Shown one piece after another: positions 1-64,000 of a DNA stretch of 64,000 bases. The stretch spans positions 1,789 to 65,788 of the forward strand of contig DAOWCY010000005.1 of assembly GCA_030639305.1 (NCBI GenBank), written 5' to 3'. The position numbers were made by a program, and so were the translations under genes. The notes beneath the pieces were generated by a model that ran no database searches, was not told the origin of the DNA, and saw nothing but the letters and a program-made list of their open reading frames with translations. Numbering within the stretch: position 1 is the stretch's first letter; the number at the start of each line of letters is the position of its first letter. Source of the stretch: Candidatus Aminicenantes bacterium. GTDB lineage: Bacteria; Acidobacteriota; Aminicenantia; UBA2199.

Positions 1-2
1 TA

Positions 3-1103
3 ATCGCATTTATCGCCCTCTCTTTTACCCAGTCCGCGGACGATGTGCTGCGGGTAAAAGAATATATCGAGAACAAACTAAGCGAAGTTACCGGTTTGGC
101 AGGGAGAGCAGCCCCCCTGCGTATCCCTTCGATAATAACGAAAATCGAAACCAGGTTGGGTTGGGAAGAGAGGGAAAGAATTCTCGATGCGGCGGACGGT
201 ATAATGGTAGCGCGCGGCGATTTAGGTTTGCAACTGGAGATCGAAGAGGTGCCTAAAATCCAGAAAGAGCTTATCCGCCTGTGCAATAAGCGCGGCAAGC
301 CGGTGATTACCGCCACTGAAATGTTAAAAAGCATGACCGACAGTATCGAACCCACCCGTGCTGAAGGCACCGATGTTTTTAATGCCATATTGGACGGCAG
401 TGATGCGGTAATGACCTCTGATGAGACCGCCGCCGGCAGGTATCCCTTTCATGCTATCGGTAAGATGCGAAAAATAGCGTACCAGGCCGAGCGTTATTTT
501 GAAATGGAAGGAATCGTTAATGAAGACATAAGGAGGGAAGCGCATTTGCAGCGTTATCAAGAATTTCTAAAAGATGACTATGACAGGATCGAAGCAGGTT
601 ACCGGCGGATAAAAGACACGCACGGTTTAATTGTCGATCAAATAGCCGCCTGTAGTGAAGAGTGTGCCGGGCTGGAATGGCGGCGCAAGTTTTACCAGGA
701 TAAATTGCGCATAGCCGGGGAGCAGCCCACTACTAACCGGGTTACGCAGGCCACCTGTACCATGAGCGAGGCGGAAGAAGTAAAATATATAATTGCTGCT
801 TCCACATCGGGGCGCACGGTGCGGATGATATCCCGTCTGCGGCCTCGTTTAATGATAATAGGCGCTGCTCATGACATGGTCAACACCCGGAAATTAACTT
901 TGAGTTATGGAGTGAAGCCCATTTGTACCGGCGTAGTGCCTGATGAGGAAGGAACCGAAGGGTTATTTGAAATATGCCGGAAGCTTATTTTGGCGGACCC
1001 TGGATTAGAGCCGCCCCGGGACAGGGACATGGTTATTTTCACAGCCGGCACACCGCTTGGCAAGCCCGGCACCACCAACCTGATAAAAATGAGAAAGTTA
1101 TAA
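3..1103 (+). CDS. pyk: Pyruvate kinase, 5'-truncated by the window edge. The frame is open from nt 3. A ~90-aa stretch lies between the catalytic and C-terminal domains.
   Basis: Translation shows the PK motifs DFIALSF (from nt 3), GIMVARGDLG, ITATEMLKSM, PTRAEGTDVFNAILDGSDAVMTSDETAAG and a C-terminal alpha/beta domain (IIAASTSGRT). Confidence 0.85.
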   Translation: MAFIALSFTQSADDVLRVKEYIENKLSEVTGLAGRAAPLRIPSIITKIETRLGWEERERILDAADGIMVARGDLGLQLEIEEVPKIQKELIRLCNKRGKPVITATEMLKSMTDSIEPTRAEGTDVFNAILDGSDAVMTSDETAAGRYPFHAIGKMRKIAYQAERYFEMEGIVNEDIRREAHLQRYQEFLKDDYDRIEAGYRRIKDTHGLIVDQIAACSEECAGLEWRRKFYQDKLRIAGEQPTTNRVTQATCTMSEAEEVKYIIAASTSGRTVRMISRLRPRLMIIGAAHDMVNTRKLTLSYGVKPICTGVVPDEEGTEGLFEICRKLILADPGLEPPRDRDMVIFTAGTPLGKPGTTNLIKMRKL

Positions 1104-1105
1104 CC

Positions 1106-1232
1106 TCACTCGCGCGGCAGGGCGAAGCTTTTTGTTTTTCGTTTTTTTAAACAGAAGTTTTGATCAAACTTTTTCAAAAGTTTGGCCCCCGGCAGGGCCC
1201 CCGGCAGGGCCGCCGGAGGCAAAGAATGATGC
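1106..1232. repeat. Copy of a modular GC-rich hairpin repeat family (AAAAGTTTTGATCAAACTTTTTCAAAAGTTTGGCCCCCGGCAGGGCCGCCGGAGGCA module).
   Basis: Near-identical sequence recurs at 3208-3267 and, inverted, at 31790-31845. It contains a palindrome centred on GATC. Confidence 0.5.
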
Positions 1233-1471
1233 CAAAACATACACCCTTTTGAAATTTTAGGCCGAAACATACAACTAAAGTTGTATTTTCTCTTTTTAGC
1301 TTTACAACCAAAAATACAACTTATGATGGATTGACAACTACCCAATTGTAGGATAAAACTAACTATGGTTAACATTTGTTTTTTGACATTAGTATAAGCT
1401 GGTTGTTAACCGGATAATTTAAAATGAGAACGACAAAAAGACAAACAATAAATATGATCAAGGAGGTCAAA

Positions 1472-2920
1472 ATGAAGAAACTTTTTGTTTTATTATTAAT
1501 GGTTAGTTTAGTTATCGTCCTGCCCGCCAAAGTAAAGGTAGGAGAAGAAGTTGTAGAGAAGTTCACCACAGCCCACCCTTACAAGGGCGGTGAGATCCTG
1601 GAACAGATATTTCACTGGCCTGAAGCCGGTTATATTGCCATCCACTTCTCCCAATTCAACCTGGCCAAAGGCGACTATGTAGAAATCGCCAATGCCGAAG
1701 GCACCATTTCCTATACTTATAAGGAAAAAGGTAAATCCGTCAAGGGCGGAACAGAAGCCATCAGTGAATTCTGGGCCACTCATATTCCCGGCGACACTGC
1801 CGTAGTCACCCTGTACAGTAAAAATAAAAATGGCGGCTTCGGATTTGAAGTTGACAAATGGGTACACGGTTATCCGCGGGAACAGATCGAGATCGCCTTC
1901 TTCAAAATGGAGAACGGTTTTGAAGCGGATGCCGGCATCGAAGCCATCTGCGGCACCAATGACAAAGAGTGGGCCCAATGTTATTTAGGCACCGACATGT
2001 ACAACAATGCCAAAGCCGTATGCCGTCTTTTGATGAACGGCAGCAGCGCCTGTACCGGTTGGTTGTTAGGTTCCGAAGGCCACGTTATGACCAACGAACA
2101 CTGTATCGGCAGCCAGAGCACCGCCGACAACACCGATTTCGAATTCATGGCTGAAGCTTCCTGCACCACCAATTGTTCCAGTTGGTTTGCCTGCCCCGGT
2201 ACCGTAGTCGCCGATCACGGCACTGTGGTCCAACTCGACAGCGCCTTAGATTACACCTTAGTGATGCTGCCTACCAACGTCAGCGGCACCTATGGTTACC
2301 TGAAGATGCGTGATACGCTGCCTACCATTAACGAAAGAATCTATATCCCGCAGCATCCCAGCGCCTACGGCAAACAGATCGCCGTATACAGCACCGATTC
2401 CCATGATGAATCGGGTTTCGGTGAAATTTACACCACCAGCGCGACTCCATGTTCCGGCGGCCCCGGCGACATCGGTTACTATGCCGATACCGAAGGCGGC
2501 AGTTCCGGTTCCCCGGTTATCGCTTTTGACGACAACTTAGTCGTAGCCCTGCATCACTGCGCCCTCTGCCCCAACCGCGGTGTTCCCATCCCGGCCATCA
2601 TTGCCGACTTAGGCTCCAACATCCCCGCCGACGCAGTTGAAGGCGGCACTCCCCCGGAGCCAGGTCCCCCGGCAGCACCCAGCAACCTGACCGGCGCCAA
2701 GGATAAATACTCCGTGGCTTTAAGCTGGAGCGACAATTCCAACGACGAAGACGGTTTTAAAGTCTACAAGGACGGCGGTCTGGTAGCCACATTGGGCGCC
2801 AACACGACTTCCTATGAAGTTACCGGTCTGACCCGCAAGGTCACCTACACTTTCCAGGTATGTGCATTTAACGATTTAGGCACTGCTTGCTCCACCACCA
2901 TTTCGGTGAGAACCAGGTAA
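1472..2920 (+). CDS. Secreted trypsin-like (S1) serine protease with a C-terminal fibronectin-III-like domain.
   Basis: RBS AAGGAGG at 1460-1466. Signal peptide MKKLFVLLLMVSLVIVLPA. Catalytic-triad contexts TNEHCIG (His), DYTLVML (Asp) and GGSSGSPVI (Ser). C-terminal FN3-like region (SVALSWSDNS...YTFQVCAFN). Confidence 0.7.
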   Translation: MKKLFVLLLMVSLVIVLPAKVKVGEEVVEKFTTAHPYKGGEILEQIFHWPEAGYIAIHFSQFNLAKGDYVEIANAEGTISYTYKEKGKSVKGGTEAISEFWATHIPGDTAVVTLYSKNKNGGFGFEVDKWVHGYPREQIEIAFFKMENGFEADAGIEAICGTNDKEWAQCYLGTDMYNNAKAVCRLLMNGSSACTGWLLGSEGHVMTNEHCIGSQSTADNTDFEFMAEASCTTNCSSWFACPGTVVADHGTVVQLDSALDYTLVMLPTNVSGTYGYLKMRDTLPTINERIYIPQHPSAYGKQIAVYSTDSHDESGFGEIYTTSATPCSGGPGDIGYYADTEGGSSGSPVIAFDDNLVVALHHCALCPNRGVPIPAIIADLGSNIPADAVEGGTPPEPGPPAAPSNLTGAKDKYSVALSWSDNSNDEDGFKVYKDGGLVATLGANTTSYEVTGLTRKVTYTFQVCAFNDLGTACSTTISVRTR

Positions 2921-2946
2921 ATACCGAAATTATAAGCAAATAAATA

Positions 2947-2979
2947 GGGGGACAGGGTTATCCTGTCCCCTTTTTTTTT
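2947..2979 (+). terminator. Rho-independent terminator downstream of the protease gene.
   Basis: Perfect hairpin GGGGACAGG-GTTAT-CCTGTCCCC followed by a T9 run. Confidence 0.6.
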
Positions 2980-2984
2980 ATCCG

Positions 2985-3267
2985 GGGTGAAGGTGCGGCG
3001 CACCCAGCCTATAAGCTGCTTCGCAGCCCCGTACGCACGGGGAGGCGGTAAGCCGCTTCGCGGCAGGAGCCAACCAGGAACGTTTCTCAAAGCAGAAAAT
3101 CGTATCGCTCATAAAAAGTTTTGCCCCGTACGCACGGGGAGGCGATAAGCCGCTTCGCGGCAGGAGCCTATAAGGGGCTTTCGAGTAACAGGAAAGCGTA
3201 TCGCTCATTAAAAGTTTTGATCAAACTTTTTCAAAAGTTTGGCTCCCGGCAGGGCCGCCGGAGGCAT
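2985..3267. repeat. Array of REP/RPE-like repeat modules. It holds two copies of [hairpin]GAGGCGNTAAGCCGCTTCGCGGCAGGAGCC, two copies of CGTATCGCTCATWAAAAG, and the GATC-palindrome module.
   Basis: Direct comparison of 3029-3076 with 3123-3171, of 3095-3120 with 3188-3212, and of 3208-3267 with 1151-1222. The hairpins CCCCGTACGCACGGGG are self-complementary. Confidence 0.55.
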
Positions 3268-3362
3268 AAATATGGTATAATATAGGATAAGATTAATTAC
3301 CGGCAGCCGGTTTGTCGCAGGGAAATATCCTGTAAACCGCGCTGCTGAAAGGAAAACGATTC

Positions 3363-4460
3363 ATGTTGAAGTGGATATACGATCTATCCTATGAAGAATT
3401 AGAAAAAGATATTGCTCACCTGTACCTGCCGCGATTTGTTGCCGACCAGGTCTGCCGGTGGCTCTATGAAAAAAATATAAACGATATAGCCTGCTGGTCC
3501 AATATCAGCAAAAAAAATAGGGAAACTTTATCGCAAACCTATGATATCCGGTTGAACAAAGTTTTAGAAGTCCAGGCAGATAGGGAAGGAAACCGGAAAT
3601 ATCTAATCGAACTAAAAGACAAATACAAAATCGAAGCAGTCCTTATCAAAGAGAAAAAACATTTCACCATGTGTATCTCTACCCAGGTGGGCTGCGCCTT
3701 AAAATGTAAATTCTGCGCCACCGGGCGGATGGGTTTTAAAAGAAACTTAAGCAGCGGCGAGATTTTGTCCCAGGCGCTGCTGTTGAAAAAAGACGCCGCC
3801 GAAAATAGCGCACCGGGGCAAAAAGAGAAAATAAATATCGTGTTTATGGGCATGGGCGAACCGCTGCTCAATTATGAGAACTTGAGCCGGGCGCTGCAGC
3901 TCATTACTTCGGAAAAAGGGATCGGCATTTCGCCGCGTAATATCACGGTCTCTACAGCGGGGATATTGGATGGAATTAAACGACTGGAAAAAGATTTCCC
4001 CCGCTTGAAGCTCAGTTTCTCTTTGAATGCCCCGGCGGCAGCGCTGCGTGAAGAGTTGATGCCCATTTCCAAAAAAGAGAAACTCGATGACATCCTGGCT
4101 TATTTTAGACACACTCCCAGGAAACACCGGGTTACTTTCGAATATGTACTGATAAAGGGCGTTAACGATTCCTTACAAGACGCCGAAAAAACCGCCGCCC
4201 TGCTGCGCGGCATCCCCTGCAAAATCAACCTAATCCCTTATAACCCGGGAGGAAGCGGCGTAAATTTAGAATCAAAGGTGCTCCTTGCCGCGAAGCGGCT
4301 TAACGCCCCCCCACGCGAGTGGGGTTTCGAAACCCCGGCGGAGCCGGAAGTGGAAGCTTTTTGCGAATACTTGCATTCCCGCGGTTATACTGTTATAATT
4401 AGATGGTCGAAAGGTAGGGAGATAAAATCCGCCTGCGGCCAGTTGGCAACGGAAATATGA
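3363..4460 (+). CDS. rlmN: Dual-specificity RNA methyltransferase RlmN (radical SAM; 23S rRNA m2A2503 / tRNA m2A37).
   Basis: CxxxCxxC radical-SAM motif GCALKCKFCATG, MGMGEPLLN, NLIPYNP and the C-terminal SACGQLA motif. It carries an extra ~20-aa segment near the C-terminus encoded by a repeat element. Confidence 0.85.
   Translation: MLKWIYDLSYEELEKDIAHLYLPRFVADQVCRWLYEKNINDIACWSNISKKNRETLSQTYDIRLNKVLEVQADREGNRKYLIELKDKYKIEAVLIKEKKHFTMCISTQVGCALKCKFCATGRMGFKRNLSSGEILSQALLLKKDAAENSAPGQKEKINIVFMGMGEPLLNYENLSRALQLITSEKGIGISPRNITVSTAGILDGIKRLEKDFPRLKLSFSLNAPAAALREELMPISKKEKLDDILAYFRHTPRKHRVTFEYVLIKGVNDSLQDAEKTAALLRGIPCKINLIPYNPGGSGVNLESKVLLAAKRLNAPPREWGFETPAEPEVEAFCEYLHSRGYTVIIRWSKGREIKSACGQLATEI
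4282..4345. repeat. Inverted copy of the GC-hairpin repeat module inserted in frame inside rlmN.
   Basis: GCCGCGAAGCGGCTTAACGCCCCCCCACGCGAGTGGGG is the reverse complement of the module at 31752-31796 and 3029-3076. It encodes the segment AAKRLNAPPREWGFETPAEP between the conserved NLIPYNP and YTVIIR segments of RlmN. Confidence 0.5.
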
Positions 4461-6817
4461 TGAAAAACAATAAAACCCACCAGGACGAAGAAGAAGTTCG
4501 CCCAGTTAAAAAAAAGGGGGCGGCGCCCCCAGCCGATAAAGGTGATATGAGCACCTCCCGTACAAAAAAGGGGACAGCCTCCCCAGCCGGTAAAGGTGAG
4601 CGGGACAGTTCCCGTAAAAGAAAGAAGCCCCCCGCACGCGTTACAAAAAAGAAAACACCCGCACACCCTAAGAAAAAAAAAGATTACCGGGAAAATGAAG
4701 AAGTTCGTTTTTTTAAAGAGCATATCCAGGGCATCAATAAGAAAAGCTTTCAATTAGATGATTTCCAGGAGAAAGCCATAGTGGGCGTGAGCAGTGACCG
4801 TTCGGTTTTAATCGCGGCTCCCACCGGCGCGGGGAAGACCTTAGTGGCCGAATACCTGATTACTAAATGCTTGCGGGAAGGAAAAGGCGTTATCTACACC
4901 GCCCCTATAAAAGCGCTCTCCAACCAGAAATACCGCGAATTCGAAACCCTCTTCCCCGGCAAAGTGGGCATCATCACCGGGGATGTGAATATTAATCCTT
5001 TTGCCCCGCTGATTATTATGACAACCGAGATATTTCGCAACCGCATCCTGGAAAATCCTGCCGGGCTGTCCGGCCACTCCTGGATTATCTTCGATGAAAT
5101 CCACTATATCGACAATCACGAGCGCGGCACAGTTTGGGAAGAGTCGTTGATTTTTCTTCCCCCGCACATGCGTTTTGTCGGGCTGTCGGCCACCATACCC
5201 AATGTCAGGCAGTTCGCTTCCTGGCTAAGGGAAATACACGTCCATCCCATCCAGGTCATAAAAGAAGATGAACGCCCCGTACCGCTGCATTTTTTATTTC
5301 AATGCAAAGGGCGGATTTGCGATTCCCTGAAAACAGTGGAAACGGAAGGCTACAGCCTGAAACACCGGAGGCCGCGAGGAAGCAATACTCCTTTAGCGCT
5401 CATTCAACATTTAGTCAGGACAGACCGCATCCCCTGCATCTATTTTACTTTCAGTCGTAAACGATGCGAGTACCTGGCCCAGGACGTTAAGGATATCGAT
5501 TTCCTCAGCGCAGAAGAGAGCCTGGAGATATTGGCCATTTATGATGATTACTGCCGCCGCTACGACCTGTTAAGCGAGGAACGGGCAGCATCGCTCAGGT
5601 CTTTAGTGGGTAAGGGCATCGCCTACCATCATGCCGGGATACATCCCATGTTGAAAGAGATATTGGAGCGGTTGTTTACCGCCAAACTGGTAAAAATAAT
5701 TTTTGCTACCGAAACCTTTGCTTTAGGGGTGAACATGCCCGCCCGGACGGTAGTATTGGACGACTTAAGAAAAAGTTACGGTAAATTTTTTATGACCTTA
5801 AAAGTGCGTGATTTTTACCAGATGGCAGGCCGGTCGGGCCGGCGCGGCATCGACAGCGAAGGTTTTGTGTACAGCCGGATAGACCCGGGCACCGTGGCTT
5901 TCCGGGAAATCAAAACCATTGTCAAATCCTCTCCCGAAATCATCAAGAGCCGCTTTAATGTATCTTATGCCACCATATTGAATCTTTATGAAAGCCACGG
6001 CGAAGAGCTGTTGGAAATCCACACCCGTTCGTTTTTTTATTTCCAGGAGAAATTTCATACCCGTACAAGGCAGTTGGAGCAGATGAAAGCCAGGTTGGAT
6101 ATACTCAAACAGTTGGGTTACATCCATGACGGCAGCCTGACCGAGAAAGGCCATTTCGCCCGCAAAATGCACGGCAATGAACTGCCTATTTCGGAACTTT
6201 TCGGTTATGGAGCGTTGGAAGACATGACTGTCAAGCAGTTGGGGATATTGTGTTTGGCCGCGGTTTTCGAGCCTCGCGGCGGGGCGGTCAGGAAGAAATT
6301 CAAGGACGAAGATGTCAGGCAGTTACAGCGTATGACCACCGCCGCTGTTCGCGGCATTCACAGGTTTGAGAAGAAGAAGCGGTTAAGTTATTTGAGTAAG
6401 AAGTTTTTTTTCGATTTATCCGGCTCGATAATGCACTGGATGAAGCAGGCTAATTTTAATCAAATTTTGCAGGAATTGCAGACCGACGAAGGGGAAGTGA
6501 TACGTTATTATCGTATGAGCATCCAGATTTTGCGGGAGATGTTGGAGACCCCCGTTTCCGAAAGTTTAAAGAAGAAGGTCCACCAGGCGATTGCGTTGAT
6601 CGACCGCGGTGTGATAGACGCCGAGGAGCAGTTACGCAAGACCGTGGAGTACGACGAGGAACTGGAAGCGGATTCGGAGTTGGGCGGCGACCGTGAGGAA
6701 GACGACCTTGAAGAAGGCGCTCTCGATGACGACCGGGAGTTTGAGATTGACCGGGAAGAGGGTGGCAGTGAGGAAGACGACCTGGAAGAGGACGTTCTCG
6801 AAGACCACCGGGAATAG
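4457..6817 (+). CDS. Ski2/HelY-like DExH-box helicase with a basic low-complexity N-terminal tail and an acidic repetitive C-terminal tail.
   Basis: Walker A APTGAGKTLVAEY, DEIH box (IFDEIHYI), SAT (SATIPN), HHAGI...ATETFALGVNMPARTVVL and the MAGRSGRRG arginine finger. Its ATG overlaps the rlmN stop (ATGA). Confidence 0.8.
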   Translation: MMKNNKTHQDEEEVRPVKKKGAAPPADKGDMSTSRTKKGTASPAGKGERDSSRKRKKPPARVTKKKTPAHPKKKKDYRENEEVRFFKEHIQGINKKSFQLDDFQEKAIVGVSSDRSVLIAAPTGAGKTLVAEYLITKCLREGKGVIYTAPIKALSNQKYREFETLFPGKVGIITGDVNINPFAPLIIMTTEIFRNRILENPAGLSGHSWIIFDEIHYIDNHERGTVWEESLIFLPPHMRFVGLSATIPNVRQFASWLREIHVHPIQVIKEDERPVPLHFLFQCKGRICDSLKTVETEGYSLKHRRPRGSNTPLALIQHLVRTDRIPCIYFTFSRKRCEYLAQDVKDIDFLSAEESLEILAIYDDYCRRYDLLSEERAASLRSLVGKGIAYHHAGIHPMLKEILERLFTAKLVKIIFATETFALGVNMPARTVVLDDLRKSYGKFFMTLKVRDFYQMAGRSGRRGIDSEGFVYSRIDPGTVAFREIKTIVKSSPEIIKSRFNVSYATILNLYESHGEELLEIHTRSFFYFQEKFHTRTRQLEQMKARLDILKQLGYIHDGSLTEKGHFARKMHGNELPISELFGYGALEDMTVKQLGILCLAAVFEPRGGAVRKKFKDEDVRQLQRMTTAAVRGIHRFEKKKRLSYLSKKFFFDLSGSIMHWMKQANFNQILQELQTDEGEVIRYYRMSIQILREMLETPVSESLKKKVHQAIALIDRGVIDAEEQLRKTVEYDEELEADSELGGDREEDDLEEGALDDDREFEIDREEGGSEEDDLEEDVLEDHRE
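4509..4619 (+). repeat. Imperfect tandem duplication (~54 nt x 2) encoding K/R/P-rich repeats at the helicase N-terminus.
   Basis: AAAAAAAAGGGGGCGGCGCCCCCAGCCGATAAAGGTGA... compared with AAAAAAGGGGACAGCCTCCCCAGCCGGTAAAGGTGA... Confidence 0.5.
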
Positions 6818-6823
6818 ATAAAA

Positions 6824-6866
6824 TCCCAAATTACAATTCCCAAATTACAATTCCAAAATCACAAAC
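6824..6866. repeat. Short direct repeat CCCAAATTACAATTC x2 plus a degenerate third unit, just 3' of the helicase stop.
   Basis: Seen directly: ...TCCCAAATTACAATTCCCAAATTACAATTCCAAAATCACAAAC. Confidence 0.4.
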
Positions 6867-7044
6867 AGGAAAGAAGGTGTATCCCGGCGGTGAGGCGTGA
6901 AATATTTTTCGTCATAGGGGCAGTATATGTCGTCACGACAAATACCTTTTTCATAACGGCAATAACTTAATCCATTACGGAAATCTTTTTACACTTGCAT
7001 TTTTTTTCTTAGTGTGGTTTAATTAAATCCTTAAGAGGTGGCTC

Positions 7045-7071
7045 TTGACTAAAGATGAAGCAAGATATTTA
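7045..7071 (+). promoter_or_regulatory. Candidate sigma70-like promoter for the giant gene (-35 TTGACT, -10 TATTTA).
   Basis: TTGACT at 7045-7050, a ~15-nt spacer, then TATTTA, about 20 nt upstream of the ATG at 7091. Weak; by eye only. Confidence 0.2.
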
Positions 7072-7090
7072 AATAGGATGTGAAGTAACG

Positions 7091-10000
7091 ATGCAGGAAA
7101 AGATCGATTTAAAAGATTTAGCGAAAAGGATAGACGAGAAACGGTTCTTCATCACTGAAATCATAAATTTCAAGGATCATTTCGAAGACTCTATCATTTT
7201 TGTATACCCGCTGGTGTTCCCGGATCCTGCCGGGGAAAACCTGGGAAACCGGGTCAGGTTCATTGCTATTCTCGATAGCTTTAAACTTTGCCTTTTTGAT
7301 TTATTAATCGATGGCGAAAAAATCGGGTTAAACGCACAAAAATCCATTGATTTGAGAAATTTTTTGAATAGAGATATATTAAAGGTAAAAATAACCGGTT
7401 TCCTGGGGCTGCGGGTGGAATTCCAGGGGATGGCGCGGATTCCTTATGTTTACTTAGACCTGGAATATTATTCCGCCGGGGAAGATAAAAAAGATATTAA
7501 AAGTGAAGGCGATTTCTCAAATGCCACCGTCAATTTCTCCCTCAGCCATATCGAGCCTTTTGATGAAGCTGATGATGTTGGACAGGATACAGACAAATTT
7601 AAGCTCCCATTTAGCCATTTTCACGACAAACAGGTCAAAAACATCAATATCGGGGAATTTCCGGATCATATTAAAAGTATTTATATAAGGGAGGGGCGAT
7701 CCGACAATACACTGGTACTGCAAAGCTGGAATCCCAACAAAGCGGATGAAGAAATTTTACCGGAAAAGATAAAGGATTACCATGTACTGGCCCTGTATTC
7801 GGATAAAGACTATATCTATGCCAGCAGCGAAAATGAGAGGATATATAAATTGAACTACTCCGGGGGCATAGTAAGGGATTTTCACCCCCGGGATTATGCC
7901 TTTGCCTTGAGCCTGATAAAAACCGGCGACTATCTCTATGCAGCCATGTCCGACCGTACCATATGCAGGATCGATATAAAAAAGAGTGATGGGGAAATCC
8001 TTTTTAAGACATTGGTGTCCTATCCTAAATTTCTCGTTCCCCTGGGCAAAGATAAATTGATGGTCACCACCGATAAAAAAGAACTAATTATCTTCAAAAC
8101 TCACGGTGAAGTGGAGACAAACGAACAGGTGGTTTTTGAAAATATAAGAATCGCCCTGGAAAAGGAAAAGGGAGATGTTCGAGCTATATGTGAGTATATC
8201 ATAAAAGAAGCCCCCATCGAGACAGAAGAGGAAATCCCAGCCTTAGAGTTTGCCGCTTATACATGGTCGGCATATTATCCCAAGGATTTATTTACTCCTC
8301 TTAAAAAATTAATCTATGTTATCAACCGGGAGTTTAGAAAAAGCACAGGTAAGGGAGATATTATCAGCCAATATATCAGGTGGCACCAGGAGATCATATT
8401 TAAAAACATAAAAGACTATTCGATATTATTGAAGGAATACTATCTGACCACCCGGGACAGCTATAGGCGAAAATTGCTGCTGCTGAGTGAAAATTTCACA
8501 GAAGTAAAAAACGAACTGCACTTTTTTTCCTGGAACGGCAGCGGCAGCGAACGGGAACATAAACTGAATCTCTTCGGTTTGTACGCTTGTTACAAAGGTG
8601 GGTTGTTTATCGAGTATGTAAAAACTCTTGAGAAAATCGGCGGGAAGGCAAAAAGTGCAGAAGTGGAAGGGGCGCTTTCCTGCTTAAAAATTACCGATCC
8701 AGGGGATGACCTGCAGCAGATTGCTGTGGTAGAGTCGCGGGACAGGGACCTCTATTTACTGGAAAAAGAGTATTTCGAAGGTAATGCCTCACCGCACCGT
8801 TTTGTTTTCTTAGATAAAATTTACCAGGTTAGAAAAATCGAAATTGTCGGTAAAAGCAGTGGCAAAAGATACCTCTTTTGCATTGATGGCAGTAGCGACT
8901 TCAAGGTTTTCGACTTAATCGATAAAGAAAAACAAGAGCCATATAAAAGAGAATTCGACGACTTCATTTGTGATTTCGAGGTCTATCCTGTTCCATTTGA
9001 AAATAAAAATTATGAATTAATTGTTTTGGGATTTAGAAATTCCGGTTTCGGTATTTATCTTTTCGATTTCGAGCAGCCGGGAAAACTGGCTTTACTGCAC
9101 AGCGAGCATTTACAAAACGATTGGATCCGGGACCTGGAGATTTTCCATAAACAGGGTTTCGATTTCAAACTGGCGGCTGTGGGTTACAAGCGAAAAAAAC
9201 TTTACCAGTTCGATCTGCGACTGTCTCCTATAAAAGAGGAAAAAGATTTCGCCGTCGAATTAGAAAAAAACGGGGAAAGAAGAAGCCCCCGGCCTTTACT
9301 TTGTGTCAAATACCATACCACAAAGGAAGGCAACATCTTTCTTGCTGCCGGCTGCGACCAGGGCAGTTTGATTTTTTTAGATGATCGCTTAAATATCAAA
9401 TGGTGCCAGGAATTGGGTGATGGTGTAAGGCATATAAAGGAGTTCGTCTGTGAAGATGGCGAAAAAGAGTTGGTAGTAGAGCTTGGCAATGGCGACATAT
9501 ATTTCTTTTCGGAACACGGCAACATTAGGCGTGAGATAAAATTTGGTAAACCTCTTTTTGCTGTTGACACAGCATTATTGGATAAAGAAAAAGGTAAGGG
9601 ACATTTAATTGCTGGGATTGAGAATGATTTAATAATTTACGAGGATAACAGGCAGGAGATAGTAGAAACAAAGAATCGTTTAAGGAAGAGCGAGCCCGCG
9701 GCACGTATCGAAGAGGAGATTCTTGAAATTTGCGATGAAGTGATAAAGGAGTATGAAGACACGGCAAGCCCGGTTCTAAATGCCGCCGAATCGCTGCAGT
9801 ACTATTATCAACTGCCATCCTTCGACTACCTGATTGAGATGTTTCACAAGAATCCCGAATATTTGTCTGACTATTACCGAAAAGATAAAGCAATGTTCCG
9901 GCAACTGCTCGGTATTAAAATTGAAGAGCAAATATCCGCCGGTTTTGGAGATTTAGAAAAAATTCTACTCCAGATGGTGAAGAATTTCCCCGAAGATCAA

Positions 10001-13000
10001 TATCTTTATTGGCTGCAGTTACGCTATTTCCAGGAAAAGTACCGGGATATAAAAAGGGGAAAGGTTAAACAGTTTTTAAAAGAGCTGTCTTCCGTTTTAA
10101 TTGATCCAACTTCAAAGAGAATAAAAAAAACATTAAAGAATTCAGATTGGTTATTAAGCAGCACAGCTATAACGATTGCCAATGTGTTAAACATCGATGA
10201 AAAGAACATACTTGTAATAATCAACGATTTTTTATCCTATAATATGCCCCACGAAATCTATCGTTACCTGGTGAATTACTTCAATCACAAACCGCTATTC
10301 GAGTTTCTTTTTACCCGATACTCTGAGTTGGATGAGTCAACTGTGGAAGCTATCCCCAGGAAATTACAATATTTTTTAGAACGGGTGGAAAAGCGAGCCG
10401 CTGATTTCAAAAAAGCGAATATCGAAAACCTGGATAGGATCAGCCGTTTTTATAGAAAAATCCTGGAAGCAGCGGAAATAGACAGCCTAATTGAAATGCA
10501 GCGGAAAGATATGGATATTTTTAAACCACTATACGAATTGGAAACAGCAGGTTTCGAGATAAGGCAAGAATTGAAGGACTTATTAAAGAGAGTTGTTGGT
10601 ATAAAATTTAAACGTATCGAAGACGAAATTTATCTATCGAGAAAAAATTTACTCATAGACGATTTGAAAAAAGAGATAGGCCTGGTAATGGAAGATAGCA
10701 GAAAAAAGGCGCATTTAGATAATAAATTTGTCACCCGGATATGTGAGCGATGGATGGAGATATTAGACCGGGAACAGGAGAAATATAATTCTGAAATCAA
10801 CCTGGTTCTCCTGGAAACAGAGATCGTTTCCGATATCACTCTAAAATATGGGATAATAACATTAGAGAACCGCGGCGGCTGTAAGGCAGAAAATGTGAAA
10901 CTGAAAGTCCGGGCAGAGGATCTCGTCAGCATGAGAGAAACTCCCTCTATAATAGAGATAAAGGCGGGGCCGAGGAAAGAAATTACTGTCCCATTAAGTA
11001 AATTGGTAGAAAACCCGGGGCAAAAAAAAGGGAATTTCCAGGTGCAGGTTGAGATTTCCTATCAAGATATAAATGGCAACGAAAGGTTCGTAAAGTACCC
11101 GGTGAAGTTGAAACTGATGGCCTCTGAAGATTTCAAAACAATGAGAGAATGGGACAAATATCAAAAGATGTATCCCGATCTATTCTTTTACCCTGCCTAT
11201 TATCCAAATAAGTATGATGGAATCCAAAAAAGTGTTAACGAATTAGTAGAAGAAAAGAGAGGGCTTCTATTTTTAGAAGGTGGTGAAGGAACAGGGCGGA
11301 GGAGCCTGCTGCTCACGTTGAGCCTGGAGATGCAGCCCGATGGCAATTATAGCAGTTTCTATATCGAGATTGCCCCCGACATAAAAAAAATTCCCCAAAA
11401 AAAGAACAGGCTCAATAAAATACTGCACATGTTGATCGAGAAAATAATAGGAGAAGATTTTCAATCGCTCCACGAGACCGTTAAATACAAGGAGAAGCTC
11501 TTAGATCAAATTGCTGCCACAGAAACAACCCTGGTCTTTTTTATAAACAAACTGGATGAATTGGACCAGGATTCCCTGGTAAAATTGTATGGATATTTAG
11601 AAGACATCTCCAACCAGGCGGTGGTCATAGCAGCAATCAATATCAATATTGTCAGGCTGTTCAGGCAAATCAATGACAAAACCGATGTCATCGACATTAC
11701 CAGGATAGACGAGGGCGATCAACAAAATGTTTTCAAACAAAAATTGGGCGAAAACTATCTCGACTTTATGCCTGAGAATTGGGAATTCCTGGTGGGAGAT
11801 CATGCGTATTCCACATTTGTATTAAGTAATGTCCTGGCCGGGAAGAAGGAAAAGTTAAGCTTCGATAAATGTGTCGATAAAATGTGGGCCTTTTCGCGGG
11901 ACGAGATTAAAAATCACAAAAAAGATTATTATGGTAATATCTGGAACACCCTCTCCCTGAACGAAAAATTAATCGTTTATGCTTGTGCCGTGGAGGATTG
12001 TGAAATAGAGATCGAGCACATAAAACCGGGATTGATTGTAGGCAAAGACCCCTTCCTGGCTAAGGGGAAGTTGCAGCGGTATGGTATTATTGCAAAAGTT
12101 AAGGAAGGTGGCACAATAGTTGACAAGTTTCGTATAGATGAAAATATGATATTCAACGAAGATAGCATCGCTTATATTAAGCGAGCCCGGGACAGGATGA
12201 AACTTTTAATGGATACCAGGGAGGGATATTTCAGGGTAAAGGTGCAGACCGCAAAGACCATGTTGGATAAAAATAGCTATTTGCGGATCGTTTTAGCCAA
12301 CTATCTTTATGATGAGGAGCGGCTGGAGAAAAAATTAGAAGAACTATGTTCCCGGGGTATCCTGCGTAAGATAAAGATCGGGGGGGGCGGGATTTACTAT
12401 GCACATAACGACTATTTTTTTATGATCTACCTGCTGCGTGAGTTCCCGGGATATAATAGATTAGTGGCACAGGGAGACTTAATAACCGCATACACGCTTC
12501 AGGAGATCCGCTGTGCTGTAACAGACCAGTTCAAAACCCAGAGGGAGTTGAATCAATTCCTGGAGTTTTTGGGAATCAATGTGAGTCAGCTAAAAATACT
12601 GGAAAACCTAACCAATTCCTGGGAATGGGCGAAATCGGATAGGCATGCGGATATTGAAACTTTTTATTTCCTTTTAGAAAAGACATATCATTTAGGGAAG
12701 TTTAAGAATCACTCGAAATTAAATCATTTCGATCATTTCCATGAAGGTTTTTACCGGTTCATGCTCCCTGCCATAACCCAACTGAATAATGTAATCCTTT
12801 ATGTGGTCAGCGGTGAAGAGGTCGAAATCACGCAGCTTGACAGCCGGTTATCTGTTGTTTTAGATGAGTACAAACTGGTTTCCGGGTCGGAATTGATATT
12901 TATCGTCACCTTATTCGATAGAATGGAGTTTAAACTGGATATCGATAAACACAAAATGAATATCGTGCTGTTAGATGAAAACAGCCTGAAGAAGTACATC

Positions 13001-14308
13001 CAATCCACCAAAAAGGAACTGGAACTGCTGCACCAGATGTCACGTTACCTGGACCTGCGCACATTATCCCCGTATCGTTACACTAAAGGTGTAATGGGAG
13101 ATATGTTCGTGGGTCGAAAAAAAGAATTAGCCAAAATTTTCAACAAACCGGATAAAGATTATACCATTTTCGGCGAACGCCAGATCGGTAAAACCTCCTT
13201 GTTAAAACAGGTAGAGTACCAGTGCAAAGTACGAGGTGAACAAGCCGGCATCTACGCCGTATTTATCGACTTATTCGATGTCTCCACCGGTAAAAAATTC
13301 TTCGAGAAGTTAAGCAGCAATCCGGACCTGGAAAAATTCCGCGCAGGGAGTAAAAAAAGGAAAATAGAAAATATGACAGCTTTTGAAGAACTCCTGGCAG
13401 ATTTTCTGAAAGAAAATGAAAGAGCAAGACTCATTTTTCTTGTCGACGAAATCGATGATTTATACGGCAATTGTTTTGTCAGGTGCCCCAATTGCGACGC
13501 CAAACAATTGGTGCGGACTGAAAACTATAATATGGTGGCCACAGATTTCAGGTGTTCTTTCTGCGGCCTGGAAGACCCTCCCCTGGATTTAAAGGAAAAA
13601 GCAGAGATCGAAGGGGTGCAGGAGATATTTGCCGGTTTTCGCAGCCTGTCGCAGATCTATGATGAGAGGTGCCAGTTTGTTTTCACCGGTTTTAAGATTT
13701 TGTATCAAATACATTCCCATCATGGTGCGGAGCTTTTTAACTTTACCGAAAATTTAACCCTGGAAAAATTGGAGTATGAAGATTTAAAAAGTTTGATTTT
13801 GGAGCCGATGAAACGATTGGGTATCGGTTTCACCTCCGAAAGTGATGTCATCGAAAGAATTTATAATGAGAGTTTCAGCGGTATTCCCTGGATCGTCCAG
13901 TATTACTGCGGGGAGATCATCGAAAAATTAGCTGATCTTGCAGTTAGAGAAGTATCGGTGGATTTGATCGACGAGATCACCCTTAAAGTAAAGCCGGAGG
14001 TAGAAAAAAATCTGAAAAACGCCGTAGTGACATCCAGGGAATGGGGGGTCTACAATCTCATCAAGCAGTATCGAAAATATGGTGGTGATGTGTTGGGTGG
14101 GGAATTCAGGATAGAGGATTTGTTGGAGTACCAGGATATGATGGAAATAAAGCCCGACCAGTTGCTTCGTCAAGCTGAATTAGAGCATTATCTCGATCTA
14201 TTCAGCCGCTGTTTTTTCCTGGATAAGGAATTAAAAATACAGGGGAAGAAGCCCAAACCGGAGCTTTATTATGTGCTTAAAATTAATCCCGATGTGTTTG
14301 AAATTTAG
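7091..14308 (+). CDS. Giant (2405 aa) multidomain protein. It contains beta-propeller-like repeats, helical regions, an Ig/CARDB-like segment, a degenerate P-loop, and a C-terminal Arch_ATPase-type P-loop NTPase domain carrying an inserted CxxC...CxxC zinc ribbon.
   Basis: Uninterrupted 7.2-kb ORF. Propeller-like segments (e.g. NIFLAAGCDQGSLIFLDD...GNGDIYFFSEHGN). CARDB-like segment (LENRGGCKAENVKLKV...). GGEGTGRRSLLL (degenerate Walker A). FVGRKKEL...GERQIGKTSLL (Walker A) with RLIFLVDEIDDL (Walker B). CPNCDAKQ...CSFCG zinc ribbon. AT-rich composition. Confidence 0.7.
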   Translation: MQEKIDLKDLAKRIDEKRFFITEIINFKDHFEDSIIFVYPLVFPDPAGENLGNRVRFIAILDSFKLCLFDLLIDGEKIGLNAQKSIDLRNFLNRDILKVKITGFLGLRVEFQGMARIPYVYLDLEYYSAGEDKKDIKSEGDFSNATVNFSLSHIEPFDEADDVGQDTDKFKLPFSHFHDKQVKNINIGEFPDHIKSIYIREGRSDNTLVLQSWNPNKADEEILPEKIKDYHVLALYSDKDYIYASSENERIYKLNYSGGIVRDFHPRDYAFALSLIKTGDYLYAAMSDRTICRIDIKKSDGEILFKTLVSYPKFLVPLGKDKLMVTTDKKELIIFKTHGEVETNEQVVFENIRIALEKEKGDVRAICEYIIKEAPIETEEEIPALEFAAYTWSAYYPKDLFTPLKKLIYVINREFRKSTGKGDIISQYIRWHQEIIFKNIKDYSILLKEYYLTTRDSYRRKLLLLSENFTEVKNELHFFSWNGSGSEREHKLNLFGLYACYKGGLFIEYVKTLEKIGGKAKSAEVEGALSCLKITDPGDDLQQIAVVESRDRDLYLLEKEYFEGNASPHRFVFLDKIYQVRKIEIVGKSSGKRYLFCIDGSSDFKVFDLIDKEKQEPYKREFDDFICDFEVYPVPFENKNYELIVLGFRNSGFGIYLFDFEQPGKLALLHSEHLQNDWIRDLEIFHKQGFDFKLAAVGYKRKKLYQFDLRLSPIKEEKDFAVELEKNGERRSPRPLLCVKYHTTKEGNIFLAAGCDQGSLIFLDDRLNIKWCQELGDGVRHIKEFVCEDGEKELVVELGNGDIYFFSEHGNIRREIKFGKPLFAVDTALLDKEKGKGHLIAGIENDLIIYEDNRQEIVETKNRLRKSEPAARIEEEILEICDEVIKEYEDTASPVLNAAESLQYYYQLPSFDYLIEMFHKNPEYLSDYYRKDKAMFRQLLGIKIEEQISAGFGDLEKILLQMVKNFPEDQYLYWLQLRYFQEKYRDIKRGKVKQFLKELSSVLIDPTSKRIKKTLKNSDWLLSSTAITIANVLNIDEKNILVIINDFLSYNMPHEIYRYLVNYFNHKPLFEFLFTRYSELDESTVEAIPRKLQYFLERVEKRAADFKKANIENLDRISRFYRKILEAAEIDSLIEMQRKDMDIFKPLYELETAGFEIRQELKDLLKRVVGIKFKRIEDEIYLSRKNLLIDDLKKEIGLVMEDSRKKAHLDNKFVTRICERWMEILDREQEKYNSEINLVLLETEIVSDITLKYGIITLENRGGCKAENVKLKVRAEDLVSMRETPSIIEIKAGPRKEITVPLSKLVENPGQKKGNFQVQVEISYQDINGNERFVKYPVKLKLMASEDFKTMREWDKYQKMYPDLFFYPAYYPNKYDGIQKSVNELVEEKRGLLFLEGGEGTGRRSLLLTLSLEMQPDGNYSSFYIEIAPDIKKIPQKKNRLNKILHMLIEKIIGEDFQSLHETVKYKEKLLDQIAATETTLVFFINKLDELDQDSLVKLYGYLEDISNQAVVIAAININIVRLFRQINDKTDVIDITRIDEGDQQNVFKQKLGENYLDFMPENWEFLVGDHAYSTFVLSNVLAGKKEKLSFDKCVDKMWAFSRDEIKNHKKDYYGNIWNTLSLNEKLIVYACAVEDCEIEIEHIKPGLIVGKDPFLAKGKLQRYGIIAKVKEGGTIVDKFRIDENMIFNEDSIAYIKRARDRMKLLMDTREGYFRVKVQTAKTMLDKNSYLRIVLANYLYDEERLEKKLEELCSRGILRKIKIGGGGIYYAHNDYFFMIYLLREFPGYNRLVAQGDLITAYTLQEIRCAVTDQFKTQRELNQFLEFLGINVSQLKILENLTNSWEWAKSDRHADIETFYFLLEKTYHLGKFKNHSKLNHFDHFHEGFYRFMLPAITQLNNVILYVVSGEEVEITQLDSRLSVVLDEYKLVSGSELIFIVTLFDRMEFKLDIDKHKMNIVLLDENSLKKYIQSTKKELELLHQMSRYLDLRTLSPYRYTKGVMGDMFVGRKKELAKIFNKPDKDYTIFGERQIGKTSLLKQVEYQCKVRGEQAGIYAVFIDLFDVSTGKKFFEKLSSNPDLEKFRAGSKKRKIENMTAFEELLADFLKENERARLIFLVDEIDDLYGNCFVRCPNCDAKQLVRTENYNMVATDFRCSFCGLEDPPLDLKEKAEIEGVQEIFAGFRSLSQIYDERCQFVFTGFKILYQIHSHHGAELFNFTENLTLEKLEYEDLKSLILEPMKRLGIGFTSESDVIERIYNESFSGIPWIVQYYCGEIIEKLADLAVREVSVDLIDEITLKVKPEVEKNLKNAVVTSREWGVYNLIKQYRKYGGDVLGGEFRIEDLLEYQDMMEIKPDQLLRQAELEHYLDLFSRCFFLDKELKIQGKKPKPELYYVLKINPDVFEI

Positions 14309-14328
14309 CATTGAAAAAGGAGTAAAAA

Positions 14329-16197
14329 ATGGAGCCAAAAGAATTATGCTGGAACAGTAGAACCGGTGAGAGCATTATAAAGGCAGACAGAGATTTTCGG
14401 GAAATTATTGGTTTTCTCGGCGTGAAAGACCCGGATAAGTTTATTATGGCGTTTTACTCTTACTTCGATAAAGAGACAAAAGCATTTATGCAGGTAATAA
14501 AAAAACTATTTGAAGAAATTAGACCGAAAAATTTTCAATGGCTCGATAAGGAGATCAGTTTCTCAGAAAATACGCCGGAGAAATCCCCGGAAAAGATACT
14601 GGAAGAATTACGAGATATTCCTGATTATCACAGCGGTGTTGTTACCCTCTTTGAACCCATAGACTACGGTTATGTTGACGAGATGAGAAAATATGGTTTT
14701 CATATGTCATTAACCAATTTATTTTCTTCTCGCAATTTTAAATTGTTTTTATTTGGAAACATTGCTTATGACCTCCATTACGTTCAACAAAACAGCCCAT
14801 TAAACCAGTATGTCAAAGAGTCTTATAAAATTTCCGGGTATAAAGATAATGAAATCAGATTTCTTTCAGCGGCCCAAAAAAATATTTTCAAAAAGATTTC
14901 AGATAAATGTGAAGATGGCTTCGATATTGTATCATTTGATGTTGTTTCGAGTCTCGAAAATTTCTGGGAAGAGATTAATTTAGAGAAACGGGTGGTGGAA
15001 TTGGTGGAAAGATTTATGGAAGTTCCTATTAAAACTGAAATTGAAAGACAAGCGATGAAAAAATTATCCGGTTTGCAACAGTTTTTGAAGAACAAGGGAG
15101 AACTGGTCAAGGGCCAAATAAAACCATCCGATGATGGGGGGAAAATCATTATGAATGTAAGTGGGGAGTCTGATCTATTTAAAGCCTATTTTGATAGGAC
15201 AGCCTTATTCAACATTGAAAGGATCGCGAGTGGTCAGAAGTATATATTTACCCCGAAAGAAATTTTCAAAGCGGTTTTCTCCAATAGTGATTTTATGAAT
15301 AAAAAGATAGATGTTCCACAAGAACCGGATGAAAAAACAAATGAAAAATTTAAACATATAGCAGATTTCTTTAAAGCCAGGAAACCTATGTTTTTATTGG
15401 GTACCGGGACATCATTGATGTCGGGAGCGCCGGACCACCAGAATTTTATCCGGCAAATATCGGGTATCGATAAAGACGACAAATTAAAACCTAAAGAGTT
15501 GTTCCTGGAGTTTGACAAATATATGGAGAAAATCGCAACAGTATTCGATATCAGGCAAAAAATGATTCCGCTGCTAAGTCAATTGAAACCCAGCATCGGT
15601 CACTTCTTCCTGGCTCAATTGGTCGAAAGGAAGTACACTGATGTTATAATAACTACGAATTATGATACCCTGATCGAAGATTCCCTGATGGATTTCGGTA
15701 TCAGATCAAGTAAATTTTTGAAAATCGTAGGAAGCACGGACAAAAAATGGGATTGGAAATGGGTGAATGATCTACAAGACGATCCCTTGAAAATTTTTAA
15801 GATATGTGGTGATGTATTACATGGGGAGAAGTTTGCCATAAAGTCCAAAGATGCAGAAACGTTTATATCAACGGCTGTTAAAGAATTGGAAACCATAATC
15901 AAAACCCCGAAACGAAATATGTTTATCATTTTAGGTCATGCGTTGAAGGAAAACAGTATTTTCGATTTGTTATTCAAATATAGTACCGAAAATACAGTTA
16001 TTGTTTATGTTAACTGCAACCCCTTTGAAGCAGCATTAGATAATGGGGAACCGTGTCCCGGTTTCAGGAAAGCTGTAAAGGCTAAAAAAATTAATAAAAA
16101 TGGTGCCAGAATATTTGAAATAGATAACCCGCATTACGGCCTATTTGATAATTTTATGGAACGCCTCTACCACGAATTGAAAGTCCCCGGCAAATAG
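14329..16197 (+). CDS. SIR2-like (SIR2_2 family) domain protein with a ~340-aa N-terminal domain of unknown function. Probable NAD+-consuming effector.
   Basis: RBS AAGGAG 10 nt upstream; 20-nt gap after the giant gene. SIR2_2 motifs MFLLGTGTSLMSGAPD, VIITTNYDTLIEDSL, VLHGE (catalytic His context) and MFIILGHAL. Confidence 0.75.
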   Translation: MEPKELCWNSRTGESIIKADRDFREIIGFLGVKDPDKFIMAFYSYFDKETKAFMQVIKKLFEEIRPKNFQWLDKEISFSENTPEKSPEKILEELRDIPDYHSGVVTLFEPIDYGYVDEMRKYGFHMSLTNLFSSRNFKLFLFGNIAYDLHYVQQNSPLNQYVKESYKISGYKDNEIRFLSAAQKNIFKKISDKCEDGFDIVSFDVVSSLENFWEEINLEKRVVELVERFMEVPIKTEIERQAMKKLSGLQQFLKNKGELVKGQIKPSDDGGKIIMNVSGESDLFKAYFDRTALFNIERIASGQKYIFTPKEIFKAVFSNSDFMNKKIDVPQEPDEKTNEKFKHIADFFKARKPMFLLGTGTSLMSGAPDHQNFIRQISGIDKDDKLKPKELFLEFDKYMEKIATVFDIRQKMIPLLSQLKPSIGHFFLAQLVERKYTDVIITTNYDTLIEDSLMDFGIRSSKFLKIVGSTDKKWDWKWVNDLQDDPLKIFKICGDVLHGEKFAIKSKDAETFISTAVKELETIIKTPKRNMFIILGHALKENSIFDLLFKYSTENTVIVYVNCNPFEAALDNGEPCPGFRKAVKAKKINKNGARIFEIDNPHYGLFDNFMERLYHELKVPGK

Positions 16198-16254
16198 AAA
16201 GCTAAGTAGATGATGGCGCTGCCTGTGCCTGATAGTTTTTCTAAGGTGGCTTTT

Positions 16255-16400
16255 TTTGTGTATTTGTTAATGAATAACATACTCGTAAGTATCATACTTT
16301 AGAGTATGTTAATCAGGTGCGCATTCACGGCGAATTATCGGGCCGGGTTATAATAAGGGTAGGACAGCCCCAGCGCCAGCTTTCAGCCCCAGCCGGGGCT
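16255..16400. repeat. Copy 1 of a repeated ~150-bp 3' element containing a long imperfect palindrome (AACATACTCGTAAGTATCATACTTTAGAGTATGTT at 16276-16310).
   Basis: About 85% identical to 17746-17895. The same order of blocks (palindrome, AATTCGCCG, CCAGCGCCAGCTTTCA) appears in both copies. Confidence 0.55.
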
Positions 16401-16403
16401 AAG

Positions 16404-16516
16404 CGGTTTGCTGAACCGCGTCCTCGCCGCAAATGGCTTTGAAACCGGGGGGAATCTCAGTTTGAAACCCTTTTCCCGAAAATAATATATACTCGATATT
16501 CTTGTCCGCTTCACGG
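16404..16516 (-). pseudogene. Remnant of the 3' end of a DUF234/Arch_ATPase-family gene (copy 1).
   Basis: Translates to ...EADKNIEYILFSGKGFQTEIPPGFKAICGEDAVQQTA*. It is homologous to the longer remnant at 24325-24545. Confidence 0.4.
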
Positions 16517-16588
16517 AGGTGTGTTAAATCCTCGCAAAAAAACAAGATTCTTACGTATCAGTGGCACAGATTTTCTGCTATTTTCCGA

Positions 16589-17602
16589 TTATTCATTTTT
16601 CTTCGCTTCCGCTAATTCAAAAAACTCATGAAGTTTGGCCTGGAGCAGTCTTTTGTCGATAAGTTTCGTTTCATAATCCGCTATTACCGCCGGGCTTATG
16701 TTTCGACTCAGAGCATACTCAACTACTTCCGAATCCTTTCCTTTGCAAAGCAAAATCCCGATACTGGGGTTTTCATGCGGTTTCTTTACATCCCGGTCTA
16801 ATGCCTCCAGGTAAAAATTCATCTTCCCCAGGTATTCAGGCTTGAACTTTTCGATTTTGAGATCAAAGGCCACTAGGCAGGAAAGCTCCCGGTGAAAAAA
16901 AAGAAGATCGATGTAATAATCATGCATCCCAACCTGGAGACGAAATTCCTCAGCGACGAAAGAGAAATCTCTACCAACTTCAAGAATAAATTTTTTAAGG
17001 TTATTAATGATCGATTTTTGCAGGTCGTTCTCAGTAAAGGGGTCCGGCAAATCCAGGAATTCAAGCAAGTACTTATCTTTAAAAACGTTACCGGCAGAGG
17101 GATAAAACTGCTCTACCGATGTCGATGTTTTTCGGTTAGACAACATCGTTCGTTCAAAATAACCGCTGCTGATCTGCCTGTCTAATTCCCTGGCAGAATA
17201 ATTCTCCTTTACACTCAAGCGTAGATAAAATTCTTTTTCTTCGATGGTTTTCGTTTTCGATAAAATAAGTCTATTATTAGACCAGCTTAATTCTGTCCAC
17301 AGTGGGGACAGTTTTGAATAGTCTTTATAAGTCTCGTAAAACTGTTTCATTCTCCAGAGATTACGGCTTGTAAAACCTTTCAAGCCAGGGCCGGATTCCT
17401 GGATGAATTCGGCTAATCTCCGGACAACCCCCATTCCCCAACCTGATGCTTCTACTCTCTTGTTGATATATTCTCCAACTTCCCAATAAAGTTTGAGCAG
17501 TTCCTTGTTAACTACTCTTAAAGTTTTATCCCGGCTTTCTTTAATAAGATGTGTGATCTCTTTAAATTGTTCTTCTTCTCTTCGTGATATCGATTCAGCC
17601 AT
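16589..17602 (-). CDS. DUF1016 (YhcG-like) PD-(D/E)XK nuclease family protein.
   Basis: N-terminal WTELSWS(N) motif and the C-terminal PD-(D/E)XK context YIDLLFFHRELSCLVAFDLKIEKFKPEYLGKMNFYLEA. Confidence 0.75.
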   Translation of the reverse strand: MAESISRREEEQFKEITHLIKESRDKTLRVVNKELLKLYWEVGEYINKRVEASGWGMGVVRRLAEFIQESGPGLKGFTSRNLWRMKQFYETYKDYSKLSPLWTELSWSNNRLILSKTKTIEEKEFYLRLSVKENYSARELDRQISSGYFERTMLSNRKTSTSVEQFYPSAGNVFKDKYLLEFLDLPDPFTENDLQKSIINNLKKFILEVGRDFSFVAEEFRLQVGMHDYYIDLLFFHRELSCLVAFDLKIEKFKPEYLGKMNFYLEALDRDVKKPHENPSIGILLCKGKDSEVVEYALSRNISPAVIADYETKLIDKRLLQAKLHEFFELAEAKKNE

Positions 17603-17703
17603 AATGTTATAATAAATTACTCCTTAAAATTAAACTAACGCTAATAATATGCCACCTTTGGATAAAAAAGCCAACTCCGAAAGTTTCGTTAATTTAGGGA
17701 TGG

Positions 17704-17736
17704 GTCTTTTTCCGCCCCGGGCCGGGGACTTTTTCC
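17704..17736 (+). terminator. Terminator-like GC hairpin flanked by T runs (CTTTTTCC-GCCCCGGGCCGGGG-ACTTTTTCCCC).
   Basis: CCCCGG/CCGGGG stem with a T5 tract on the plus strand. An identical copy lies at 24270-24310. Confidence 0.4.
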
Positions 17737-17745
17737 CCAGGGTGG

Positions 17746-17895
17746 CTTTTTCGGTGTACCTGTTCACGAATAACATACTCATAAGTATAATACTTTAGAG
17801 TATGTTAGTCAGGTGTGCGTCCGCGGCGAATTATTATGAAAGCGGCAGGACAGCACCAGCGCCAGCTTTCAATCCCAGCTAAAGAGAATTAGCCT
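17746..17895. repeat. Copy 2 of the 3' element with the long imperfect palindrome (17772-17806).
   Basis: Aligned by eye to 16255-16400. It lies immediately 3' of the stop of gene 17913-19418. Confidence 0.55.
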
Positions 17896-17912
17896 GCTCT
17901 TTAAATTACACC

Positions 17913-19418
17913 CTATGAAGATGTGGGGGCGCTCTCTATCACCTGCCAATGACCACCCCTGGCCGGGCCAATCCTCTCCAACATTCCCTTTTTTTTCAGT
18001 TTGTCGATGTTCCAGGCAGCTCCCTGCCGACTCAACCCGGTGCTGCGGGCCAACTCCGAAATCGACAACCGGGGATTTTTTTTAATGAGTTCTATAATTT
18101 TTGTGCCGGTTTTCATACTAGTTTTCATATTAGCTTTCATGTTAGTTTTCGTACTAGTCTTCATGTTAGTTTTCGTACTAGTTTTCATATCAGTTTTCCT
18201 CCCGGTTTTTGTGTCGGTTTTTGCGTCGATTCTTTCTTTAGCTTCAACACCGGCTTGTTCACTATCCCTGGCTTTGATTTTTTTCCTGCTCTCCCAGGTT
18301 GACCCCTCCTTTTCCCGCCGGTAGAATGTGGTCATAAATCCACTCTTCAAGATATTAAATTCGATTTTTACCCCGTATCCCACGCACTGTTCGTAGATTC
18401 TCTTTAAACCGGAACCCCATTTCTCGATCTCTTTCGATTTGAAAAGAATCTCCGCTAAAAGGGGATTTCTTAAGATAGACTGCTCTTTGCCGCTGATAAA
18501 ATCTTCCGGGGTAAACCCTTCGGGAAAAGAACCGGGGTTGTATATCTCTACACGGTTCCTGAAAATAGCGATTTTGTTACTCTCGGGCTTGAGATAATCC
18601 CGGTGGCAAAGCGAATTGACCAGCGCTTCCCGGACCGCTTCGATGGGTATTTCCGGGATTTCTTCCCGCCTCAACTGGCCGAACTTTACCCGCCAGTCGA
18701 TATGCTCTTTGATATATGTTTCCATCCTCTCGAGCAAGTCGAATATGCTGCCTTTGTACTGTTTTATATCCAGGAATGTTATCTTGTCTACCCCGGCAAA
18801 AACTGCTAACTGCACTTCCAGGGAGTTCTTTTCGCAAAACAACACGTTGCCCGCATGCAAGAGTTTCCCGTTTTTTAGCAAGCCCAATTTGTTCAGGGTG
18901 GTTTCAATATCTTCGAAATCGAAGCCCACCCTGCCCGCTTGTTTTGCCCTTTTCATGAAATCTTTGAGCGCTTGTTTATCGATATTTTCCAGGGCTGTGT
19001 CAGATATGCGATTATCCCATCTGAGCAGCCCGCGGTTCTTTTTTATGATTATATTTTCCAGTTCCTTTGCGCTTAATTTTTTATTTTCATCACCCACCCT
19101 GGTATAAGCTCGTCCATAAGCGTAGTAGGGGATTTCGCCGCCCTCGAAACTTACATGAATGCATTGTTTGTTTTTAATTGTGACGCACTCTATCGTGGGG
19201 AATATTTGCGGTTCGATAAAATCGGAGATGGCTTTCGAGACGTCCCTGATGGTTTTTTCCGTAACCGTCTGCCCGACAACTACTCCATCGTTTTTTATCC
19301 CGAAATACAACTCTCCTTTCCGGTGTTTGTTTAGTATTGCCGCGATGGAGATAACTGCTTCTTTCAGCAGGGAGGTGGATTTTTTTAGTTCCAATTGCTC
19401 GTTTTTTTTGAAGCTCAT
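17913..19418 (-). CDS. Schlafen/AlbA_2-like putative ATP-binding regulator with a C-terminal winged helix-turn-helix. It contains an internal T/K-rich tandem-repeat linker.
   Basis: N-terminal AlbA_2-like region (LLKEAVISIAAILNKHRKGELYFGIKNDGVVVGQ). C-terminal HTH (LSISELARSTGLSRQGAAWNIDKLKKKGMLERIG). Minus-strand ORF of 501 aa. Confidence 0.6.
   Translation of the reverse strand: MSFKKNEQLELKKSTSLLKEAVISIAAILNKHRKGELYFGIKNDGVVVGQTVTEKTIRDVSKAISDFIEPQIFPTIECVTIKNKQCIHVSFEGGEIPYYAYGRAYTRVGDENKKLSAKELENIIIKKNRGLLRWDNRISDTALENIDKQALKDFMKRAKQAGRVGFDFEDIETTLNKLGLLKNGKLLHAGNVLFCEKNSLEVQLAVFAGVDKITFLDIKQYKGSIFDLLERMETYIKEHIDWRVKFGQLRREEIPEIPIEAVREALVNSLCHRDYLKPESNKIAIFRNRVEIYNPGSFPEGFTPEDFISGKEQSILRNPLLAEILFKSKEIEKWGSGLKRIYEQCVGYGVKIEFNILKSGFMTTFYRREKEGSTWESRKKIKARDSEQAGVEAKERIDAKTDTKTGRKTDMKTSTKTNMKTSTKTNMKANMKTSMKTGTKIIELIKKNPRLSISELARSTGLSRQGAAWNIDKLKKKGMLERIGPARGGHWQVIESAPTSS
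18109..18228. repeat. Ten tandem copies of a 12-nt unit (GTTTTCATACTA-like) encoding (K-T-x-M/T) 4-aa repeats inside CDS 17913-19418.
   Basis: Seen directly: GTTTTCATACTA GTTTTCATATTA GCTTTCATGTTA GTTTTCGTACTA GTCTTCATGTTA GTTTTCGTACTA GTTTTCATATCA GTTTTCCTCCCG GTTTTTGTGTCG GTTTTTGCGTCG. Confidence 0.7.
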
Positions 19419-19750
19419 TTTATTTTTCCCCGGTGGCTGTTTCGTGTAAGTTCCCGTTTTCCGGGATGTTTGTTTTTTTATTGCTGTTCATGACCATAGG
19501 AATTATATCAAATTTGCAGTCATGAATCTATAAAAAATATGGTAATTATTCAGTTTTCGGCCTTTAGCGTTGAGCAAACGGGCATTCGAGAACTCTGAGG
19601 GTTGCTTTTGATTCTAAATTATCAAATATTGTGTTCAAACTTTTTCTGAAAGTGCGGAGTGCCGCTGGGTCCCGACGATGAACCCAATGGGGCCCGCCGG
19701 AGGCCAGAAAAAGTGAAACACCGTCCATCGTCGATTTTCATACATTATCC

Positions 19751-21331
19751 TCAACTATCTTCTATCTCTGAAAACCTGTATCCGTTTTTATCTTCTTTTA
19801 CCTCTAATGCACCAAACCTCATTCTAAATCTTTTACGTAGCATTTGAATTTGAGTTGCTCCCGGTGGTAATTGATCATTTGCCCCAAAATACCTGGCCAG
19901 CGCTTCTGCTTCAAGATATTGCCTCAAAGCTTTTTTGATACTCCCTCTACGCAAATAAAAAATTGCAATTTTTCTTTTGGCTCTAATTATGTAGCCTTTT
20001 CGTTTAGCTTTTTCAAGATCATATAGACCAGATTCCATTAATTTCTCTGCTTCACGTTTTTTCCCATCCAGCATGAGTGCGAATCCTAAATCCACCTTTA
20101 GTGCTGGATATGGAACTCCACTTTTTTCTTTGTAAATAACCCCTTTTCTGAATTGTTCAATGGCGTTTTCAATCCGTCCCATTCTTACAAGCACATTTCC
20201 TCTGGTACTGCATATATCCCCAAGGTTTTCTGTAAATTTGTTATCCTTGATAAGACTTTCAGCCTGATTCAGGTGTGCAAATACTGATCTAAAATAGCGT
20301 AACTGTAGCTCTTTATTATTGGTAAATTTAACAGTCGAATAAGTCTGACTTGCGGTTGTAGCATGAGCTAATATAACTGCATGGAGATGATCATCGCTAC
20401 CATTTTTTTTTAGCATTAGCGTGCGCAAATCCAGAAGAGAGTTAGATGAAGCCATTCCTCCAATAAGAAGATTCCCCTGTAAACCGCTCCACGATGCCGC
20501 ATCGGTCCAGATTCTTAAAGCCCTTTCCCAATAATCCCAATAGCTTTCATTTTTTTCAAGATTGAAGGGATACCTCATAAGTACACGAAGTACTTTCCAA
20601 ATTTCCACCAACTGTTCAAGATAATTTGTTGTGCCGGAGATGGCCTCAAAGATGGTCTTCAAATTATCTTCACTCAGGGTTTTCAAGTTGTCTATATCCA
20701 AATATTCATCTTTTAAAAAATGTAATTCTTTACTTTTCAAAAAGCGTGTTTCACTTTGAAAATCCAGGTCCCTTCCGATTGGTTGCCTTAAAAATCCCAA
20801 TCTCGTGATGAATTGTTTAAGAGGTGTTATGATATTTAGAGTCGGTAAGAATGCTTTGCGACTTAACTTTTTAATAATTTCATCGCTTACCTTTGTTCCG
20901 GGTATATCATCATAAATATAACCAGGGACAATTTTTCTTAATATTTTGATTAATTCGTCGAGTCGTTTATCATTGTCTTTTCGACGAACGATGAAAATCA
21001 ATACAGGTTTTTGGCAGGATAGAGCTTGAAAAATTTCCGATTCTAATAAAGAAATTCCTGTAGGCTCAGATTTACACTTAGCAGTATCTCCGTAACCATG
21101 ACCAAGCACAGCAATCAGCGCATCGGAATTAATGACACCTTTAAGGCAAAACTTTCGAGTGTCATCATATATATCTTCAAAGTTTTTATCTTCAGAAGAT
21201 TGAAAGTCGGTTTCTCCCGGGAGAACTTCATAACCCTCCTTACGTAGTCTTTCTTCGATTTCATTACGAAGTTTCGGGATAACTGCCATCCTCGATGACA
21301 CAAAAATCCTATTTATTATTCTCCTTTTCAT
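19751..21331 (-). CDS. DUF4062-like N-terminal domain fused to TPR repeats.
   Basis: The N-terminus RIFVSSRMAVIPKLRNEIEERL...ALIAVLGHGYGDT fits the DUF4062 pattern (FxSS...L..ER ... G.(R/H)YG). C-terminal TPR-like helices (AIEQFRKGVIY..., ALRQYLEAEALARY...). Confidence 0.6.
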   Translation of the reverse strand: MKRRIINRIFVSSRMAVIPKLRNEIEERLRKEGYEVLPGETDFQSSEDKNFEDIYDDTRKFCLKGVINSDALIAVLGHGYGDTAKCKSEPTGISLLESEIFQALSCQKPVLIFIVRRKDNDKRLDELIKILRKIVPGYIYDDIPGTKVSDEIIKKLSRKAFLPTLNIITPLKQFITRLGFLRQPIGRDLDFQSETRFLKSKELHFLKDEYLDIDNLKTLSEDNLKTIFEAISGTTNYLEQLVEIWKVLRVLMRYPFNLEKNESYWDYWERALRIWTDAASWSGLQGNLLIGGMASSNSLLDLRTLMLKKNGSDDHLHAVILAHATTASQTYSTVKFTNNKELQLRYFRSVFAHLNQAESLIKDNKFTENLGDICSTRGNVLVRMGRIENAIEQFRKGVIYKEKSGVPYPALKVDLGFALMLDGKKREAEKLMESGLYDLEKAKRKGYIIRAKRKIAIFYLRRGSIKKALRQYLEAEALARYFGANDQLPPGATQIQMLRKRFRMRFGALEVKEDKNGYRFSEIEDS

Positions 21332-21399
21332 GTATTCTTTTTCGCTTTTCCTTTTAAGTTCATCATTTCCAGGATATATCCCGAAGGTTTGAAGTGGAA

Positions 21400-22341
21400 T
21401 TATTTGACAACCGGAATATTACGTATGGTAGCAAGCTTTGTGAAACCGTCAATACCGATTATTGCTGTGTAATGTGTTGCCTTCGGATCTACTTCGTTTG
21501 CGAAAATATATACCCGAACAAAGAGCTTAGGGGGAAATGTCTCCTTTATCCAATCATTTCCAATTCTCGCTCCTTTACTTCCTATTTGGAGGCCGATTGC
21601 ATATTTATCACCAAAATTATCAACTATACCACTATACTCGTGAGAAGAAGAATATATTCTAATTTTTCTGTCCTTGTCACCATTATTCATAATATAAAAA
21701 GTGCAGACAATATTGCCGCCGGACATCTCACACACACCGGGTTTAAATATAAAACCATCAACTTCAACATTTTTTCCAGGTGGAGGAGGCGGTAAAGATG
21801 TTGTTCCTCCACCTATACCTCTTCCGAGCAGTTCTTCTATTGCTTTGGTTTTGGGGATATTTGTTGTCACTGCACCGATTAATTTGGCGGAATTAATATC
21901 CAAGATTTTTATTGTAATCCTGACACTGTCTCCAAAAGATGTAATAGTGCCTGTTATTAACGCGTCTACACCTGCTATCTTGCCCAGAATCTGTGCAGAA
22001 TTCTTTTTAATTAGCCCAGTAAAAGTTAATTTATGTTCTTTCAAGATGGCTTTCAAATGGACCCTGTCTACAACCTCAAAACCCTTGCCTGAAGAAGATA
22101 TAGCAACGGATAACTCCTCAGATAAAAATCGTCCTAATTCCATCACATTACCCTGGAGATCATTAAAATCGACAATAGCAATCGACTTCTTACCCGCTTC
22201 TTCGATTTTTTTGGCTAATTCCTGGGAAATGGTTTTTATTTCTTTTTCAAAAGAGAAAAGAAATAGCTGTGTAGTAAACCCAATGATAATAAAGATAATA
22301 GACCTTTGAAAGAGTCTTTTCGCTTTTGTTTTTATATTCAT
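21400..22341 (-). CDS. Exported/anchored protein with an LpoB/CsgG/FlgO-like (COG3417-type) domain and a C-terminal beta-rich domain.
   Basis: N-terminal hydrophobic segment. KSIAIVDFNDLQGN...LGRFLSEELSVAISSSGKGFEVVDRVHLKAILKEHKL...AGVDALITGTITSFG pattern. Confidence 0.5.
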   Translation of the reverse strand: MNIKTKAKRLFQRSIIFIIIGFTTQLFLFSFEKEIKTISQELAKKIEEAGKKSIAIVDFNDLQGNVMELGRFLSEELSVAISSSGKGFEVVDRVHLKAILKEHKLTFTGLIKKNSAQILGKIAGVDALITGTITSFGDSVRITIKILDINSAKLIGAVTTNIPKTKAIEELLGRGIGGGTTSLPPPPPGKNVEVDGFIFKPGVCEMSGGNIVCTFYIMNNGDKDRKIRIYSSSHEYSGIVDNFGDKYAIGLQIGSKGARIGNDWIKETFPPKLFVRVYIFANEVDPKATHYTAIIGIDGFTKLATIRNIPVVK

Positions 22342-22350
22342 ATTGTCCTC

Positions 22351-23625
22351 CTATTGAATTTCCTTTAAAAATTTCTTAAAGTCATCGTATACCTTATCGA
22401 TTGCGTTTTTCTCCGCCTCTTCGTTTGTATAGCCGGGGCCAATTGCTGAAATTATGGTGGTATTAACCACCTTTATTGGATTGGTAGCGATAACTTTGAT
22501 TTGAATAGTAAGATCAGAACTTATGCCATCCCATACTTGAGGATTATTCCTGAATTTAGAATATTTCTTTGCTAAAATGATATAATCAACATGGTTATTC
22601 AGAGCTAAAGACTTGATTAGATCAAGGTTTCCTGAAAACACTCTTTCAAATATCCCATCGTCGATAAAAGGTTTTTTGAAGATGGATAGAACCGGATTTT
22701 TCCCCTGTAGTTTTAGAATCGACACAAGTTTTTGTTCAATAACATACTCTGCCCGCAGCTTTTCATCGACTACCAGTAAGGCAACCTCTTTTGAACCGGG
22801 TATATTTGAAAAGTAAGGGTTAATGTATCTTTGCAGGTAAGCAAGACGTTTTTGCCTTTCATTTCCAGCTTCGATTTTTTCTATTTCAGCCGCAGCCTTT
22901 TCCTGGTTCTCCCTTACTTTCTTCTTCAAAGAAATAATTATATCAGGCGTGACCGGTTTCAGCACTGAATTATACGTAGGGTGAAATCCAGGACCATTGA
23001 AGAATTCAAAGGAGCCATCAGTATCCTGGTAATACCAGATTTTGGGGTTTCCTGTGATAGAATCAAAAAATTCTACTCCTTCCAGAGTTTCCAGGAAAAC
23101 TTGTTTGGGATACATTTTCATTTGTTGTTTCTTATGCTTTTCGACGATTTCCGGTGTAACGGGTTTAAGCTTGATTCCATATTCGGGATCATATCCATTT
23201 GTATCGAAATAATGAATCCCTTCCGGGGTTTCGGCATACCACTTTAGAACTTTTCCCGAATCATGGGTAAAATAACTGTCCCTGCTTAAAAAGTGCATAC
23301 TCAGGAAAAAGATACTCATATAGACAATTATGATTATTCCCGCAAGTTTCCTGTAAGATTTGACAAGTGTTTTCCCAAAAATTTTGATCCTGAACTTGAT
23401 TTTGAATATCTCACTAACAGCCCACATAAAGGGTATAAGTGCTATAATGACTATCCCTTTTGCAAGCCAGTGACTCATGCCCGACACATTAACAATATTT
23501 GAGACGATGTAATTAAAGGTCAATTTGATAATTCCCTTTGGCAGCAGGAAAGTTACGAAGAAAAGAAAAAAGACACCAAGGATCAAAAATACAATTTTAT
23601 TTTTTTGTTGTGTTTGGTCGGTCAT
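22351..23625 (-). CDS. Polytopic membrane protein with internal ~28-aa repeats and a C-terminal LpoB/CsgG-like domain. Paralogous in its C-terminal domain to 21400-22341.
   Basis: Four or more N-terminal hydrophobic helices. Repeats YDPEYGIKLKPVTPEIV and FHPTYNSVLKPVTPDII. C-terminal KEVALLVVDEKLRAEY...VDYIILAKKYSKF pattern. 10-nt gap to the downstream gene. Confidence 0.5.
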   Translation of the reverse strand: MTDQTQQKNKIVFLILGVFFLFFVTFLLPKGIIKLTFNYIVSNIVNVSGMSHWLAKGIVIIALIPFMWAVSEIFKIKFRIKIFGKTLVKSYRKLAGIIIIVYMSIFFLSMHFLSRDSYFTHDSGKVLKWYAETPEGIHYFDTNGYDPEYGIKLKPVTPEIVEKHKKQQMKMYPKQVFLETLEGVEFFDSITGNPKIWYYQDTDGSFEFFNGPGFHPTYNSVLKPVTPDIIISLKKKVRENQEKAAAEIEKIEAGNERQKRLAYLQRYINPYFSNIPGSKEVALLVVDEKLRAEYVIEQKLVSILKLQGKNPVLSIFKKPFIDDGIFERVFSGNLDLIKSLALNNHVDYIILAKKYSKFRNNPQVWDGISSDLTIQIKVIATNPIKVVNTTIISAIGPGYTNEEAEKNAIDKVYDDFKKFLKEIQ

Positions 23626-24140
23626 GCAATCCCCTTAAAAAACACATTATTAAACCGGCAGATTCGCATAACTTTAAACAAGGTAAAGAGATACGCGGAA
23701 ATCTTTGTTGATAACACTAATTTTTTTCGGGGATATATCGCATCAATGCCCATATAAGGCATCAATATAGAGACCTGTTTGCGGTTTAAAAAATAACCTT
23801 CTTTTTTTAACCATTCCGTCATCTGCTTGCTCCCATAAAAAGGACATTGCATGTACTTGCCGAAAATCAACCTCATCAAGTAAAAATTATTTGCCGCATT
23901 ACTCTCTTTAAAGTGGTAGTAATAAAGCGATCGACAAAGGCACAAGAGGTCACATTGTCGTAGGATTAAAATTTTACGTTTATCTTTATCCATTTTTCGG
24001 TTTCTGACAAAATTATAGCATTTTGAAAATGGGATGTCAATTTCCAACAAGGATTTACTACGGGATACATCTTTTTTTAAAATTTTCCGAAAAACCGAGT
24101 CGGTGCGTAGAAATGAAGACGCCGTCTTAGAAAAAATCAT
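23622..24140 (-). mobile_element. Truncated IS3-family transposase. Only the OrfB N-terminal HTH_21-like region is present; the integrase core is missing.
   Basis: CDLLCLCRSLYYYHFK...PFYGSKQMTEWLKKEGYFLNRKQVSILMPYMGIDAIYPRKK matches the conserved IS3 OrfB N-terminal pattern (LC..GVSRSGYY...YG.RR....L...G..V.RKRV.RLM...GL.A..RKK). The ORF ends before any DDE core. Confidence 0.45.
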
Positions 24141-24164
24141 TATGAAATAGGGATTCTTTTTAAC

Positions 24165-24225
24165 CAGCTAATTTGTGCCCACAGTGTGGACAGTTTTTGA
24201 ATAGAACAAAGGGATTATTAATGCC
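24165..24225 (-). pseudogene. Degenerate remnant of the 5' end of a DUF1016 gene.
   Basis: CCAGCTAATTTGTGCCCACAGTGTGGACAGTTTTTGAATAG is homologous to 17282-17320 inside the intact DUF1016 gene (encoding KLSPLWTELSW), but here it carries an in-frame stop. Confidence 0.35.
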
Positions 24226-24269
24226 GGTTAATTCTGTCACCAGCGGTGACAGTTTTTTATCATTCTGAT

Positions 24270-24310
24270 GGGTCTTTTTCCGCCCCGGGCCGGGGACTTT
24301 TTCCCCAGGG
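24270..24310 (+). terminator. Second copy of the T-flanked CCCCGGGCCGGGG hairpin.
   Basis: Identical to 17704-17736. Confidence 0.35.
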
Positions 24311-24324
24311 TGGGACGAAAAGAT

Positions 24325-24545
24325 TTACTGTAAGGCGTCCTCGCCGCAGATGGCTTTGAAACCGGGGGGGATTTCAGTTTGAAACCCTTTTCCCGAAAAT
24401 AATATATATTGGATATCCTTATCTGCTTCAAAAGGAATCCTTTTTATCTTCCGCTGGAATTTGCGCAAATCACCAGCGGAAAAATAACCCCATTTGACTT
24501 CGCCCAAAAGGATTACCTTCTTCCCGTTTAAACCGACGATGTCGA
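24325..24545 (-). pseudogene. Remnant (C-terminal ~75 aa) of a DUF234/Arch_ATPase-family gene carrying a PD-(D/E)XK-like motif (copy 3).
   Basis: Translates to RSKRWRLFKEFDIVGLNGKKVILLGEVKWGYFSAGDLRKFQRKIKRIPFEADKDIQYILFSGKGFQTEIPPGFKAICGEDALQ*. A stop codon lies immediately upstream in frame, so the N-terminal body is missing. Confidence 0.45.
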
Positions 24546-24736
24546 ATTCCTTAAATAAACGCCAGCGCTTTGATCTCTAAAGAAGTGTCGATCCGGCCCC
24601 AGAGGGGGGATTAAGTCTGCCCACAAAGTAACCGAAATTCCTCCAATGGATGCCCCAATGCCCGGAGATAATCCGTGGAAATAATTTTTTAGATTTGAAA
24701 TTGAATTCTTTATTTTTGTATGCTATTCTTATCGAG

Positions 24737-24859
24737 ATGATTATAACAGTTGACACGAAAAATATTAAAGATTCCAGGAATGCGGAATTAAAGGGGTTTG
24801 GATTTAAGATCATCACCTCGGCGGAATTTTGCAAATTATGGGAGTCAAAAAATGAGTAA
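24737..24859 (+). CDS. Small ORF (40 aa) immediately upstream of, and overlapping, the antitoxin-like gene. A possible toxin partner, but its family is not recognised.
   Basis: ATG at 24737. MIITVDTKNIKDSRNAELKGFGFKIITSAEFCKLWESKNE. The position and 8-nt overlap with the downstream RHH gene are the only support. Confidence 0.2.
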   Translation: MIITVDTKNIKDSRNAELKGFGFKIITSAEFCKLWESKNE

Positions 24860-25103
24860 TACAAATGTTTTAACATTAAAGATTCCAATGGAATTAAAAA
24901 GAAGATTGGAAAGACAGGCAAAGTACCAGGGAACCTCCATTAACCAATTGACATACTATTTGTTGACGACACAATTGGAAACGTTGGCGGCCCTCGATTC
25001 TAAACTCTCAAAAAAATCGATCCCCGATCTAAAAGCAAAGGTAAAAACTATTTTAGACAGGATACCGGACAGAACTGTCCCCGCATGGGATTCAAATGGG
25101 TAA
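24852..25103 (+). CDS. Ribbon-helix-helix (HicB-C-terminal/CopG-like) antitoxin-like protein.
   Basis: RBS GGAG at 24841. LKIPMELKRRLERQAKYQGTSINQLTYYLL is a typical RHH beta-strand plus two-helix pattern. Confidence 0.4.
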   Translation: MSNTNVLTLKIPMELKRRLERQAKYQGTSINQLTYYLLTTQLETLAALDSKLSKKSIPDLKAKVKTILDRIPDRTVPAWDSNG

Positions 25104-25193
25104 TTAAAACAACCCCGGCGGCAGTATTCGGCCTGGCTCAGAACATCGAATCGACCCGTCCAATCAGCATCTCCGGGATTTGGTCGTTTTCGA

Positions 25194-25685
25194 CTACTTC
25201 GCTTTCTTAAGCGGGTTCTCAACCTGGATGTAAATATCACCTTCAAGAATAGGCCCGATAGATTTGATCTTGTAACCGAGCTTTTCTAACTCTCCCCTAA
25301 CCTTGGGGATAGAAAACGCTTCGATAGGCTCGACTATATGATTGTACACATAGTCGATGATAAGCCTGAGAAAAGGAGACCTATCCACAAAACCAAAATC
25401 GTACATCACATCCTTAAACTTCTTCATATAACCGGGAGATATAAAAAAACTGGTGTAGGCATTGCCGATTTTTTTAGTGCGGTCGATCCTGTTAAAGGCA
25501 GCAACGAATTCCTTAAATTCCCGGTCTTCAACCAGTTTGGAAAATAACATGTCAAACATCTTGAGTACAGCGTGAGACCTCTTGACATGAAGAAAAGCAG
25601 CGATTTTGTACAACTGCGCCTTGGCATCCACGGATAAATTCCAACCGATTGGTTTTGCTTTTTCACCGTTTTCATTTTGATTCAT
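25194..25685 (-). CDS. Hypothetical protein (163 aa).
   Basis: ORF with RBS GGAGG 7 nt upstream of the ATG at 25685 (MNQNENGEKAKPIGW...). No recognisable motif. Confidence 0.45.
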   Translation of the reverse strand: MNQNENGEKAKPIGWNLSVDAKAQLYKIAAFLHVKRSHAVLKMFDMLFSKLVEDREFKEFVAAFNRIDRTKKIGNAYTSFFISPGYMKKFKDVMYDFGFVDRSPFLRLIIDYVYNHIVEPIEAFSIPKVRGELEKLGYKIKSIGPILEGDIYIQVENPLKKAK

Positions 25686-25906
25686 AACAAACCTCCACTC
25701 GCAATGATAACACAAGCTGAATGAAAACTCAAGGATAAAAATATATTTTATAATGACAAAATAAGATAGATCGACTGGGCAGCTTGATTTTTCAACAAGA
25801 ATTGTGTAAACCTGCCGGGAAAGGCGCTGTAAATCTTTTCCCTGATGCTTCTGATCCTGCTGCCACAGCCTTTCTTGTCTTTCATCCTACCATGAAATTA
25901 CTATAG

Positions 25907-25985
25907 CCACAGAGGGCAAAGAGGGCACAGAGAAAAAGCAAAAGCATTAAACCACGAAGTTCACGAAGCGCACGAAGAAAAAAGC
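25907..25985. repeat. Two adjacent blocks of 9-nt triple repeats (CACAGAGGG/CAAAGAGGG/CACAGAGAA and CACGAAGTT/CACGAAGCG/CACGAAGAA), each followed by an A-rich run.
   Basis: Seen directly in intergenic DNA between two minus-strand genes. Confidence 0.4.
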
Positions 25986-26276
25986 AAGAAACAAAGGAGA
26001 AGGGCATTTGATGACCGAGAAGCTAAAATTCCCCGATTGAGACTTGCCGGGAGGTGGCACTGAGGGGCTTTTTTGTTTTTTGCCCCGAAGTGACGGGGTG
26101 TGTTAGCTCGTCGAAAAGCGCCACCGCTCAACGTCCCCTTACGCGAGTGGGCTTGTTAATTTCATCGTCTCCGGGTGAGGCGCGCATCATGAAAAACTAC
26201 TATTATTATATTATGAATTAACGATGTAATCCAATAAAATCGAAGGTAACTATTGGACGAAACCGCTCCGCGGGCG

Positions 26277-28520
26277 TTACATGCGCAGCGCATAACCGAT
26301 CTTAATGAATGCGGTGCGGTTATTCTGGGTGAGGGTGATCCCCTGGAAGCCGAAATAGTCGTCGGAGTAACCGATGAACAATACAGTGCGAGGATTGATT
26401 TTATAAGAAAAAAGAATTTGAGAAAATAGGTGGTTGTATTTTGGATTAAGGGCAAAAGGATAAAGCGCGGCATTAAACCTCTGGTCTATATATTGGAACA
26501 TGGTGCGCAGGAAAAAACGCTTGTTGAATTGATAAACCAATCTCAAATTGGTTAGATTGGCTTTGTACAACCGGCCGCCTTCTACTTTTAGCGTTTCATA
26601 AGTATGCCCGAAATCAAAAAGGAAACGCGAACCGAATCGTACCTGCATGGCAGGACGCAGGTTGAAAATTTTACCGGGCTGCACATTGGTGAAGTCTATC
26701 TGGTCGCCGAACTTTCCAAAAACGGCAAAGACAAAAGACCTGGAAGGCTGAAACCCGATATTGTAAAGAATTACGTTATTGTCGAACTCTATACCCAGGT
26801 AGGTCTTTTTCCCCAGGTAAGTTTCCATGTTTAAAAAGGACTGCAGCGGGCCGGCATAGTTAAACCTGATGATGAATTGCTCGAATAACAAATTTCCGCC
26901 GGTGTTTTTTTCCAGTTGATAGGTGCCGCTGAAATTCATCTGGGTGAACCAATGCCCGGGATTACGAAACCACCTGTGCCCCAAACCTAAACTCAAGTGG
27001 CGATAATCCACCTGGGGCATGAATCCTAAGTCGGCTCTAAAATTTTGCGTGATATGCTGATAGTCCACATGCCAATGAAAAGTCCTGCTCACATGAGTGT
27101 AGAGGACATCCAGGGCGCTGCCCCAAAAATTGCCGTCCGGCTGGTTGTAGGCTGTGACGATACTGCCGGGGTAGCGGGTTTGGGAACCGAGAAATTGAAA
27201 CAATACCCGGTCTTTGGTCGATAGCCTCAGGTTACCGTCTATACCGGCGACACGGTTAAAATACTCTTCTCCCTCACGGTCGGTTACCAACACGCCGATA
27301 TTGGATGCTTTCCCTATATCCCGGCGATAGCGCAGCACGGTGCCCAGTGTGCTCATATCCGGGAACGCCCAGGTGGACCCCTGGCTGCTGGGGATCAGGA
27401 TATTGGTTAAATTGTCGTGTACGGAAAAGAAACCGATGCCGTGAACGCCTTCTTGCCCGGTCAGCTTGATGCCGCCGTTGGGGTCTGCCAGGGCCCGGGT
27501 GTAAACGGCCTGGTACCGGGTATTGAACAGGGTTCCCCCTTCCAGGAAAAAGGGGCGTTTTTCCGGGTAAAAGAGGGCAAATTGCTTATTTATATCTAAC
27601 TGGGCGATGTCCGCCTCTACATTGGAGAAATCGGGATTCACGGTGCCGGACAGGGTCAGGTTGGGGGTAATGCTCCAATTGGCGGTAATCCCCGGTTCTA
27701 ATTTGCTGTCTTTTTCGACAAATTCACCGCCCGGGAAATTTTCCCGTTCCTGGGTTAAATGGGCCGCTAAGGTGGGAGTCAGTTCCAGGTTCTTAGACCG
27801 GACTACTCCGCTGAAGCCCACAAGCTTTTCCGCCTGGCACATGTAACAGTTGTTATTCCTGTCCCGGGGAAAAAAACCGATATAATGGGCGACGTTTCGC
27901 GGGTAAGCGCGTATCAAATCGAAACTCCATACTTGTTCTCCTTTTTTATGCTGGAAACGCAGCGAACTAAAAGGTATCGCTTTTTCTACCACATAGCCCC
28001 AGTCGGTGATTTTCCCGGCGGACTTCCAGATGGCGTCCCATTCGGCGCCGCCCCCGGAGTCGCTTTCGATAAGGTCCTTCTGGACGCCCAGGGGGTTACA
28101 AAAAAAGATGTAGCGCCGCTGGTTGTCGCTAAAAGTATCCAGTACTATGGCGACGAAGTCGTCTCCCTGGATATTATCCCGGTCCGTTATCCGCGCCCTG
28201 ATAGCCGTCGGGTCGGGGTCATAGGCGCGGTAGGCCACCAGTAGATGCGTTTTGTTATAAGCCAGCAGGGCTTGCGTCCGCACCGGGGGGGGGATGCTGT
28301 CACCGGGGATAACTTCATATTTGAGCTCCAGTACCAGGGCTTCTTTCCACACATCTTCATCCAGGACACCGTCCAGGCGAATTCCCGAGGTCACTTTCGG
28401 GATGCGGTGGGGTTTCTTTTCAGTTTCCTGTGCGGCAAAGGCTGCCGCGGTCATGAGTATAAATACTCCCAATAAAACCAGACAAAATAATTTTTTACAT
28501 TTTTCCATAGAATTATTCAC
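26277..28520 (-). CDS. Signal-peptide protein with an N-terminal CBM9-like domain and a large DUF5916-like beta-rich body. Probably outer membrane or periplasmic.
   Basis: Signal peptide MEKCKKLFCLVLLGVFILMTAAAFAA. N-terminal IPKVTSGIRLDGVLDEDVWKEA (CBM9-like). Long beta-rich C-terminal region. Confidence 0.5.
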   Translation of the reverse strand: MNNSMEKCKKLFCLVLLGVFILMTAAAFAAQETEKKPHRIPKVTSGIRLDGVLDEDVWKEALVLELKYEVIPGDSIPPPVRTQALLAYNKTHLLVAYRAYDPDPTAIRARITDRDNIQGDDFVAIVLDTFSDNQRRYIFFCNPLGVQKDLIESDSGGGAEWDAIWKSAGKITDWGYVVEKAIPFSSLRFQHKKGEQVWSFDLIRAYPRNVAHYIGFFPRDRNNNCYMCQAEKLVGFSGVVRSKNLELTPTLAAHLTQERENFPGGEFVEKDSKLEPGITANWSITPNLTLSGTVNPDFSNVEADIAQLDINKQFALFYPEKRPFFLEGGTLFNTRYQAVYTRALADPNGGIKLTGQEGVHGIGFFSVHDNLTNILIPSSQGSTWAFPDMSTLGTVLRYRRDIGKASNIGVLVTDREGEEYFNRVAGIDGNLRLSTKDRVLFQFLGSQTRYPGSIVTAYNQPDGNFWGSALDVLYTHVSRTFHWHVDYQHITQNFRADLGFMPQVDYRHLSLGLGHRWFRNPGHWFTQMNFSGTYQLEKNTGGNLLFEQFIIRFNYAGPLQSFLNMETYLGKKTYLGIEFDNNVILYNIGFQPSRSFVFAVFGKFGDQIDFTNVQPGKIFNLRPAMQVRFGSRFLFDFGHTYETLKVEGGRLYKANLTNLRLVYQFNKRFFLRTMFQYIDQRFNAALYPFALNPKYNHLFSQILFSYKINPRTVLFIGYSDDYFGFQGITLTQNNRTAFIKIGYALRM

Positions 28521-28596
28521 TCCTGTTTAGTCTTTTATATATTTAAGAATAAGCAAAAACGCCTATTATCAAAGATTTGTAGAGATTCCCGGCCAT

Positions 28597-31500
28597 TTAC
28601 CGGGTCAATTTGAGGGTGCGGCTGTCTTCGATGATATCTATTTTTCCCATATCCATTTTGATGACCCGGTCGGCCGCGTCGAAATAGTGGTCGTCATGGG
28701 TAATAGCGATTACTATTTTTCCTTCTTCTTTCATTCTCTGCAGCAGTTCGCGATAGAAAAAACGCCGGAACCCCGGGTCCTGGTCGGCTGCCACTTCATC
28801 GAACAGGTAAATGGGAGAGTCTTCCAAATAACACTGCATCAAGGCCAGGCGTTTCCTTTGCCCGCCTGAAAGTTCGATGGTGCTGAACTCATTATCTTCG
28901 AGCACAACTTTTTCTTGCAGGCGTAACATTTCCAGGTAATCATCGATTTCCTCTTCCCTGCCGGTTAGGTCTACGTTGTAGAGTTTCGCGAAAAGGTGGA
29001 AATCCCCGAATACTACGGAATAATGCTCGCCCAGGCGGAAATTATCGACTGCTTTGCCGTTGATTTCGATGCTGCCTTCGTCGGGGTGATACAGGCCGGT
29101 CAGCAGTTTCGCCAGGGTGGTTTTGCCGCTGCCGTTGCCGCCGATGATAAACACGATTTCACCTTTTCGGGCTTCGAAATCCATGGGGCCTACGGTGAAT
29201 TTTTCCACGTCGTCAACCGCGTCGTAGGTGAATTTTAATCCTTTGGCGCTGATGGTTTCCACGGACCGGGGTTTCTCGTGGTCCATGCCCTCTAAGACTT
29301 TAGGATCGATATTGGCCGGTATATCCCGTTTGAATCCCCTGATACGGTTCCAGGCTACGCGCATGCGCATAATGGCGGGGATGGCGTTCAACATGGCGTT
29401 GATGGGCCCGATTAGGAAGAGAAGCACCATGATAAAGGCCATCAGGGTGACTGGGGTGATGTTGGGGAATAACCGCGGGATACCGTAGCCTACGGCTCCC
29501 AGGACGATAATAAGCAGCGATTCGCCGATAAGAAAGGCGTTAACAAATTTGATCAGCGCGGTGCTCAATTTTTTACGGAAATCGTCGCAGGCGCGGGCAA
29601 CGTCGTTCCTATATTCTCTTTTCTTGTGGAATTGCAGGCTCAGTTCTTTGAAGCCGTCGATCATGCCGTTCAACAATCCCATGTAGATGTTCTGGGTATC
29701 CCTGGCTTCTTCGAAATATATCTGGGTACGGTGAGTTACGATGGTGTAGACAGTGGCGATCACTCCCACCACCAGCAGGGTAACGGCTGTGGCCCAAAAC
29801 GCGATGGTGGCCAGGAAAAAAAAAGCGCCCATGGTGGTAACGGCGCTGGTAACCAATTGTACCAGGATGTTGGCGGAGTTACCGATTTGCCCGGTATCGT
29901 CGTTCAACGTGGCAAAAACGCGACCTCTCTGGATTTTTTCAAATTTTTGGTAGGTGGTATAGAAGACTTTTTCCAGCAGGTCCAACCTCATGTCGTATAT
30001 AAGGTCGAAGGTAATGCGGATAAGTTTGGTTTGCAGTAATTTGCGGCCGGTTATATAGATGCAAAAAGCGAGACCGAAATTATACAATTGATAAAAGAGC
30101 CCGGCTTCGCTGAATACCGACCGGGTAACCAGGAAAATGACTGCCGCATTTGCTACACCGGCCAATAAGCTGAGTAGCAATACGAAAGGCAGGACCCGGA
30201 TATATTTGTTACGGTGAGGAAACAGGCCGGTGAGGATCGAGGTAAGATACCCGGCTGCCAGGGCAGTGAGAACAGCCGCGATGGCGACAGTGAAACTGAC
30301 GGGAGAAAACACCATGGCCGTGCGCATGGAGACGCCGGCTAAGGTTTTGGGTACGAAATAGAGGCCCAACAGGAAGGGGGCAAAAGCCGGGAGCGTTAGA
30401 AGCGCTTTGAATATTTTTTTCAAGGTAGGCGGGGCAAAGGTGCGTTTACCTCTAACTATGTCGATAAATACGGACACCCAGAAAACCACCACGGCCAGCA
30501 AAAACAATCCTATCATAATGGCTACGATAGAGCTGCCGTTATCGAGATCGTCACCCTGCAAATCGGGTTCCCGGAAGCCTCTTCCCCCGACATAACTCAT
30601 CAAACTTTCGGCAATAAAAGGGGTGAGAGCGCTGCTGCTGTTGGTCAGGACCGCCACCCCGGTTTTTTCCACCGGGTTAAGGATTATAAAACCGGTAAAA
30701 TTGGGATTATTACCGGCGTGATCGATGCGTTTCTCCCGCTCTAAGTAGATGTTCCAGCCGTAACCGTAAGCAGAAAGAGTGCGCCGGTTAAAATGCATGC
30801 TGTCATCCATGCGGTGGGATTTTTCTACCAGGGGGGCCAATCCCGTTTCTATTAGGCCCAGTTGTATCCGCAGCCAGCGGGCCATATCCACGCCGTTGGA
30901 TAAGATATACCCGGCTGCGTTGTTACCGCGGTATACCGGGGCGTCGCAGCGGCGCGCGGCAAAAAAGCCCGTTTTATAACCGGCGGCCATGTGCCCCGGT
31001 GGGTTTTCTTTGTCTACGCCCACCAGGGTGTTCGACAGCCCGGCGGGAGCCAGGATATTTTTTTCCATATAGTTTTCGAAACTCTTTTCCGTGACGGTTT
31101 CGATGACGAAGGCCACTACATCGTAATTGATAGTCGCATATTCGAAGCGTTGACCCGGTTTACTTTTCAATTCGATTCCCGATAATGCGCGGATTGTCTG
31201 CTGCAAGGCATCCGCGTCCGCGCTTTCGGGGATCAAAGAGATACTGCCGAAAGGAATGCCGCTGGTATGGTTTAAACAGTGTTTCAGCGTGACGTCCCGG
31301 TTTTTTTTGCCTTCGAATAGGGCGTAAAACCAGGGTAAATAGCGGTTTACCGGGGCGTCGAGATCGATAAGGCCCTGCTCTGCACAGTGCAGCGCGGCCA
31401 GCCCGGTAAAGGCTTTACTGCAGGATGCCAGTTCGAAAACCGTATTCGCGCTAACCGGTATTTTGTTTTCCCGGTCGGCATAACCATAACCTTTTATGAA

Positions 31501-31702
31501 CGGTTCTTCTTTCCCTTTGACGATAATAAGGCTCAATCCCGGGATAAGACCGTCTTTCATTAAGGAAAGTATTTCCCTGTCGATTTTTTCATAAAAATCT
31601 CCCGGTTTTTCTTCTTTTTCCCGGGAAACGGACGGTAGGCTGAACATAAACAGCACTACCAGAAACAATAAAATAGGGACATTGGATATTTTTGTTTTCA
31701 TT
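28597..31702 (-). CDS. Fusion of a ClbP/ZmaM-like S12 (beta-lactamase-fold) serine peptidase with a SyrD-type ABC exporter (permease plus ATPase).
   Basis: Start reassigned to the ATG at 31702 (RBS AAGGAG; MKTKISNVPILLFLVVLF signal), because the longer ORF start lies inside the repeat element. SxxK motif ASCSKAF and Y-x-N motif YATINYD. Multiple TM helices. Walker A GGNGSGKTT, LSGGQRKRLAL and LFDEVAADQDP (a cyclic-peptide-exporter hallmark). Confidence 0.7.
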
Positions 31703-31739
31703 ATATTGCTTAACTCCTTATAATTTTTTTTCTCTTTTT

Positions 31740-31925
31740 GCCTCCGGCGGCCCCACGCGCGTGGGGAGGCGTTAAGCCGCTTCGCGGCAGGACCCTGCCG
31801 GGGGCCAAACTTTTGAAAAAGTTTGATCAAAACTTTTGTTTATTTAGAATCAAAAGCGCTCACACGCTGCCTCTGCGGCGAAGCCGCTTATACCCTGCCC
31901 ACGTGGTGGGCTTTAAAATCCAAAG
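31740..31925. repeat. Copy of the GC-hairpin/REP-like repeat family (hairpin + GAGGCGTTAAGCCGCTTCGCGGCAGGACCC + inverted GATC-palindrome module + further hairpins).
   Basis: CCCCACGCGCGTGGGGAGGCGTTAAGCCGCTTCGCGGCAGG matches 3029-3076 and 3123-3171. GGGGGCCAAACTTTTGAAAAAGTTTGATCAAAACTTTTG is the reverse complement of 1151-1200 and 3208-3250. Confidence 0.5.
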
Positions 31926-31955
31926 CGCTTCTCATCTTCTTCCAATGCGGCGGGC

Positions 31956-34900
31956 TTATTTTTTTCGTTTTTCCTTTTTGACCGCGGTTTCTTCCGGCAA
32001 ATGCTCTTTGAACACCTCTGCTAAACGTTCTACCTGGGGATACTGGAATAAATTGTTGTGATCCCCGGGAATTTCGACCAGGGTAAACTTGCCTAATGTC
32101 ATTTTCTTCATTTCCTCTTCGATAACCAGGAAATGGGTTTCCCTGGCTTTTATGTTTAATATCGGCGCTTTTACGATTCCCGTGGTTCTTTTATAGGCGG
32201 AACCGAGCCAGTACCTGCGGTTTATTTTGTGAACATTCATTTTGGCTCTTATTCTTAATTTTTCGGGGGCTATTTCCCTACCCGGTTTTTTTTCGCTTTC
32301 GACGGCCCCGTTTTCTTCCCCGGCCGTCTCCCCTTCCCCGCCGGAGCCTGCGGCTGCCAAACTTTCTTCTTCATCCTGTAATTGCGCCTCACGGATTTTC
32401 TTATCCTTTCTTTTCTTAAAAGGGTCCAATATCATATTAAAGGGTTTTAATATAAAATCGATAATCCTGGCCTGGCGGTAATAACTGACCACATGGGGCG
32501 GTATAAAAGCAATATCATCCATCATAATGAATTTTTCCACTTTCTTGTTTTTGTCTTCCAGGCGCTTGATTAGGTAGTACCCGATCATGTCGCCGAAACA
32601 ATGACCGCTGATGATATAAGGCCCTTCCTCCTGGATCGTTAAAATCTCCCGGATGTAATTATCTACCAGCTCATCCATGGTTTCGGGCATTTTCGTCTCT
32701 TTGAGCATACCCTTTGCCTGGATGCCGAACACATTAAAGCGCCCTTCCAGTAACCTGGCCAGTTCCCTGTACTGGGCCACCATGCCGTGGAGCGGGTGTA
32801 GAATGAATATATTCCTGCGGTGCACTCCCCGGTTTAACCTGACAACACATTCCAGTTTGTTGAGCAGGGTTTCTTCATGGATGTTAGCCGCCATTTCCCT
32901 GATATTGGGATAGAGCATCATGTTACTTAAAGAAATGGTATAATTCATCTCCTTTTTTATCAGCCCTATCAAACTCAACAACCTCAGGGAATCACCACCC
33001 AATTCATAAAAATCATCGAGCACACCGATTTGCCCGACACCGAAAAAATCCTGCCAGATGCGTGCCAGCTTCTCTTCTATTTCTCCCCGGGGTTCGACAT
33101 ACCCGGCGCTTAAACCGGGACGCTGCCTCAAATTCGCCCGGGAAGCCCGCCGCCCTGCGGCGGCTTCGTTCTCCTGTGCGGCGGCAGGCGGCGCGAACTG
33201 CTGCCGTATCAGGACATTTAAGTCGTATGGCGAAACCGTTACCCGGTGCTGTTCCGAGGCCAATATCCGGCAGAAGGCGTCCACACCTTCCGCGGGGAAA
33301 ACGCCGTTATTGAGCATGGCGTTATAATCGACTTCCCCGCTGTCTTTTTTGTGGTATTCTTGCAGGGAGCGGATGGACATGCCTACATCCCACCAGTCAC
33401 ACCAGTTGATAGAAAAGGTTTGCGGTCCACCTTTCACCGAACTGCGTTGGGCATAGGCTTCGATAAATTCATTGGCCGCGTTGTAGCTCACCTGGCCGAA
33501 TTTACTGCGGTACAGCACGCTGCCGGTAGAAGAGAAAAGAGAGAGAAAATCGAGGTTTTTGTTTTTAAAAATATGTGCCAGTACCAGGGTGCCTTCCATT
33601 TTGGAGGCCATATATTTATGGGTAATTTCCCGGGTTCGTTTCCGGATAATTCCGCCGTAGTCGATCACACCGGCTGTATGAATGACGCCGTTTATTGGCC
33701 CGAAACGCTGCTCCGCCCGTTCGACCACCTGCCGCATCTGCTCCAGGTCCGCGGTGTCGGCCGCGGCGGTTATCACTTCCGCGCCCTGCTCTTCGAGTTT
33801 TAGGACACCGCGAATTTTAACCGCGGCGCTGTCTTCTTTTTCCAGGGTTTTCAACTGCTCCGGCCAGGTTTCACGTTCCGGGAGAGCAGTGCGCCCGGTT
33901 AGGATCAACCGGGCTTTGTAGGTACCGGCCAGGTGCTCCGCTATGCTGGATCCCATTCCGCCAAATCCACCTATAATCAAATAAACTCCTTTTTCTTTCA
34001 GCCGCGTTTGCGAAGCCGCCGGCTTCTCCATTTTCTGTGCTTCGTAAACCCTTTCCCAGCGCTGTTTCTGGCGGTAAGCAATTTCGATGCCGGCAGTTAC
34101 CGGGATTTCGGTTTCCTGCAGCAGCAGGCTAAAAAGCCCGCTTTCTTCAGCGCTCCCGCCTGCCGGGGTCACGATATCGATACTGCGGCATTTTATGTTG
34201 GCGTATTCTAAGGGGATTATCTTTACCGCCCCGATCATGGCCGCTTTAGCCGGGTTCACCAACTCCCGGCCGGTGACGCAGCGCATGCCGTCCGTTACTA
34301 CGGTTATTACCATTTCATCGGGAATATCCCGGCTGCCTATGGCCTGAACGATGCTCAGCAGGCTGTACAACCCGGGTACCCGGAAACGGTCGAGATTCTC
34401 TAAATCCAGTTCTTCGTCCCGGCCGGTCACACCCCAGGCGTGGATAATTTCACCGGGCAAAGTCCCGGCCGCTTTTAATTCGCCGAAAAGAGTGTCGAAA
34501 TGGCTCTCCTGCCCGGGGTCTATTATATATCCGCTGCTGCCTCTTTTGGCAAATTGAGTCCCGGCTTCGACCGTCACGACACTGTGCCCCTGCCGCGTTA
34601 GAAACTCACCGAACCGGGCGCCGAAACCGCAGTCGTCGATAAACAGCAGCCAGTCGGTTTTCTTTTCCGTGCTGCCGGCTTCAACTTCCGGCAGGGCCGA
34701 TTCTTGCCACGCAGACAGGTAGTACCAATCTTCTATCCCGGATCTTTCCAGGGTATCGCGGGGTTGGGCCGCCAGCATCCGGGCCGCCAGGCTAAAAGGA
34801 TCGCCACCCGGGGAATAGCGTACCGGTTCGAAGGGGTAGCCGGGTAAAGGTATACGGCGCGGCGCCCGGCCTTCCCGGGTTTCATCCGCTTCATGGTAGC

Positions 34901-37592
34901 GGGCCCAATCGATTTCTTGCCCGTGCAGCCACAGCCGGCCGATCTTATCCCGGAAGAAATAGCCGTCCTTTTTTTCGTCCCCGGGGTGAGGCAGCAGGGC
35001 GGTGACATAGTGCCGCGGCGTTAGCTCTTGCTGCCGCGCAAATGTGAAAAGCGTTTTACCGGGACCTACTTCGACAAAAATCGCGTTCTCTTCTTTCAAC
35101 AATTCTTCGAGTCCCGCGGCAAAACGCACAGTGCCGCGGATGTGCCCGGCCCAGTATGCGGGGTCCTGCGCTTGAGCGGGAGTGATCCAGGTGCCGCTGA
35201 CATTGGAAACAAAGGGTAACTGAGGTTGGCCCGGTTTCATTTTTCCCACTGCCGCCGTAAATGTCTCCAGTATGGGGTCCATCATGGCGGAATGAAAGGC
35301 ATGGGAGGTTTTGAGGCGGCGGCTTGCCCTATCCTCTTTGCTCAATTCGGCGGCAAAGGCTTCTATGGCTTCGTGAGGCCCGGAAACCACACAGCGTCCG
35401 GGACTGTTTACCGCTGCCAGGGATAGGTTCTTTCCGGGGGTCAGCAGCGGGGCCAGTTCTTTTTCGCTTAGGGGTACACTCAACATCGATCCCGAAGGCA
35501 GCTCCTGCATCAATTTGCCGCGCAGGGCAACCAGCTCCAGGGCGTCTTCCAGGGAAAAAACACTGGCGAAACAGGCGGCGGCGTATTCGCCGATACTGTG
35601 GCCGATCATGGCGCCGGGCCGCATTCCCCAGGACATAAGCAATTTACCCAGGGCATATTCAAGGGCAAAAAGAACCGGCTGGGTGATATAAGTCCGGTTA
35701 ATGTCATGCGCGGATCGAGGCTTTGTACCCGGTTTTTTTTGATCGCCCGGCTCATCCGGGTAAAGAATGCTTTTGAAGTCCAGGTTAACCTGCTTTTTTA
35801 GGATATCGAAACAGTTGTCCATTTCGCGCCGGAACAGGGGTTCCTGTTCGTATAAATCCAGGCCCATGTTCACGTACTGGGAACCTTGGCCGGAAAACAT
35901 AAAAAAGAGCGGTTTTTTCTCTTCGCTGTTAATAGTAAAGGATGGAAGTTTGCCCGGTTCTTCGCGGTTCAATATTTCGGCTGCGTCTTCCGCGCAGGTA
36001 CAAACTATCATGCGCCTGTGGTTAAAGGCGGCCCGTCCAACCTGCAGCGTATAAGCGGCGTTGGCGATAGGAATCCCCTGGTTCTCTTCCAGGAAAACGG
36101 CCAAATTCCGCGTACTTCGATCCAGCGCAGCCGGGCTTTTGGCGGACAGTGGCAGCAGGTGATAGTATTTTTTTTGACTGTCTCCTTTTTTTGCCTCGCG
36201 CTGCGAGCTTGCCTCCGGCGGGCAGGGGGCGCTTTTTGAAAAAACTGCCCCCTGCACCCCCGCAAAAACTTCTGATAAACCAGTCCGGTCGGGGAACTCT
36301 TCTAAGATCACGTGCGCATTGGTGCCGCCGATCCCGAAAGAACTAACCCCGGCTCTCAGGGGGCTGCCGGTTTTCCAGGGCGCCAATTCAGCGGCGATAT
36401 AAAAAGGCGAATCTTCCAGTTCCAGTTTGGGGTTCGCTTTCGTAAAATGCACGGTGGGCGGGATTTTTCCTTCTTTTAACGCCAGCACCGCTTTGATAAA
36501 CCCGGCGATACCGGCAGCGGAATCCAGGTGCCCCACATTGGATTTTAAGGCGCTGATGCCGCAGAAATGCCGTTTGTCCGTATTAAAAGCCAGTTTCAGG
36601 GCGGCGATTTCCACCGGGTCGCCCAGGTTGGTGCCGGTGCCGTGAGCTTCGATATAACCGATACTCTCAGCTTCCACTTCGGCCAATTGCTGGGCCATTT
36701 TGATGACCTGCGCCTGACCTTCCACGCTGGGCGCGGTAAAGCCCACTTTGCGCAGGCCGTCGTTATTGATGGCGGAACCTTTTATGACCGCGTGGATATA
36801 ATCGCGGTCGTCCAGGGCGTCCTGCAGGCGTTTCAGCACCACTACAGCGGCGCCGTCTCCACCGACTATACCCTGCGCGTCGACGTCGAAAGCACGGCAG
36901 TGCCCGTCCGGGGACCGGATCATGCCTTCCTGGTAATAATACCCGCCTTTCCCGCTTTGCAGAACCGTTACACCCCCGGCCAGGGCGGTGTCGCACTCAC
37001 CGTTCAAGAGCGCCTGGCAGGCCAGGTGAACCGCTACCAAAGAAGTGGAACAGGCGGTATACATAAAAAAGCTCGGGCCTTTAAGATCGAGTTTGTAAGA
37101 TATTAAGCCGCACAGGAAATCTTTCTGCATCAGGTGACCGGCCCGGAAAAAACCGAGAGATTGGGCTTTCCCCGTCAGGTACGAATGAGCTTCCCAGTTG
37201 AAATTGGGCGAGGCCCCGGCATACAGGCCGATTAGCCCTTTGTAGGCGGCCGGGTCGCAGGCGGCGTTTTCCAGGGCGTTCCAGGCACATTCATGGAATA
37301 CCCGGGCCTGGGGATCCATCACTTCGGCTTCATCGGGGGTATAACCGAAAAATTCGGAATCGAAACATTCGCTGTCTTTCATAAGACCGGACGCTTTTAC
37401 GAAGTTAGGGTCTTTTAATTGCTCTTCGCTGTACCCGGCTTCCCGCAGTTCTTCGTCGCTAAAAAAAGAAATCGATTCTACGCCATTTAACAGGTTTTGC
37501 CGGAATTCATCTATATTAGCGGCGCCGGGGAACCTGCCGGACATGCCGGTAACGGCGATTTCCAACCCGGTGGAAGTGTCTATTTCGCTCAT
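31956..37592 (-). CDS. Type I PKS module KS-AT-KR-ACP-TE. The thioesterase carries Cys at the nucleophile position.
   Basis: KS active site YTACSTSLVAVHLAC. AT GHSIGEYAAAC. KR Rossmann GVYLIIGGFGGMGS plus YNAANEF. ACP LGGDSLRL. TE GHCFGD (G-x-C-x-G). The ATG overlaps the upstream stop (ATGA). Confidence 0.85.
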   Translation of the reverse strand: MSEIDTSTGLEIAVTGMSGRFPGAANIDEFRQNLLNGVESISFFSDEELREAGYSEEQLKDPNFVKASGLMKDSECFDSEFFGYTPDEAEVMDPQARVFHECAWNALENAACDPAAYKGLIGLYAGASPNFNWEAHSYLTGKAQSLGFFRAGHLMQKDFLCGLISYKLDLKGPSFFMYTACSTSLVAVHLACQALLNGECDTALAGGVTVLQSGKGGYYYQEGMIRSPDGHCRAFDVDAQGIVGGDGAAVVVLKRLQDALDDRDYIHAVIKGSAINNDGLRKVGFTAPSVEGQAQVIKMAQQLAEVEAESIGYIEAHGTGTNLGDPVEIAALKLAFNTDKRHFCGISALKSNVGHLDSAAGIAGFIKAVLALKEGKIPPTVHFTKANPKLELEDSPFYIAAELAPWKTGSPLRAGVSSFGIGGTNAHVILEEFPDRTGLSEVFAGVQGAVFSKSAPCPPEASSQREAKKGDSQKKYYHLLPLSAKSPAALDRSTRNLAVFLEENQGIPIANAAYTLQVGRAAFNHRRMIVCTCAEDAAEILNREEPGKLPSFTINSEEKKPLFFMFSGQGSQYVNMGLDLYEQEPLFRREMDNCFDILKKQVNLDFKSILYPDEPGDQKKPGTKPRSAHDINRTYITQPVLFALEYALGKLLMSWGMRPGAMIGHSIGEYAAACFASVFSLEDALELVALRGKLMQELPSGSMLSVPLSEKELAPLLTPGKNLSLAAVNSPGRCVVSGPHEAIEAFAAELSKEDRASRRLKTSHAFHSAMMDPILETFTAAVGKMKPGQPQLPFVSNVSGTWITPAQAQDPAYWAGHIRGTVRFAAGLEELLKEENAIFVEVGPGKTLFTFARQQELTPRHYVTALLPHPGDEKKDGYFFRDKIGRLWLHGQEIDWARYHEADETREGRAPRRIPLPGYPFEPVRYSPGGDPFSLAARMLAAQPRDTLERSGIEDWYYLSAWQESALPEVEAGSTEKKTDWLLFIDDCGFGARFGEFLTRQGHSVVTVEAGTQFAKRGSSGYIIDPGQESHFDTLFGELKAAGTLPGEIIHAWGVTGRDEELDLENLDRFRVPGLYSLLSIVQAIGSRDIPDEMVITVVTDGMRCVTGRELVNPAKAAMIGAVKIIPLEYANIKCRSIDIVTPAGGSAEESGLFSLLLQETEIPVTAGIEIAYRQKQRWERVYEAQKMEKPAASQTRLKEKGVYLIIGGFGGMGSSIAEHLAGTYKARLILTGRTALPERETWPEQLKTLEKEDSAAVKIRGVLKLEEQGAEVITAAADTADLEQMRQVVERAEQRFGPINGVIHTAGVIDYGGIIRKRTREITHKYMASKMEGTLVLAHIFKNKNLDFLSLFSSTGSVLYRSKFGQVSYNAANEFIEAYAQRSSVKGGPQTFSINWCDWWDVGMSIRSLQEYHKKDSGEVDYNAMLNNGVFPAEGVDAFCRILASEQHRVTVSPYDLNVLIRQQFAPPAAAQENEAAAGRRASRANLRQRPGLSAGYVEPRGEIEEKLARIWQDFFGVGQIGVLDDFYELGGDSLRLLSLIGLIKKEMNYTISLSNMMLYPNIREMAANIHEETLLNKLECVVRLNRGVHRRNIFILHPLHGMVAQYRELARLLEGRFNVFGIQAKGMLKETKMPETMDELVDNYIREILTIQEEGPYIISGHCFGDMIGYYLIKRLEDKNKKVEKFIMMDDIAFIPPHVVSYYRQARIIDFILKPFNMILDPFKKRKDKKIREAQLQDEEESLAAAGSGGEGETAGEENGAVESEKKPGREIAPEKLRIRAKMNVHKINRRYWLGSAYKRTTGIVKAPILNIKARETHFLVIEEEMKKMTLGKFTLVEIPGDHNNLFQYPQVERLAEVFKEHLPEETAVKKEKRKK

Positions 37593-40500
37593 GTTGTACT
37601 CCTTTTTCTTCTTTGCAGTCTTTTCTGCCTATCCTGTTTGCCTCTCTCCACTGCGGCGGCGCGTTCTTCATCTATTAAGACGACTTCTTTTTCTTCTTCA
37701 TCCCGGCTGCTTATAAAACCGGCTAAAGAGGCAACCGTTGTATAACGAAACAAATTTACGATAGGGATGTTTCGATCAAATATATTTATTAGACGGTTGT
37801 ATACTGTGATTATACGGAGGGAATTACCGCCTATTTCAAAAAAATTATCATGTTTGCCGACTTTTTCTATCTCCAGCACTTCCTGCCATACCGCGGCGAT
37901 GGCTTTTTCCGCTTCGCTGTGCGGCGCTTCATAGGCAATACCCGTTCCTAGGGCTTTACCGGAGTCGTCGAGGGCTTTATAATCCACTTTGCCGTTGGCC
38001 GTAAGCGGTATCTTTTCCAGGTGCACAAACCGGTTGGGAATCATATAGTCCGGTAAACCGGTAGATAAATGTTCTTTTAATTCGCTTACGGTTAAGGATT
38101 CGCTGTCCCGGGTAACCAAATATGCGAGCAAATACCGGTCCTCCGCGGCTCTTTGGCCAGCCCCGGTTTTGGCGATGACTACCGCTTCTTTCACCCGGGC
38201 ATGCGCCTGCAGCCGGTTCTCTATCTCACCGAGTTCTATCCTGAAACCCCTGATTTTGACCTGGTGGTCGAGCCTGCCTAAAAATTCTATATTTCCGCCG
38301 GGCAGCCACCGGGCCAAATCGCCTGTAGAGTAAAGTGTGGGCGGCGATCTGTGACCGGCGATCAATGAAGACTGACCGGCCCGGACAGCGGAGGCTGGGT
38401 GCGCCGCGCCCTTATCGAACTTCCCGGCGGTGAGTTCCGGGTTGTTGATGTATCCCCGGGCCAGCCCCGCCCCGGCAATATATAAATCACCGGGTACGCC
38501 TAAGGGCTGCAAAATGCCTCCTTTACCCAGTATGTATATTTGCGTGTTGGCTATGGGCGCTCCTATATTCAGCGATTCTCCCCGGCTGACATCTTTGATG
38601 GCCGACCATATGGTGGTTTCCGTGGGGCCGTAAAGATTATAAATTTTACCGCCGCGAACCTGCCTCGCTTTTTCCAATAGGGGTGCAGGCAGGGCTTCTC
38701 CTCCTACCAATAGGTATTCCAGGTCGTTTAAAACCGCCGCTGATCCGGCGTCGGACAGCAGCAGCGATAAACGGGATGGGGTCACCTGGAGTATAGTCAC
38801 GTTTTCGCCGGATATAGTTAAGGCCGCCGCTTTCGGGTCCACCTGCTCTTCCCGGCCGCCGATTATCACCCGGGCGCCTTTCGTTAACGGCAGCAGCGTT
38901 TCCAAACCGAATATATCGAATGAGATGGTAGTCAGCGAAAGTATACAATCAGCCGTACTAAAAGGAATAACGCCGGTTATACCTTTGATGAAATTCGCCA
39001 GCGGGCGATGTTCTATCATGACGCCTTTGGGACGGCCCGTGGAGCCGGATGTGTAGATCACATATAACAGGTCGCCGGGACCGGCTGCTTCTTCAAGATT
39101 ACCGGCGTTTCCCCGGTATATTTCGTTATCGTCTATTTCGATTATTCCTCCTCCTGTTTCGATTAGAGGCCTTAGGTTTTTCCAGGTGAGGAATAGGGTA
39201 GAACCGCTGTCTCCTAAAATATAACGTATTCGTTCCCGGGGATAATCCGGGTCTAAAGGCAAATAAGCCCCTCCCGCTTTGATGACAGCTAAAATACCTA
39301 CCATCATCTCTACGGCCCGTTCCGGCAGTATGCCGACAATAACCCCGGGTTTTACGCCTTTTTTCCTTAGTAAACGGGCCAGTTGATTGGCTTTTTCGTT
39401 TAATTCCCGGTAAGTGAGGGTAAGACGGCGGCCGGCGGGCAATATCGCCGACTCCCCCGTCAACGCTTTACTCTCCGGGGTTTTCTCTACTTGCTCTTCG
39501 AATAACCGGTGAATGGTTTTATCATGGGGGAAATCCACCTCCGTGTCGTTGAATTCGAAAAGAATAAGCCGTTTCTCTTCTTCCGAAAGTATCTCTATTC
39601 CCGCTATTTTTCGCCGGGGGTTCCCGGCTATGGACGAGAGGATTCCTGTAAAATAACCGATGAACCGTTCTATGGTTTCGACTTTGAAGATTTTGGTGCT
39701 GTACTGCATAATAAAAGAAAGGTCTGCCGGCGATTCCTGACCGGTGAGGATTAGGTCGAATTTAGTGGAACTTTCGCCATGGCGGGTAAAACCGGACCCG
39801 GCGGGTGCTGCGGGGGCCGCGTCTTCCCTGTTCTCCGCCCGGTTATCTCCGGCTGCTTCCTGCACGGTGTTCAGGGCAAACATGATGTCGAAAAGAGGAT
39901 TACGGCCGGTGTCCCGCACTGCGACTTTATCTACCAACTCTTCGAAAGGATATTCCTGGTTTTCGAAGGCCGCGACAGTCCGGTCTTTTAATTCCCGGAG
40001 AAATTCGATAAAGGGCCTGTCGCCCCGGGGATAATTGCGCAGGGCCAAAGTGTTGACAAACATGCCGATTATTTTTTCCAGGTCGGGGTGACTGCGCCCG
40101 GCGATGGGTGTGCCTACGACCACGTCTTCCCCGCTGTCCAGCCGGGCCGCCAGGATACTGAATGCCGCCAGCAGCAGCATAAACATGGTGACATTTTCGT
40201 GCCGGCATAATTCTTTTAACGCTTTCGTGGTCTTGCTTTCCAGGGCAAAAGATACGGCGCTGCCTTCGAAACTAACCACCGCGGGCCTTTCATAATCGGT
40301 GGGGATGCGGCTAAGCACCGGGATTTCCCCGGAAAATTCCTTCAGCCAATAGGCTTCCTGTTCTTTGATCGTTTCCCTGTTTCTTTCGTTTAATTGCCAC
40401 AATGTATAATCTTTATACTGCAGCCGCAGCGGGGGCAGATTTTCACCTCTTTCCAGGGCGAAGAATTCCCGGGCCAGGAGGTCCACGGATAGGCCGTCCG

Positions 40501-42760
40501 CTGTAATATGATGAATGTCGATCAACAGCAGCCAGGTTCCCGTTTCCTGTTCCTGCAAGCCTGCCCGCATCAGGGGCGCTTGCGCTAAATCGAAAGGACG
40601 AATGAAAGATGGTGCGGCGGGCGGCGATTGACGGGATTCCCGTGCCCCAGGCGTGCCCGGTGTGTCCTGGTTTTCTATAGAAAATTCGATCTTCCCGGCA
40701 GGGTGGATTTGCTGTACCGGGCGGTCATTTATAGTTAAAAACGATGTGCGCAGGCTTTCGTGACGGTTTATTAACCGGCGGAAGATCCCGGTCAATTTCT
40801 TTTTTTCGGGCGCTTTTTTTAGGGGGATAACCTGGGATATGTGGTACCCGGTGCTTTCCTTATCCAACTGCTGCAAAATATATAAACGGGCCTGCGCCGG
40901 GGAAAGGGGATAATACTCCTTTTCCTCCACCGGTTCGATGGATATGCACGTTTCCTCTACTAATCCGGATATGATCCCGGCTTGCTTTTCGATGGTAAGA
41001 TTGTTGAATATTTCCCCTAAGGAAATCCGCACATCGAATTCTTTGTGTATCTTCGTTATTAAAGACATTATAGTTAAAGAATTCCCGCCCAATTCGAAAA
41101 AACTGTCGCCGATGCCGAACTTCTCCCGGCCGAGAAGTTCCGCCCACAGGGCATGCAGCTTCTTTTCCACGGCATTCCGCGGCGGCACTATTTTTTTTTC
41201 ATACCGGGCTGCCTGTTCCTTTAAGGCTTCATAATCTACTTTTCCATTCGCTCTGAGGGGCAGCTGTTCAATGATTTGGATGATGGCGGGCACCATGTAA
41301 TCGGGCAGTCCGGCGCCTAAATCTTCCTTTACACTGTCGATAAAATCCCCGGCGGGCGATTGCCCCGACGAGGAAAGCGTTATAAATCCATGGAGTATTT
41401 CGTTGTTTTCGGCAAGTTCCCGCTTTAAAACCACGGCTTCCCTTACCCCGGGCCGCTTGATTAAAGCGCTTTCTATTTCATCTAACTCGATGCGCATGCC
41501 CCGTATTTTGACCTGCCGGTCAACCCGCCCTAAGATGTCGATATTCCCGTCAGGCAGCATCCGCCCCAGGTCGCCGGAAAGGTAGATAATATCTTTTGGA
41601 TCATCGGTAAACGGGTTCTGTATAAACTTATCGCGGTTCAAGCCCGGGTCATTGTAGTAACCGAGGCTGCGGTACGGTGTGCGAATGGCGATTTCTCCTA
41701 TTTCCAATTCATCGCATATGTTTCTTTTTTCGTCCAGTATGACGGCCCGCGCGCCTTTTATCGGTTTCCCGATAGGTATCCTCTCCCGCTGGACGTCCGC
41801 CGGTTTGATGGGGTAATAAATTTTAGCCAGGGTGGTTTCGGTAGGCCCGTAAAGATTAACCAGCCGCACCCGGTCCCCAAATATACCATACCAGTAAATT
41901 AGATCGGAGGGATTGGTTTTTTCCCCGGCGAGCAGGATATATTCCAGGTCTTTAAAATCACCGGGGGTTAAGGGATTACGGCACAATAACCGGAAAAGAG
42001 AGGTTACGCAGTGGGTCAAAACTATCCGGTGTGCGTTAAGCCACTCTCGCAGCCCGGTGGATTCGAGCACCACGTCTTTATCACCGGGGATGACGACTGC
42101 GCCGCCGGCCAGCAGGGGAACAAATATATCCCGCAAATAGGGATCGAAAGTGGGTATGGTAAATTGCGATACCCGGGATGTGCAGTCAAGTTTAAATGTA
42201 TCGATTTCCCATTCGATAAAATGAAGCAAACTTTTGTTACGGCCGACTACCGCTTTGGGGGTGCCGGTGGTTCCCGAAGTAAAATATATGTATACCGGCC
42301 CCTCGGGGTCATATTGCACCTCCGCTTCAGGGGCCGGACCGCGGTTTTCCCGCAGAGCGCAGGCATGCCGGAAATTCATGGTTTCAATCGCTTCTCCACC
42401 GGCTTTTATACTGGGAAATCGCCGGGCATTGATGTCGTCGATAAATATATAACCAAGCTGCGTGGCTTCGAGCATGGCTTCGATCCGATTCCGGGGCAGG
42501 GCCGAAGAAAGGGGAACAAATGCACAACCTGCTTTTAAAATACCGATAATGGCGGTTACCAGGTCTGCCCGGTCTTCCACCAATATGCCGATAAATGTGC
42601 CGGGTTCGATACCCTTGCCCAATATCCAGGCCGCTGCGCTGCTGCTTTTATTGTCTAATTCTCCGTAGGTGACGCTGAGGTTTCCGTATTCCAATGCTGT
42701 ACGATCGGGGTATCGAGTAAAAATTTCCTGCAGTTTATGCTGGAACACTTTCTTTTTCAT
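37589..42760 (-). CDS. NRPS with domain order A-T-C-A-T. It begins with an adenylation domain and has no N-terminal C domain.
   Basis: Two complete sets of A-domain core motifs (LKAGCAFVPL / YIYFTSGTTGTPKAV ...; LKAGGAYLPLDP / YVIYTSGSTGRPKGV / NLYGPTETT / GDLYIAGAGLARGY / LYSTGDLARW / VKIRGFRIELGEIE). Two T motifs (LGGNSL, IGGNSL). One C domain (HHITADG). Confidence 0.85.
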   Translation of the reverse strand: MKKKVFQHKLQEIFTRYPDRTALEYGNLSVTYGELDNKSSSAAAWILGKGIEPGTFIGILVEDRADLVTAIIGILKAGCAFVPLSSALPRNRIEAMLEATQLGYIFIDDINARRFPSIKAGGEAIETMNFRHACALRENRGPAPEAEVQYDPEGPVYIYFTSGTTGTPKAVVGRNKSLLHFIEWEIDTFKLDCTSRVSQFTIPTFDPYLRDIFVPLLAGGAVVIPGDKDVVLESTGLREWLNAHRIVLTHCVTSLFRLLCRNPLTPGDFKDLEYILLAGEKTNPSDLIYWYGIFGDRVRLVNLYGPTETTLAKIYYPIKPADVQRERIPIGKPIKGARAVILDEKRNICDELEIGEIAIRTPYRSLGYYNDPGLNRDKFIQNPFTDDPKDIIYLSGDLGRMLPDGNIDILGRVDRQVKIRGMRIELDEIESALIKRPGVREAVVLKRELAENNEILHGFITLSSSGQSPAGDFIDSVKEDLGAGLPDYMVPAIIQIIEQLPLRANGKVDYEALKEQAARYEKKIVPPRNAVEKKLHALWAELLGREKFGIGDSFFELGGNSLTIMSLITKIHKEFDVRISLGEIFNNLTIEKQAGIISGLVEETCISIEPVEEKEYYPLSPAQARLYILQQLDKESTGYHISQVIPLKKAPEKKKLTGIFRRLINRHESLRTSFLTINDRPVQQIHPAGKIEFSIENQDTPGTPGARESRQSPPAAPSFIRPFDLAQAPLMRAGLQEQETGTWLLLIDIHHITADGLSVDLLAREFFALERGENLPPLRLQYKDYTLWQLNERNRETIKEQEAYWLKEFSGEIPVLSRIPTDYERPAVVSFEGSAVSFALESKTTKALKELCRHENVTMFMLLLAAFSILAARLDSGEDVVVGTPIAGRSHPDLEKIIGMFVNTLALRNYPRGDRPFIEFLRELKDRTVAAFENQEYPFEELVDKVAVRDTGRNPLFDIMFALNTVQEAAGDNRAENREDAAPAAPAGSGFTRHGESSTKFDLILTGQESPADLSFIMQYSTKIFKVETIERFIGYFTGILSSIAGNPRRKIAGIEILSEEEKRLILFEFNDTEVDFPHDKTIHRLFEEQVEKTPESKALTGESAILPAGRRLTLTYRELNEKANQLARLLRKKGVKPGVIVGILPERAVEMMVGILAVIKAGGAYLPLDPDYPRERIRYILGDSGSTLFLTWKNLRPLIETGGGIIEIDDNEIYRGNAGNLEEAAGPGDLLYVIYTSGSTGRPKGVMIEHRPLANFIKGITGVIPFSTADCILSLTTISFDIFGLETLLPLTKGARVIIGGREEQVDPKAAALTISGENVTILQVTPSRLSLLLSDAGSAAVLNDLEYLLVGGEALPAPLLEKARQVRGGKIYNLYGPTETTIWSAIKDVSRGESLNIGAPIANTQIYILGKGGILQPLGVPGDLYIAGAGLARGYINNPELTAGKFDKGAAHPASAVRAGQSSLIAGHRSPPTLYSTGDLARWLPGGNIEFLGRLDHQVKIRGFRIELGEIENRLQAHARVKEAVVIAKTGAGQRAAEDRYLLAYLVTRDSESLTVSELKEHLSTGLPDYMIPNRFVHLEKIPLTANGKVDYKALDDSGKALGTGIAYEAPHSEAEKAIAAVWQEVLEIEKVGKHDNFFEIGGNSLRIITVYNRLINIFDRNIPIVNLFRYTTVASLAGFISSRDEEEKEVVLIDEERAAAVERGKQDRQKRLQRRKRSTT

Positions 42761-42854
42761 TAGGATTTATCCTCCGTTTTCATATTTTTTGATATTCCCT
42801 TTATTTCGATATCTTCCCGGGTTCGATCCACCGGGATCCGCGGGCCGAAAAAAA

Positions 42855-44249
42855 CTATTCGTCTTCCAGGTCTTCATTGAATTCTTCCAACATCCGCCGT
42901 TTCTTTTCTCCGTCCAGCCTGCACAGTTCCTTGATCTCGATTTTTCCCAGGTCCTGCGTGAGCATCTGTTCCAGGCTGCGGGCAATCCCTTCGATTATTT
43001 CTTTTTCATACACCCTGCCATTATAATCCAACCGTAACGAAAGCTGCCTATCATAAGATACGTGCACTACAAAATCATAACTGGTATACTCGAAAGTTTC
43101 TACTCCCGATACCTGGAATAGCTGGCTGCGCCCCTGGGCGGCGGCTCCGGCTATCTTTTCACTTATGGGAAAATTCTGGGAAACGAAAATATGATCGAAT
43201 AAATCCCGTTTCATGGGGCTGACGGCCTGGATACTTGCCAAAGAACAATAATGATAAGGTTCGCTCGCCAGGATTTCCTGCTGCACCCGGCGCATTAACT
43301 CGATGAAGTTTTCCCTTTCCCGCACCCGGATGCGCATCGGAACAGTGTTGAGAAATAAGCCGATCATTCTTTCCACACCCTTTATTTCCGCGGGCCGGCC
43401 CGATACCACTGCGCCGAAAATAACATCCCGCTCACCTTTATATTTTCCTAAAACAAGACCCCAGGCTGTTTGCACAAGGGTATTTATTGTCACGGAATTT
43501 TTCCCTACCAGGTTGTTTAAGGCGGAGGTCTGTTCAGTTGTCAATAGGATAGTTACTCTCTGCCTATCGAATCCTCCCCCCCCGGAGGTGCGGGTTTCTA
43601 ACCGGGGGATAAAAGCCGGGGCATTATAATCTTCCAGGTAACTTGTCCAATAGGCCAGAGATTCGCGGATATCTCTTTTTCCCAGCCACTGGATGTAACT
43701 CTTAAAGGGTTTTACCGGGGCTAAATCCGGAGGCCTGTTTTCTAAAAAGCTCCTATAAATCTCCAGGTACTCGCCGATAATTATTCCCATACACCAACCA
43801 TCCATAATAATGTGAGGGTGGCTCCAGGTAAATTCGTATTCATCCCGGGCCAGTTTCACCACTGTGACCCGTATCAACACATCTTTGCTCAATACGAAAG
43901 GACGCTGCCTGTCCTGCTCTTTAATCTCTTTTACCCGGGCTTCTCGTTCGGCTTTAGTCTTTACACTGCCGACGTCCTCGTAGGTGAAATCGATTTTCCT
44001 CTCTTTCATCACTACTTGCACGGGCCGCTTAACCTTTTCATGGATAAAAACCGTGCGCAAAATATCATGGCGCTGCATTAGCGCTTTTAGACTTTTTTTG
44101 ACCGGTTCTATGTCGAGTTCGCCGTGAAGGCGGTATGATACTTGTTCAAAATACGCTCCGGCTGTGTCCCGGTTCAGGGAATAAAATAACATGCCTTCCT
44201 GCATGGGCGTTAAGGGATATATGTCTTCGATATTCGCTTTAGCTGCCAT
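42855..44249 (-). CDS. Free-standing condensation (C) domain protein.
   Basis: 464 aa. N-terminal DIYPLTPMQEGMLF and HHIIMDGW (HHxxxDG). RBS AAGGAGAAAAG. Confidence 0.8.
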   Translation of the reverse strand: MAAKANIEDIYPLTPMQEGMLFYSLNRDTAGAYFEQVSYRLHGELDIEPVKKSLKALMQRHDILRTVFIHEKVKRPVQVVMKERKIDFTYEDVGSVKTKAEREARVKEIKEQDRQRPFVLSKDVLIRVTVVKLARDEYEFTWSHPHIIMDGWCMGIIIGEYLEIYRSFLENRPPDLAPVKPFKSYIQWLGKRDIRESLAYWTSYLEDYNAPAFIPRLETRTSGGGGFDRQRVTILLTTEQTSALNNLVGKNSVTINTLVQTAWGLVLGKYKGERDVIFGAVVSGRPAEIKGVERMIGLFLNTVPMRIRVRERENFIELMRRVQQEILASEPYHYCSLASIQAVSPMKRDLFDHIFVSQNFPISEKIAGAAAQGRSQLFQVSGVETFEYTSYDFVVHVSYDRQLSLRLDYNGRVYEKEIIEGIARSLEQMLTQDLGKIEIKELCRLDGEKKRRMLEEFNEDLEDE

Positions 44250-44315
44250 TCATCTTTTCTCCTTCGGCCTCCGGGGCGCCTAATGCCCGGGGTAAAGGCC
44301 GGGTGTAATCTGGAT

Positions 44316-47300
44316 TTATATATCTAATTGGTCCTCTATGGCGTCTATCTCCTCTAAGGATAACTCATTGTGCGTTAAATCGCTGGGGGTGAGCTCTTTG
44401 TCTTCTTTCGACGAACAAAAAGAGATAATGTTTTTTAATTCCTGTTCAAAATTTTCCAGGATCTGCGTGATGGTTTCATTTTTAAATTGTTTTTTGCTGT
44501 AATTTATGGACATTACCAACTGCCGGTTGGCAATCATGCCGTTTATATCGATGTCGAACTCCCGTACTCCTTCCGGGCTCATTGTGCGCCCGGAAGGTTC
44601 GGCGGCGGCACCGAAAGACCTCTTTTCCATGTCCGCGTCAAACTGGCCTAAGTAGTTGAAACTGACCTGGGGTTCTAATTTGAATTCTATGTCCTGCTTA
44701 TGCTTCCCGGGGGTCAAATATTTCAAAATCCCATACCCGATTCCCCGGTTGGGCGCCCGGCGTAAACTCTCTTTGACTTTCTTGATCGAGCTGGATAGAT
44801 CACTCCCGGATGATACATCTAAAATCACCGGGTAGATGGATGTAAACCAGCCTACGGTGCGGTTTATATCTACATGATCTAAAATTTCTTCCCGGCCGTG
44901 ACCTTCCAGGTTGACCAGCACCCTGCCGGAACCCGCCTGCTTGCTAAATGCCAGGCCCAAAGCGCAGAGCAGGATGTCGTTAATTTCAGTGTTGAAGGCT
45001 TCATTGACTTCGGTCAATAAAAGCCGGGTTTCTTCCTCCGCAAGCCGGAAATATCCGCTTAAGGTGTCTTTTATAAGATTATCCGCGCTTTCAAAATCGT
45101 AAGGGATAACCGGTATTTCCATGGACTCCAGGCCGGCCCAATACTCTTTTTCAACCAAAAATCCGGGGCTGGCGGCATATTCCGGCAACTGCCCGGCCCA
45201 GTATTTATAGGAGTCGGTTTTTAAGGGCAGGGAAAAAGACTCCCCCTTACTGAACTGGCGATAAAGGGTGTCGATGTCTTCAAAAAGAATACGCCAGGAA
45301 ATGCCGTCCGTTATTAGGTGATGAAGCACGATCAGCAGCCGGTCGCCGCCGGCTAACCGGAATAATCCCAATTTTAATAGGGGGCCTTTTTCCAAATCGA
45401 TGCTTGCCTGAATTTCGTCGGCTTTGGACAGCAGTTCCGCGGCGGCTTTTTCCTTATCTTCGATGGACCGGAAATCGAAGGTTTTCAAATCGAGAGGATA
45501 GTCGAGATCGTGATTTTCCAGGAAAATCCCGCCGCCTTCCCGGTGAATACTCATCCTGAGCGCGTCATGATGTTCCATTATCTTCTTAAATACGGCCCCG
45601 ACCGCTTCTTCGTCAAATCCTTCCGGCGAAGAAAGCATGACTGCCTGGTTATAATGGTGGGGGTGTATTGTAATTTTCTTGAAGAACTCTTCATGGGCGG
45701 GCAGCAGCGGCGCCCGGCCCGTGACCGGGGCCTGTTCGGGGATTCTTCCCGCTTCTTTGTGTTCCACTTTGTGAGCGAGATCGGTAATCACGGGGTTCTG
45801 GAAAACATCGCTTACTTTGATTTTATAACCTTCATTGTGCAGCCGCGAAACGATCTGGATGGCTTTAATGGAGTCGCCGCCGATCATAAAGAAATTCTCA
45901 TTCACACCGACTTCCTGCCGGCCCAATACGCTTTCCCAGACTTCGACCAGTTTGCTTTCTACTTCGCCTTCGGGTGCGGCATATTCTTCTTTTCTTTCGC
46001 TGCCTACCATGGCGGGGTCCGCCAGGGCGCGGCGGTCTATCTTCCCGGTGGTGGTCAGGGGGAGCTCTTTTAAAGGCACAAAATAGGCGGGGATCATGTA
46101 ATCGGGCAATTTCTCACCGAGGAATCGCCTTAATTCATAGTCCCCGGGGGCAGTGGAAATATCACCTGATGACCGGCGCGGCTCATTGGTGAATAATCCC
46201 TTGTACAGGGGCGTCCCTTTGTAGGTTTTCTCATGATAGGGCATGTTATACTCAAAGGCAATTTTCCGGCCGTCCTTTTTTTCCAGGTGGCCTTTTACTT
46301 TATAATCGGGCCAGGGTTCGCTGCTGCCGAGCGTGCGGATACAATCGGCTTCTATCCGGTCTCCTTTATCGACTTCCAGGGGTGGGGAAAAGGCGGGGAA
46401 ATAAACAGGTTTCCAGATATGCTCCTGGGCTAAGGTGTCGATCAGGTGGTCCGGTACGGTATAAAAATTAATCCAGAGGATAAATCCGTCTAATTTGGTT
46501 TCCCGCTTTATGGTCAGGTTGATCCGGTGGCTGGCTTCATTCTCTATGACGTCCTGAAAATTTATGTCTTCGAAAATACCGGCGTCGGATATGATGCCGG
46601 TTTTGGGTAGATGCTGGATACAAAGCCTGACATCGAATTCATAACCGAACTTTTCAAATATTTTCTCCGTGTATTCCCGGGAGGTAATGCTGAAGGCGGG
46701 TTCATCCCGCAGGGAACCGGGAAGGGTTACGGCCGCAATCTTAGTGACACAGTGGTGCGGGATGACATAACTCTTCTCCTTTAAAAACCGGCGGGCGTCG
46801 TTGTGAAGCACGATGCCGCCTTCCGAACTGCCGATGGAACCGATCTGGTTGGTTAGATTCACCTCCACTTTTTCGGGCAGCTCTACATCACGGGAATCAC
46901 CGTGGATCAATACGATCTTATCTTCCAGGCCGAATTTCTTAAGATTTTCTTTGGCTTTTAAATAGGATTCTTCCATAATTTCGATGGCGTAGACTTTTTC
47001 GGCTCCGGCATCCACTGCTAACCGGGCCAGTATCAGGTCTCTGCCGGTGCCTACTTCTACGACGGTTTTACCTTTTACTATCCGTTCGATGGCTATTTTA
47101 TAACTGTTGTTCTTTAACTTGTCATGGGCCATGGCATAGTACAAAAGATCGTCCCAGATTAAATAATCACCTGCCGAGGGCATCAATTCGGGATCTTTAT
47201 CCGCTTCATATACATAGTATGCGCAGATGAATTTACTGCCGTCTTCTCCTTCTTTGATTACCGCGGCTGCTTCCTTTATAGATTCATGCTGCGATAACCG

Positions 47301-50300
47301 GTTCTCGATCTCTCCTAATTCGATGCGGTAACCCCTGAGCTTGACCTGGTGGTCCGTCCGGCCTAAAAATTCGATTTCCCCGGTGGGCAGCCAACGGGTA
47401 ATATCACCGGTTTTGTATAATTCTTGCCTCCGGCGGGTCAGAACCTTTTTGAAAAAAGGTTCCGACACCTCCAAAAACTTTCGATGAGCGGCTCCGCCGC
47501 GGATAAAACGCTCTGCGGTGAGCTCGGGGTGGTTTAAATAACCGCGGGATACGCCGGCTCCGGCTATGTACAACTCACCGGGTACGCCTACCGGCAGGAG
47601 ACGCAAATCCCCACCCAGTACAAAACATTGCACATTGGCGATGGGCGTTCCCAGGTTTACCTTCTCACCGGGGGAACATTTTCCGCGCAGGGTGTCGATG
47701 GTGGTTTCGGTGGGGCCGTAATGGTTATATAATTCATACCCTTTGGCGATTAAACTGTCTTTGAGGGCGTCATCGAGCCTGTCACCTCCTGATATCACCG
47801 CCCGTAAACTGGAGAATTGCCCCTGCTGTTCATCCGCCAGCAGGGTTCTCAGGGTGGCGGGTACAAAATTGATGATGGTGATGCGGTTCTCTTCGATATA
47901 ACGGGAGAAGTCTTCCCTGTTGGAGATTAATTCCTTGTGGGGCATGTATACCGACGCGCCGCGGTGCAGGGCGCTGAATATCTGCTCTACGCTGGGATCG
48001 AAGGTGAAACCGGTCAACTGGATGATCCGGTCTTCTTCACGGAGATCGTAAGCTTCGGCAAACCAGTGCAGTACATTGACTACATTTTTGTGTTCCACGA
48101 CGACGCCTTTGGGGGCGCCGGTCGATCCGGAGGTGTACATGATATAGGCGGGCAGGGTTGGTTCCACGGGGAACCCCGGGTTGGCGACGGACTGCTTACT
48201 TAATGTTTCGCTTAATGTGTCGGCCATCAAAATTTGCCTGGCAAACCGGTAACTCTTTTGCGATGTCCGGGGCGCAAAGGCAATGCCGTCGATTTTTTCC
48301 AGTTCTTCCCGGCCGGGAAGCCGGCCTGAATTTTCCAGTATCTTTTCTATAATTTCCAGGAAAGTGACTTCCCCTTCGCTTAGCACGGCTAAATCTATAT
48401 TACGGTCCTGCAGTAGGGGCGCCGTGTTGCGGGTGGCATAAGGGCCGCCGGCAATCAATGGCCCGGCGAAACCCCACTGCCGTATCAATGAGATGGTTTT
48501 ATGGAAAAAATCCTTGTAAAAGGTTAAGGTGCGCACACCGATAACATCAGGTTGAAAATCATCCAAGAGGGTTTTTAAGTCTTCATAATTGTCGAAATCG
48601 ATGCGGGATTTGATTATTTTGCCGTTGATTTCACTGCCTAACTGTTCCTGCAAATAGGTCAATATATATATGGGACCCAGGGGTGGTTCCACTACATCAT
48701 ACAACATATCCGTGTCCCAACTGAAAAATTGAGACAAATCGACCAATAACAACTTCAACGCATCTTCCGCGGGTTGATGGGCCGGGAAAGCGCTGCGCAA
48801 TTTTCGATTCAATTCGGGAACGGCAAAATTTTCTTCCTCTAAAAAGCTTTCGATTCCTAAGTCCGCTTCATCTATCCCGGCCAGGTCCAATATATCGGAA
48901 AAACTATCGATTCCCGAGGGCAGGTAACTGTCATACTTCTGCACGATTTCATCTTCGGTCAGCACCCTGGCCTGGTAAGGGAGCACATGACGCAGCCGCT
49001 CTTTGTTAAGAAAATAATCATTGAGGAATTCAGCCTGGTAATTTTTGGTGAAGCTTTCGCTGAATGGGGATGTGGGCGAATATTCATGTAATGCCAGGTC
49101 TTCGCATTTTAAAATATCTTCGCGCAATACGCCGTGCTCCATGGCCAGGTCGGCCATCTCGGTGCCGGGGTATATCTTTAATATAAATACATAAGGGAAA
49201 TGAAGCCATTCCTGCTCTTTAATGAATTCCAGGGTCAACCGGGCTTCCTCTTCGGTTTCCGTGGGAAAACCGTGGATAGTGAACAACTCTAACACTACCT
49301 GGGGGTACTTTTTGCAGAAGTATTCCACGTTCTCACGAAATTTTTCCAGGTGTAAATTTTTGTCGATCATCTTCTGCAGGCGGGGGGATGCGGTTTCTAA
49401 GGCCATGGCCGTGGTCGCCAGCCCTGCTTCCACCAGCAGGTCGATATAGTCCTTATTCAATAGATCGCCGCGCAGCCCGTTGGGGAAAAATAGCTGTATA
49501 TCCAGGTTGCTTTTGATGATTTTTTCGAAGAGTTTTTCGCCGTTCTTCAAGTTGATGTTGAAGATGTCGTCGAAGATGGAAAAACGGCGGAACCCCATGT
49601 CATAATATAGTTGTAATTCTTCGAAGATATTCTCCGCGGTGCGGAAGGTGTGCTTGCGGGGCCATACTTTACTGCAGTAGAAGCAGTTATAGGGGCAGCC
49701 GCGGGCTGTTTGCAGGGAAATGATGTTCTTCACCATTACCTGGCCGATGTAGCGGTTGTATTTTTCATAATCGACTAAAGAACGATCCGGTATGGGCAGG
49801 GAATCCAGGTTGGCCAGGGGTTTCCTGGGGCAGGTGGTATGAATAGGAACACTGCGCTCTTCCAGGCCCTGCAAAGAGGTAAAGGAATGATCCGAAAACA
49901 CTTTGCCGTGGGTCAACAAATGGGAGGCGCTGCTGTCTTCCAGCATGGTGACCGCACGCTGCTTCGGCATCTGCGGGTCCATGGGCAGGTAAGCTCCCCC
50001 GGCTTTCATTATGCCTAACATCCCGGTTACTAAATCCGTGGAACGTTCTTGCATAAGGCCGACGACACTATTCGCGGTAACGCCCCGGTCTTTCAAATAG
50101 TGGGCCAGGCGGTTGGATTCTTCATTCAATTCCCGGTAGGTAAGAGTGCGGCGCCCGGCGTTGATATCCGGGTTTTTTTCCTGCGCATCCGGCTGAGCGG
50201 ATGCCCCGGCGGGGAGGTCCGGCGCGGCGACGGCTGTATTTCCCGGTGTCTTCTCCACCTGTTCCTCGAAGAGCTGGTGAATGGCTTTGTCGATGGGATA

Positions 50301-51116
50301 CTCCCGGTGCGTGTCGTTAAATTCCACCAGCAGTTGTTTTATCTCTGCTTCGGAAAGCATCTCCAGTTGGTTCGTTTTTTGGCTAACGTCGCTCAGGGCA
50401 TTCAGCAGCAGGTGTGAAAAATGAGACATCAACCGGGCCATGGTTTCCTCCCGGTATAGAGTAGGATGGTATTCCAGGACTGTTTCTATCCTGTCATCTA
50501 CCCTAAAAAAAGAAAAAAGGACGGCGGGCCCGGTATGCCGGATATGTTTTTTATCGTGGATGTTTTCTAATAAAAGGGCGGTATCGAACAAGGGGAAGCG
50601 GTCGCCGGAGGCGGGCATATTCAGTTTATACAATAAGGTGCTCATGGGGTAATTCTGGTTCTCCTCCGCTTCGGTAATGGTGCGCCTGACATCGAGCAGC
50701 AGGTCTTTAAAAGTCATATCTTCCCGCAGCCGGTTCCTTAAAGGCAAAACTGTGTTGATAAACTCCCCATCTATCTCCTGTTTGTAGATCGGGGCGCCGG
50801 TTATTATGTCGCTGCGCCCTGTATATTTATGTATGGTCAGCACCAACCCGGCGGTCAAAATCATAAATAACCGGGAGTCGGATTTATTGCTTAACTTCAG
50901 CAGGGAAGAGACAAGTTCACCGGGCAATGTAATGGGCATCGAAGCTGTCTCTTTATCGCCTTTTCCCTTTTCGCCTTCCCCATAGTCCGCGGGGAAACTG
51001 TTTTTTTCCAAATCCAAAGGAAAGCCGGACAATTTCTCCAGCCAGTAATCTCCTTCTTTAGTCAATTGACCGGCTGCGACTTGCAGTTCGCCATCATATT
51101 GTATATTTTTCTTCAT
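44316..51116 (-). CDS. NRPS with the order [N-terminal half-C] - A(interrupted twice) - T - E. A radical-SAM core plus a B12-binding-like domain sits between motifs A2 and A3, and a PRMT-like methyltransferase sits between A8 and A9.
   Basis: A1/A2 (LTYRELNEESNRLAHYL, LKAGGAYLPMDP), then CPYNCFYC, then AYIMYTSGSTGAPKGV (A3) ... VKLRGYRIELGEIE (A8), then the MT (VVEVGTGRDL), then A9/A10 (LPDYMIPAYF...GKIDRRAL), then T (IGGDSI), then E domain (HHLITDGISW). Confidence 0.85.
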   Translation of the reverse strand: MKKNIQYDGELQVAAGQLTKEGDYWLEKLSGFPLDLEKNSFPADYGEGEKGKGDKETASMPITLPGELVSSLLKLSNKSDSRLFMILTAGLVLTIHKYTGRSDIITGAPIYKQEIDGEFINTVLPLRNRLREDMTFKDLLLDVRRTITEAEENQNYPMSTLLYKLNMPASGDRFPLFDTALLLENIHDKKHIRHTGPAVLFSFFRVDDRIETVLEYHPTLYREETMARLMSHFSHLLLNALSDVSQKTNQLEMLSEAEIKQLLVEFNDTHREYPIDKAIHQLFEEQVEKTPGNTAVAAPDLPAGASAQPDAQEKNPDINAGRRTLTYRELNEESNRLAHYLKDRGVTANSVVGLMQERSTDLVTGMLGIMKAGGAYLPMDPQMPKQRAVTMLEDSSASHLLTHGKVFSDHSFTSLQGLEERSVPIHTTCPRKPLANLDSLPIPDRSLVDYEKYNRYIGQVMVKNIISLQTARGCPYNCFYCSKVWPRKHTFRTAENIFEELQLYYDMGFRRFSIFDDIFNINLKNGEKLFEKIIKSNLDIQLFFPNGLRGDLLNKDYIDLLVEAGLATTAMALETASPRLQKMIDKNLHLEKFRENVEYFCKKYPQVVLELFTIHGFPTETEEEARLTLEFIKEQEWLHFPYVFILKIYPGTEMADLAMEHGVLREDILKCEDLALHEYSPTSPFSESFTKNYQAEFLNDYFLNKERLRHVLPYQARVLTEDEIVQKYDSYLPSGIDSFSDILDLAGIDEADLGIESFLEEENFAVPELNRKLRSAFPAHQPAEDALKLLLVDLSQFFSWDTDMLYDVVEPPLGPIYILTYLQEQLGSEINGKIIKSRIDFDNYEDLKTLLDDFQPDVIGVRTLTFYKDFFHKTISLIRQWGFAGPLIAGGPYATRNTAPLLQDRNIDLAVLSEGEVTFLEIIEKILENSGRLPGREELEKIDGIAFAPRTSQKSYRFARQILMADTLSETLSKQSVANPGFPVEPTLPAYIMYTSGSTGAPKGVVVEHKNVVNVLHWFAEAYDLREEDRIIQLTGFTFDPSVEQIFSALHRGASVYMPHKELISNREDFSRYIEENRITIINFVPATLRTLLADEQQGQFSSLRAVISGGDRLDDALKDSLIAKGYELYNHYGPTETTIDTLRGKCSPGEKVNLGTPIANVQCFVLGGDLRLLPVGVPGELYIAGAGVSRGYLNHPELTAERFIRGGAAHRKFLEVSEPFFKKVLTRRRQELYKTGDITRWLPTGEIEFLGRTDHQVKLRGYRIELGEIENRLSQHESIKEAAAVIKEGEDGSKFICAYYVYEADKDPELMPSAGDYLIWDDLLYYAMAHDKLKNNSYKIAIERIVKGKTVVEVGTGRDLILARLAVDAGAEKVYAIEIMEESYLKAKENLKKFGLEDKIVLIHGDSRDVELPEKVEVNLTNQIGSIGSSEGGIVLHNDARRFLKEKSYVIPHHCVTKIAAVTLPGSLRDEPAFSITSREYTEKIFEKFGYEFDVRLCIQHLPKTGIISDAGIFEDINFQDVIENEASHRINLTIKRETKLDGFILWINFYTVPDHLIDTLAQEHIWKPVYFPAFSPPLEVDKGDRIEADCIRTLGSSEPWPDYKVKGHLEKKDGRKIAFEYNMPYHEKTYKGTPLYKGLFTNEPRRSSGDISTAPGDYELRRFLGEKLPDYMIPAYFVPLKELPLTTTGKIDRRALADPAMVGSERKEEYAAPEGEVESKLVEVWESVLGRQEVGVNENFFMIGGDSIKAIQIVSRLHNEGYKIKVSDVFQNPVITDLAHKVEHKEAGRIPEQAPVTGRAPLLPAHEEFFKKITIHPHHYNQAVMLSSPEGFDEEAVGAVFKKIMEHHDALRMSIHREGGGIFLENHDLDYPLDLKTFDFRSIEDKEKAAAELLSKADEIQASIDLEKGPLLKLGLFRLAGGDRLLIVLHHLITDGISWRILFEDIDTLYRQFSKGESFSLPLKTDSYKYWAGQLPEYAASPGFLVEKEYWAGLESMEIPVIPYDFESADNLIKDTLSGYFRLAEEETRLLLTEVNEAFNTEINDILLCALGLAFSKQAGSGRVLVNLEGHGREEILDHVDINRTVGWFTSIYPVILDVSSGSDLSSSIKKVKESLRRAPNRGIGYGILKYLTPGKHKQDIEFKLEPQVSFNYLGQFDADMEKRSFGAAAEPSGRTMSPEGVREFDIDINGMIANRQLVMSINYSKKQFKNETITQILENFEQELKNIISFCSSKEDKELTPSDLTHNELSLEEIDAIEDQLDI
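46046..47129 (-). other. Class I SAM methyltransferase with PRMT-like features, embedded between A8 and A9 of the same A domain.
   Basis: Motif I VVEVGTGRDLILARLAVDAGAEKVYAIE. The post-motif II/III region resembles protein arginine methyltransferases (IVLIHGDSRDVELPEKVEVNLTNQIGS). Confidence 0.5.
48116..48689 (-). other. B12-binding-like (Rossmann) domain following the embedded radical-SAM core, in permuted order relative to canonical class B enzymes.
   Basis: PLGPIYILTYL...FQPDVIGVRTL...PLIAGGPYAT...IDLAVLSEGE parallels the B12-domain motifs of the stand-alone enzyme (LLTLLPFWAPL...PALVGFSVF...VIMGGGVFS...FIGEGE). Confidence 0.45.
48836..49799 (-). other. Radical-SAM core domain embedded inside the NRPS adenylation domain.
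   Basis: The codons for TARGCPYNCFYCS were verified on the DNA at ~49660-49697. They are preceded by DSLPIPDRSLVDYEKY, as in class B radical-SAM enzymes. Confidence 0.65.
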
Positions 51117-51330
51117 TTTAATTTTCTCCTTTTATTCTATTCAATCCGTAAGACATGAGGGGAGAAAGCCCGGTGTCCCCGGATCGCTTATATACCGCTG
51201 CCGGCATATCAACTTTATCATCCTGCACTACAACTTTATCATCCGGGATCACATCTTTGTCATCCCATATCACAATGTTGTCATACCGGATTACCTATTT
51301 GATTTCCAATATCGTAACTATACGACACTA

Positions 51331-53046
51331 TCAAAAATCAAAGTCGCCTTCTTCTTGCAATTGACTGCGGGCCTCCACCAACTTTATAACCCCGCCGGTA
51401 TCATCGATATAACCGGCTCCCTTTTCAAATTCCATAATCGACGGAACTGCATTCTTCTGCAGCTTTTCCCAGCGCCGGTCCGCCCGGTAAAGGTCGTACA
51501 TGGTAAAAGGATTGGGGATCCCCAAAGATTCACAGTGCTCCACGAACCGGTACATGCGCCGGTACACTTCCTCCCTGGAGGGTTCACATTCGGGATACCA
51601 GGTCTGGATAATCAACATCTCCTTCATCCAGGCGGGATAAAGCAGGTAGGTCTTCTCCTCCCAGCCGTTCATGCCGGCCTGGGCCGAAGGGTAATAGTAA
51701 AAGGGACATGCCCAGACTTCATAAATATCATCTTTTAACGTTTCAACCATATCCAGGGTCAATTGGAAATCTTCCTCGGTTTCACCGGGGTGGCCGATAA
51801 TCCAACAGGTTGAGGTCTTAATGCCGGCACGGGCCAGGCTGGATACCGCTTGCTGAATTTGATTGGGGGTGATCTTTTTATTCATCAGTTCCAACACCCT
51901 GGGAGAGGCGCTCTCGAGACCCAATTTCGCTTTGTAAAAACCGCCCCGGCGCCATAACAACGTGTTTTCGATATCACAGACATGTTTATCCGCACGCAGG
52001 TAACCGTCCCAGTACATGATTTTACCGGAGTTAATAAACTCCCGGGACAGATCGTGAACCACGGGATTGAGCAAGGAATCGCACATCAGGAATAACTGTT
52101 GACCGTATTTTTCATATAATCCCGTCATTTCGGAAACGATCTGGGGGGCGCTCTTTTTACGGTACTTACCATAAAAAACGGTCTCGGAACAAAAGCTGCA
52201 TTGAAAGGGACAACTGCGCGAGGTGTAGGCTGCGACAAACGGGTACTGGCCGATGTCGAAATCGGAATAATCGGGCAGGGCGACCGTGGAAAGATCCAGG
52301 GTCTTAGAGCCGATGTCGGCCAGGGTATACACTCTCTGCTCCGCGGGCAGCCGGTCTTCCAGGTAGTCCAGGAACAGCTTCTCGCCTTCCCCGATGAAAA
52401 TTTTATCCACATAGGGGGCTTTCTCCAGGAAAAAATCCAGGTTGGGAGAACCCAAAGCAAGCTGCTCCGAAAAAACACCGCCGCCCATAATGACGTTGAT
52501 ATCCGGGTTTTTCGCTTTGGTTAACCGGGCGGCGAAAAGAGAGGCGGGCAGGGTGCTTTCAAATACGGAAAAGCCTACCAAAGCGGGTTTTTCGCGTTCC
52601 AGCAGGGCGGTGAACCAGCGCTCCAAACGGGTATAAAAATCGGCAAGAACACGGTTTAAACGCCGCACCACCGTGTCATCGATTTCGCAGAAGAAAGTCT
52701 TCTGCACCAGGATGCGAATCGCATGGTTGTACTTTTCGGCGTCTTTTTTTTCGTCATCTTCCAGGTAAGCCATCATGTGGTTTTGCAGCACATCTTTTCC
52801 GACTACATAAAAGTTGCCCCATTTTTCAGCGGGAACGACCTCTTTCAAAAGATCGAAATAAACAGCGCTGAAATCGCGGAATTCCTCCGCCGCGTTCCCG
52901 TCAAAAGTGGCGACGGTGAAGTTCCGCTCCTGTAAAAAGCTCTTCAGGTTGGCGATTCCCACGGGAGGAATCAATGGGGCCCAAAAGGGCAGTAAGGTTA
53001 GGAGAATTTTCTCCCGGCCTTTTCCAGGTTTAGAATGAGAAGTCAT
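51331..53046 (-). CDS. Stand-alone class B (B12-binding) radical SAM enzyme. Probable C-methyltransferase or other B12-rSAM tailoring enzyme.
   Basis: N-terminal B12-binding-like domain followed by the radical-SAM core SRSCPFQCSFCSE. Start placed at ATG 53046 (MTSHS...), which has an AGGAGG RBS and a 17-nt overlap with the upstream gene. C-terminal tail EEGDFDF. Confidence 0.8.
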   Translation of the reverse strand: MTSHSKPGKGREKILLTLLPFWAPLIPPVGIANLKSFLQERNFTVATFDGNAAEEFRDFSAVYFDLLKEVVPAEKWGNFYVVGKDVLQNHMMAYLEDDEKKDAEKYNHAIRILVQKTFFCEIDDTVVRRLNRVLADFYTRLERWFTALLEREKPALVGFSVFESTLPASLFAARLTKAKNPDINVIMGGGVFSEQLALGSPNLDFFLEKAPYVDKIFIGEGEKLFLDYLEDRLPAEQRVYTLADIGSKTLDLSTVALPDYSDFDIGQYPFVAAYTSRSCPFQCSFCSETVFYGKYRKKSAPQIVSEMTGLYEKYGQQLFLMCDSLLNPVVHDLSREFINSGKIMYWDGYLRADKHVCDIENTLLWRRGGFYKAKLGLESASPRVLELMNKKITPNQIQQAVSSLARAGIKTSTCWIIGHPGETEEDFQLTLDMVETLKDDIYEVWACPFYYYPSAQAGMNGWEEKTYLLYPAWMKEMLIIQTWYPECEPSREEVYRRMYRFVEHCESLGIPNPFTMYDLYRADRRWEKLQKNAVPSIMEFEKGAGYIDDTGGVIKLVEARSQLQEEGDFDF

Positions 53047-54235
53047 CGTCCTCCTCTTTAGACATTTTCGACTCCGCTTTAACAAATTTTGTGCGGGGTT
53101 CGACTTTTTTCGGTTTTACTGTATCTAAATATTTTAAATCGAAATTAATATCCTTTGCCAGTTTCTCCAGCAGTCCCGGCGGGGGATCGAGTTCCAGGTC
53201 TTCCAGGGCCTGTTCCCGGGTCATTTCCCCGGCCCTGACAATAGTGGAATATTCATCGTGGTAGTGGGTGTATTTCCTGATCTTCATATCCCGCACCGAG
53301 TTGAGCCAGATCATTTCGCAGTTGGTGGTGCGGGCCGGGAAACCGGAACCTTCTTCCAATGGCTCCCAGTCGAATCTAGCTTTGCATATTTTTTTCAATT
53401 CTTCCTTGTCGGTTTTGTAGAATTTGAATACGAAAAATGGGATGAATAATATTTTTTCAGGATCTACCGGTTTTTCCAGGTCCCTGCGGTCCTGGTAAAT
53501 GACCTGCTGATTCAACACGGCCCATTTTTTAGTGAATTGATCGAGAAAATCGGTATCGCCGCTGTCCAGGATGACATTAATCATCTTACTATACCAGTCC
53601 CGGGCTTTTTTTTCGTCATGCATCATGGCGGTCTGCCCTTTGGAGTAACCGTTGATCACCAGCGGGACATTAAAATTAGCGGCGATTTCCAGGCCGTTGA
53701 GATACAACATATTGCCGCAGGGGAAACAGGGGCTGACGTCGGGTTCGGTGGACTCGTTAAAAATCTTAAAGAGCCGCCTCATGAACTTTAACTCATTCTT
53801 CCAGATCAGCAGATCGACATCCAGTTCCTTGCAGAGTTTTTCCACGTTGCGCGTGGCAATGGGGTCGTCCCAGCCGTGGTCGCTGTGAAAAACCATGGGC
53901 TTTAAACCGAAATCCTCAACGATGCGGATCAGGGTAAAACAACTGTCTACTCCACCGCTCAAGGGGACCAGCAGGTCATATTTACGCCCCAGGTTCTTGT
54001 ACTTCTGTAAAGCGGCTTTAACCTCTTCTTCGCTTTGAAAGCGTTCCGGTTCCCGTTCTTTTTCCCCGGCGTCGAAAGTGTGACAGATATTACATACGCC
54101 GTTTTCATCAAAGGTAATTCCCGGATAGGTCTCCGGTAATACACATCTTGTACATACTTGCATGGTATGCCTCCTTGTTTTTTTAATTTTTACCATTACA
54201 TGGCGGTATCGATGAGCATGTTCGACATAGTTCAC
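53030..54235 (-). CDS. PP-loop ATP pyrophosphatase of the N-acetyl-sugar-amidotransferase-like (WbuX/WbpG-type) family.
   Basis: N-terminal Zn-ribbon CTRCVLPETYPGITFDENGVCNICH and the PP-loop SGGVDS motif. C-terminal tail EEDDDFSF. Confidence 0.7.
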   Translation of the reverse strand: MNYVEHAHRYRHVMVKIKKTRRHTMQVCTRCVLPETYPGITFDENGVCNICHTFDAGEKEREPERFQSEEEVKAALQKYKNLGRKYDLLVPLSGGVDSCFTLIRIVEDFGLKPMVFHSDHGWDDPIATRNVEKLCKELDVDLLIWKNELKFMRRLFKIFNESTEPDVSPCFPCGNMLYLNGLEIAANFNVPLVINGYSKGQTAMMHDEKKARDWYSKMINVILDSGDTDFLDQFTKKWAVLNQQVIYQDRRDLEKPVDPEKILFIPFFVFKFYKTDKEELKKICKARFDWEPLEEGSGFPARTTNCEMIWLNSVRDMKIRKYTHYHDEYSTIVRAGEMTREQALEDLELDPPPGLLEKLAKDINFDLKYLDTVKPKKVEPRTKFVKAESKMSKEEDDDFSF

Positions 54236-54323
54236 GGCACACCGCCAGGTAGTTCTTTTCCCGTGCCTTTTCCCGGGAAAAGCGTGTTCAAACTCCTACC
54301 TCTGATTTATTTTTAATGCCTCC

Positions 54324-57300
54324 TTAAAATCCGAAATCACCTTCTTCTTTCGAAATAACCGGCTGCGCGGTTTCAAAAGAATGGGTAATCACGATATCTT
54401 TTATCTTTATATTTTTATTGTGTAATACCTGGTCGATGATCTCCCGGTAACGTTTGCCTAACTTTTCCACCGTTTCCCTTTTAAAAAGCGCGGTGCTGTA
54501 AAACACCACAAAAAACAGGTCATCCTCGGTCTCGATGCCGTACCAGTCGATGTCCATCTTGGTGACCCGGTTTTCCAGCGGCTCGATAGGATCTCTTGTT
54601 TCGCCCGGTTCCGGGGTCCTCTGACTTTGCCTACCTGTCTGCGACCGGGAAAATATCTCGAACATGACATCGAATAAAGGATTGCGCCCCTGTTCCCGGT
54701 TTACCTGTAGATTGTTCACCAGGATTTCGAAAGGATAATCCTGGTTCTCGTAGGCTTTGAAAGACCTCTCTTTCACTTCCTTCAAAAAATCCGTGAAACC
54801 CTTCCCGCCGCCGGGAAAATTCCTAAAAGCTAAGGTATTGATAAATGCGCCGATGATGCTTTCCAGGTCCACGTGCCTGCGGCCGGCAGCCGGTGTGCCG
54901 ATAACGATATCTTCCTGCCCGCTTATTTTTGCCAGCAAAATATTCAATAGGGCCAGCATCAGGATTTGCATGGTGACGCCCTGCTCCGAAATTAATTCCC
55001 GCAGCGCCCGCACCTGTTCCCTGGGCAGGGCAAAATTTACGGTGCTGCCTGCATAACTTTGACCTTCAGGCCTGGGGAAATCAAGCGGCAGGTCGAGAAG
55101 AGGCAGTTCCCCGGAAAACTCCTCCAGCCAGAATTTCTCCTGGACTGTAAAAGCTCCGCTCCTGATTTGCCGGTTCTGCCATTCGGAAAAATCTTTATAC
55201 TGCAGCCGCAGCGGCGGCAGTTCCTTACCTTCGAGAAGTGACATAAAATCCCATTTCAACACATCATTGGAAAAGGCATCGGTGACGATGTGATGCATAT
55301 CCACTACCAGCACCGCATAACCTTCTCCTTTTACAGCCATTAGGGCGGCCCGCAGCAGCGGGGCCCGGGACAGGTCGAAGAATTTTATAAATCCCTGCAT
55401 GATTTTCTTTGCTTCTTCCCCGGCGGTTTCTTTATACTCGATGTGGAAATCCACTTCATCGTGTATCTTCTGTTTGGGTTCCCCGGCAATTATTTCGATA
55501 GAAGTGCGGAACACTTCATGCCGCCGGATCAATCGCTTAAAAGCGGCGGTCAACCGTTCTTCACTATAGTCGCCCTGCAAAATAAAACTTTCGGGCATGT
55601 TGTAGCCGATGCTGTCCGGGTTCATTTGCTGCAAAACATATAATCTTTTCTGGGCTGACGACAGTTCGTAGTATTCCTTTTTTTCAACCGCATTGACGGC
55701 GGTAAACCGGTCCGCTGCCGCGTCATCTATGAGCCCGGCCAACTTCCTGACGGTTTGCAGTTGAAATATATCCACCAATTGTACTTTGACATCGAATTTT
55801 TTGTGAATCCTGGAGGAAATGACAATCGCCCTGAGAGAATTCCCTCCCAGGTCGAAAAAATTATGGTCTATTCCCACTTGTTCTTGCTCAACTTCTAAGA
55901 CCTGCGACCAAATCCCGACCAGTTCTTTTTCTTTTTCATCCCGGGGAGCGACATACTCCGCCCCGGCGGAAGCTTCGGGATCGGGCAGCGCTCTGCGGTC
56001 GATTTTACCATTGGCGGTCAAGGGCAGCGCCTCCAACCGGACAAAAAACCAGGGCACCATGTAAGCAGGCAGTTTTTGCCCTAAGTAATCCCGCAGTTCG
56101 GCCATTTCCAGTTTTTTTTCGGAAACGAAATAACCGCAGAGATATTTGTCGTCGTTTTTTTCTTTCTTTTCCACCACTACCGCTTCCTTGACATGGGGAT
56201 GCTCTAAAAGCTTGCTCTCGATTTCACCCAATTCGATGCGGTAACCCCTTACTTTGACCTGGTAGTCGATACGGCCTAAAAACTCCATATTGCCGTCCGG
56301 CAGCCAGCGGGCCAGGTCACCGGTTTTGTAAAGAGTGAGGGGTGACCGGTGAGGGGTGAGTGGCGGGGGCCCCGGCTGTTGGGAAATATTGGACCTATAG
56401 GTCTTATTGGACAAATGAGCGATAGAGACGAACTTTTCTGCTGTTAACTCCGGGTTATTCAAATAGCCGCGGGTGACGCTTTTACCCCCGATATAAAGTT
56501 CGCCGGGTACGCCCAAGGGGAGGGGATTGCCTGCTCTATCCAGCACATAAAACTTTACATTGGGCAGGGGGGTGCCGATAGGCACATTCCCGGCAGCGGG
56601 GATATTCTCCACATTATCCTCTTCGTAATAACTGCTGTCGATGGTGGCTTCGGTCACCCCATAGCTATTTATTATTCTCATCCGCTTCCCGAAACGAACT
56701 ACTAATTCCTTAAAATCACGATAAGGGCAAATATCGGAACCCAGGATTAATAATTGCAAACTTTCGATATCCAGGTTGTTTTCATAAACATACTGCATAA
56801 ATGGAATAATATAAGCGGGAGTCGATTCAAACAGGGTGATGCGGTGGTTCTTTATCAATTCGTAAAGAGATTCCGGGGCGACCGCTAATTCCGGGGTAAT
56901 CACCATTTTGCCGCCGTTTAAAAAAGCCCTGGCTAAATCGCCGGCAAACACATCAAAGGAAAAACCGGCCATTTGCAATAGGTTTACTTCTATTTCCTGC
57001 AAACCATATTCCCGGCGCCAGCCAAAAGCCAAATTGATAAAATGGCTGTGCTGTACCATAACGCCTTTCGGTTTGCCGGTGGAACCGGAAGTATAAATAA
57101 CATAAACCGGGCCGGTAGGAACGCTTACATGTTCGGGATTACCGGCTTCACTGCGGTCGAATCGTTCATTTTCTATGGTAATAATCTCGCCGTTAAAATT
57201 CACCTTTTCCTTCAGGTTTTCCCGGGTAACCAGCAGCAGAGCGGCGCTGTCCAGCAGCATATACTCGATACGCTGCGCCGGTAATCCCGGGTCCACCGGT

Positions 57301-58451
57301 AGGTAAGCGCCTCCAGCTTTTATAACAGCCAGCACGCCGATAATCATTTCAAGGCTCCGCTCCGTCATGACCGCTGCTATAGTACCGGCGGTTAATCCCC
57401 GCTCCCGCAGCACCAGCGCAAGACGGCCGGCTTTTTCGTTTAATTGGGCATATGACAATTCCCTTTCGGCAGTTTCCGCCCCGGGACTGTCCCCGGCCGG
57501 AACTGCTCCAAATTCCCGGCCTGCGGCGCTTTGAGCCACAACCGCGGTATCCCGGGGCGTTTTCCCTACCTGCTCTTCAAATAACTGCCCGAAAGTCTTA
57601 TCCCCCGGGAAATCGCAGTCGGAAGCGTTAAATTCCTCCAGTAATTGCTGCTTCTCCGGGGCGGAAAGCATATCGACAGCAGCCGGTTTTTGAGATAAGT
57701 CGCTCAAAGCCAGATCCAAGACACGCGCATAATGATCGACGATTTGTTTTATCATCCGCCGGCTGTACTGCCCGGGATAATACTCGACAAACCCCTCTAT
57801 CCGGCCGGGGCCGCTGCGAAAAGAAAACAGCATGTGATAATCTATGTCTTTAAGATAATCCTGAGTATGAATGTTCTCCAGTACCAGCGCCGCATCGAAA
57901 AGTGGAAACTCGCCCTTGACGACCGGCAGCTTCAACAAATCAGGCAGCACTTCCATGGGGAAATTCTGGTTTTGCGAAGCATTTACGATAGTTTCTCTTA
58001 CCTGCAAAAGCAGTTCTTTAAAGGTCATTTCGTCCCGCAGCCGGTTCCTGGATACCAATACCCGGTTAATAAAGTCGGTTTCGGTTTCCTGCTTCAGTAT
58101 CGGGGCGCCGGTCAGGATATCGTCGCTGCCGGTATATTTGTGAAGCAGCAGCACCAACCCGGCCACCAACACCATATGCAGCTTTATATCGATCCCACCG
58201 CTAATCTTTTCCAGCTTCGATACAAGATCAGCGGGTAAAGTGAAACTTTTTTTTGCCGGGAGGGAATCCCCTTCCCCGGCAGGCCCGGCACCGGGAAAAC
58301 GCTCCACCCCGGAGTCGCTAACTCCAATACGGTCATAAGGGAAACGGCTTTTCACCAATTCCCCGGATAACTGCTCCAGCCAGTATTCTCTTTCTTTCAC
58401 ATTTTGATTGGCGGCAATTGCCGCCCTGTCGGAATAAAGCCTTGCTTCCAT
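54324..58451 (-). CDS. NRPS with the order [N-terminal half-C] - A - T - C.
   Basis: The N-terminal ~285 aa match only the C-terminal lobe of a C domain. Complete A motifs follow (LKAGGAYLPVDP / YVIYTSGSTGKPKGV / SYGVTEAT / GELYIGGKSVTRGY / LYKTGDLARW / VKVRGYRIELGEIE). T (LGGNSL). C domain with HHIVTDAFS. Tail EEGDFGF. Confidence 0.85.
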   Translation of the reverse strand: MEARLYSDRAAIAANQNVKEREYWLEQLSGELVKSRFPYDRIGVSDSGVERFPGAGPAGEGDSLPAKKSFTLPADLVSKLEKISGGIDIKLHMVLVAGLVLLLHKYTGSDDILTGAPILKQETETDFINRVLVSRNRLRDEMTFKELLLQVRETIVNASQNQNFPMEVLPDLLKLPVVKGEFPLFDAALVLENIHTQDYLKDIDYHMLFSFRSGPGRIEGFVEYYPGQYSRRMIKQIVDHYARVLDLALSDLSQKPAAVDMLSAPEKQQLLEEFNASDCDFPGDKTFGQLFEEQVGKTPRDTAVVAQSAAGREFGAVPAGDSPGAETAERELSYAQLNEKAGRLALVLRERGLTAGTIAAVMTERSLEMIIGVLAVIKAGGAYLPVDPGLPAQRIEYMLLDSAALLLVTRENLKEKVNFNGEIITIENERFDRSEAGNPEHVSVPTGPVYVIYTSGSTGKPKGVMVQHSHFINLAFGWRREYGLQEIEVNLLQMAGFSFDVFAGDLARAFLNGGKMVITPELAVAPESLYELIKNHRITLFESTPAYIIPFMQYVYENNLDIESLQLLILGSDICPYRDFKELVVRFGKRMRIINSYGVTEATIDSSYYEEDNVENIPAAGNVPIGTPLPNVKFYVLDRAGNPLPLGVPGELYIGGKSVTRGYLNNPELTAEKFVSIAHLSNKTYRSNISQQPGPPPLTPHRSPLTLYKTGDLARWLPDGNMEFLGRIDYQVKVRGYRIELGEIESKLLEHPHVKEAVVVEKKEKNDDKYLCGYFVSEKKLEMAELRDYLGQKLPAYMVPWFFVRLEALPLTANGKIDRRALPDPEASAGAEYVAPRDEKEKELVGIWSQVLEVEQEQVGIDHNFFDLGGNSLRAIVISSRIHKKFDVKVQLVDIFQLQTVRKLAGLIDDAAADRFTAVNAVEKKEYYELSSAQKRLYVLQQMNPDSIGYNMPESFILQGDYSEERLTAAFKRLIRRHEVFRTSIEIIAGEPKQKIHDEVDFHIEYKETAGEEAKKIMQGFIKFFDLSRAPLLRAALMAVKGEGYAVLVVDMHHIVTDAFSNDVLKWDFMSLLEGKELPPLRLQYKDFSEWQNRQIRSGAFTVQEKFWLEEFSGELPLLDLPLDFPRPEGQSYAGSTVNFALPREQVRALRELISEQGVTMQILMLALLNILLAKISGQEDIVIGTPAAGRRHVDLESIIGAFINTLAFRNFPGGGKGFTDFLKEVKERSFKAYENQDYPFEILVNNLQVNREQGRNPLFDVMFEIFSRSQTGRQSQRTPEPGETRDPIEPLENRVTKMDIDWYGIETEDDLFFVVFYSTALFKRETVEKLGKRYREIIDQVLHNKNIKIKDIVITHSFETAQPVISKEEGDFGF

Positions 58452-58486
58452 AAATTTTATCTCCTAAGGGGATATATATTGGGTCT

Positions 58487-61400
58487 CTAAAAATCCAGGT
58501 CACCCGCCATTTCTTCATATACACCGGCCTGGGCCTTGTCCAGGTCATGGCTGATGACGATGTCCTGCAATTTTATATCTTTGTTTTCGACTACCTGCAG
58601 GGTAGTTTCTTTAAAATGGGCGATAAATCGCTCCATTGTCTCCCGTTTGAATAAGCCGGTACTGTATATCAAAAAAAAATGTAACTTCTCCTGCTGCTCT
58701 ACAACATAAAGAGCGGCATCTACCTGGGCGGTGTTCGTTTCAAAAGGATATGGGCTGAAAGTTAAATTTTTTGTTTTGAGCTGTGGAAATTCCATATTCT
58801 GCAGCACTAATTCCAGGTCATAAATGGGATTCCTACTAACATCATTCTTTATGCCCAGTTTCTCCATCAAATCGCCGAAAGGATAATCCCGGTTCTCATA
58901 GGCGGCAGTGGTGTTGGCTTTCACTTCATGTAAGAATTGGGCGAAAGTCTTATTACCGGCGGGAAAATTTCTCATTACCAGCACATTGATAAATAACCCG
59001 ATCACATTCTCGATATCATTGTGCACCCTGCCTGCCGTGGGTGTGCCGATCACCATATCCTCCCGGCCGGTATACTTGAATAACAAAGTATTATAAATGG
59101 CCAGCAGAACCATATATAAAGTAGCTCCCGAAACCCGGGCCATTTGATTCACCCTGCTTGTTAAATTTTTGTCAAATTCCATATTTATTCGATCCCCGGC
59201 AAAATCCTGCACCGGGGGCCTAACATAGTCGATAAAATTTTCTAACCGCGGCACCCCGCCCTTGAACAACCGCAGCCAGTAGTCTTCTTGTTTTTTTAAA
59301 ACAGCCTGCTGCTCCGGCAGGGCCAGCCACTCCGAATAATCTTTATAGTGTATCTTCAATGGTAGAAGTTCTTTGCCTTCGTACAGATCGAGAAACTCTC
59401 GCAGTAGAATCGTCACCGATGTGCCGTCGGCAATGATATGATGAATGTCTATCATCAAAATATGAGCCGCGGCATCCGCAGCCGTTTTTATCAATCCGAC
59501 CCGGAGCAATGGAGGCCGCGATAAGTCGAAGGGACGGACAAACTTCCCGATTATCTCATCGATACCCGGATATTTGACCCCGGGCTTCCAGTCGCTTTTT
59601 CCTGTTAGCTCATAATGTTCTATCTTAAAATCAGCGGTGTCATGAACCACCTGGTTTATCATATCTTCTCTTAAAGTAAATGACGTTCTTAAACTTTCAT
59701 GTCTTTGAACCAGTTGTATAAATGTCTCTTGCAAACGCCGGTAATCCAGTTGTCCCTCTACCTGTGTGATATTTCTTAAGTTATAGGCGGTCTCGATGCC
59801 TTCGATTTCGTTCAAAATAAATAACCGCTCCTGTATGGAAGAGATAGCGTAAAACCCTGGTCCACCGGCAGATTTTATAGAAACATATTCTCCTTTGGCT
59901 GCTTCTTTTATATATTCGGCCAGGCCCCTGATGTTCGGCACTCTAAAAACCACCGACAGCGGTAATCTAACCTTCAATGCCTTATGTATCCTGGGTATCA
60001 TAATTGTGGCTTTCAATGAGTGGCCGCCCAATTCAAAAAAATTATCGTCTATTCCTACAGCAGACGGCTCGATATTTAATACCTTTGACCAAATTTCAAC
60101 CAACTGCTCTTCTATTTTATCCCGGGGGGCTGCATAGGTTTCTTCCCGTTTTATCTCCGGCTCCGGTAAGGCTTTCCGGTTTACCTTCCCGTTTGGCGTT
60201 AAGGGTATTCTCTCTAATTGCATGAAATAGGACGGCACCATATAATCGGGCAGCTTTTGAGATAAATATTCACGAAGCTCAGCAGTATCTACAATTCCCG
60301 ATGTCCGGGAAACGATATAGGCGCAGAGATATTTATCACCCTTCGCAGCGGCACCGGTTATCAACACCGCCTCTTTTATGTCCTTATGACTCAATAAATT
60401 TTCCTCGATTTCCCCCAATTCAATGCGAAATCCCCTTATCTTTACCTGGTGATCGATCCTGCCGGTAAATTCCACATTCCCATCCGGAAGCCAATTGGCG
60501 AGATCCCCGGTTTTGTATAAGATATCACCGGGGATAAAAGGGCTCTCTACGAAATTCTCCGCTGTAAGCCCGGGACGGTTTAAATAACCCCTGGCCAAAC
60601 CATCGCCGGCTATACACAATTCACCCGCTAAACCTATGGGCTGCAAATGTAACCCCTTATCTACTATATACAAGCGAATGTTATCGATAGGCTTGCCGAT
60701 GGGTATACTTTTGACATTTTCCCCTGTATTACAATTGTAGTAAGAAACATCCACAGTGGCTTCCGTAGGACCATATAAATTGATTAACCTAATGCCGTTA
60801 CCCTGGTTAAAAAGACTGTTAAACCGCTCTACATGATTAGTTAATAATGCCTCGCCGCTGGCAAATACCTGCCGTAAACCGGAGAGCCTAACCGGATCGG
60901 TATAATTTTCACAATACTCGAGGAAAACCGCTAACATCGAGGGTACAAAATGCATGGTAGTGACCCTGCTTCTCTCTACTGCTTCTACTATTGATTCCGG
61001 GCTTTTTTCACCTCCCGGTTCTAATAGGCATACCGTGCAGCCCACCATAGACCACCAGAACAACTCCCATACCGAAACATCGAAAACAAAAGTCGTTTTC
61101 TGGAGTATCACATCCTGCTCATCCAAAGGATAGGCCTTCTGCATCCAGTTAAGCCTGTTTACTACGGACCTGTGCTCTATCATAACGCCTTTCGGTTTCC
61201 CGGTGGAACCTGATGTGTAGATGACGTAAGCAAGCGGCCTTCCCGTGTTTGGAATAGGTCGCGAACCACAGGCTGCGGGTTCCGAAATATCCCGGCCCGG
61301 CTCCATCCCCCCAGGGGAGGGGATTTCTTTCTCCTCATCACGGGAATCGAAAAACATTGTCTCAAAACCCGGATTCTTGAATGCGGCACCCGCTTCAGAT

Positions 61401-64000
61401 AATTCCCTGGTGGTTAATAGTAATTTTGCTCCACTGTCTTTTAACAGGTATTCTTTTCTCGCTGCCGGGTATCCCGGTTCAATGGGCAGATATCCGCTTC
61501 CAGCCTTCAAGATGGCAAACAACCCGGTTATCATCTCAATAGAGCGAAACACCATTATTCCTACAATAGTACCGGGTCCTGCGCCCTTGCGATTCAACGC
61601 GGCGGCAAGGCGATCAGCTCTCCTGTCTAACTCTTTATAAGTCAGCGCTGAATGTAGAGCAGGGGGTGTTTTACTTCCCCCGGTAGATGGCATGTGCGGG
61701 AAACCCGAAGCGAATCCCGTCTCTACAACCGCTATCTTCCCCGGACTCCCGGTAACCTGTTCCTCAAATAACTCATGTACCGTTTTATCCCGGGGATAAT
61801 CGACCGCCGTGTCGTTAAATTCATGCAGCAGTTGTCTCTTTTCTTCAGCAGAAATGATCTCTATGCCGGCTATTTTCTTCTCAGCATTTTTTACCAGGGA
61901 AGTTACGATTCTCTTAAAGTATTTAATAAATCTCTCGATGGTCTCTTGTTTGAATAAAGCGGTACAATAATCGAGAACAAAAAACAGTTCGTCGTTAGCT
62001 TCATATGCCTGGACATTTAAATCAACTATGGTAGTATCCCGTTTATGTTCATAAGGGCCTATTTTCAGACCGGGAATTTCAAGTTCCGTAAATTCTATAT
62101 TCTGGAAAGCAAACATCACGTCAAAGAGCGGATTGCGACTTACATCCCGGCTAACCTCAATTTTTTCTATCAGCTCTTCAAACTGGTACTCCTGGTTCTC
62201 AAAACCCCGGAGTGATTTTTCTTTTACTTCGCGCAGGAACTCTATAAAACTCCTCTCCGCCCGTGGATAATTCCTGTTTGCCAGGGTGTTGACAAATAAA
62301 CCGATGGTTCCCTGGATGTCCGGGTGCGCGCGTCCCGCAGCCGGTGTGCCGATAATGATATCTTCCCGGCCGCTTAATTTTGACAACAGCACGTTCAATA
62401 TAGCCAATAACACCATATATAGTGTGGCTCCTTCTTTGAGAGCCAACTCCCTCAGCATCTTCGACTCCTTCGGCTCCAGGCCGAACCGCAGGGAACGCCC
62501 GGAGAATACCTGGAGGGGAGGACGTTTATAATCGGCGGGCAAATCCAAAACAGGAATCTCTCCTGCAAACTGCTCCAACCAGTACTGCTCCTGCTTCTTA
62601 ATCGAATCTCTTTTTTTATCGCTGTTCAACCATTCCGAATAATCTTTGTACTGGATTTTTAAGGGCGGTAATTCTCCTCCTGCATAAAGTTCCAAAAGTT
62701 CCTGCAGGAAGATCATCCGCGACGTGCCGTCAAATACGATATGATGAGTGTCTATTAACAGTATATGCCGCGTTTCCCCTATTTTTATCAAGCCCGCCCG
62801 CAGCAGCGGGGCTTGCGAAAGATCAAATATACGGACAAATTTCTTGATTATTTCATCTACACTGTTCTCGCCGGTTCCCGGGGTTCGCCCTGCTTCCGGC
62901 ACATCATAAAATTCTATTTTAAAATCAACTTTCTTTCGAATGGCCTGTACCGGTTCCTCCTCTTCAATAGAAAAGGAAGTTCGCAGGCTTTCGTGCCTGG
63001 AAACCATTTGTCCAAAGGCTTTCTCCAACTGTGGGTAATCGAGGTTTCCTTCGACCTGGAGCAGGGTTTTTATGTTATAGGCAGTGTGGATGTTTTCGAT
63101 TTCATTTAATATAAATAATCTCTTCTGCATGGGGGAGACAGGATAATAGCCCTTTGGAGAAACAGGCCGAATGGGGATAAATTTATCCTTGCCCGCTGCT
63201 TTTATATATTCGGCCAGGCCGCGTATAGTGGATATTTGAAATATTTTTGCTACCGGGATCTGCACATTAAATTCCCGGTGAACTTTGGAAAGCATGGTGG
63301 TGCCGCGCAAAGAATGCCCTCCTAATTCAAAGAAATCGGAGTCGATGCCGATTTTCTCTTTTGCCGCGCCCAACACATCATGCCATATGTCCACCAGCTT
63401 TTCCTCTATATGATCGCGGGGAGCGGCATATTGCTCCTCAGAACTTATCTCCGGATCCGGCAGCGCTTTCCTGTCTATTTTCCCGCTCTGGGTTAAAGGC
63501 AAACGATCCAGGAAAACAAAATAAGTGGGAATCATATAATCGGGCAATTCTTCGCCGGCAAACTCTCGTAACCCGGTTGTGTCGAGAACAGCGTCCGGCC
63601 CGGATTTGGAGGATTTGGACACAATGTAGGCACATAGATACTTATCCCCACTCCCGGTATCGCCCGCATTAGCAGCCGGCACTTCTTTGGCAGCCACCAC
63701 GGCTTCATCGATCCCGGGGTGTTTCAACAGCGCGCTCTCTATCTCAGCTAACTCTATCCTGAAGCCCCGCAGCTTCACCTGCGCATCCCTCCTGCCCATA
63801 AACTCGATGTTTCCACCCGGCAAAAGCCTGCCGAGATCCCCGGTGAAATAAAGTAGGCCAAATTCTTCATCACGCTCGAAGATTTTTTTCGACGCTTCTT
63901 CATCTTTCCAATAGCCGGGAGAAATATGAGGGCAGGCAGCCATGATTTCACCAACCGCGTATTCATCTACTTCACTGCCTTCTTCATCCAGTACAAAAAT
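58487..64000 (-). CDS. NRPS, partial because the gene runs past the window end. The visible order is ...A(C-terminal part)-T-C-A-T-C.
   Basis: The minus-strand frame stays open to nt 64000. A8-A10 motifs at the start (VKLRGFRIELAEIE...SGKIDRKAL). T (LGGHSL). C (HHIVFDGTS). A complete A domain (YVIYTSGSTGKPKGV...NLYGPTEAT...YKTGDLANW). T. C (HHIIADGTS). Tail GDLDF. Confidence 0.85.
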   Translation of the reverse strand: MFVLDEEGSEVDEYAVGEIMAACPHISPGYWKDEEASKKIFERDEEFGLLYFTGDLGRLLPGGNIEFMGRRDAQVKLRGFRIELAEIESALLKHPGIDEAVVAAKEVPAANAGDTGSGDKYLCAYIVSKSSKSGPDAVLDTTGLREFAGEELPDYMIPTYFVFLDRLPLTQSGKIDRKALPDPEISSEEQYAAPRDHIEEKLVDIWHDVLGAAKEKIGIDSDFFELGGHSLRGTTMLSKVHREFNVQIPVAKIFQISTIRGLAEYIKAAGKDKFIPIRPVSPKGYYPVSPMQKRLFILNEIENIHTAYNIKTLLQVEGNLDYPQLEKAFGQMVSRHESLRTSFSIEEEEPVQAIRKKVDFKIEFYDVPEAGRTPGTGENSVDEIIKKFVRIFDLSQAPLLRAGLIKIGETRHILLIDTHHIVFDGTSRMIFLQELLELYAGGELPPLKIQYKDYSEWLNSDKKRDSIKKQEQYWLEQFAGEIPVLDLPADYKRPPLQVFSGRSLRFGLEPKESKMLRELALKEGATLYMVLLAILNVLLSKLSGREDIIIGTPAAGRAHPDIQGTIGLFVNTLANRNYPRAERSFIEFLREVKEKSLRGFENQEYQFEELIEKIEVSRDVSRNPLFDVMFAFQNIEFTELEIPGLKIGPYEHKRDTTIVDLNVQAYEANDELFFVLDYCTALFKQETIERFIKYFKRIVTSLVKNAEKKIAGIEIISAEEKRQLLHEFNDTAVDYPRDKTVHELFEEQVTGSPGKIAVVETGFASGFPHMPSTGGSKTPPALHSALTYKELDRRADRLAAALNRKGAGPGTIVGIMVFRSIEMITGLFAILKAGSGYLPIEPGYPAARKEYLLKDSGAKLLLTTRELSEAGAAFKNPGFETMFFDSRDEEKEIPSPGGMEPGRDISEPAACGSRPIPNTGRPLAYVIYTSGSTGKPKGVMIEHRSVVNRLNWMQKAYPLDEQDVILQKTTFVFDVSVWELFWWSMVGCTVCLLEPGGEKSPESIVEAVERSRVTTMHFVPSMLAVFLEYCENYTDPVRLSGLRQVFASGEALLTNHVERFNSLFNQGNGIRLINLYGPTEATVDVSYYNCNTGENVKSIPIGKPIDNIRLYIVDKGLHLQPIGLAGELCIAGDGLARGYLNRPGLTAENFVESPFIPGDILYKTGDLANWLPDGNVEFTGRIDHQVKIRGFRIELGEIEENLLSHKDIKEAVLITGAAAKGDKYLCAYIVSRTSGIVDTAELREYLSQKLPDYMVPSYFMQLERIPLTPNGKVNRKALPEPEIKREETYAAPRDKIEEQLVEIWSKVLNIEPSAVGIDDNFFELGGHSLKATIMIPRIHKALKVRLPLSVVFRVPNIRGLAEYIKEAAKGEYVSIKSAGGPGFYAISSIQERLFILNEIEGIETAYNLRNITQVEGQLDYRRLQETFIQLVQRHESLRTSFTLREDMINQVVHDTADFKIEHYELTGKSDWKPGVKYPGIDEIIGKFVRPFDLSRPPLLRVGLIKTAADAAAHILMIDIHHIIADGTSVTILLREFLDLYEGKELLPLKIHYKDYSEWLALPEQQAVLKKQEDYWLRLFKGGVPRLENFIDYVRPPVQDFAGDRINMEFDKNLTSRVNQMARVSGATLYMVLLAIYNTLLFKYTGREDMVIGTPTAGRVHNDIENVIGLFINVLVMRNFPAGNKTFAQFLHEVKANTTAAYENRDYPFGDLMEKLGIKNDVSRNPIYDLELVLQNMEFPQLKTKNLTFSPYPFETNTAQVDAALYVVEQQEKLHFFLIYSTGLFKRETMERFIAHFKETTLQVVENKDIKLQDIVISHDLDKAQAGVYEEMAGDLDF

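What the first reader, a model, noticed from the sequence alone, without database searches (positions are those of the whole stretch)
51331..54235. Stand-alone B12-radical SAM and PP-loop amidotransferase-like genes embedded between NRPS genes with translational overlap.
The PP-loop enzyme (Zn-ribbon CxxC...CxxC plus SGGVDS; N-acetyl-sugar amidotransferase-like family) and the class B radical SAM (B12 domain plus SRSCPFQCSFCSE) lie between two NRPS genes. The rSAM gene overlaps the stop of the PP-loop gene by 17 nt and has a strong RBS inside the upstream coding sequence. PP-loop ATPases in natural-product pathways activate carboxylates for amidation or thioamidation. A class B rSAM suggests C-methylation. 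Together with the embedded rSAM, this points to a heavily and unusually tailored nonribosomal peptide-polyketide.
Basis: partly seen in the sequence, partly recalled or inferred. Interest (0 to 1): 0.6.

Follow-up and report, generated by a model that had tools for sequence, protein, structure and literature searches.

The report
Tail-tagged NRPS tailoring enzyme pair
Two helper enzymes sit between the genes of a peptide assembly line in an uncultured anaerobe; they most likely put sulfur into the peptide backbone and add methyl groups, and they end in the same short tail as the assembly-line subunits, which looks like a shared docking tag.

Summary
On the minus strand, a 377-aa PP-loop gene (54163-53030) and a 571-aa cobalamin-type radical SAM gene (53046-51331) overlap by 17 nt between NRPS genes of a Candidatus Aminicenantes MAG. 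In relatives the PP-loop is fused to the rSAM, to NRPS C or TE domains, or inserted into A domains. The "amidotransferase" label is only half right. The closest HMM and fold is N-acetyl-sugar amidotransferase (NASAT), but the score is below cutoff. The family also has three invariant cysteines (C146, C149, C282) that NASAT lacks. They match the [4Fe-4S] ligands of CtaC, the closthioamide thioamide synthetase that works on carrier-bound peptides. Backbone thioamidation is therefore the best guess, and peptide C-methylation for the rSAM. New here: both enzymes and the two upstream NRPS subunits end in an acidic [F/W/L]-x-F-COOH tail. That tail co-occurs with downstream NRPS proteins that start with only the C-terminal lobe of a condensation domain (hand-curated 26 of 27 such junctions versus 0 of 21 others). 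It looks like a shared docking code. All functions are inferred from sequence.

The parts
53030..54163 (-). PP-loop ATP-pyrophosphatase gene (377 aa). It has a NASAT-like fold with a CtaC-like three-cysteine motif.
54083..54154 (-). Zinc-ribbon tetracysteine C4, C7, C24, C27 (CxxC...GxCxxC)
   Evidence: motif definition in PMC10607449
53942..53959 (-). PP-loop SGGVDS (residues 69-74)
53717..53728 (-). C146-F-P-C149, putative [4Fe-4S] ligands. The motif is invariant in the family and absent from LpNASAT.
53318..53320 (-). C282, the putative third Fe-S ligand (TTNC motif)
53033..53116 (-). Variable linker with low model confidence (pLDDT falls from residue ~350 and is below 50 for 361-377), ending in the acidic tail EEDDDFSF-COOH
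53030..53046 (-). 17-nt overlap between the PP-loop stop and the rSAM start, with RBS AGAGGAGGA just upstream
51331..53046 (-). Stand-alone cobalamin-type (class B) radical SAM gene, 571 aa
52450..52608 (-). Pfam B12-binding match (residues 147-199)
52189..52212 (-). Radical SAM cluster motif C279-x3-C283-x2-C286
51334..51357 (-). rSAM C-terminal tail QEEGDFDF-COOH
54324..58451 (-). Upstream NRPS subunit: truncated C (profile positions 187-456 only), then A, T and a full C domain, ending EEGDFGF-COOH (tail at 54327-54350)
58487..64000 (-). NRPS subunit that runs off the window end. It ends in a full C domain plus the tail AGDLDF-COOH (58490-58513).
44316..51116 (-). Downstream NRPS: a truncated C lobe (aa 1-~300, nt 50217-51116), an A domain interrupted by an rSAM/B12 unit and a SAM methyltransferase, then T and E. 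It is the putative docking partner and substrate-carrying module.
51210..51275 (.). Three copies of a 21-nt tandem repeat in the intergenic region between the rSAM gene and the downstream NRPS gene

Best explanation
The two genes encode a trans-acting tailoring pair for the surrounding NRPS/PKS line. The PP-loop protein is a zinc-ribbon, probably [4Fe-4S]-dependent ATP pyrophosphatase of the CtaC type. It would adenylate a backbone amide oxygen of a peptide held on a carrier domain and replace it with sulfide, giving a thioamide. The rSAM is a cobalamin-dependent enzyme that most likely methylates an unactivated carbon of the same tethered peptide. Both enzymes, like the two preceding NRPS subunits, end in a low-confidence (likely flexible) linker plus an acidic [F/W/L]-x-F-COOH tail. 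This tail is proposed to be a short docking motif that brings them to the next subunit, which begins with a catalytically dead C-terminal lobe of a condensation domain. Shown here: gene structure, motifs, fold, conservation, fusions, and the co-occurrence of tail and truncated C. Inferred: Fe-S binding, sulfur chemistry, methylation, and docking.
For: Cluster membership. Homologues lie between NRPS genes in L001, L002, L006 (Clostridium tagluense), L007 and L008, and beside NRPS or PKS genes in about 20 of 23 genome loci. Eight of the 120 best rSAM homologues are PP-loop::rSAM fusions. In other relatives the PP-loop domain is inserted into A domains or fused after C or TE domains.

Sulfur chemistry. 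C146, C149 and C282 are invariant in alignment A1 and conserved in 223 of 240 sequences of the larger domain alignment. NASAT-like relatives and the 8WEX structure lack them. CtaC uses D77/S78 and C154/C157/C284 and acts only on PCP-bound peptide. Peptides translated from the CtaC mutagenesis primers read SGGKDS and C-F-F-C-G, against C-F-P-C-G here. The CxxC aligns with CxxC-containing PP-loop chains in the PDB profile search (8CNZ alignment shown; TtuA and NcsA matches cover the region). No HisH/HisF-like ammonia supplier lies in the cluster.

rSAM. It has CX3CX2C plus a B12 domain. The best matches are peptide or phosphinate methylases: TIGR03975 aligns over nearly the whole protein, and the best PDB hit is 9CCB, a glutamine C-methyltransferase.

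Tail. 108 of 120 rSAM homologues and 51 of 120 PP-loop homologues end in [FW]-x-F. The tail is low-confidence in the AlphaFold model. Tails precede NRPS proteins that start with a truncated C in 19 of 26 junctions against 3 of 22 for other junctions in the automated count (Fisher p = 4e-5), and in 26 of 27 against 0 of 21 after hand curation.
Against: No biochemistry was done and no product is known. The nearest HMM and the nearest solved fold are an amidotransferase, not a sulfur transferase. About half of the stand-alone PP-loop homologues have no tail and still sit next to the same kind of NRPS, so the tail is not essential. No sulfur donor gene is visible. The rSAM scores are far below every curated family cutoff.
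Confidence: 0.5

Rival explanations
1. The PP-loop enzyme is a true amidotransferase of the NASAT kind. It adenylates an amide (or N-acyl) carbonyl on the NRPS intermediate and adds ammonia or an amine, giving an amidine or a cyclic amidine rather than a thioamide.
For: The best HMM is TIGR03573 (E 2e-47, full-length alignment). The best structural match is LpNASAT 8WEX (TM 0.61; profile E 5e-37). The tetracysteine and PP-loop motifs that define NASAT are present.
Against: The score is below the curated cutoff (162 against 203 bits). The three invariant extra cysteines are absent from 8WEX and from NASAT-like relatives. No glutaminase or HisH/HisF-like partner lies in the cluster. The only characterised NRP-linked enzyme with this motif set makes thioamides.
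Confidence: 0.17
2. The PP-loop enzyme and the B12-rSAM carry out one coupled transformation rather than two independent ones. For example, thioamide formation could be followed by cobalamin-mediated methyl transfer to sulfur or to the adjacent carbon, giving a thioimidate that is then displaced or cyclised.
For: Natural PP-loop::rSAM fusions with a single tail exist. The two genes are always adjacent, in either order, and are translationally coupled here.
Against: In many loci the PP-loop gene occurs without a stand-alone rSAM, with only the rSAM embedded in the A domain. Fusion may simply reflect sharing one docking tail. There is no chemical precedent for this within these families.
Confidence: 0.15
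3. The [F/W/L]-x-F tail is not a tag that recruits the enzymes to the truncated C lobe. It may order NRPS subunits through another receptor (a T or A domain, or the upstream C domain), or have an unrelated role such as stability or cofactor loading. Its presence on the enzymes would then be inherited from fusion and fission events.
For: Half of the stand-alone PP-loop homologues lack the tail. PP-loop domains fused to the end of NRPS proteins end without it. No binding or structural evidence was obtained.
Against: The tail is kept on about 90% of the rSAM homologues over 50-70% sequence divergence, while the linker before it varies. Within single clusters it is absent from every E-to-C junction and from subunits followed by A or KS starts.
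Confidence: 0.3
4. The two genes are housekeeping genes (tRNA thiolation, LPS or flagellin sugar amidation, cofactor methylation) that happen to lie between NRPS genes.
For: There are weak hits to TtuA, TilS, PAPS reductase and MiaB-type models.
Against: All those hits are far below cutoff. The same gene pair recurs inside NRPS/PKS clusters across several phyla and as covalent fusions with NRPS domains.
Confidence: 0.02

Closest known systems
CtaC, the closthioamide thioamide synthetase of Ruminiclostridium cellulolyticum (Dunbar et al. 2019, PMC6772006)
   Same: It is a stand-alone AANH/PP-loop enzyme with Zn, ATP and three-Cys Fe-S motifs at nearly the same spacing: D77/S78 and C154/C157/C284, against D73/S74 and C146/C149/C282 here. 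The local motif is CFFCG against CFPCG. It is encoded beside thiotemplated enzymes. That paper already noted homologues next to canonical NRPS genes and drew rSAM genes in the example clusters.
   Different: CtaC works in an NRPS-independent pathway on a free-standing PCP. The window protein sits in a canonical multimodular NRPS/PKS, carries a C-terminal tail, and belongs to a clade that is also found fused to B12-rSAMs and to NRPS domains. Full-length identity to CtaC could not be measured. A C. botulinum relative from an NRPS/PKS cluster is only 26-28% identical.
N-acetyl sugar amidotransferases (WbuX, WbpG, PseA; TIGR03573; LpNASAT structure 8WEX)
   Same: Same overall fold, N-terminal tetracysteine zinc site and PP-loop. 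This is the best HMM and the best structural match.
   Different: The score is below the family cutoff. The context is NRPS, not glycan. NASAT has no cysteine at the three invariant positions.
[4Fe-4S]-dependent tRNA thiolases TtuA, NcsA and TtcA
   Same: Zinc finger plus PP-loop plus a CxxC...C cluster that activates sulfide. They are the second tier of structural matches.
   Different: TM-scores are only about 0.35. The substrate is tRNA. The C-terminal half of the protein differs.
Cobalamin-dependent rSAM peptide C-methyltransferases (TIGR03975 proteusin type; MCR glutamine C-methyltransferase, PDB 9CCB; TokK)
   Same: An N-terminal B12 domain plus a CX3CX2C core. These are the best sequence matches.
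   Different: All scores are far below family cutoffs. The enzyme here is linked to an NRPS rather than to a ribosomal peptide or protein, and it carries the C-terminal tail.
SLiM / beta-hairpin docking domain (bHD) pairs of NRPS and PKS subunits (review PMC9113145)
   Same: A short, disordered C-terminal motif is proposed to mediate subunit recruitment. One motif type serves several partners, including tailoring enzymes.
   Different: In the known system the motif sits on carrier proteins, Cy domains or oxidases, and the receptor is a roughly 50-aa bHD at the partner's N-terminus. Here the motif sits on C domains and on the tailoring enzymes themselves. The partners have no bHD and start directly with a truncated C lobe.
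X-domain recruitment of Oxy P450s in glycopeptide NRPS (own knowledge)
   Same: A catalytically dead member of the condensation-domain family serves as a landing pad for several trans-acting tailoring enzymes.
   Different: The X domain is a full-size, C-terminal domain that binds folded P450s. Here the candidate platform is an N-terminal half-domain and the ligand is a terminal peptide. This is an analogy only.

Membership tests
NASAT (TIGR03573, WbuX/WbpG/PseA) | Tetracysteine CXXCXn[GN]XCXXC zinc site | tested here: met
   C4, C7, G22-V-C24-N-I-C27. The site is invariant in the family alignments. The motif definition comes from PMC10607449.
NASAT (TIGR03573, WbuX/WbpG/PseA) | PP-loop SGGXDS | tested here: met
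   SGGVDS at residues 69-74
NASAT (TIGR03573, WbuX/WbpG/PseA) | Score at or above NCBIfam's curated cutoff (203.2 bits) | tested here: not met
   162.2 bits
NASAT (TIGR03573, WbuX/WbpG/PseA) | Fold of LpNASAT (8WEX) | tested here: met
   AlphaFold model with pLDDT 92. Foldseek top hit is 8WEX (E 7e-13, TM 0.61). The family profile against 8WEX gives E 5e-37.
NASAT (TIGR03573, WbuX/WbpG/PseA) | Glycan (O-antigen or flagellin sugar) gene context with a HisH/HisF-like ammonia supplier (own knowledge of wbuXYZ) | tested here: not met
   All neighbours are NRPS, PKS or exporter genes. No such genes lie in the cluster half of the window or in the related loci.
CtaC-type Fe-S AANH thioamide synthetase | ATP-binding PP-loop with essential Asp-Ser | tested here: met
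   D73 and S74, conserved in 239 and 240 of 240 sequences. CtaC D77 and S78 are essential.
CtaC-type Fe-S AANH thioamide synthetase | Three-cysteine CxxC...C motif of the TtcA/TtuA type | tested here: met
   C146, C149 and C282 are invariant in A1 and A3 and present in 223 of 240 sequences. Spacing is 72/133, against 76/127 in CtaC. The local motif is CFPCG, against the primer-derived CFFCG of CtaC.
CtaC-type Fe-S AANH thioamide synthetase | Full-length sequence homology to CtaC (Ccel_3258) | tested here: inconclusive
   The CtaC sequence was not obtainable. Only about 45 residues could be reconstructed from mutagenesis primers. A C. botulinum NRPS/PKS-cluster protein (P0277) links the two groups at 26-28% identity (E 4e-27, BLASTP E 9e-35; context), but its accession is not in the paper's Table S5.
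CtaC-type Fe-S AANH thioamide synthetase | Binds an oxygen-labile [4Fe-4S] cluster and converts a carrier-bound amide to a thioamide with ATP and sulfide | not testable with these tools
   Needs anaerobic biochemistry
CtaC-type Fe-S AANH thioamide synthetase | Encoded with thiotemplated (carrier-protein) machinery | tested here: met
   covalent fusions to NRPS domains
Class B (cobalamin-dependent) radical SAM methyltransferase | CX3CX2C radical SAM core | tested here: met
   C279, C283 and C286; PF04055 54.9 bits against a cutoff of 29.5
Class B (cobalamin-dependent) radical SAM methyltransferase | N-terminal cobalamin-binding domain | tested here: inconclusive
   PF02310 scores 30.9 bits, just under the 32.1 cutoff. 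The domain is listed in the precomputed Pfam hits and in the NCBI name for the identical protein. A single-sequence structure model failed (pLDDT 38).
Class B (cobalamin-dependent) radical SAM methyltransferase | Membership of a characterised methylase subfamily (PhpK, TIGR03975, KedN5, QCMT and others) | tested here: not met
   The best scores are 101 and 93 bits, against cutoffs of 600 and 282. The best PDB hit, 9CCB, has E 2.5e-10.
SLiM / beta-hairpin docking pair | Disordered C-terminal motif shorter than 15 residues | tested here: met
   Tail pLDDT is below 50 for residues 361-377. The last 4-7 residues are conserved after a variable linker.
SLiM / beta-hairpin docking pair | An N-terminal bHD (TubC_N-like, about 50 aa) on the receiving protein | tested here: not met
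   The N-termini of the receiving NRPS proteins match only Condensation profile positions 187-456, starting at residue 13-17. There is no TubC_N hit.

The most novel reading that the evidence does not exclude
The acidic [F/W/L]-x-F-COOH tail may be a portable address label of a docking class not yet described. NRPS subunits ending in a full C domain and several kinds of trans tailoring enzymes (the Fe-S PP-loop enzyme and two families of B12-rSAM) would take turns on the same receptor, a catalytically dead C-terminal lobe of a condensation domain at the start of the next module. The natural PP-loop::B12-rSAM fusions would mark a coupled backbone chemistry (thioamide plus methyl transfer) unknown in nonribosomal peptides.
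Probability: 0.3. Interest if true: 0.78.

Novelty: new variant of a known kind. Interest (0 to 1): 0.62.

Why it matters
Closthioamide, made by an NRPS-independent route, was described in 2019 as the only known bacterial thioamide-containing nonribosomal peptide. No product of a canonical NRPS with a CtaC-like enzyme turned up in the literature searched. This locus belongs to a widespread, conserved cluster family in Aminicenantes, Clostridia and other anaerobes. Two members are in cultured strains: Clostridium tagluense and C. frigidicarnis DSM 12271. The family combines a probable thioamide synthetase with stand-alone and A-domain-embedded cobalamin rSAMs. That makes backbone thioamidation and radical methylation on an assembly line directly testable. 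If the shared tail is a docking code, it would be a simple and transferable way to recruit tailoring enzymes to chosen modules in engineered NRPSs.

Tried and rejected
It was repeated with a closer set (A3), which could not reach CtaC itself.

2. Attempts to obtain CtaC. I looked for exact residue numbering among the held proteins. I screened Cys spacing, which picked P0316. The last homology search, run with P0316, gave no R. cellulolyticum hit. Cluster look-ups returned almost no names. The supplement holds no sequence. Only primer-derived fragments were recovered.

3. Docking test.

4. The rSAM structure was submitted by mistake without an alignment. The model had pLDDT 38 and was unusable, so no fold search was run.

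5. The stand-alone rSAM is not a copy of the rSAM embedded in the next NRPS: 26% identity over 200 aa, and the domain order is reversed.

6. Rfam, including the cobalamin riboswitch: no match in the window.

7. Literature searches for Aminicenantes NRPS, for NASAT with NRPS, for rSAM-interrupted A domains and for thioamide synthetases since 2020 found nothing on this system.

8. The tRNA/LPS housekeeping reading was rejected on context.
Full report
**What is in the sequence.**
All genes of the finding lie on the minus strand. The longest ORF for the first gene starts at GTG 54235. ATG 54163 follows AAGGAGG and gives a 377-aa protein starting MQVCTRC. Every homologue starts the same way, as does the NCBI call for the identical protein, MCK4763366.1 from a Candidatus Aminicenantes MAG. 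Its stop, TAA, is at 53032-53030. The second gene starts at ATG 53046, preceded by AGAGGAGGA inside the first coding sequence. It ends at 51331 and encodes 571 aa, identical to MCK4763367.1. No Rfam family matches anywhere in the window.

**The surrounding cluster.**
The pair sits in a hybrid NRPS/PKS cluster running from beyond 64000 down to about 28600. In order, the genes are:
- An NRPS that runs off the window end and finishes with a full C domain.
- An NRPS at 58451-54324 with truncated C, A, T and full C.
- The PP-loop gene and the rSAM gene.
- An NRPS at 51116-44316. It has a truncated C, an A domain interrupted by an rSAM/B12 unit and by a SAM methyltransferase, then T and E. The last domain matches TIGR01720 at 164 bits.
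- A free-standing C domain.
- An A-T-C-A-T NRPS.
- A KS-AT-KR-ACP-TE PKS.
- A fusion of a beta-lactamase-fold protein with an ABC exporter.

**Family assignment of the PP-loop protein.**
- The best model is TIGR03573 (WbuX, N-acetyl sugar amidotransferase). The E-value is 2e-47 over the whole profile, but the score is 162 bits against a curated cutoff of 203. Pfam gives nothing above threshold.
- An AlphaFold model built on 52 homologues is confident (pLDDT 92). Its best solved match is the Legionella NASAT 8WEX (TM 0.61). The [4Fe-4S] tRNA thiolases TtuA and NcsA follow at TM about 0.35.
- The family has three more invariant cysteines: C146 and C149 in a CxxC, and C282.
- In an exhaustive search of 1.84 billion cluster representatives, the relatives that keep these cysteines include stand-alone and NRPS-embedded forms. 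The NASAT-like relatives have a deletion at the CxxC and Ser, Asp or Asn at the third site.
- A profile-to-PDB alignment shows the same for 8WEX itself. The CxxC instead aligns with the CxxC of 8CNZ, and the TtuA and NcsA matches also cover that region.

**Link to CtaC.**
The only characterised enzyme with this motif set in peptide natural-product biosynthesis is CtaC. It is the Fe-S AANH thioamide synthetase of closthioamide. It needs ATP, sulfide, D77/S78 and C154/C157/C284, and it acts only on peptide bound to a carrier protein (PMC6772006). The window protein has D73/S74 and C146/C149/C282.

I could not obtain the CtaC sequence. Translating the published mutagenesis primers gives ...MLSGGKDSIYVAYILSKV, LQDCSQLCFFCGRL and QEYISSGCKLGKPY. 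The local Fe-S motif is therefore CFFCG in CtaC and CFPCG here.

A 26-28% identical relative from Clostridium botulinum (P0277) lies in an NRPS/PKS cluster next to an aspartate decarboxylase. That paper's Table S5 lists C. botulinum NRPS/PKS loci of this kind, and its figure legend already mentions rSAM genes in such clusters. I conclude that the protein works like CtaC, with probability about 0.55-0.6. An amidine-forming NASAT-like reaction is the main rival. Membership in the CtaC family is supported at motif level only.

**The rSAM.**
It has a radical SAM core above the Pfam cutoff and a B12-binding match just below it. The best curated matches are methylases: the PhpK family, BchE, and TIGR03975, a RiPP C-methyltransferase model that aligns over residues 14-437. 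All are far below their cutoffs. The best solved relative is 9CCB, which a 2026 review identifies as the methyl-coenzyme M reductase glutamine C-methyltransferase. C-methylation of a peptide residue is the most economical reading, but it is an inference. The enzyme is not a duplicate of the rSAM embedded in the next NRPS: identity is 26% over the core, and the domain order is reversed.

- A 51% identical homologue (L001) shows the same order: NRPS, NRPS, PP-loop, rSAM, then an NRPS with an rSAM/B12-interrupted A domain.
- A second copy in the same MAG (L002) lies between a PKS/NRPS and the same kind of NRPS.
- Clostridium tagluense, a cultured organism, has NRPS, PP-loop and the rSAM-interrupted NRPS, followed by an NRPS and a PKS. 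The beta-lactamase::ABC fusion is also in the locus, upstream of these genes.
- A scan of one genome per species found 23 loci. They come from Aminicenantes, Deferrimicrobium, Clostridia and other Bacillota, Oscillospiraceae, Verrucomicrobiota, a deltaproteobacterium, Thiomargarita and another Thiotrichaceae MAG, and C. frigidicarnis DSM 12271. About 20 have NRPS or PKS genes next to the PP-loop gene.
- The downstream NRPS is 40-52% identical across these loci, and the exporter fusion 38-39%.
- Covalent links are stronger evidence still. Eight of the 120 best rSAM homologues are PP-loop::rSAM fusions of 906-925 aa. Among cluster representatives, the PP-loop domain occurs between the core and the C-terminal subdomain of A domains in C-A-T proteins of about 1400 aa (Fulvivirga, Acidobacteria). 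It also occurs after a terminal C domain or a TE domain.
- The housekeeping reading is therefore excluded.

**The shared tail.**
The C-termini read as follows:
- NRPS that runs off the window: ...AGDLDF
- NRPS 58451-54324: ...EEGDFGF
- PP-loop protein: ...EEDDDFSF
- rSAM: ...EEGDFDF

The next two proteins in the operon end differently...EDQLDI and ...EDLEDE. Among the 120 best rSAM homologues, 108 end in [FW]-x-F, preceded by Asp, Glu or Gly. Among the 120 best PP-loop homologues, 51 do. Those 51 are about 25 residues longer than the tail-less ones, through a variable linker. In the structure model, confidence falls from about residue 350, and residues 361-377 score below 50.

The proteins that follow tail-bearing proteins are unusual. 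Both NRPS subunits here begin, within 13-17 residues of the start, at position 187-190 of the 456-position Condensation profile. That is just before the YWxxxLSG motif, so they have no HHxxxDG. The tail-bearing NRPS proteins end in complete C domains.

Across the window and 27 related loci, an automated count found a tail on the preceding NRPS at 19 of 26 truncated-C junctions and at 3 of 22 other junctions (Fisher p = 4e-5). Its errors are identifiable:
- L-x-F variants such as DLDF were not scored.
- Some start codons were miscalled.
- One frameshift and one read-through confused the calls.
- One KS start was scored as a truncated C.

After hand curation the counts are 26 of 27 against 0 of 21.

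Junctions from an E domain to a full C domain in the same clusters use a different acidic ending of the classical COM type, for example LSLEDLEDVFE (own knowledge for the COM comparison). The known SLiM/beta-hairpin docking system (PMC9113145) is the nearest precedent. However, its receptor is a roughly 50-aa N-terminal domain that these proteins lack. It also places the motif on carrier proteins, not on C domains or tailoring enzymes.

My proposal is that the tail is a docking motif, with the truncated C lobe or the module it heads as receptor. Several proteins would share it in turn, in the way that the X domain of glycopeptide synthetases recruits P450s (own knowledge, analogy only). The tail is dispensable in about half of the PP-loop homologues, which weakens the case.

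**How it most likely works, step by step.**
1. Shown: the two genes are translationally coupled members of the NRPS operon.
2. Shown: the PP-loop protein has the ATP site, a zinc ribbon and a three-Cys site.
3. Inferred: it binds a [4Fe-4S] cluster.
4. Inferred: it adenylates a backbone amide of the peptide held on the T domain of the downstream module, and sulfide displaces AMP to give a thioamide.
5. Inferred: the rSAM methylates an unactivated carbon of the same intermediate using methylcobalamin and a 5'-deoxyadenosyl radical.
6. Inferred from co-occurrence: both enzymes reach the module through their tails.

**Novelty and score.**
CtaC-like genes next to NRPS and rSAM genes were reported as a genome-mining observation in 2019, so the kind is known. 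Three things appear new within the searched literature:
- the tail and truncated-C junction rule;
- the PP-loop::B12-rSAM fusions;
- the insertion of this PP-loop domain into A domains.

I rate the finding a new variant of a known kind, with interest 0.62.

Noticed in passing
window 44316-51116 (-), especially residues ~430-960 of the protein: The A domain of this NRPS is interrupted between its A2 and A3 motifs by a radical SAM core (CPYNCFYC) followed by a B12-binding domain, the reverse of the usual order. It also carries a SAM methyltransferase insert at residues 1344-1418. The rSAM insert is conserved at 52-74% identity in Aminicenantes, Clostridia, C. tagluense and C. frigidicarnis loci. 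I found no description of an rSAM-interrupted A domain in the searched literature.
   Followed up: partly
window 28597-31830 (-): A fusion of a beta-lactamase-fold protein with an ABC exporter (1077 aa). It is 38-39% identical to genes in the C. botulinum (L004) and C. tagluense (L006) clusters. It resembles the prodrug-activating peptidase/exporter fusions of other NRPS/PKS pathways (own knowledge).
   Followed up: partly
window 51210-51275: Three copies of a 21-nt tandem repeat (consensus CAACTTTATCATCC...) in the 214-nt gap between the rSAM stop and the start of the next NRPS. It may be an operator or another regulatory site. L001 has a repetitive 65-codon ORF at the same position.
   Followed up: no
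window ~7000-24200: A low-GC island (36-42% against about 50%). It encodes a 2405-aa protein with an AAA/STAND-like ATPase region, a SIR2-like protein, a YhcG PDDEXK nuclease, a Schlafen/AlbA_2-HTH protein and a DUF4062-TPR protein. It looks like a defence island next to the biosynthetic cluster.
   Followed up: no
L007 16531-18216; L014 11038-12681; L015 3091-4734; L019 2674-4359: A second, distinct family of stand-alone B12-type rSAM proteins (547-562 aa, N-terminus M.R.IDCL.[IV]GHN) in related clusters. They also end in [F]-x-F-COOH, so the tail is shared across unrelated tailoring enzymes.
   Followed up: partly
P0268, P0271 (Fulvivirga), P0282 (Acidobacteria), P0244 (Firmicutes HGW-1), P0245: The three-Cys PP-loop domain occurs as an integral NRPS domain. 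It is inserted between AMP-binding and AMP-binding_C in C-A-T proteins of about 1400 aa, or appended after a terminal C or TE domain.
   Followed up: partly
L004/L005 (Clostridium botulinum contigs), genes at 9510-12456: A distant PP-loop relative (P0277) sits between an aspartate 1-decarboxylase and a free-standing C domain, followed by an A-T-C-A-T NRPS that is 38% identical to the window's 37589-42760 gene. This suggests a beta-alanine-containing, possibly thioamidated product in C. botulinum.
   Followed up: partly
L008 1-2169 and L001 5843-9965: In two assemblies the tail of the upstream NRPS is displaced. L008 reads through 11 residues past GDFAF. L001 has a frameshift that splits off a 46-aa ORF ending EDFNF, while a sister contig has the intact 1394-aa protein. 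These are probably assembly or sequencing errors rather than biology.
   Followed up: no
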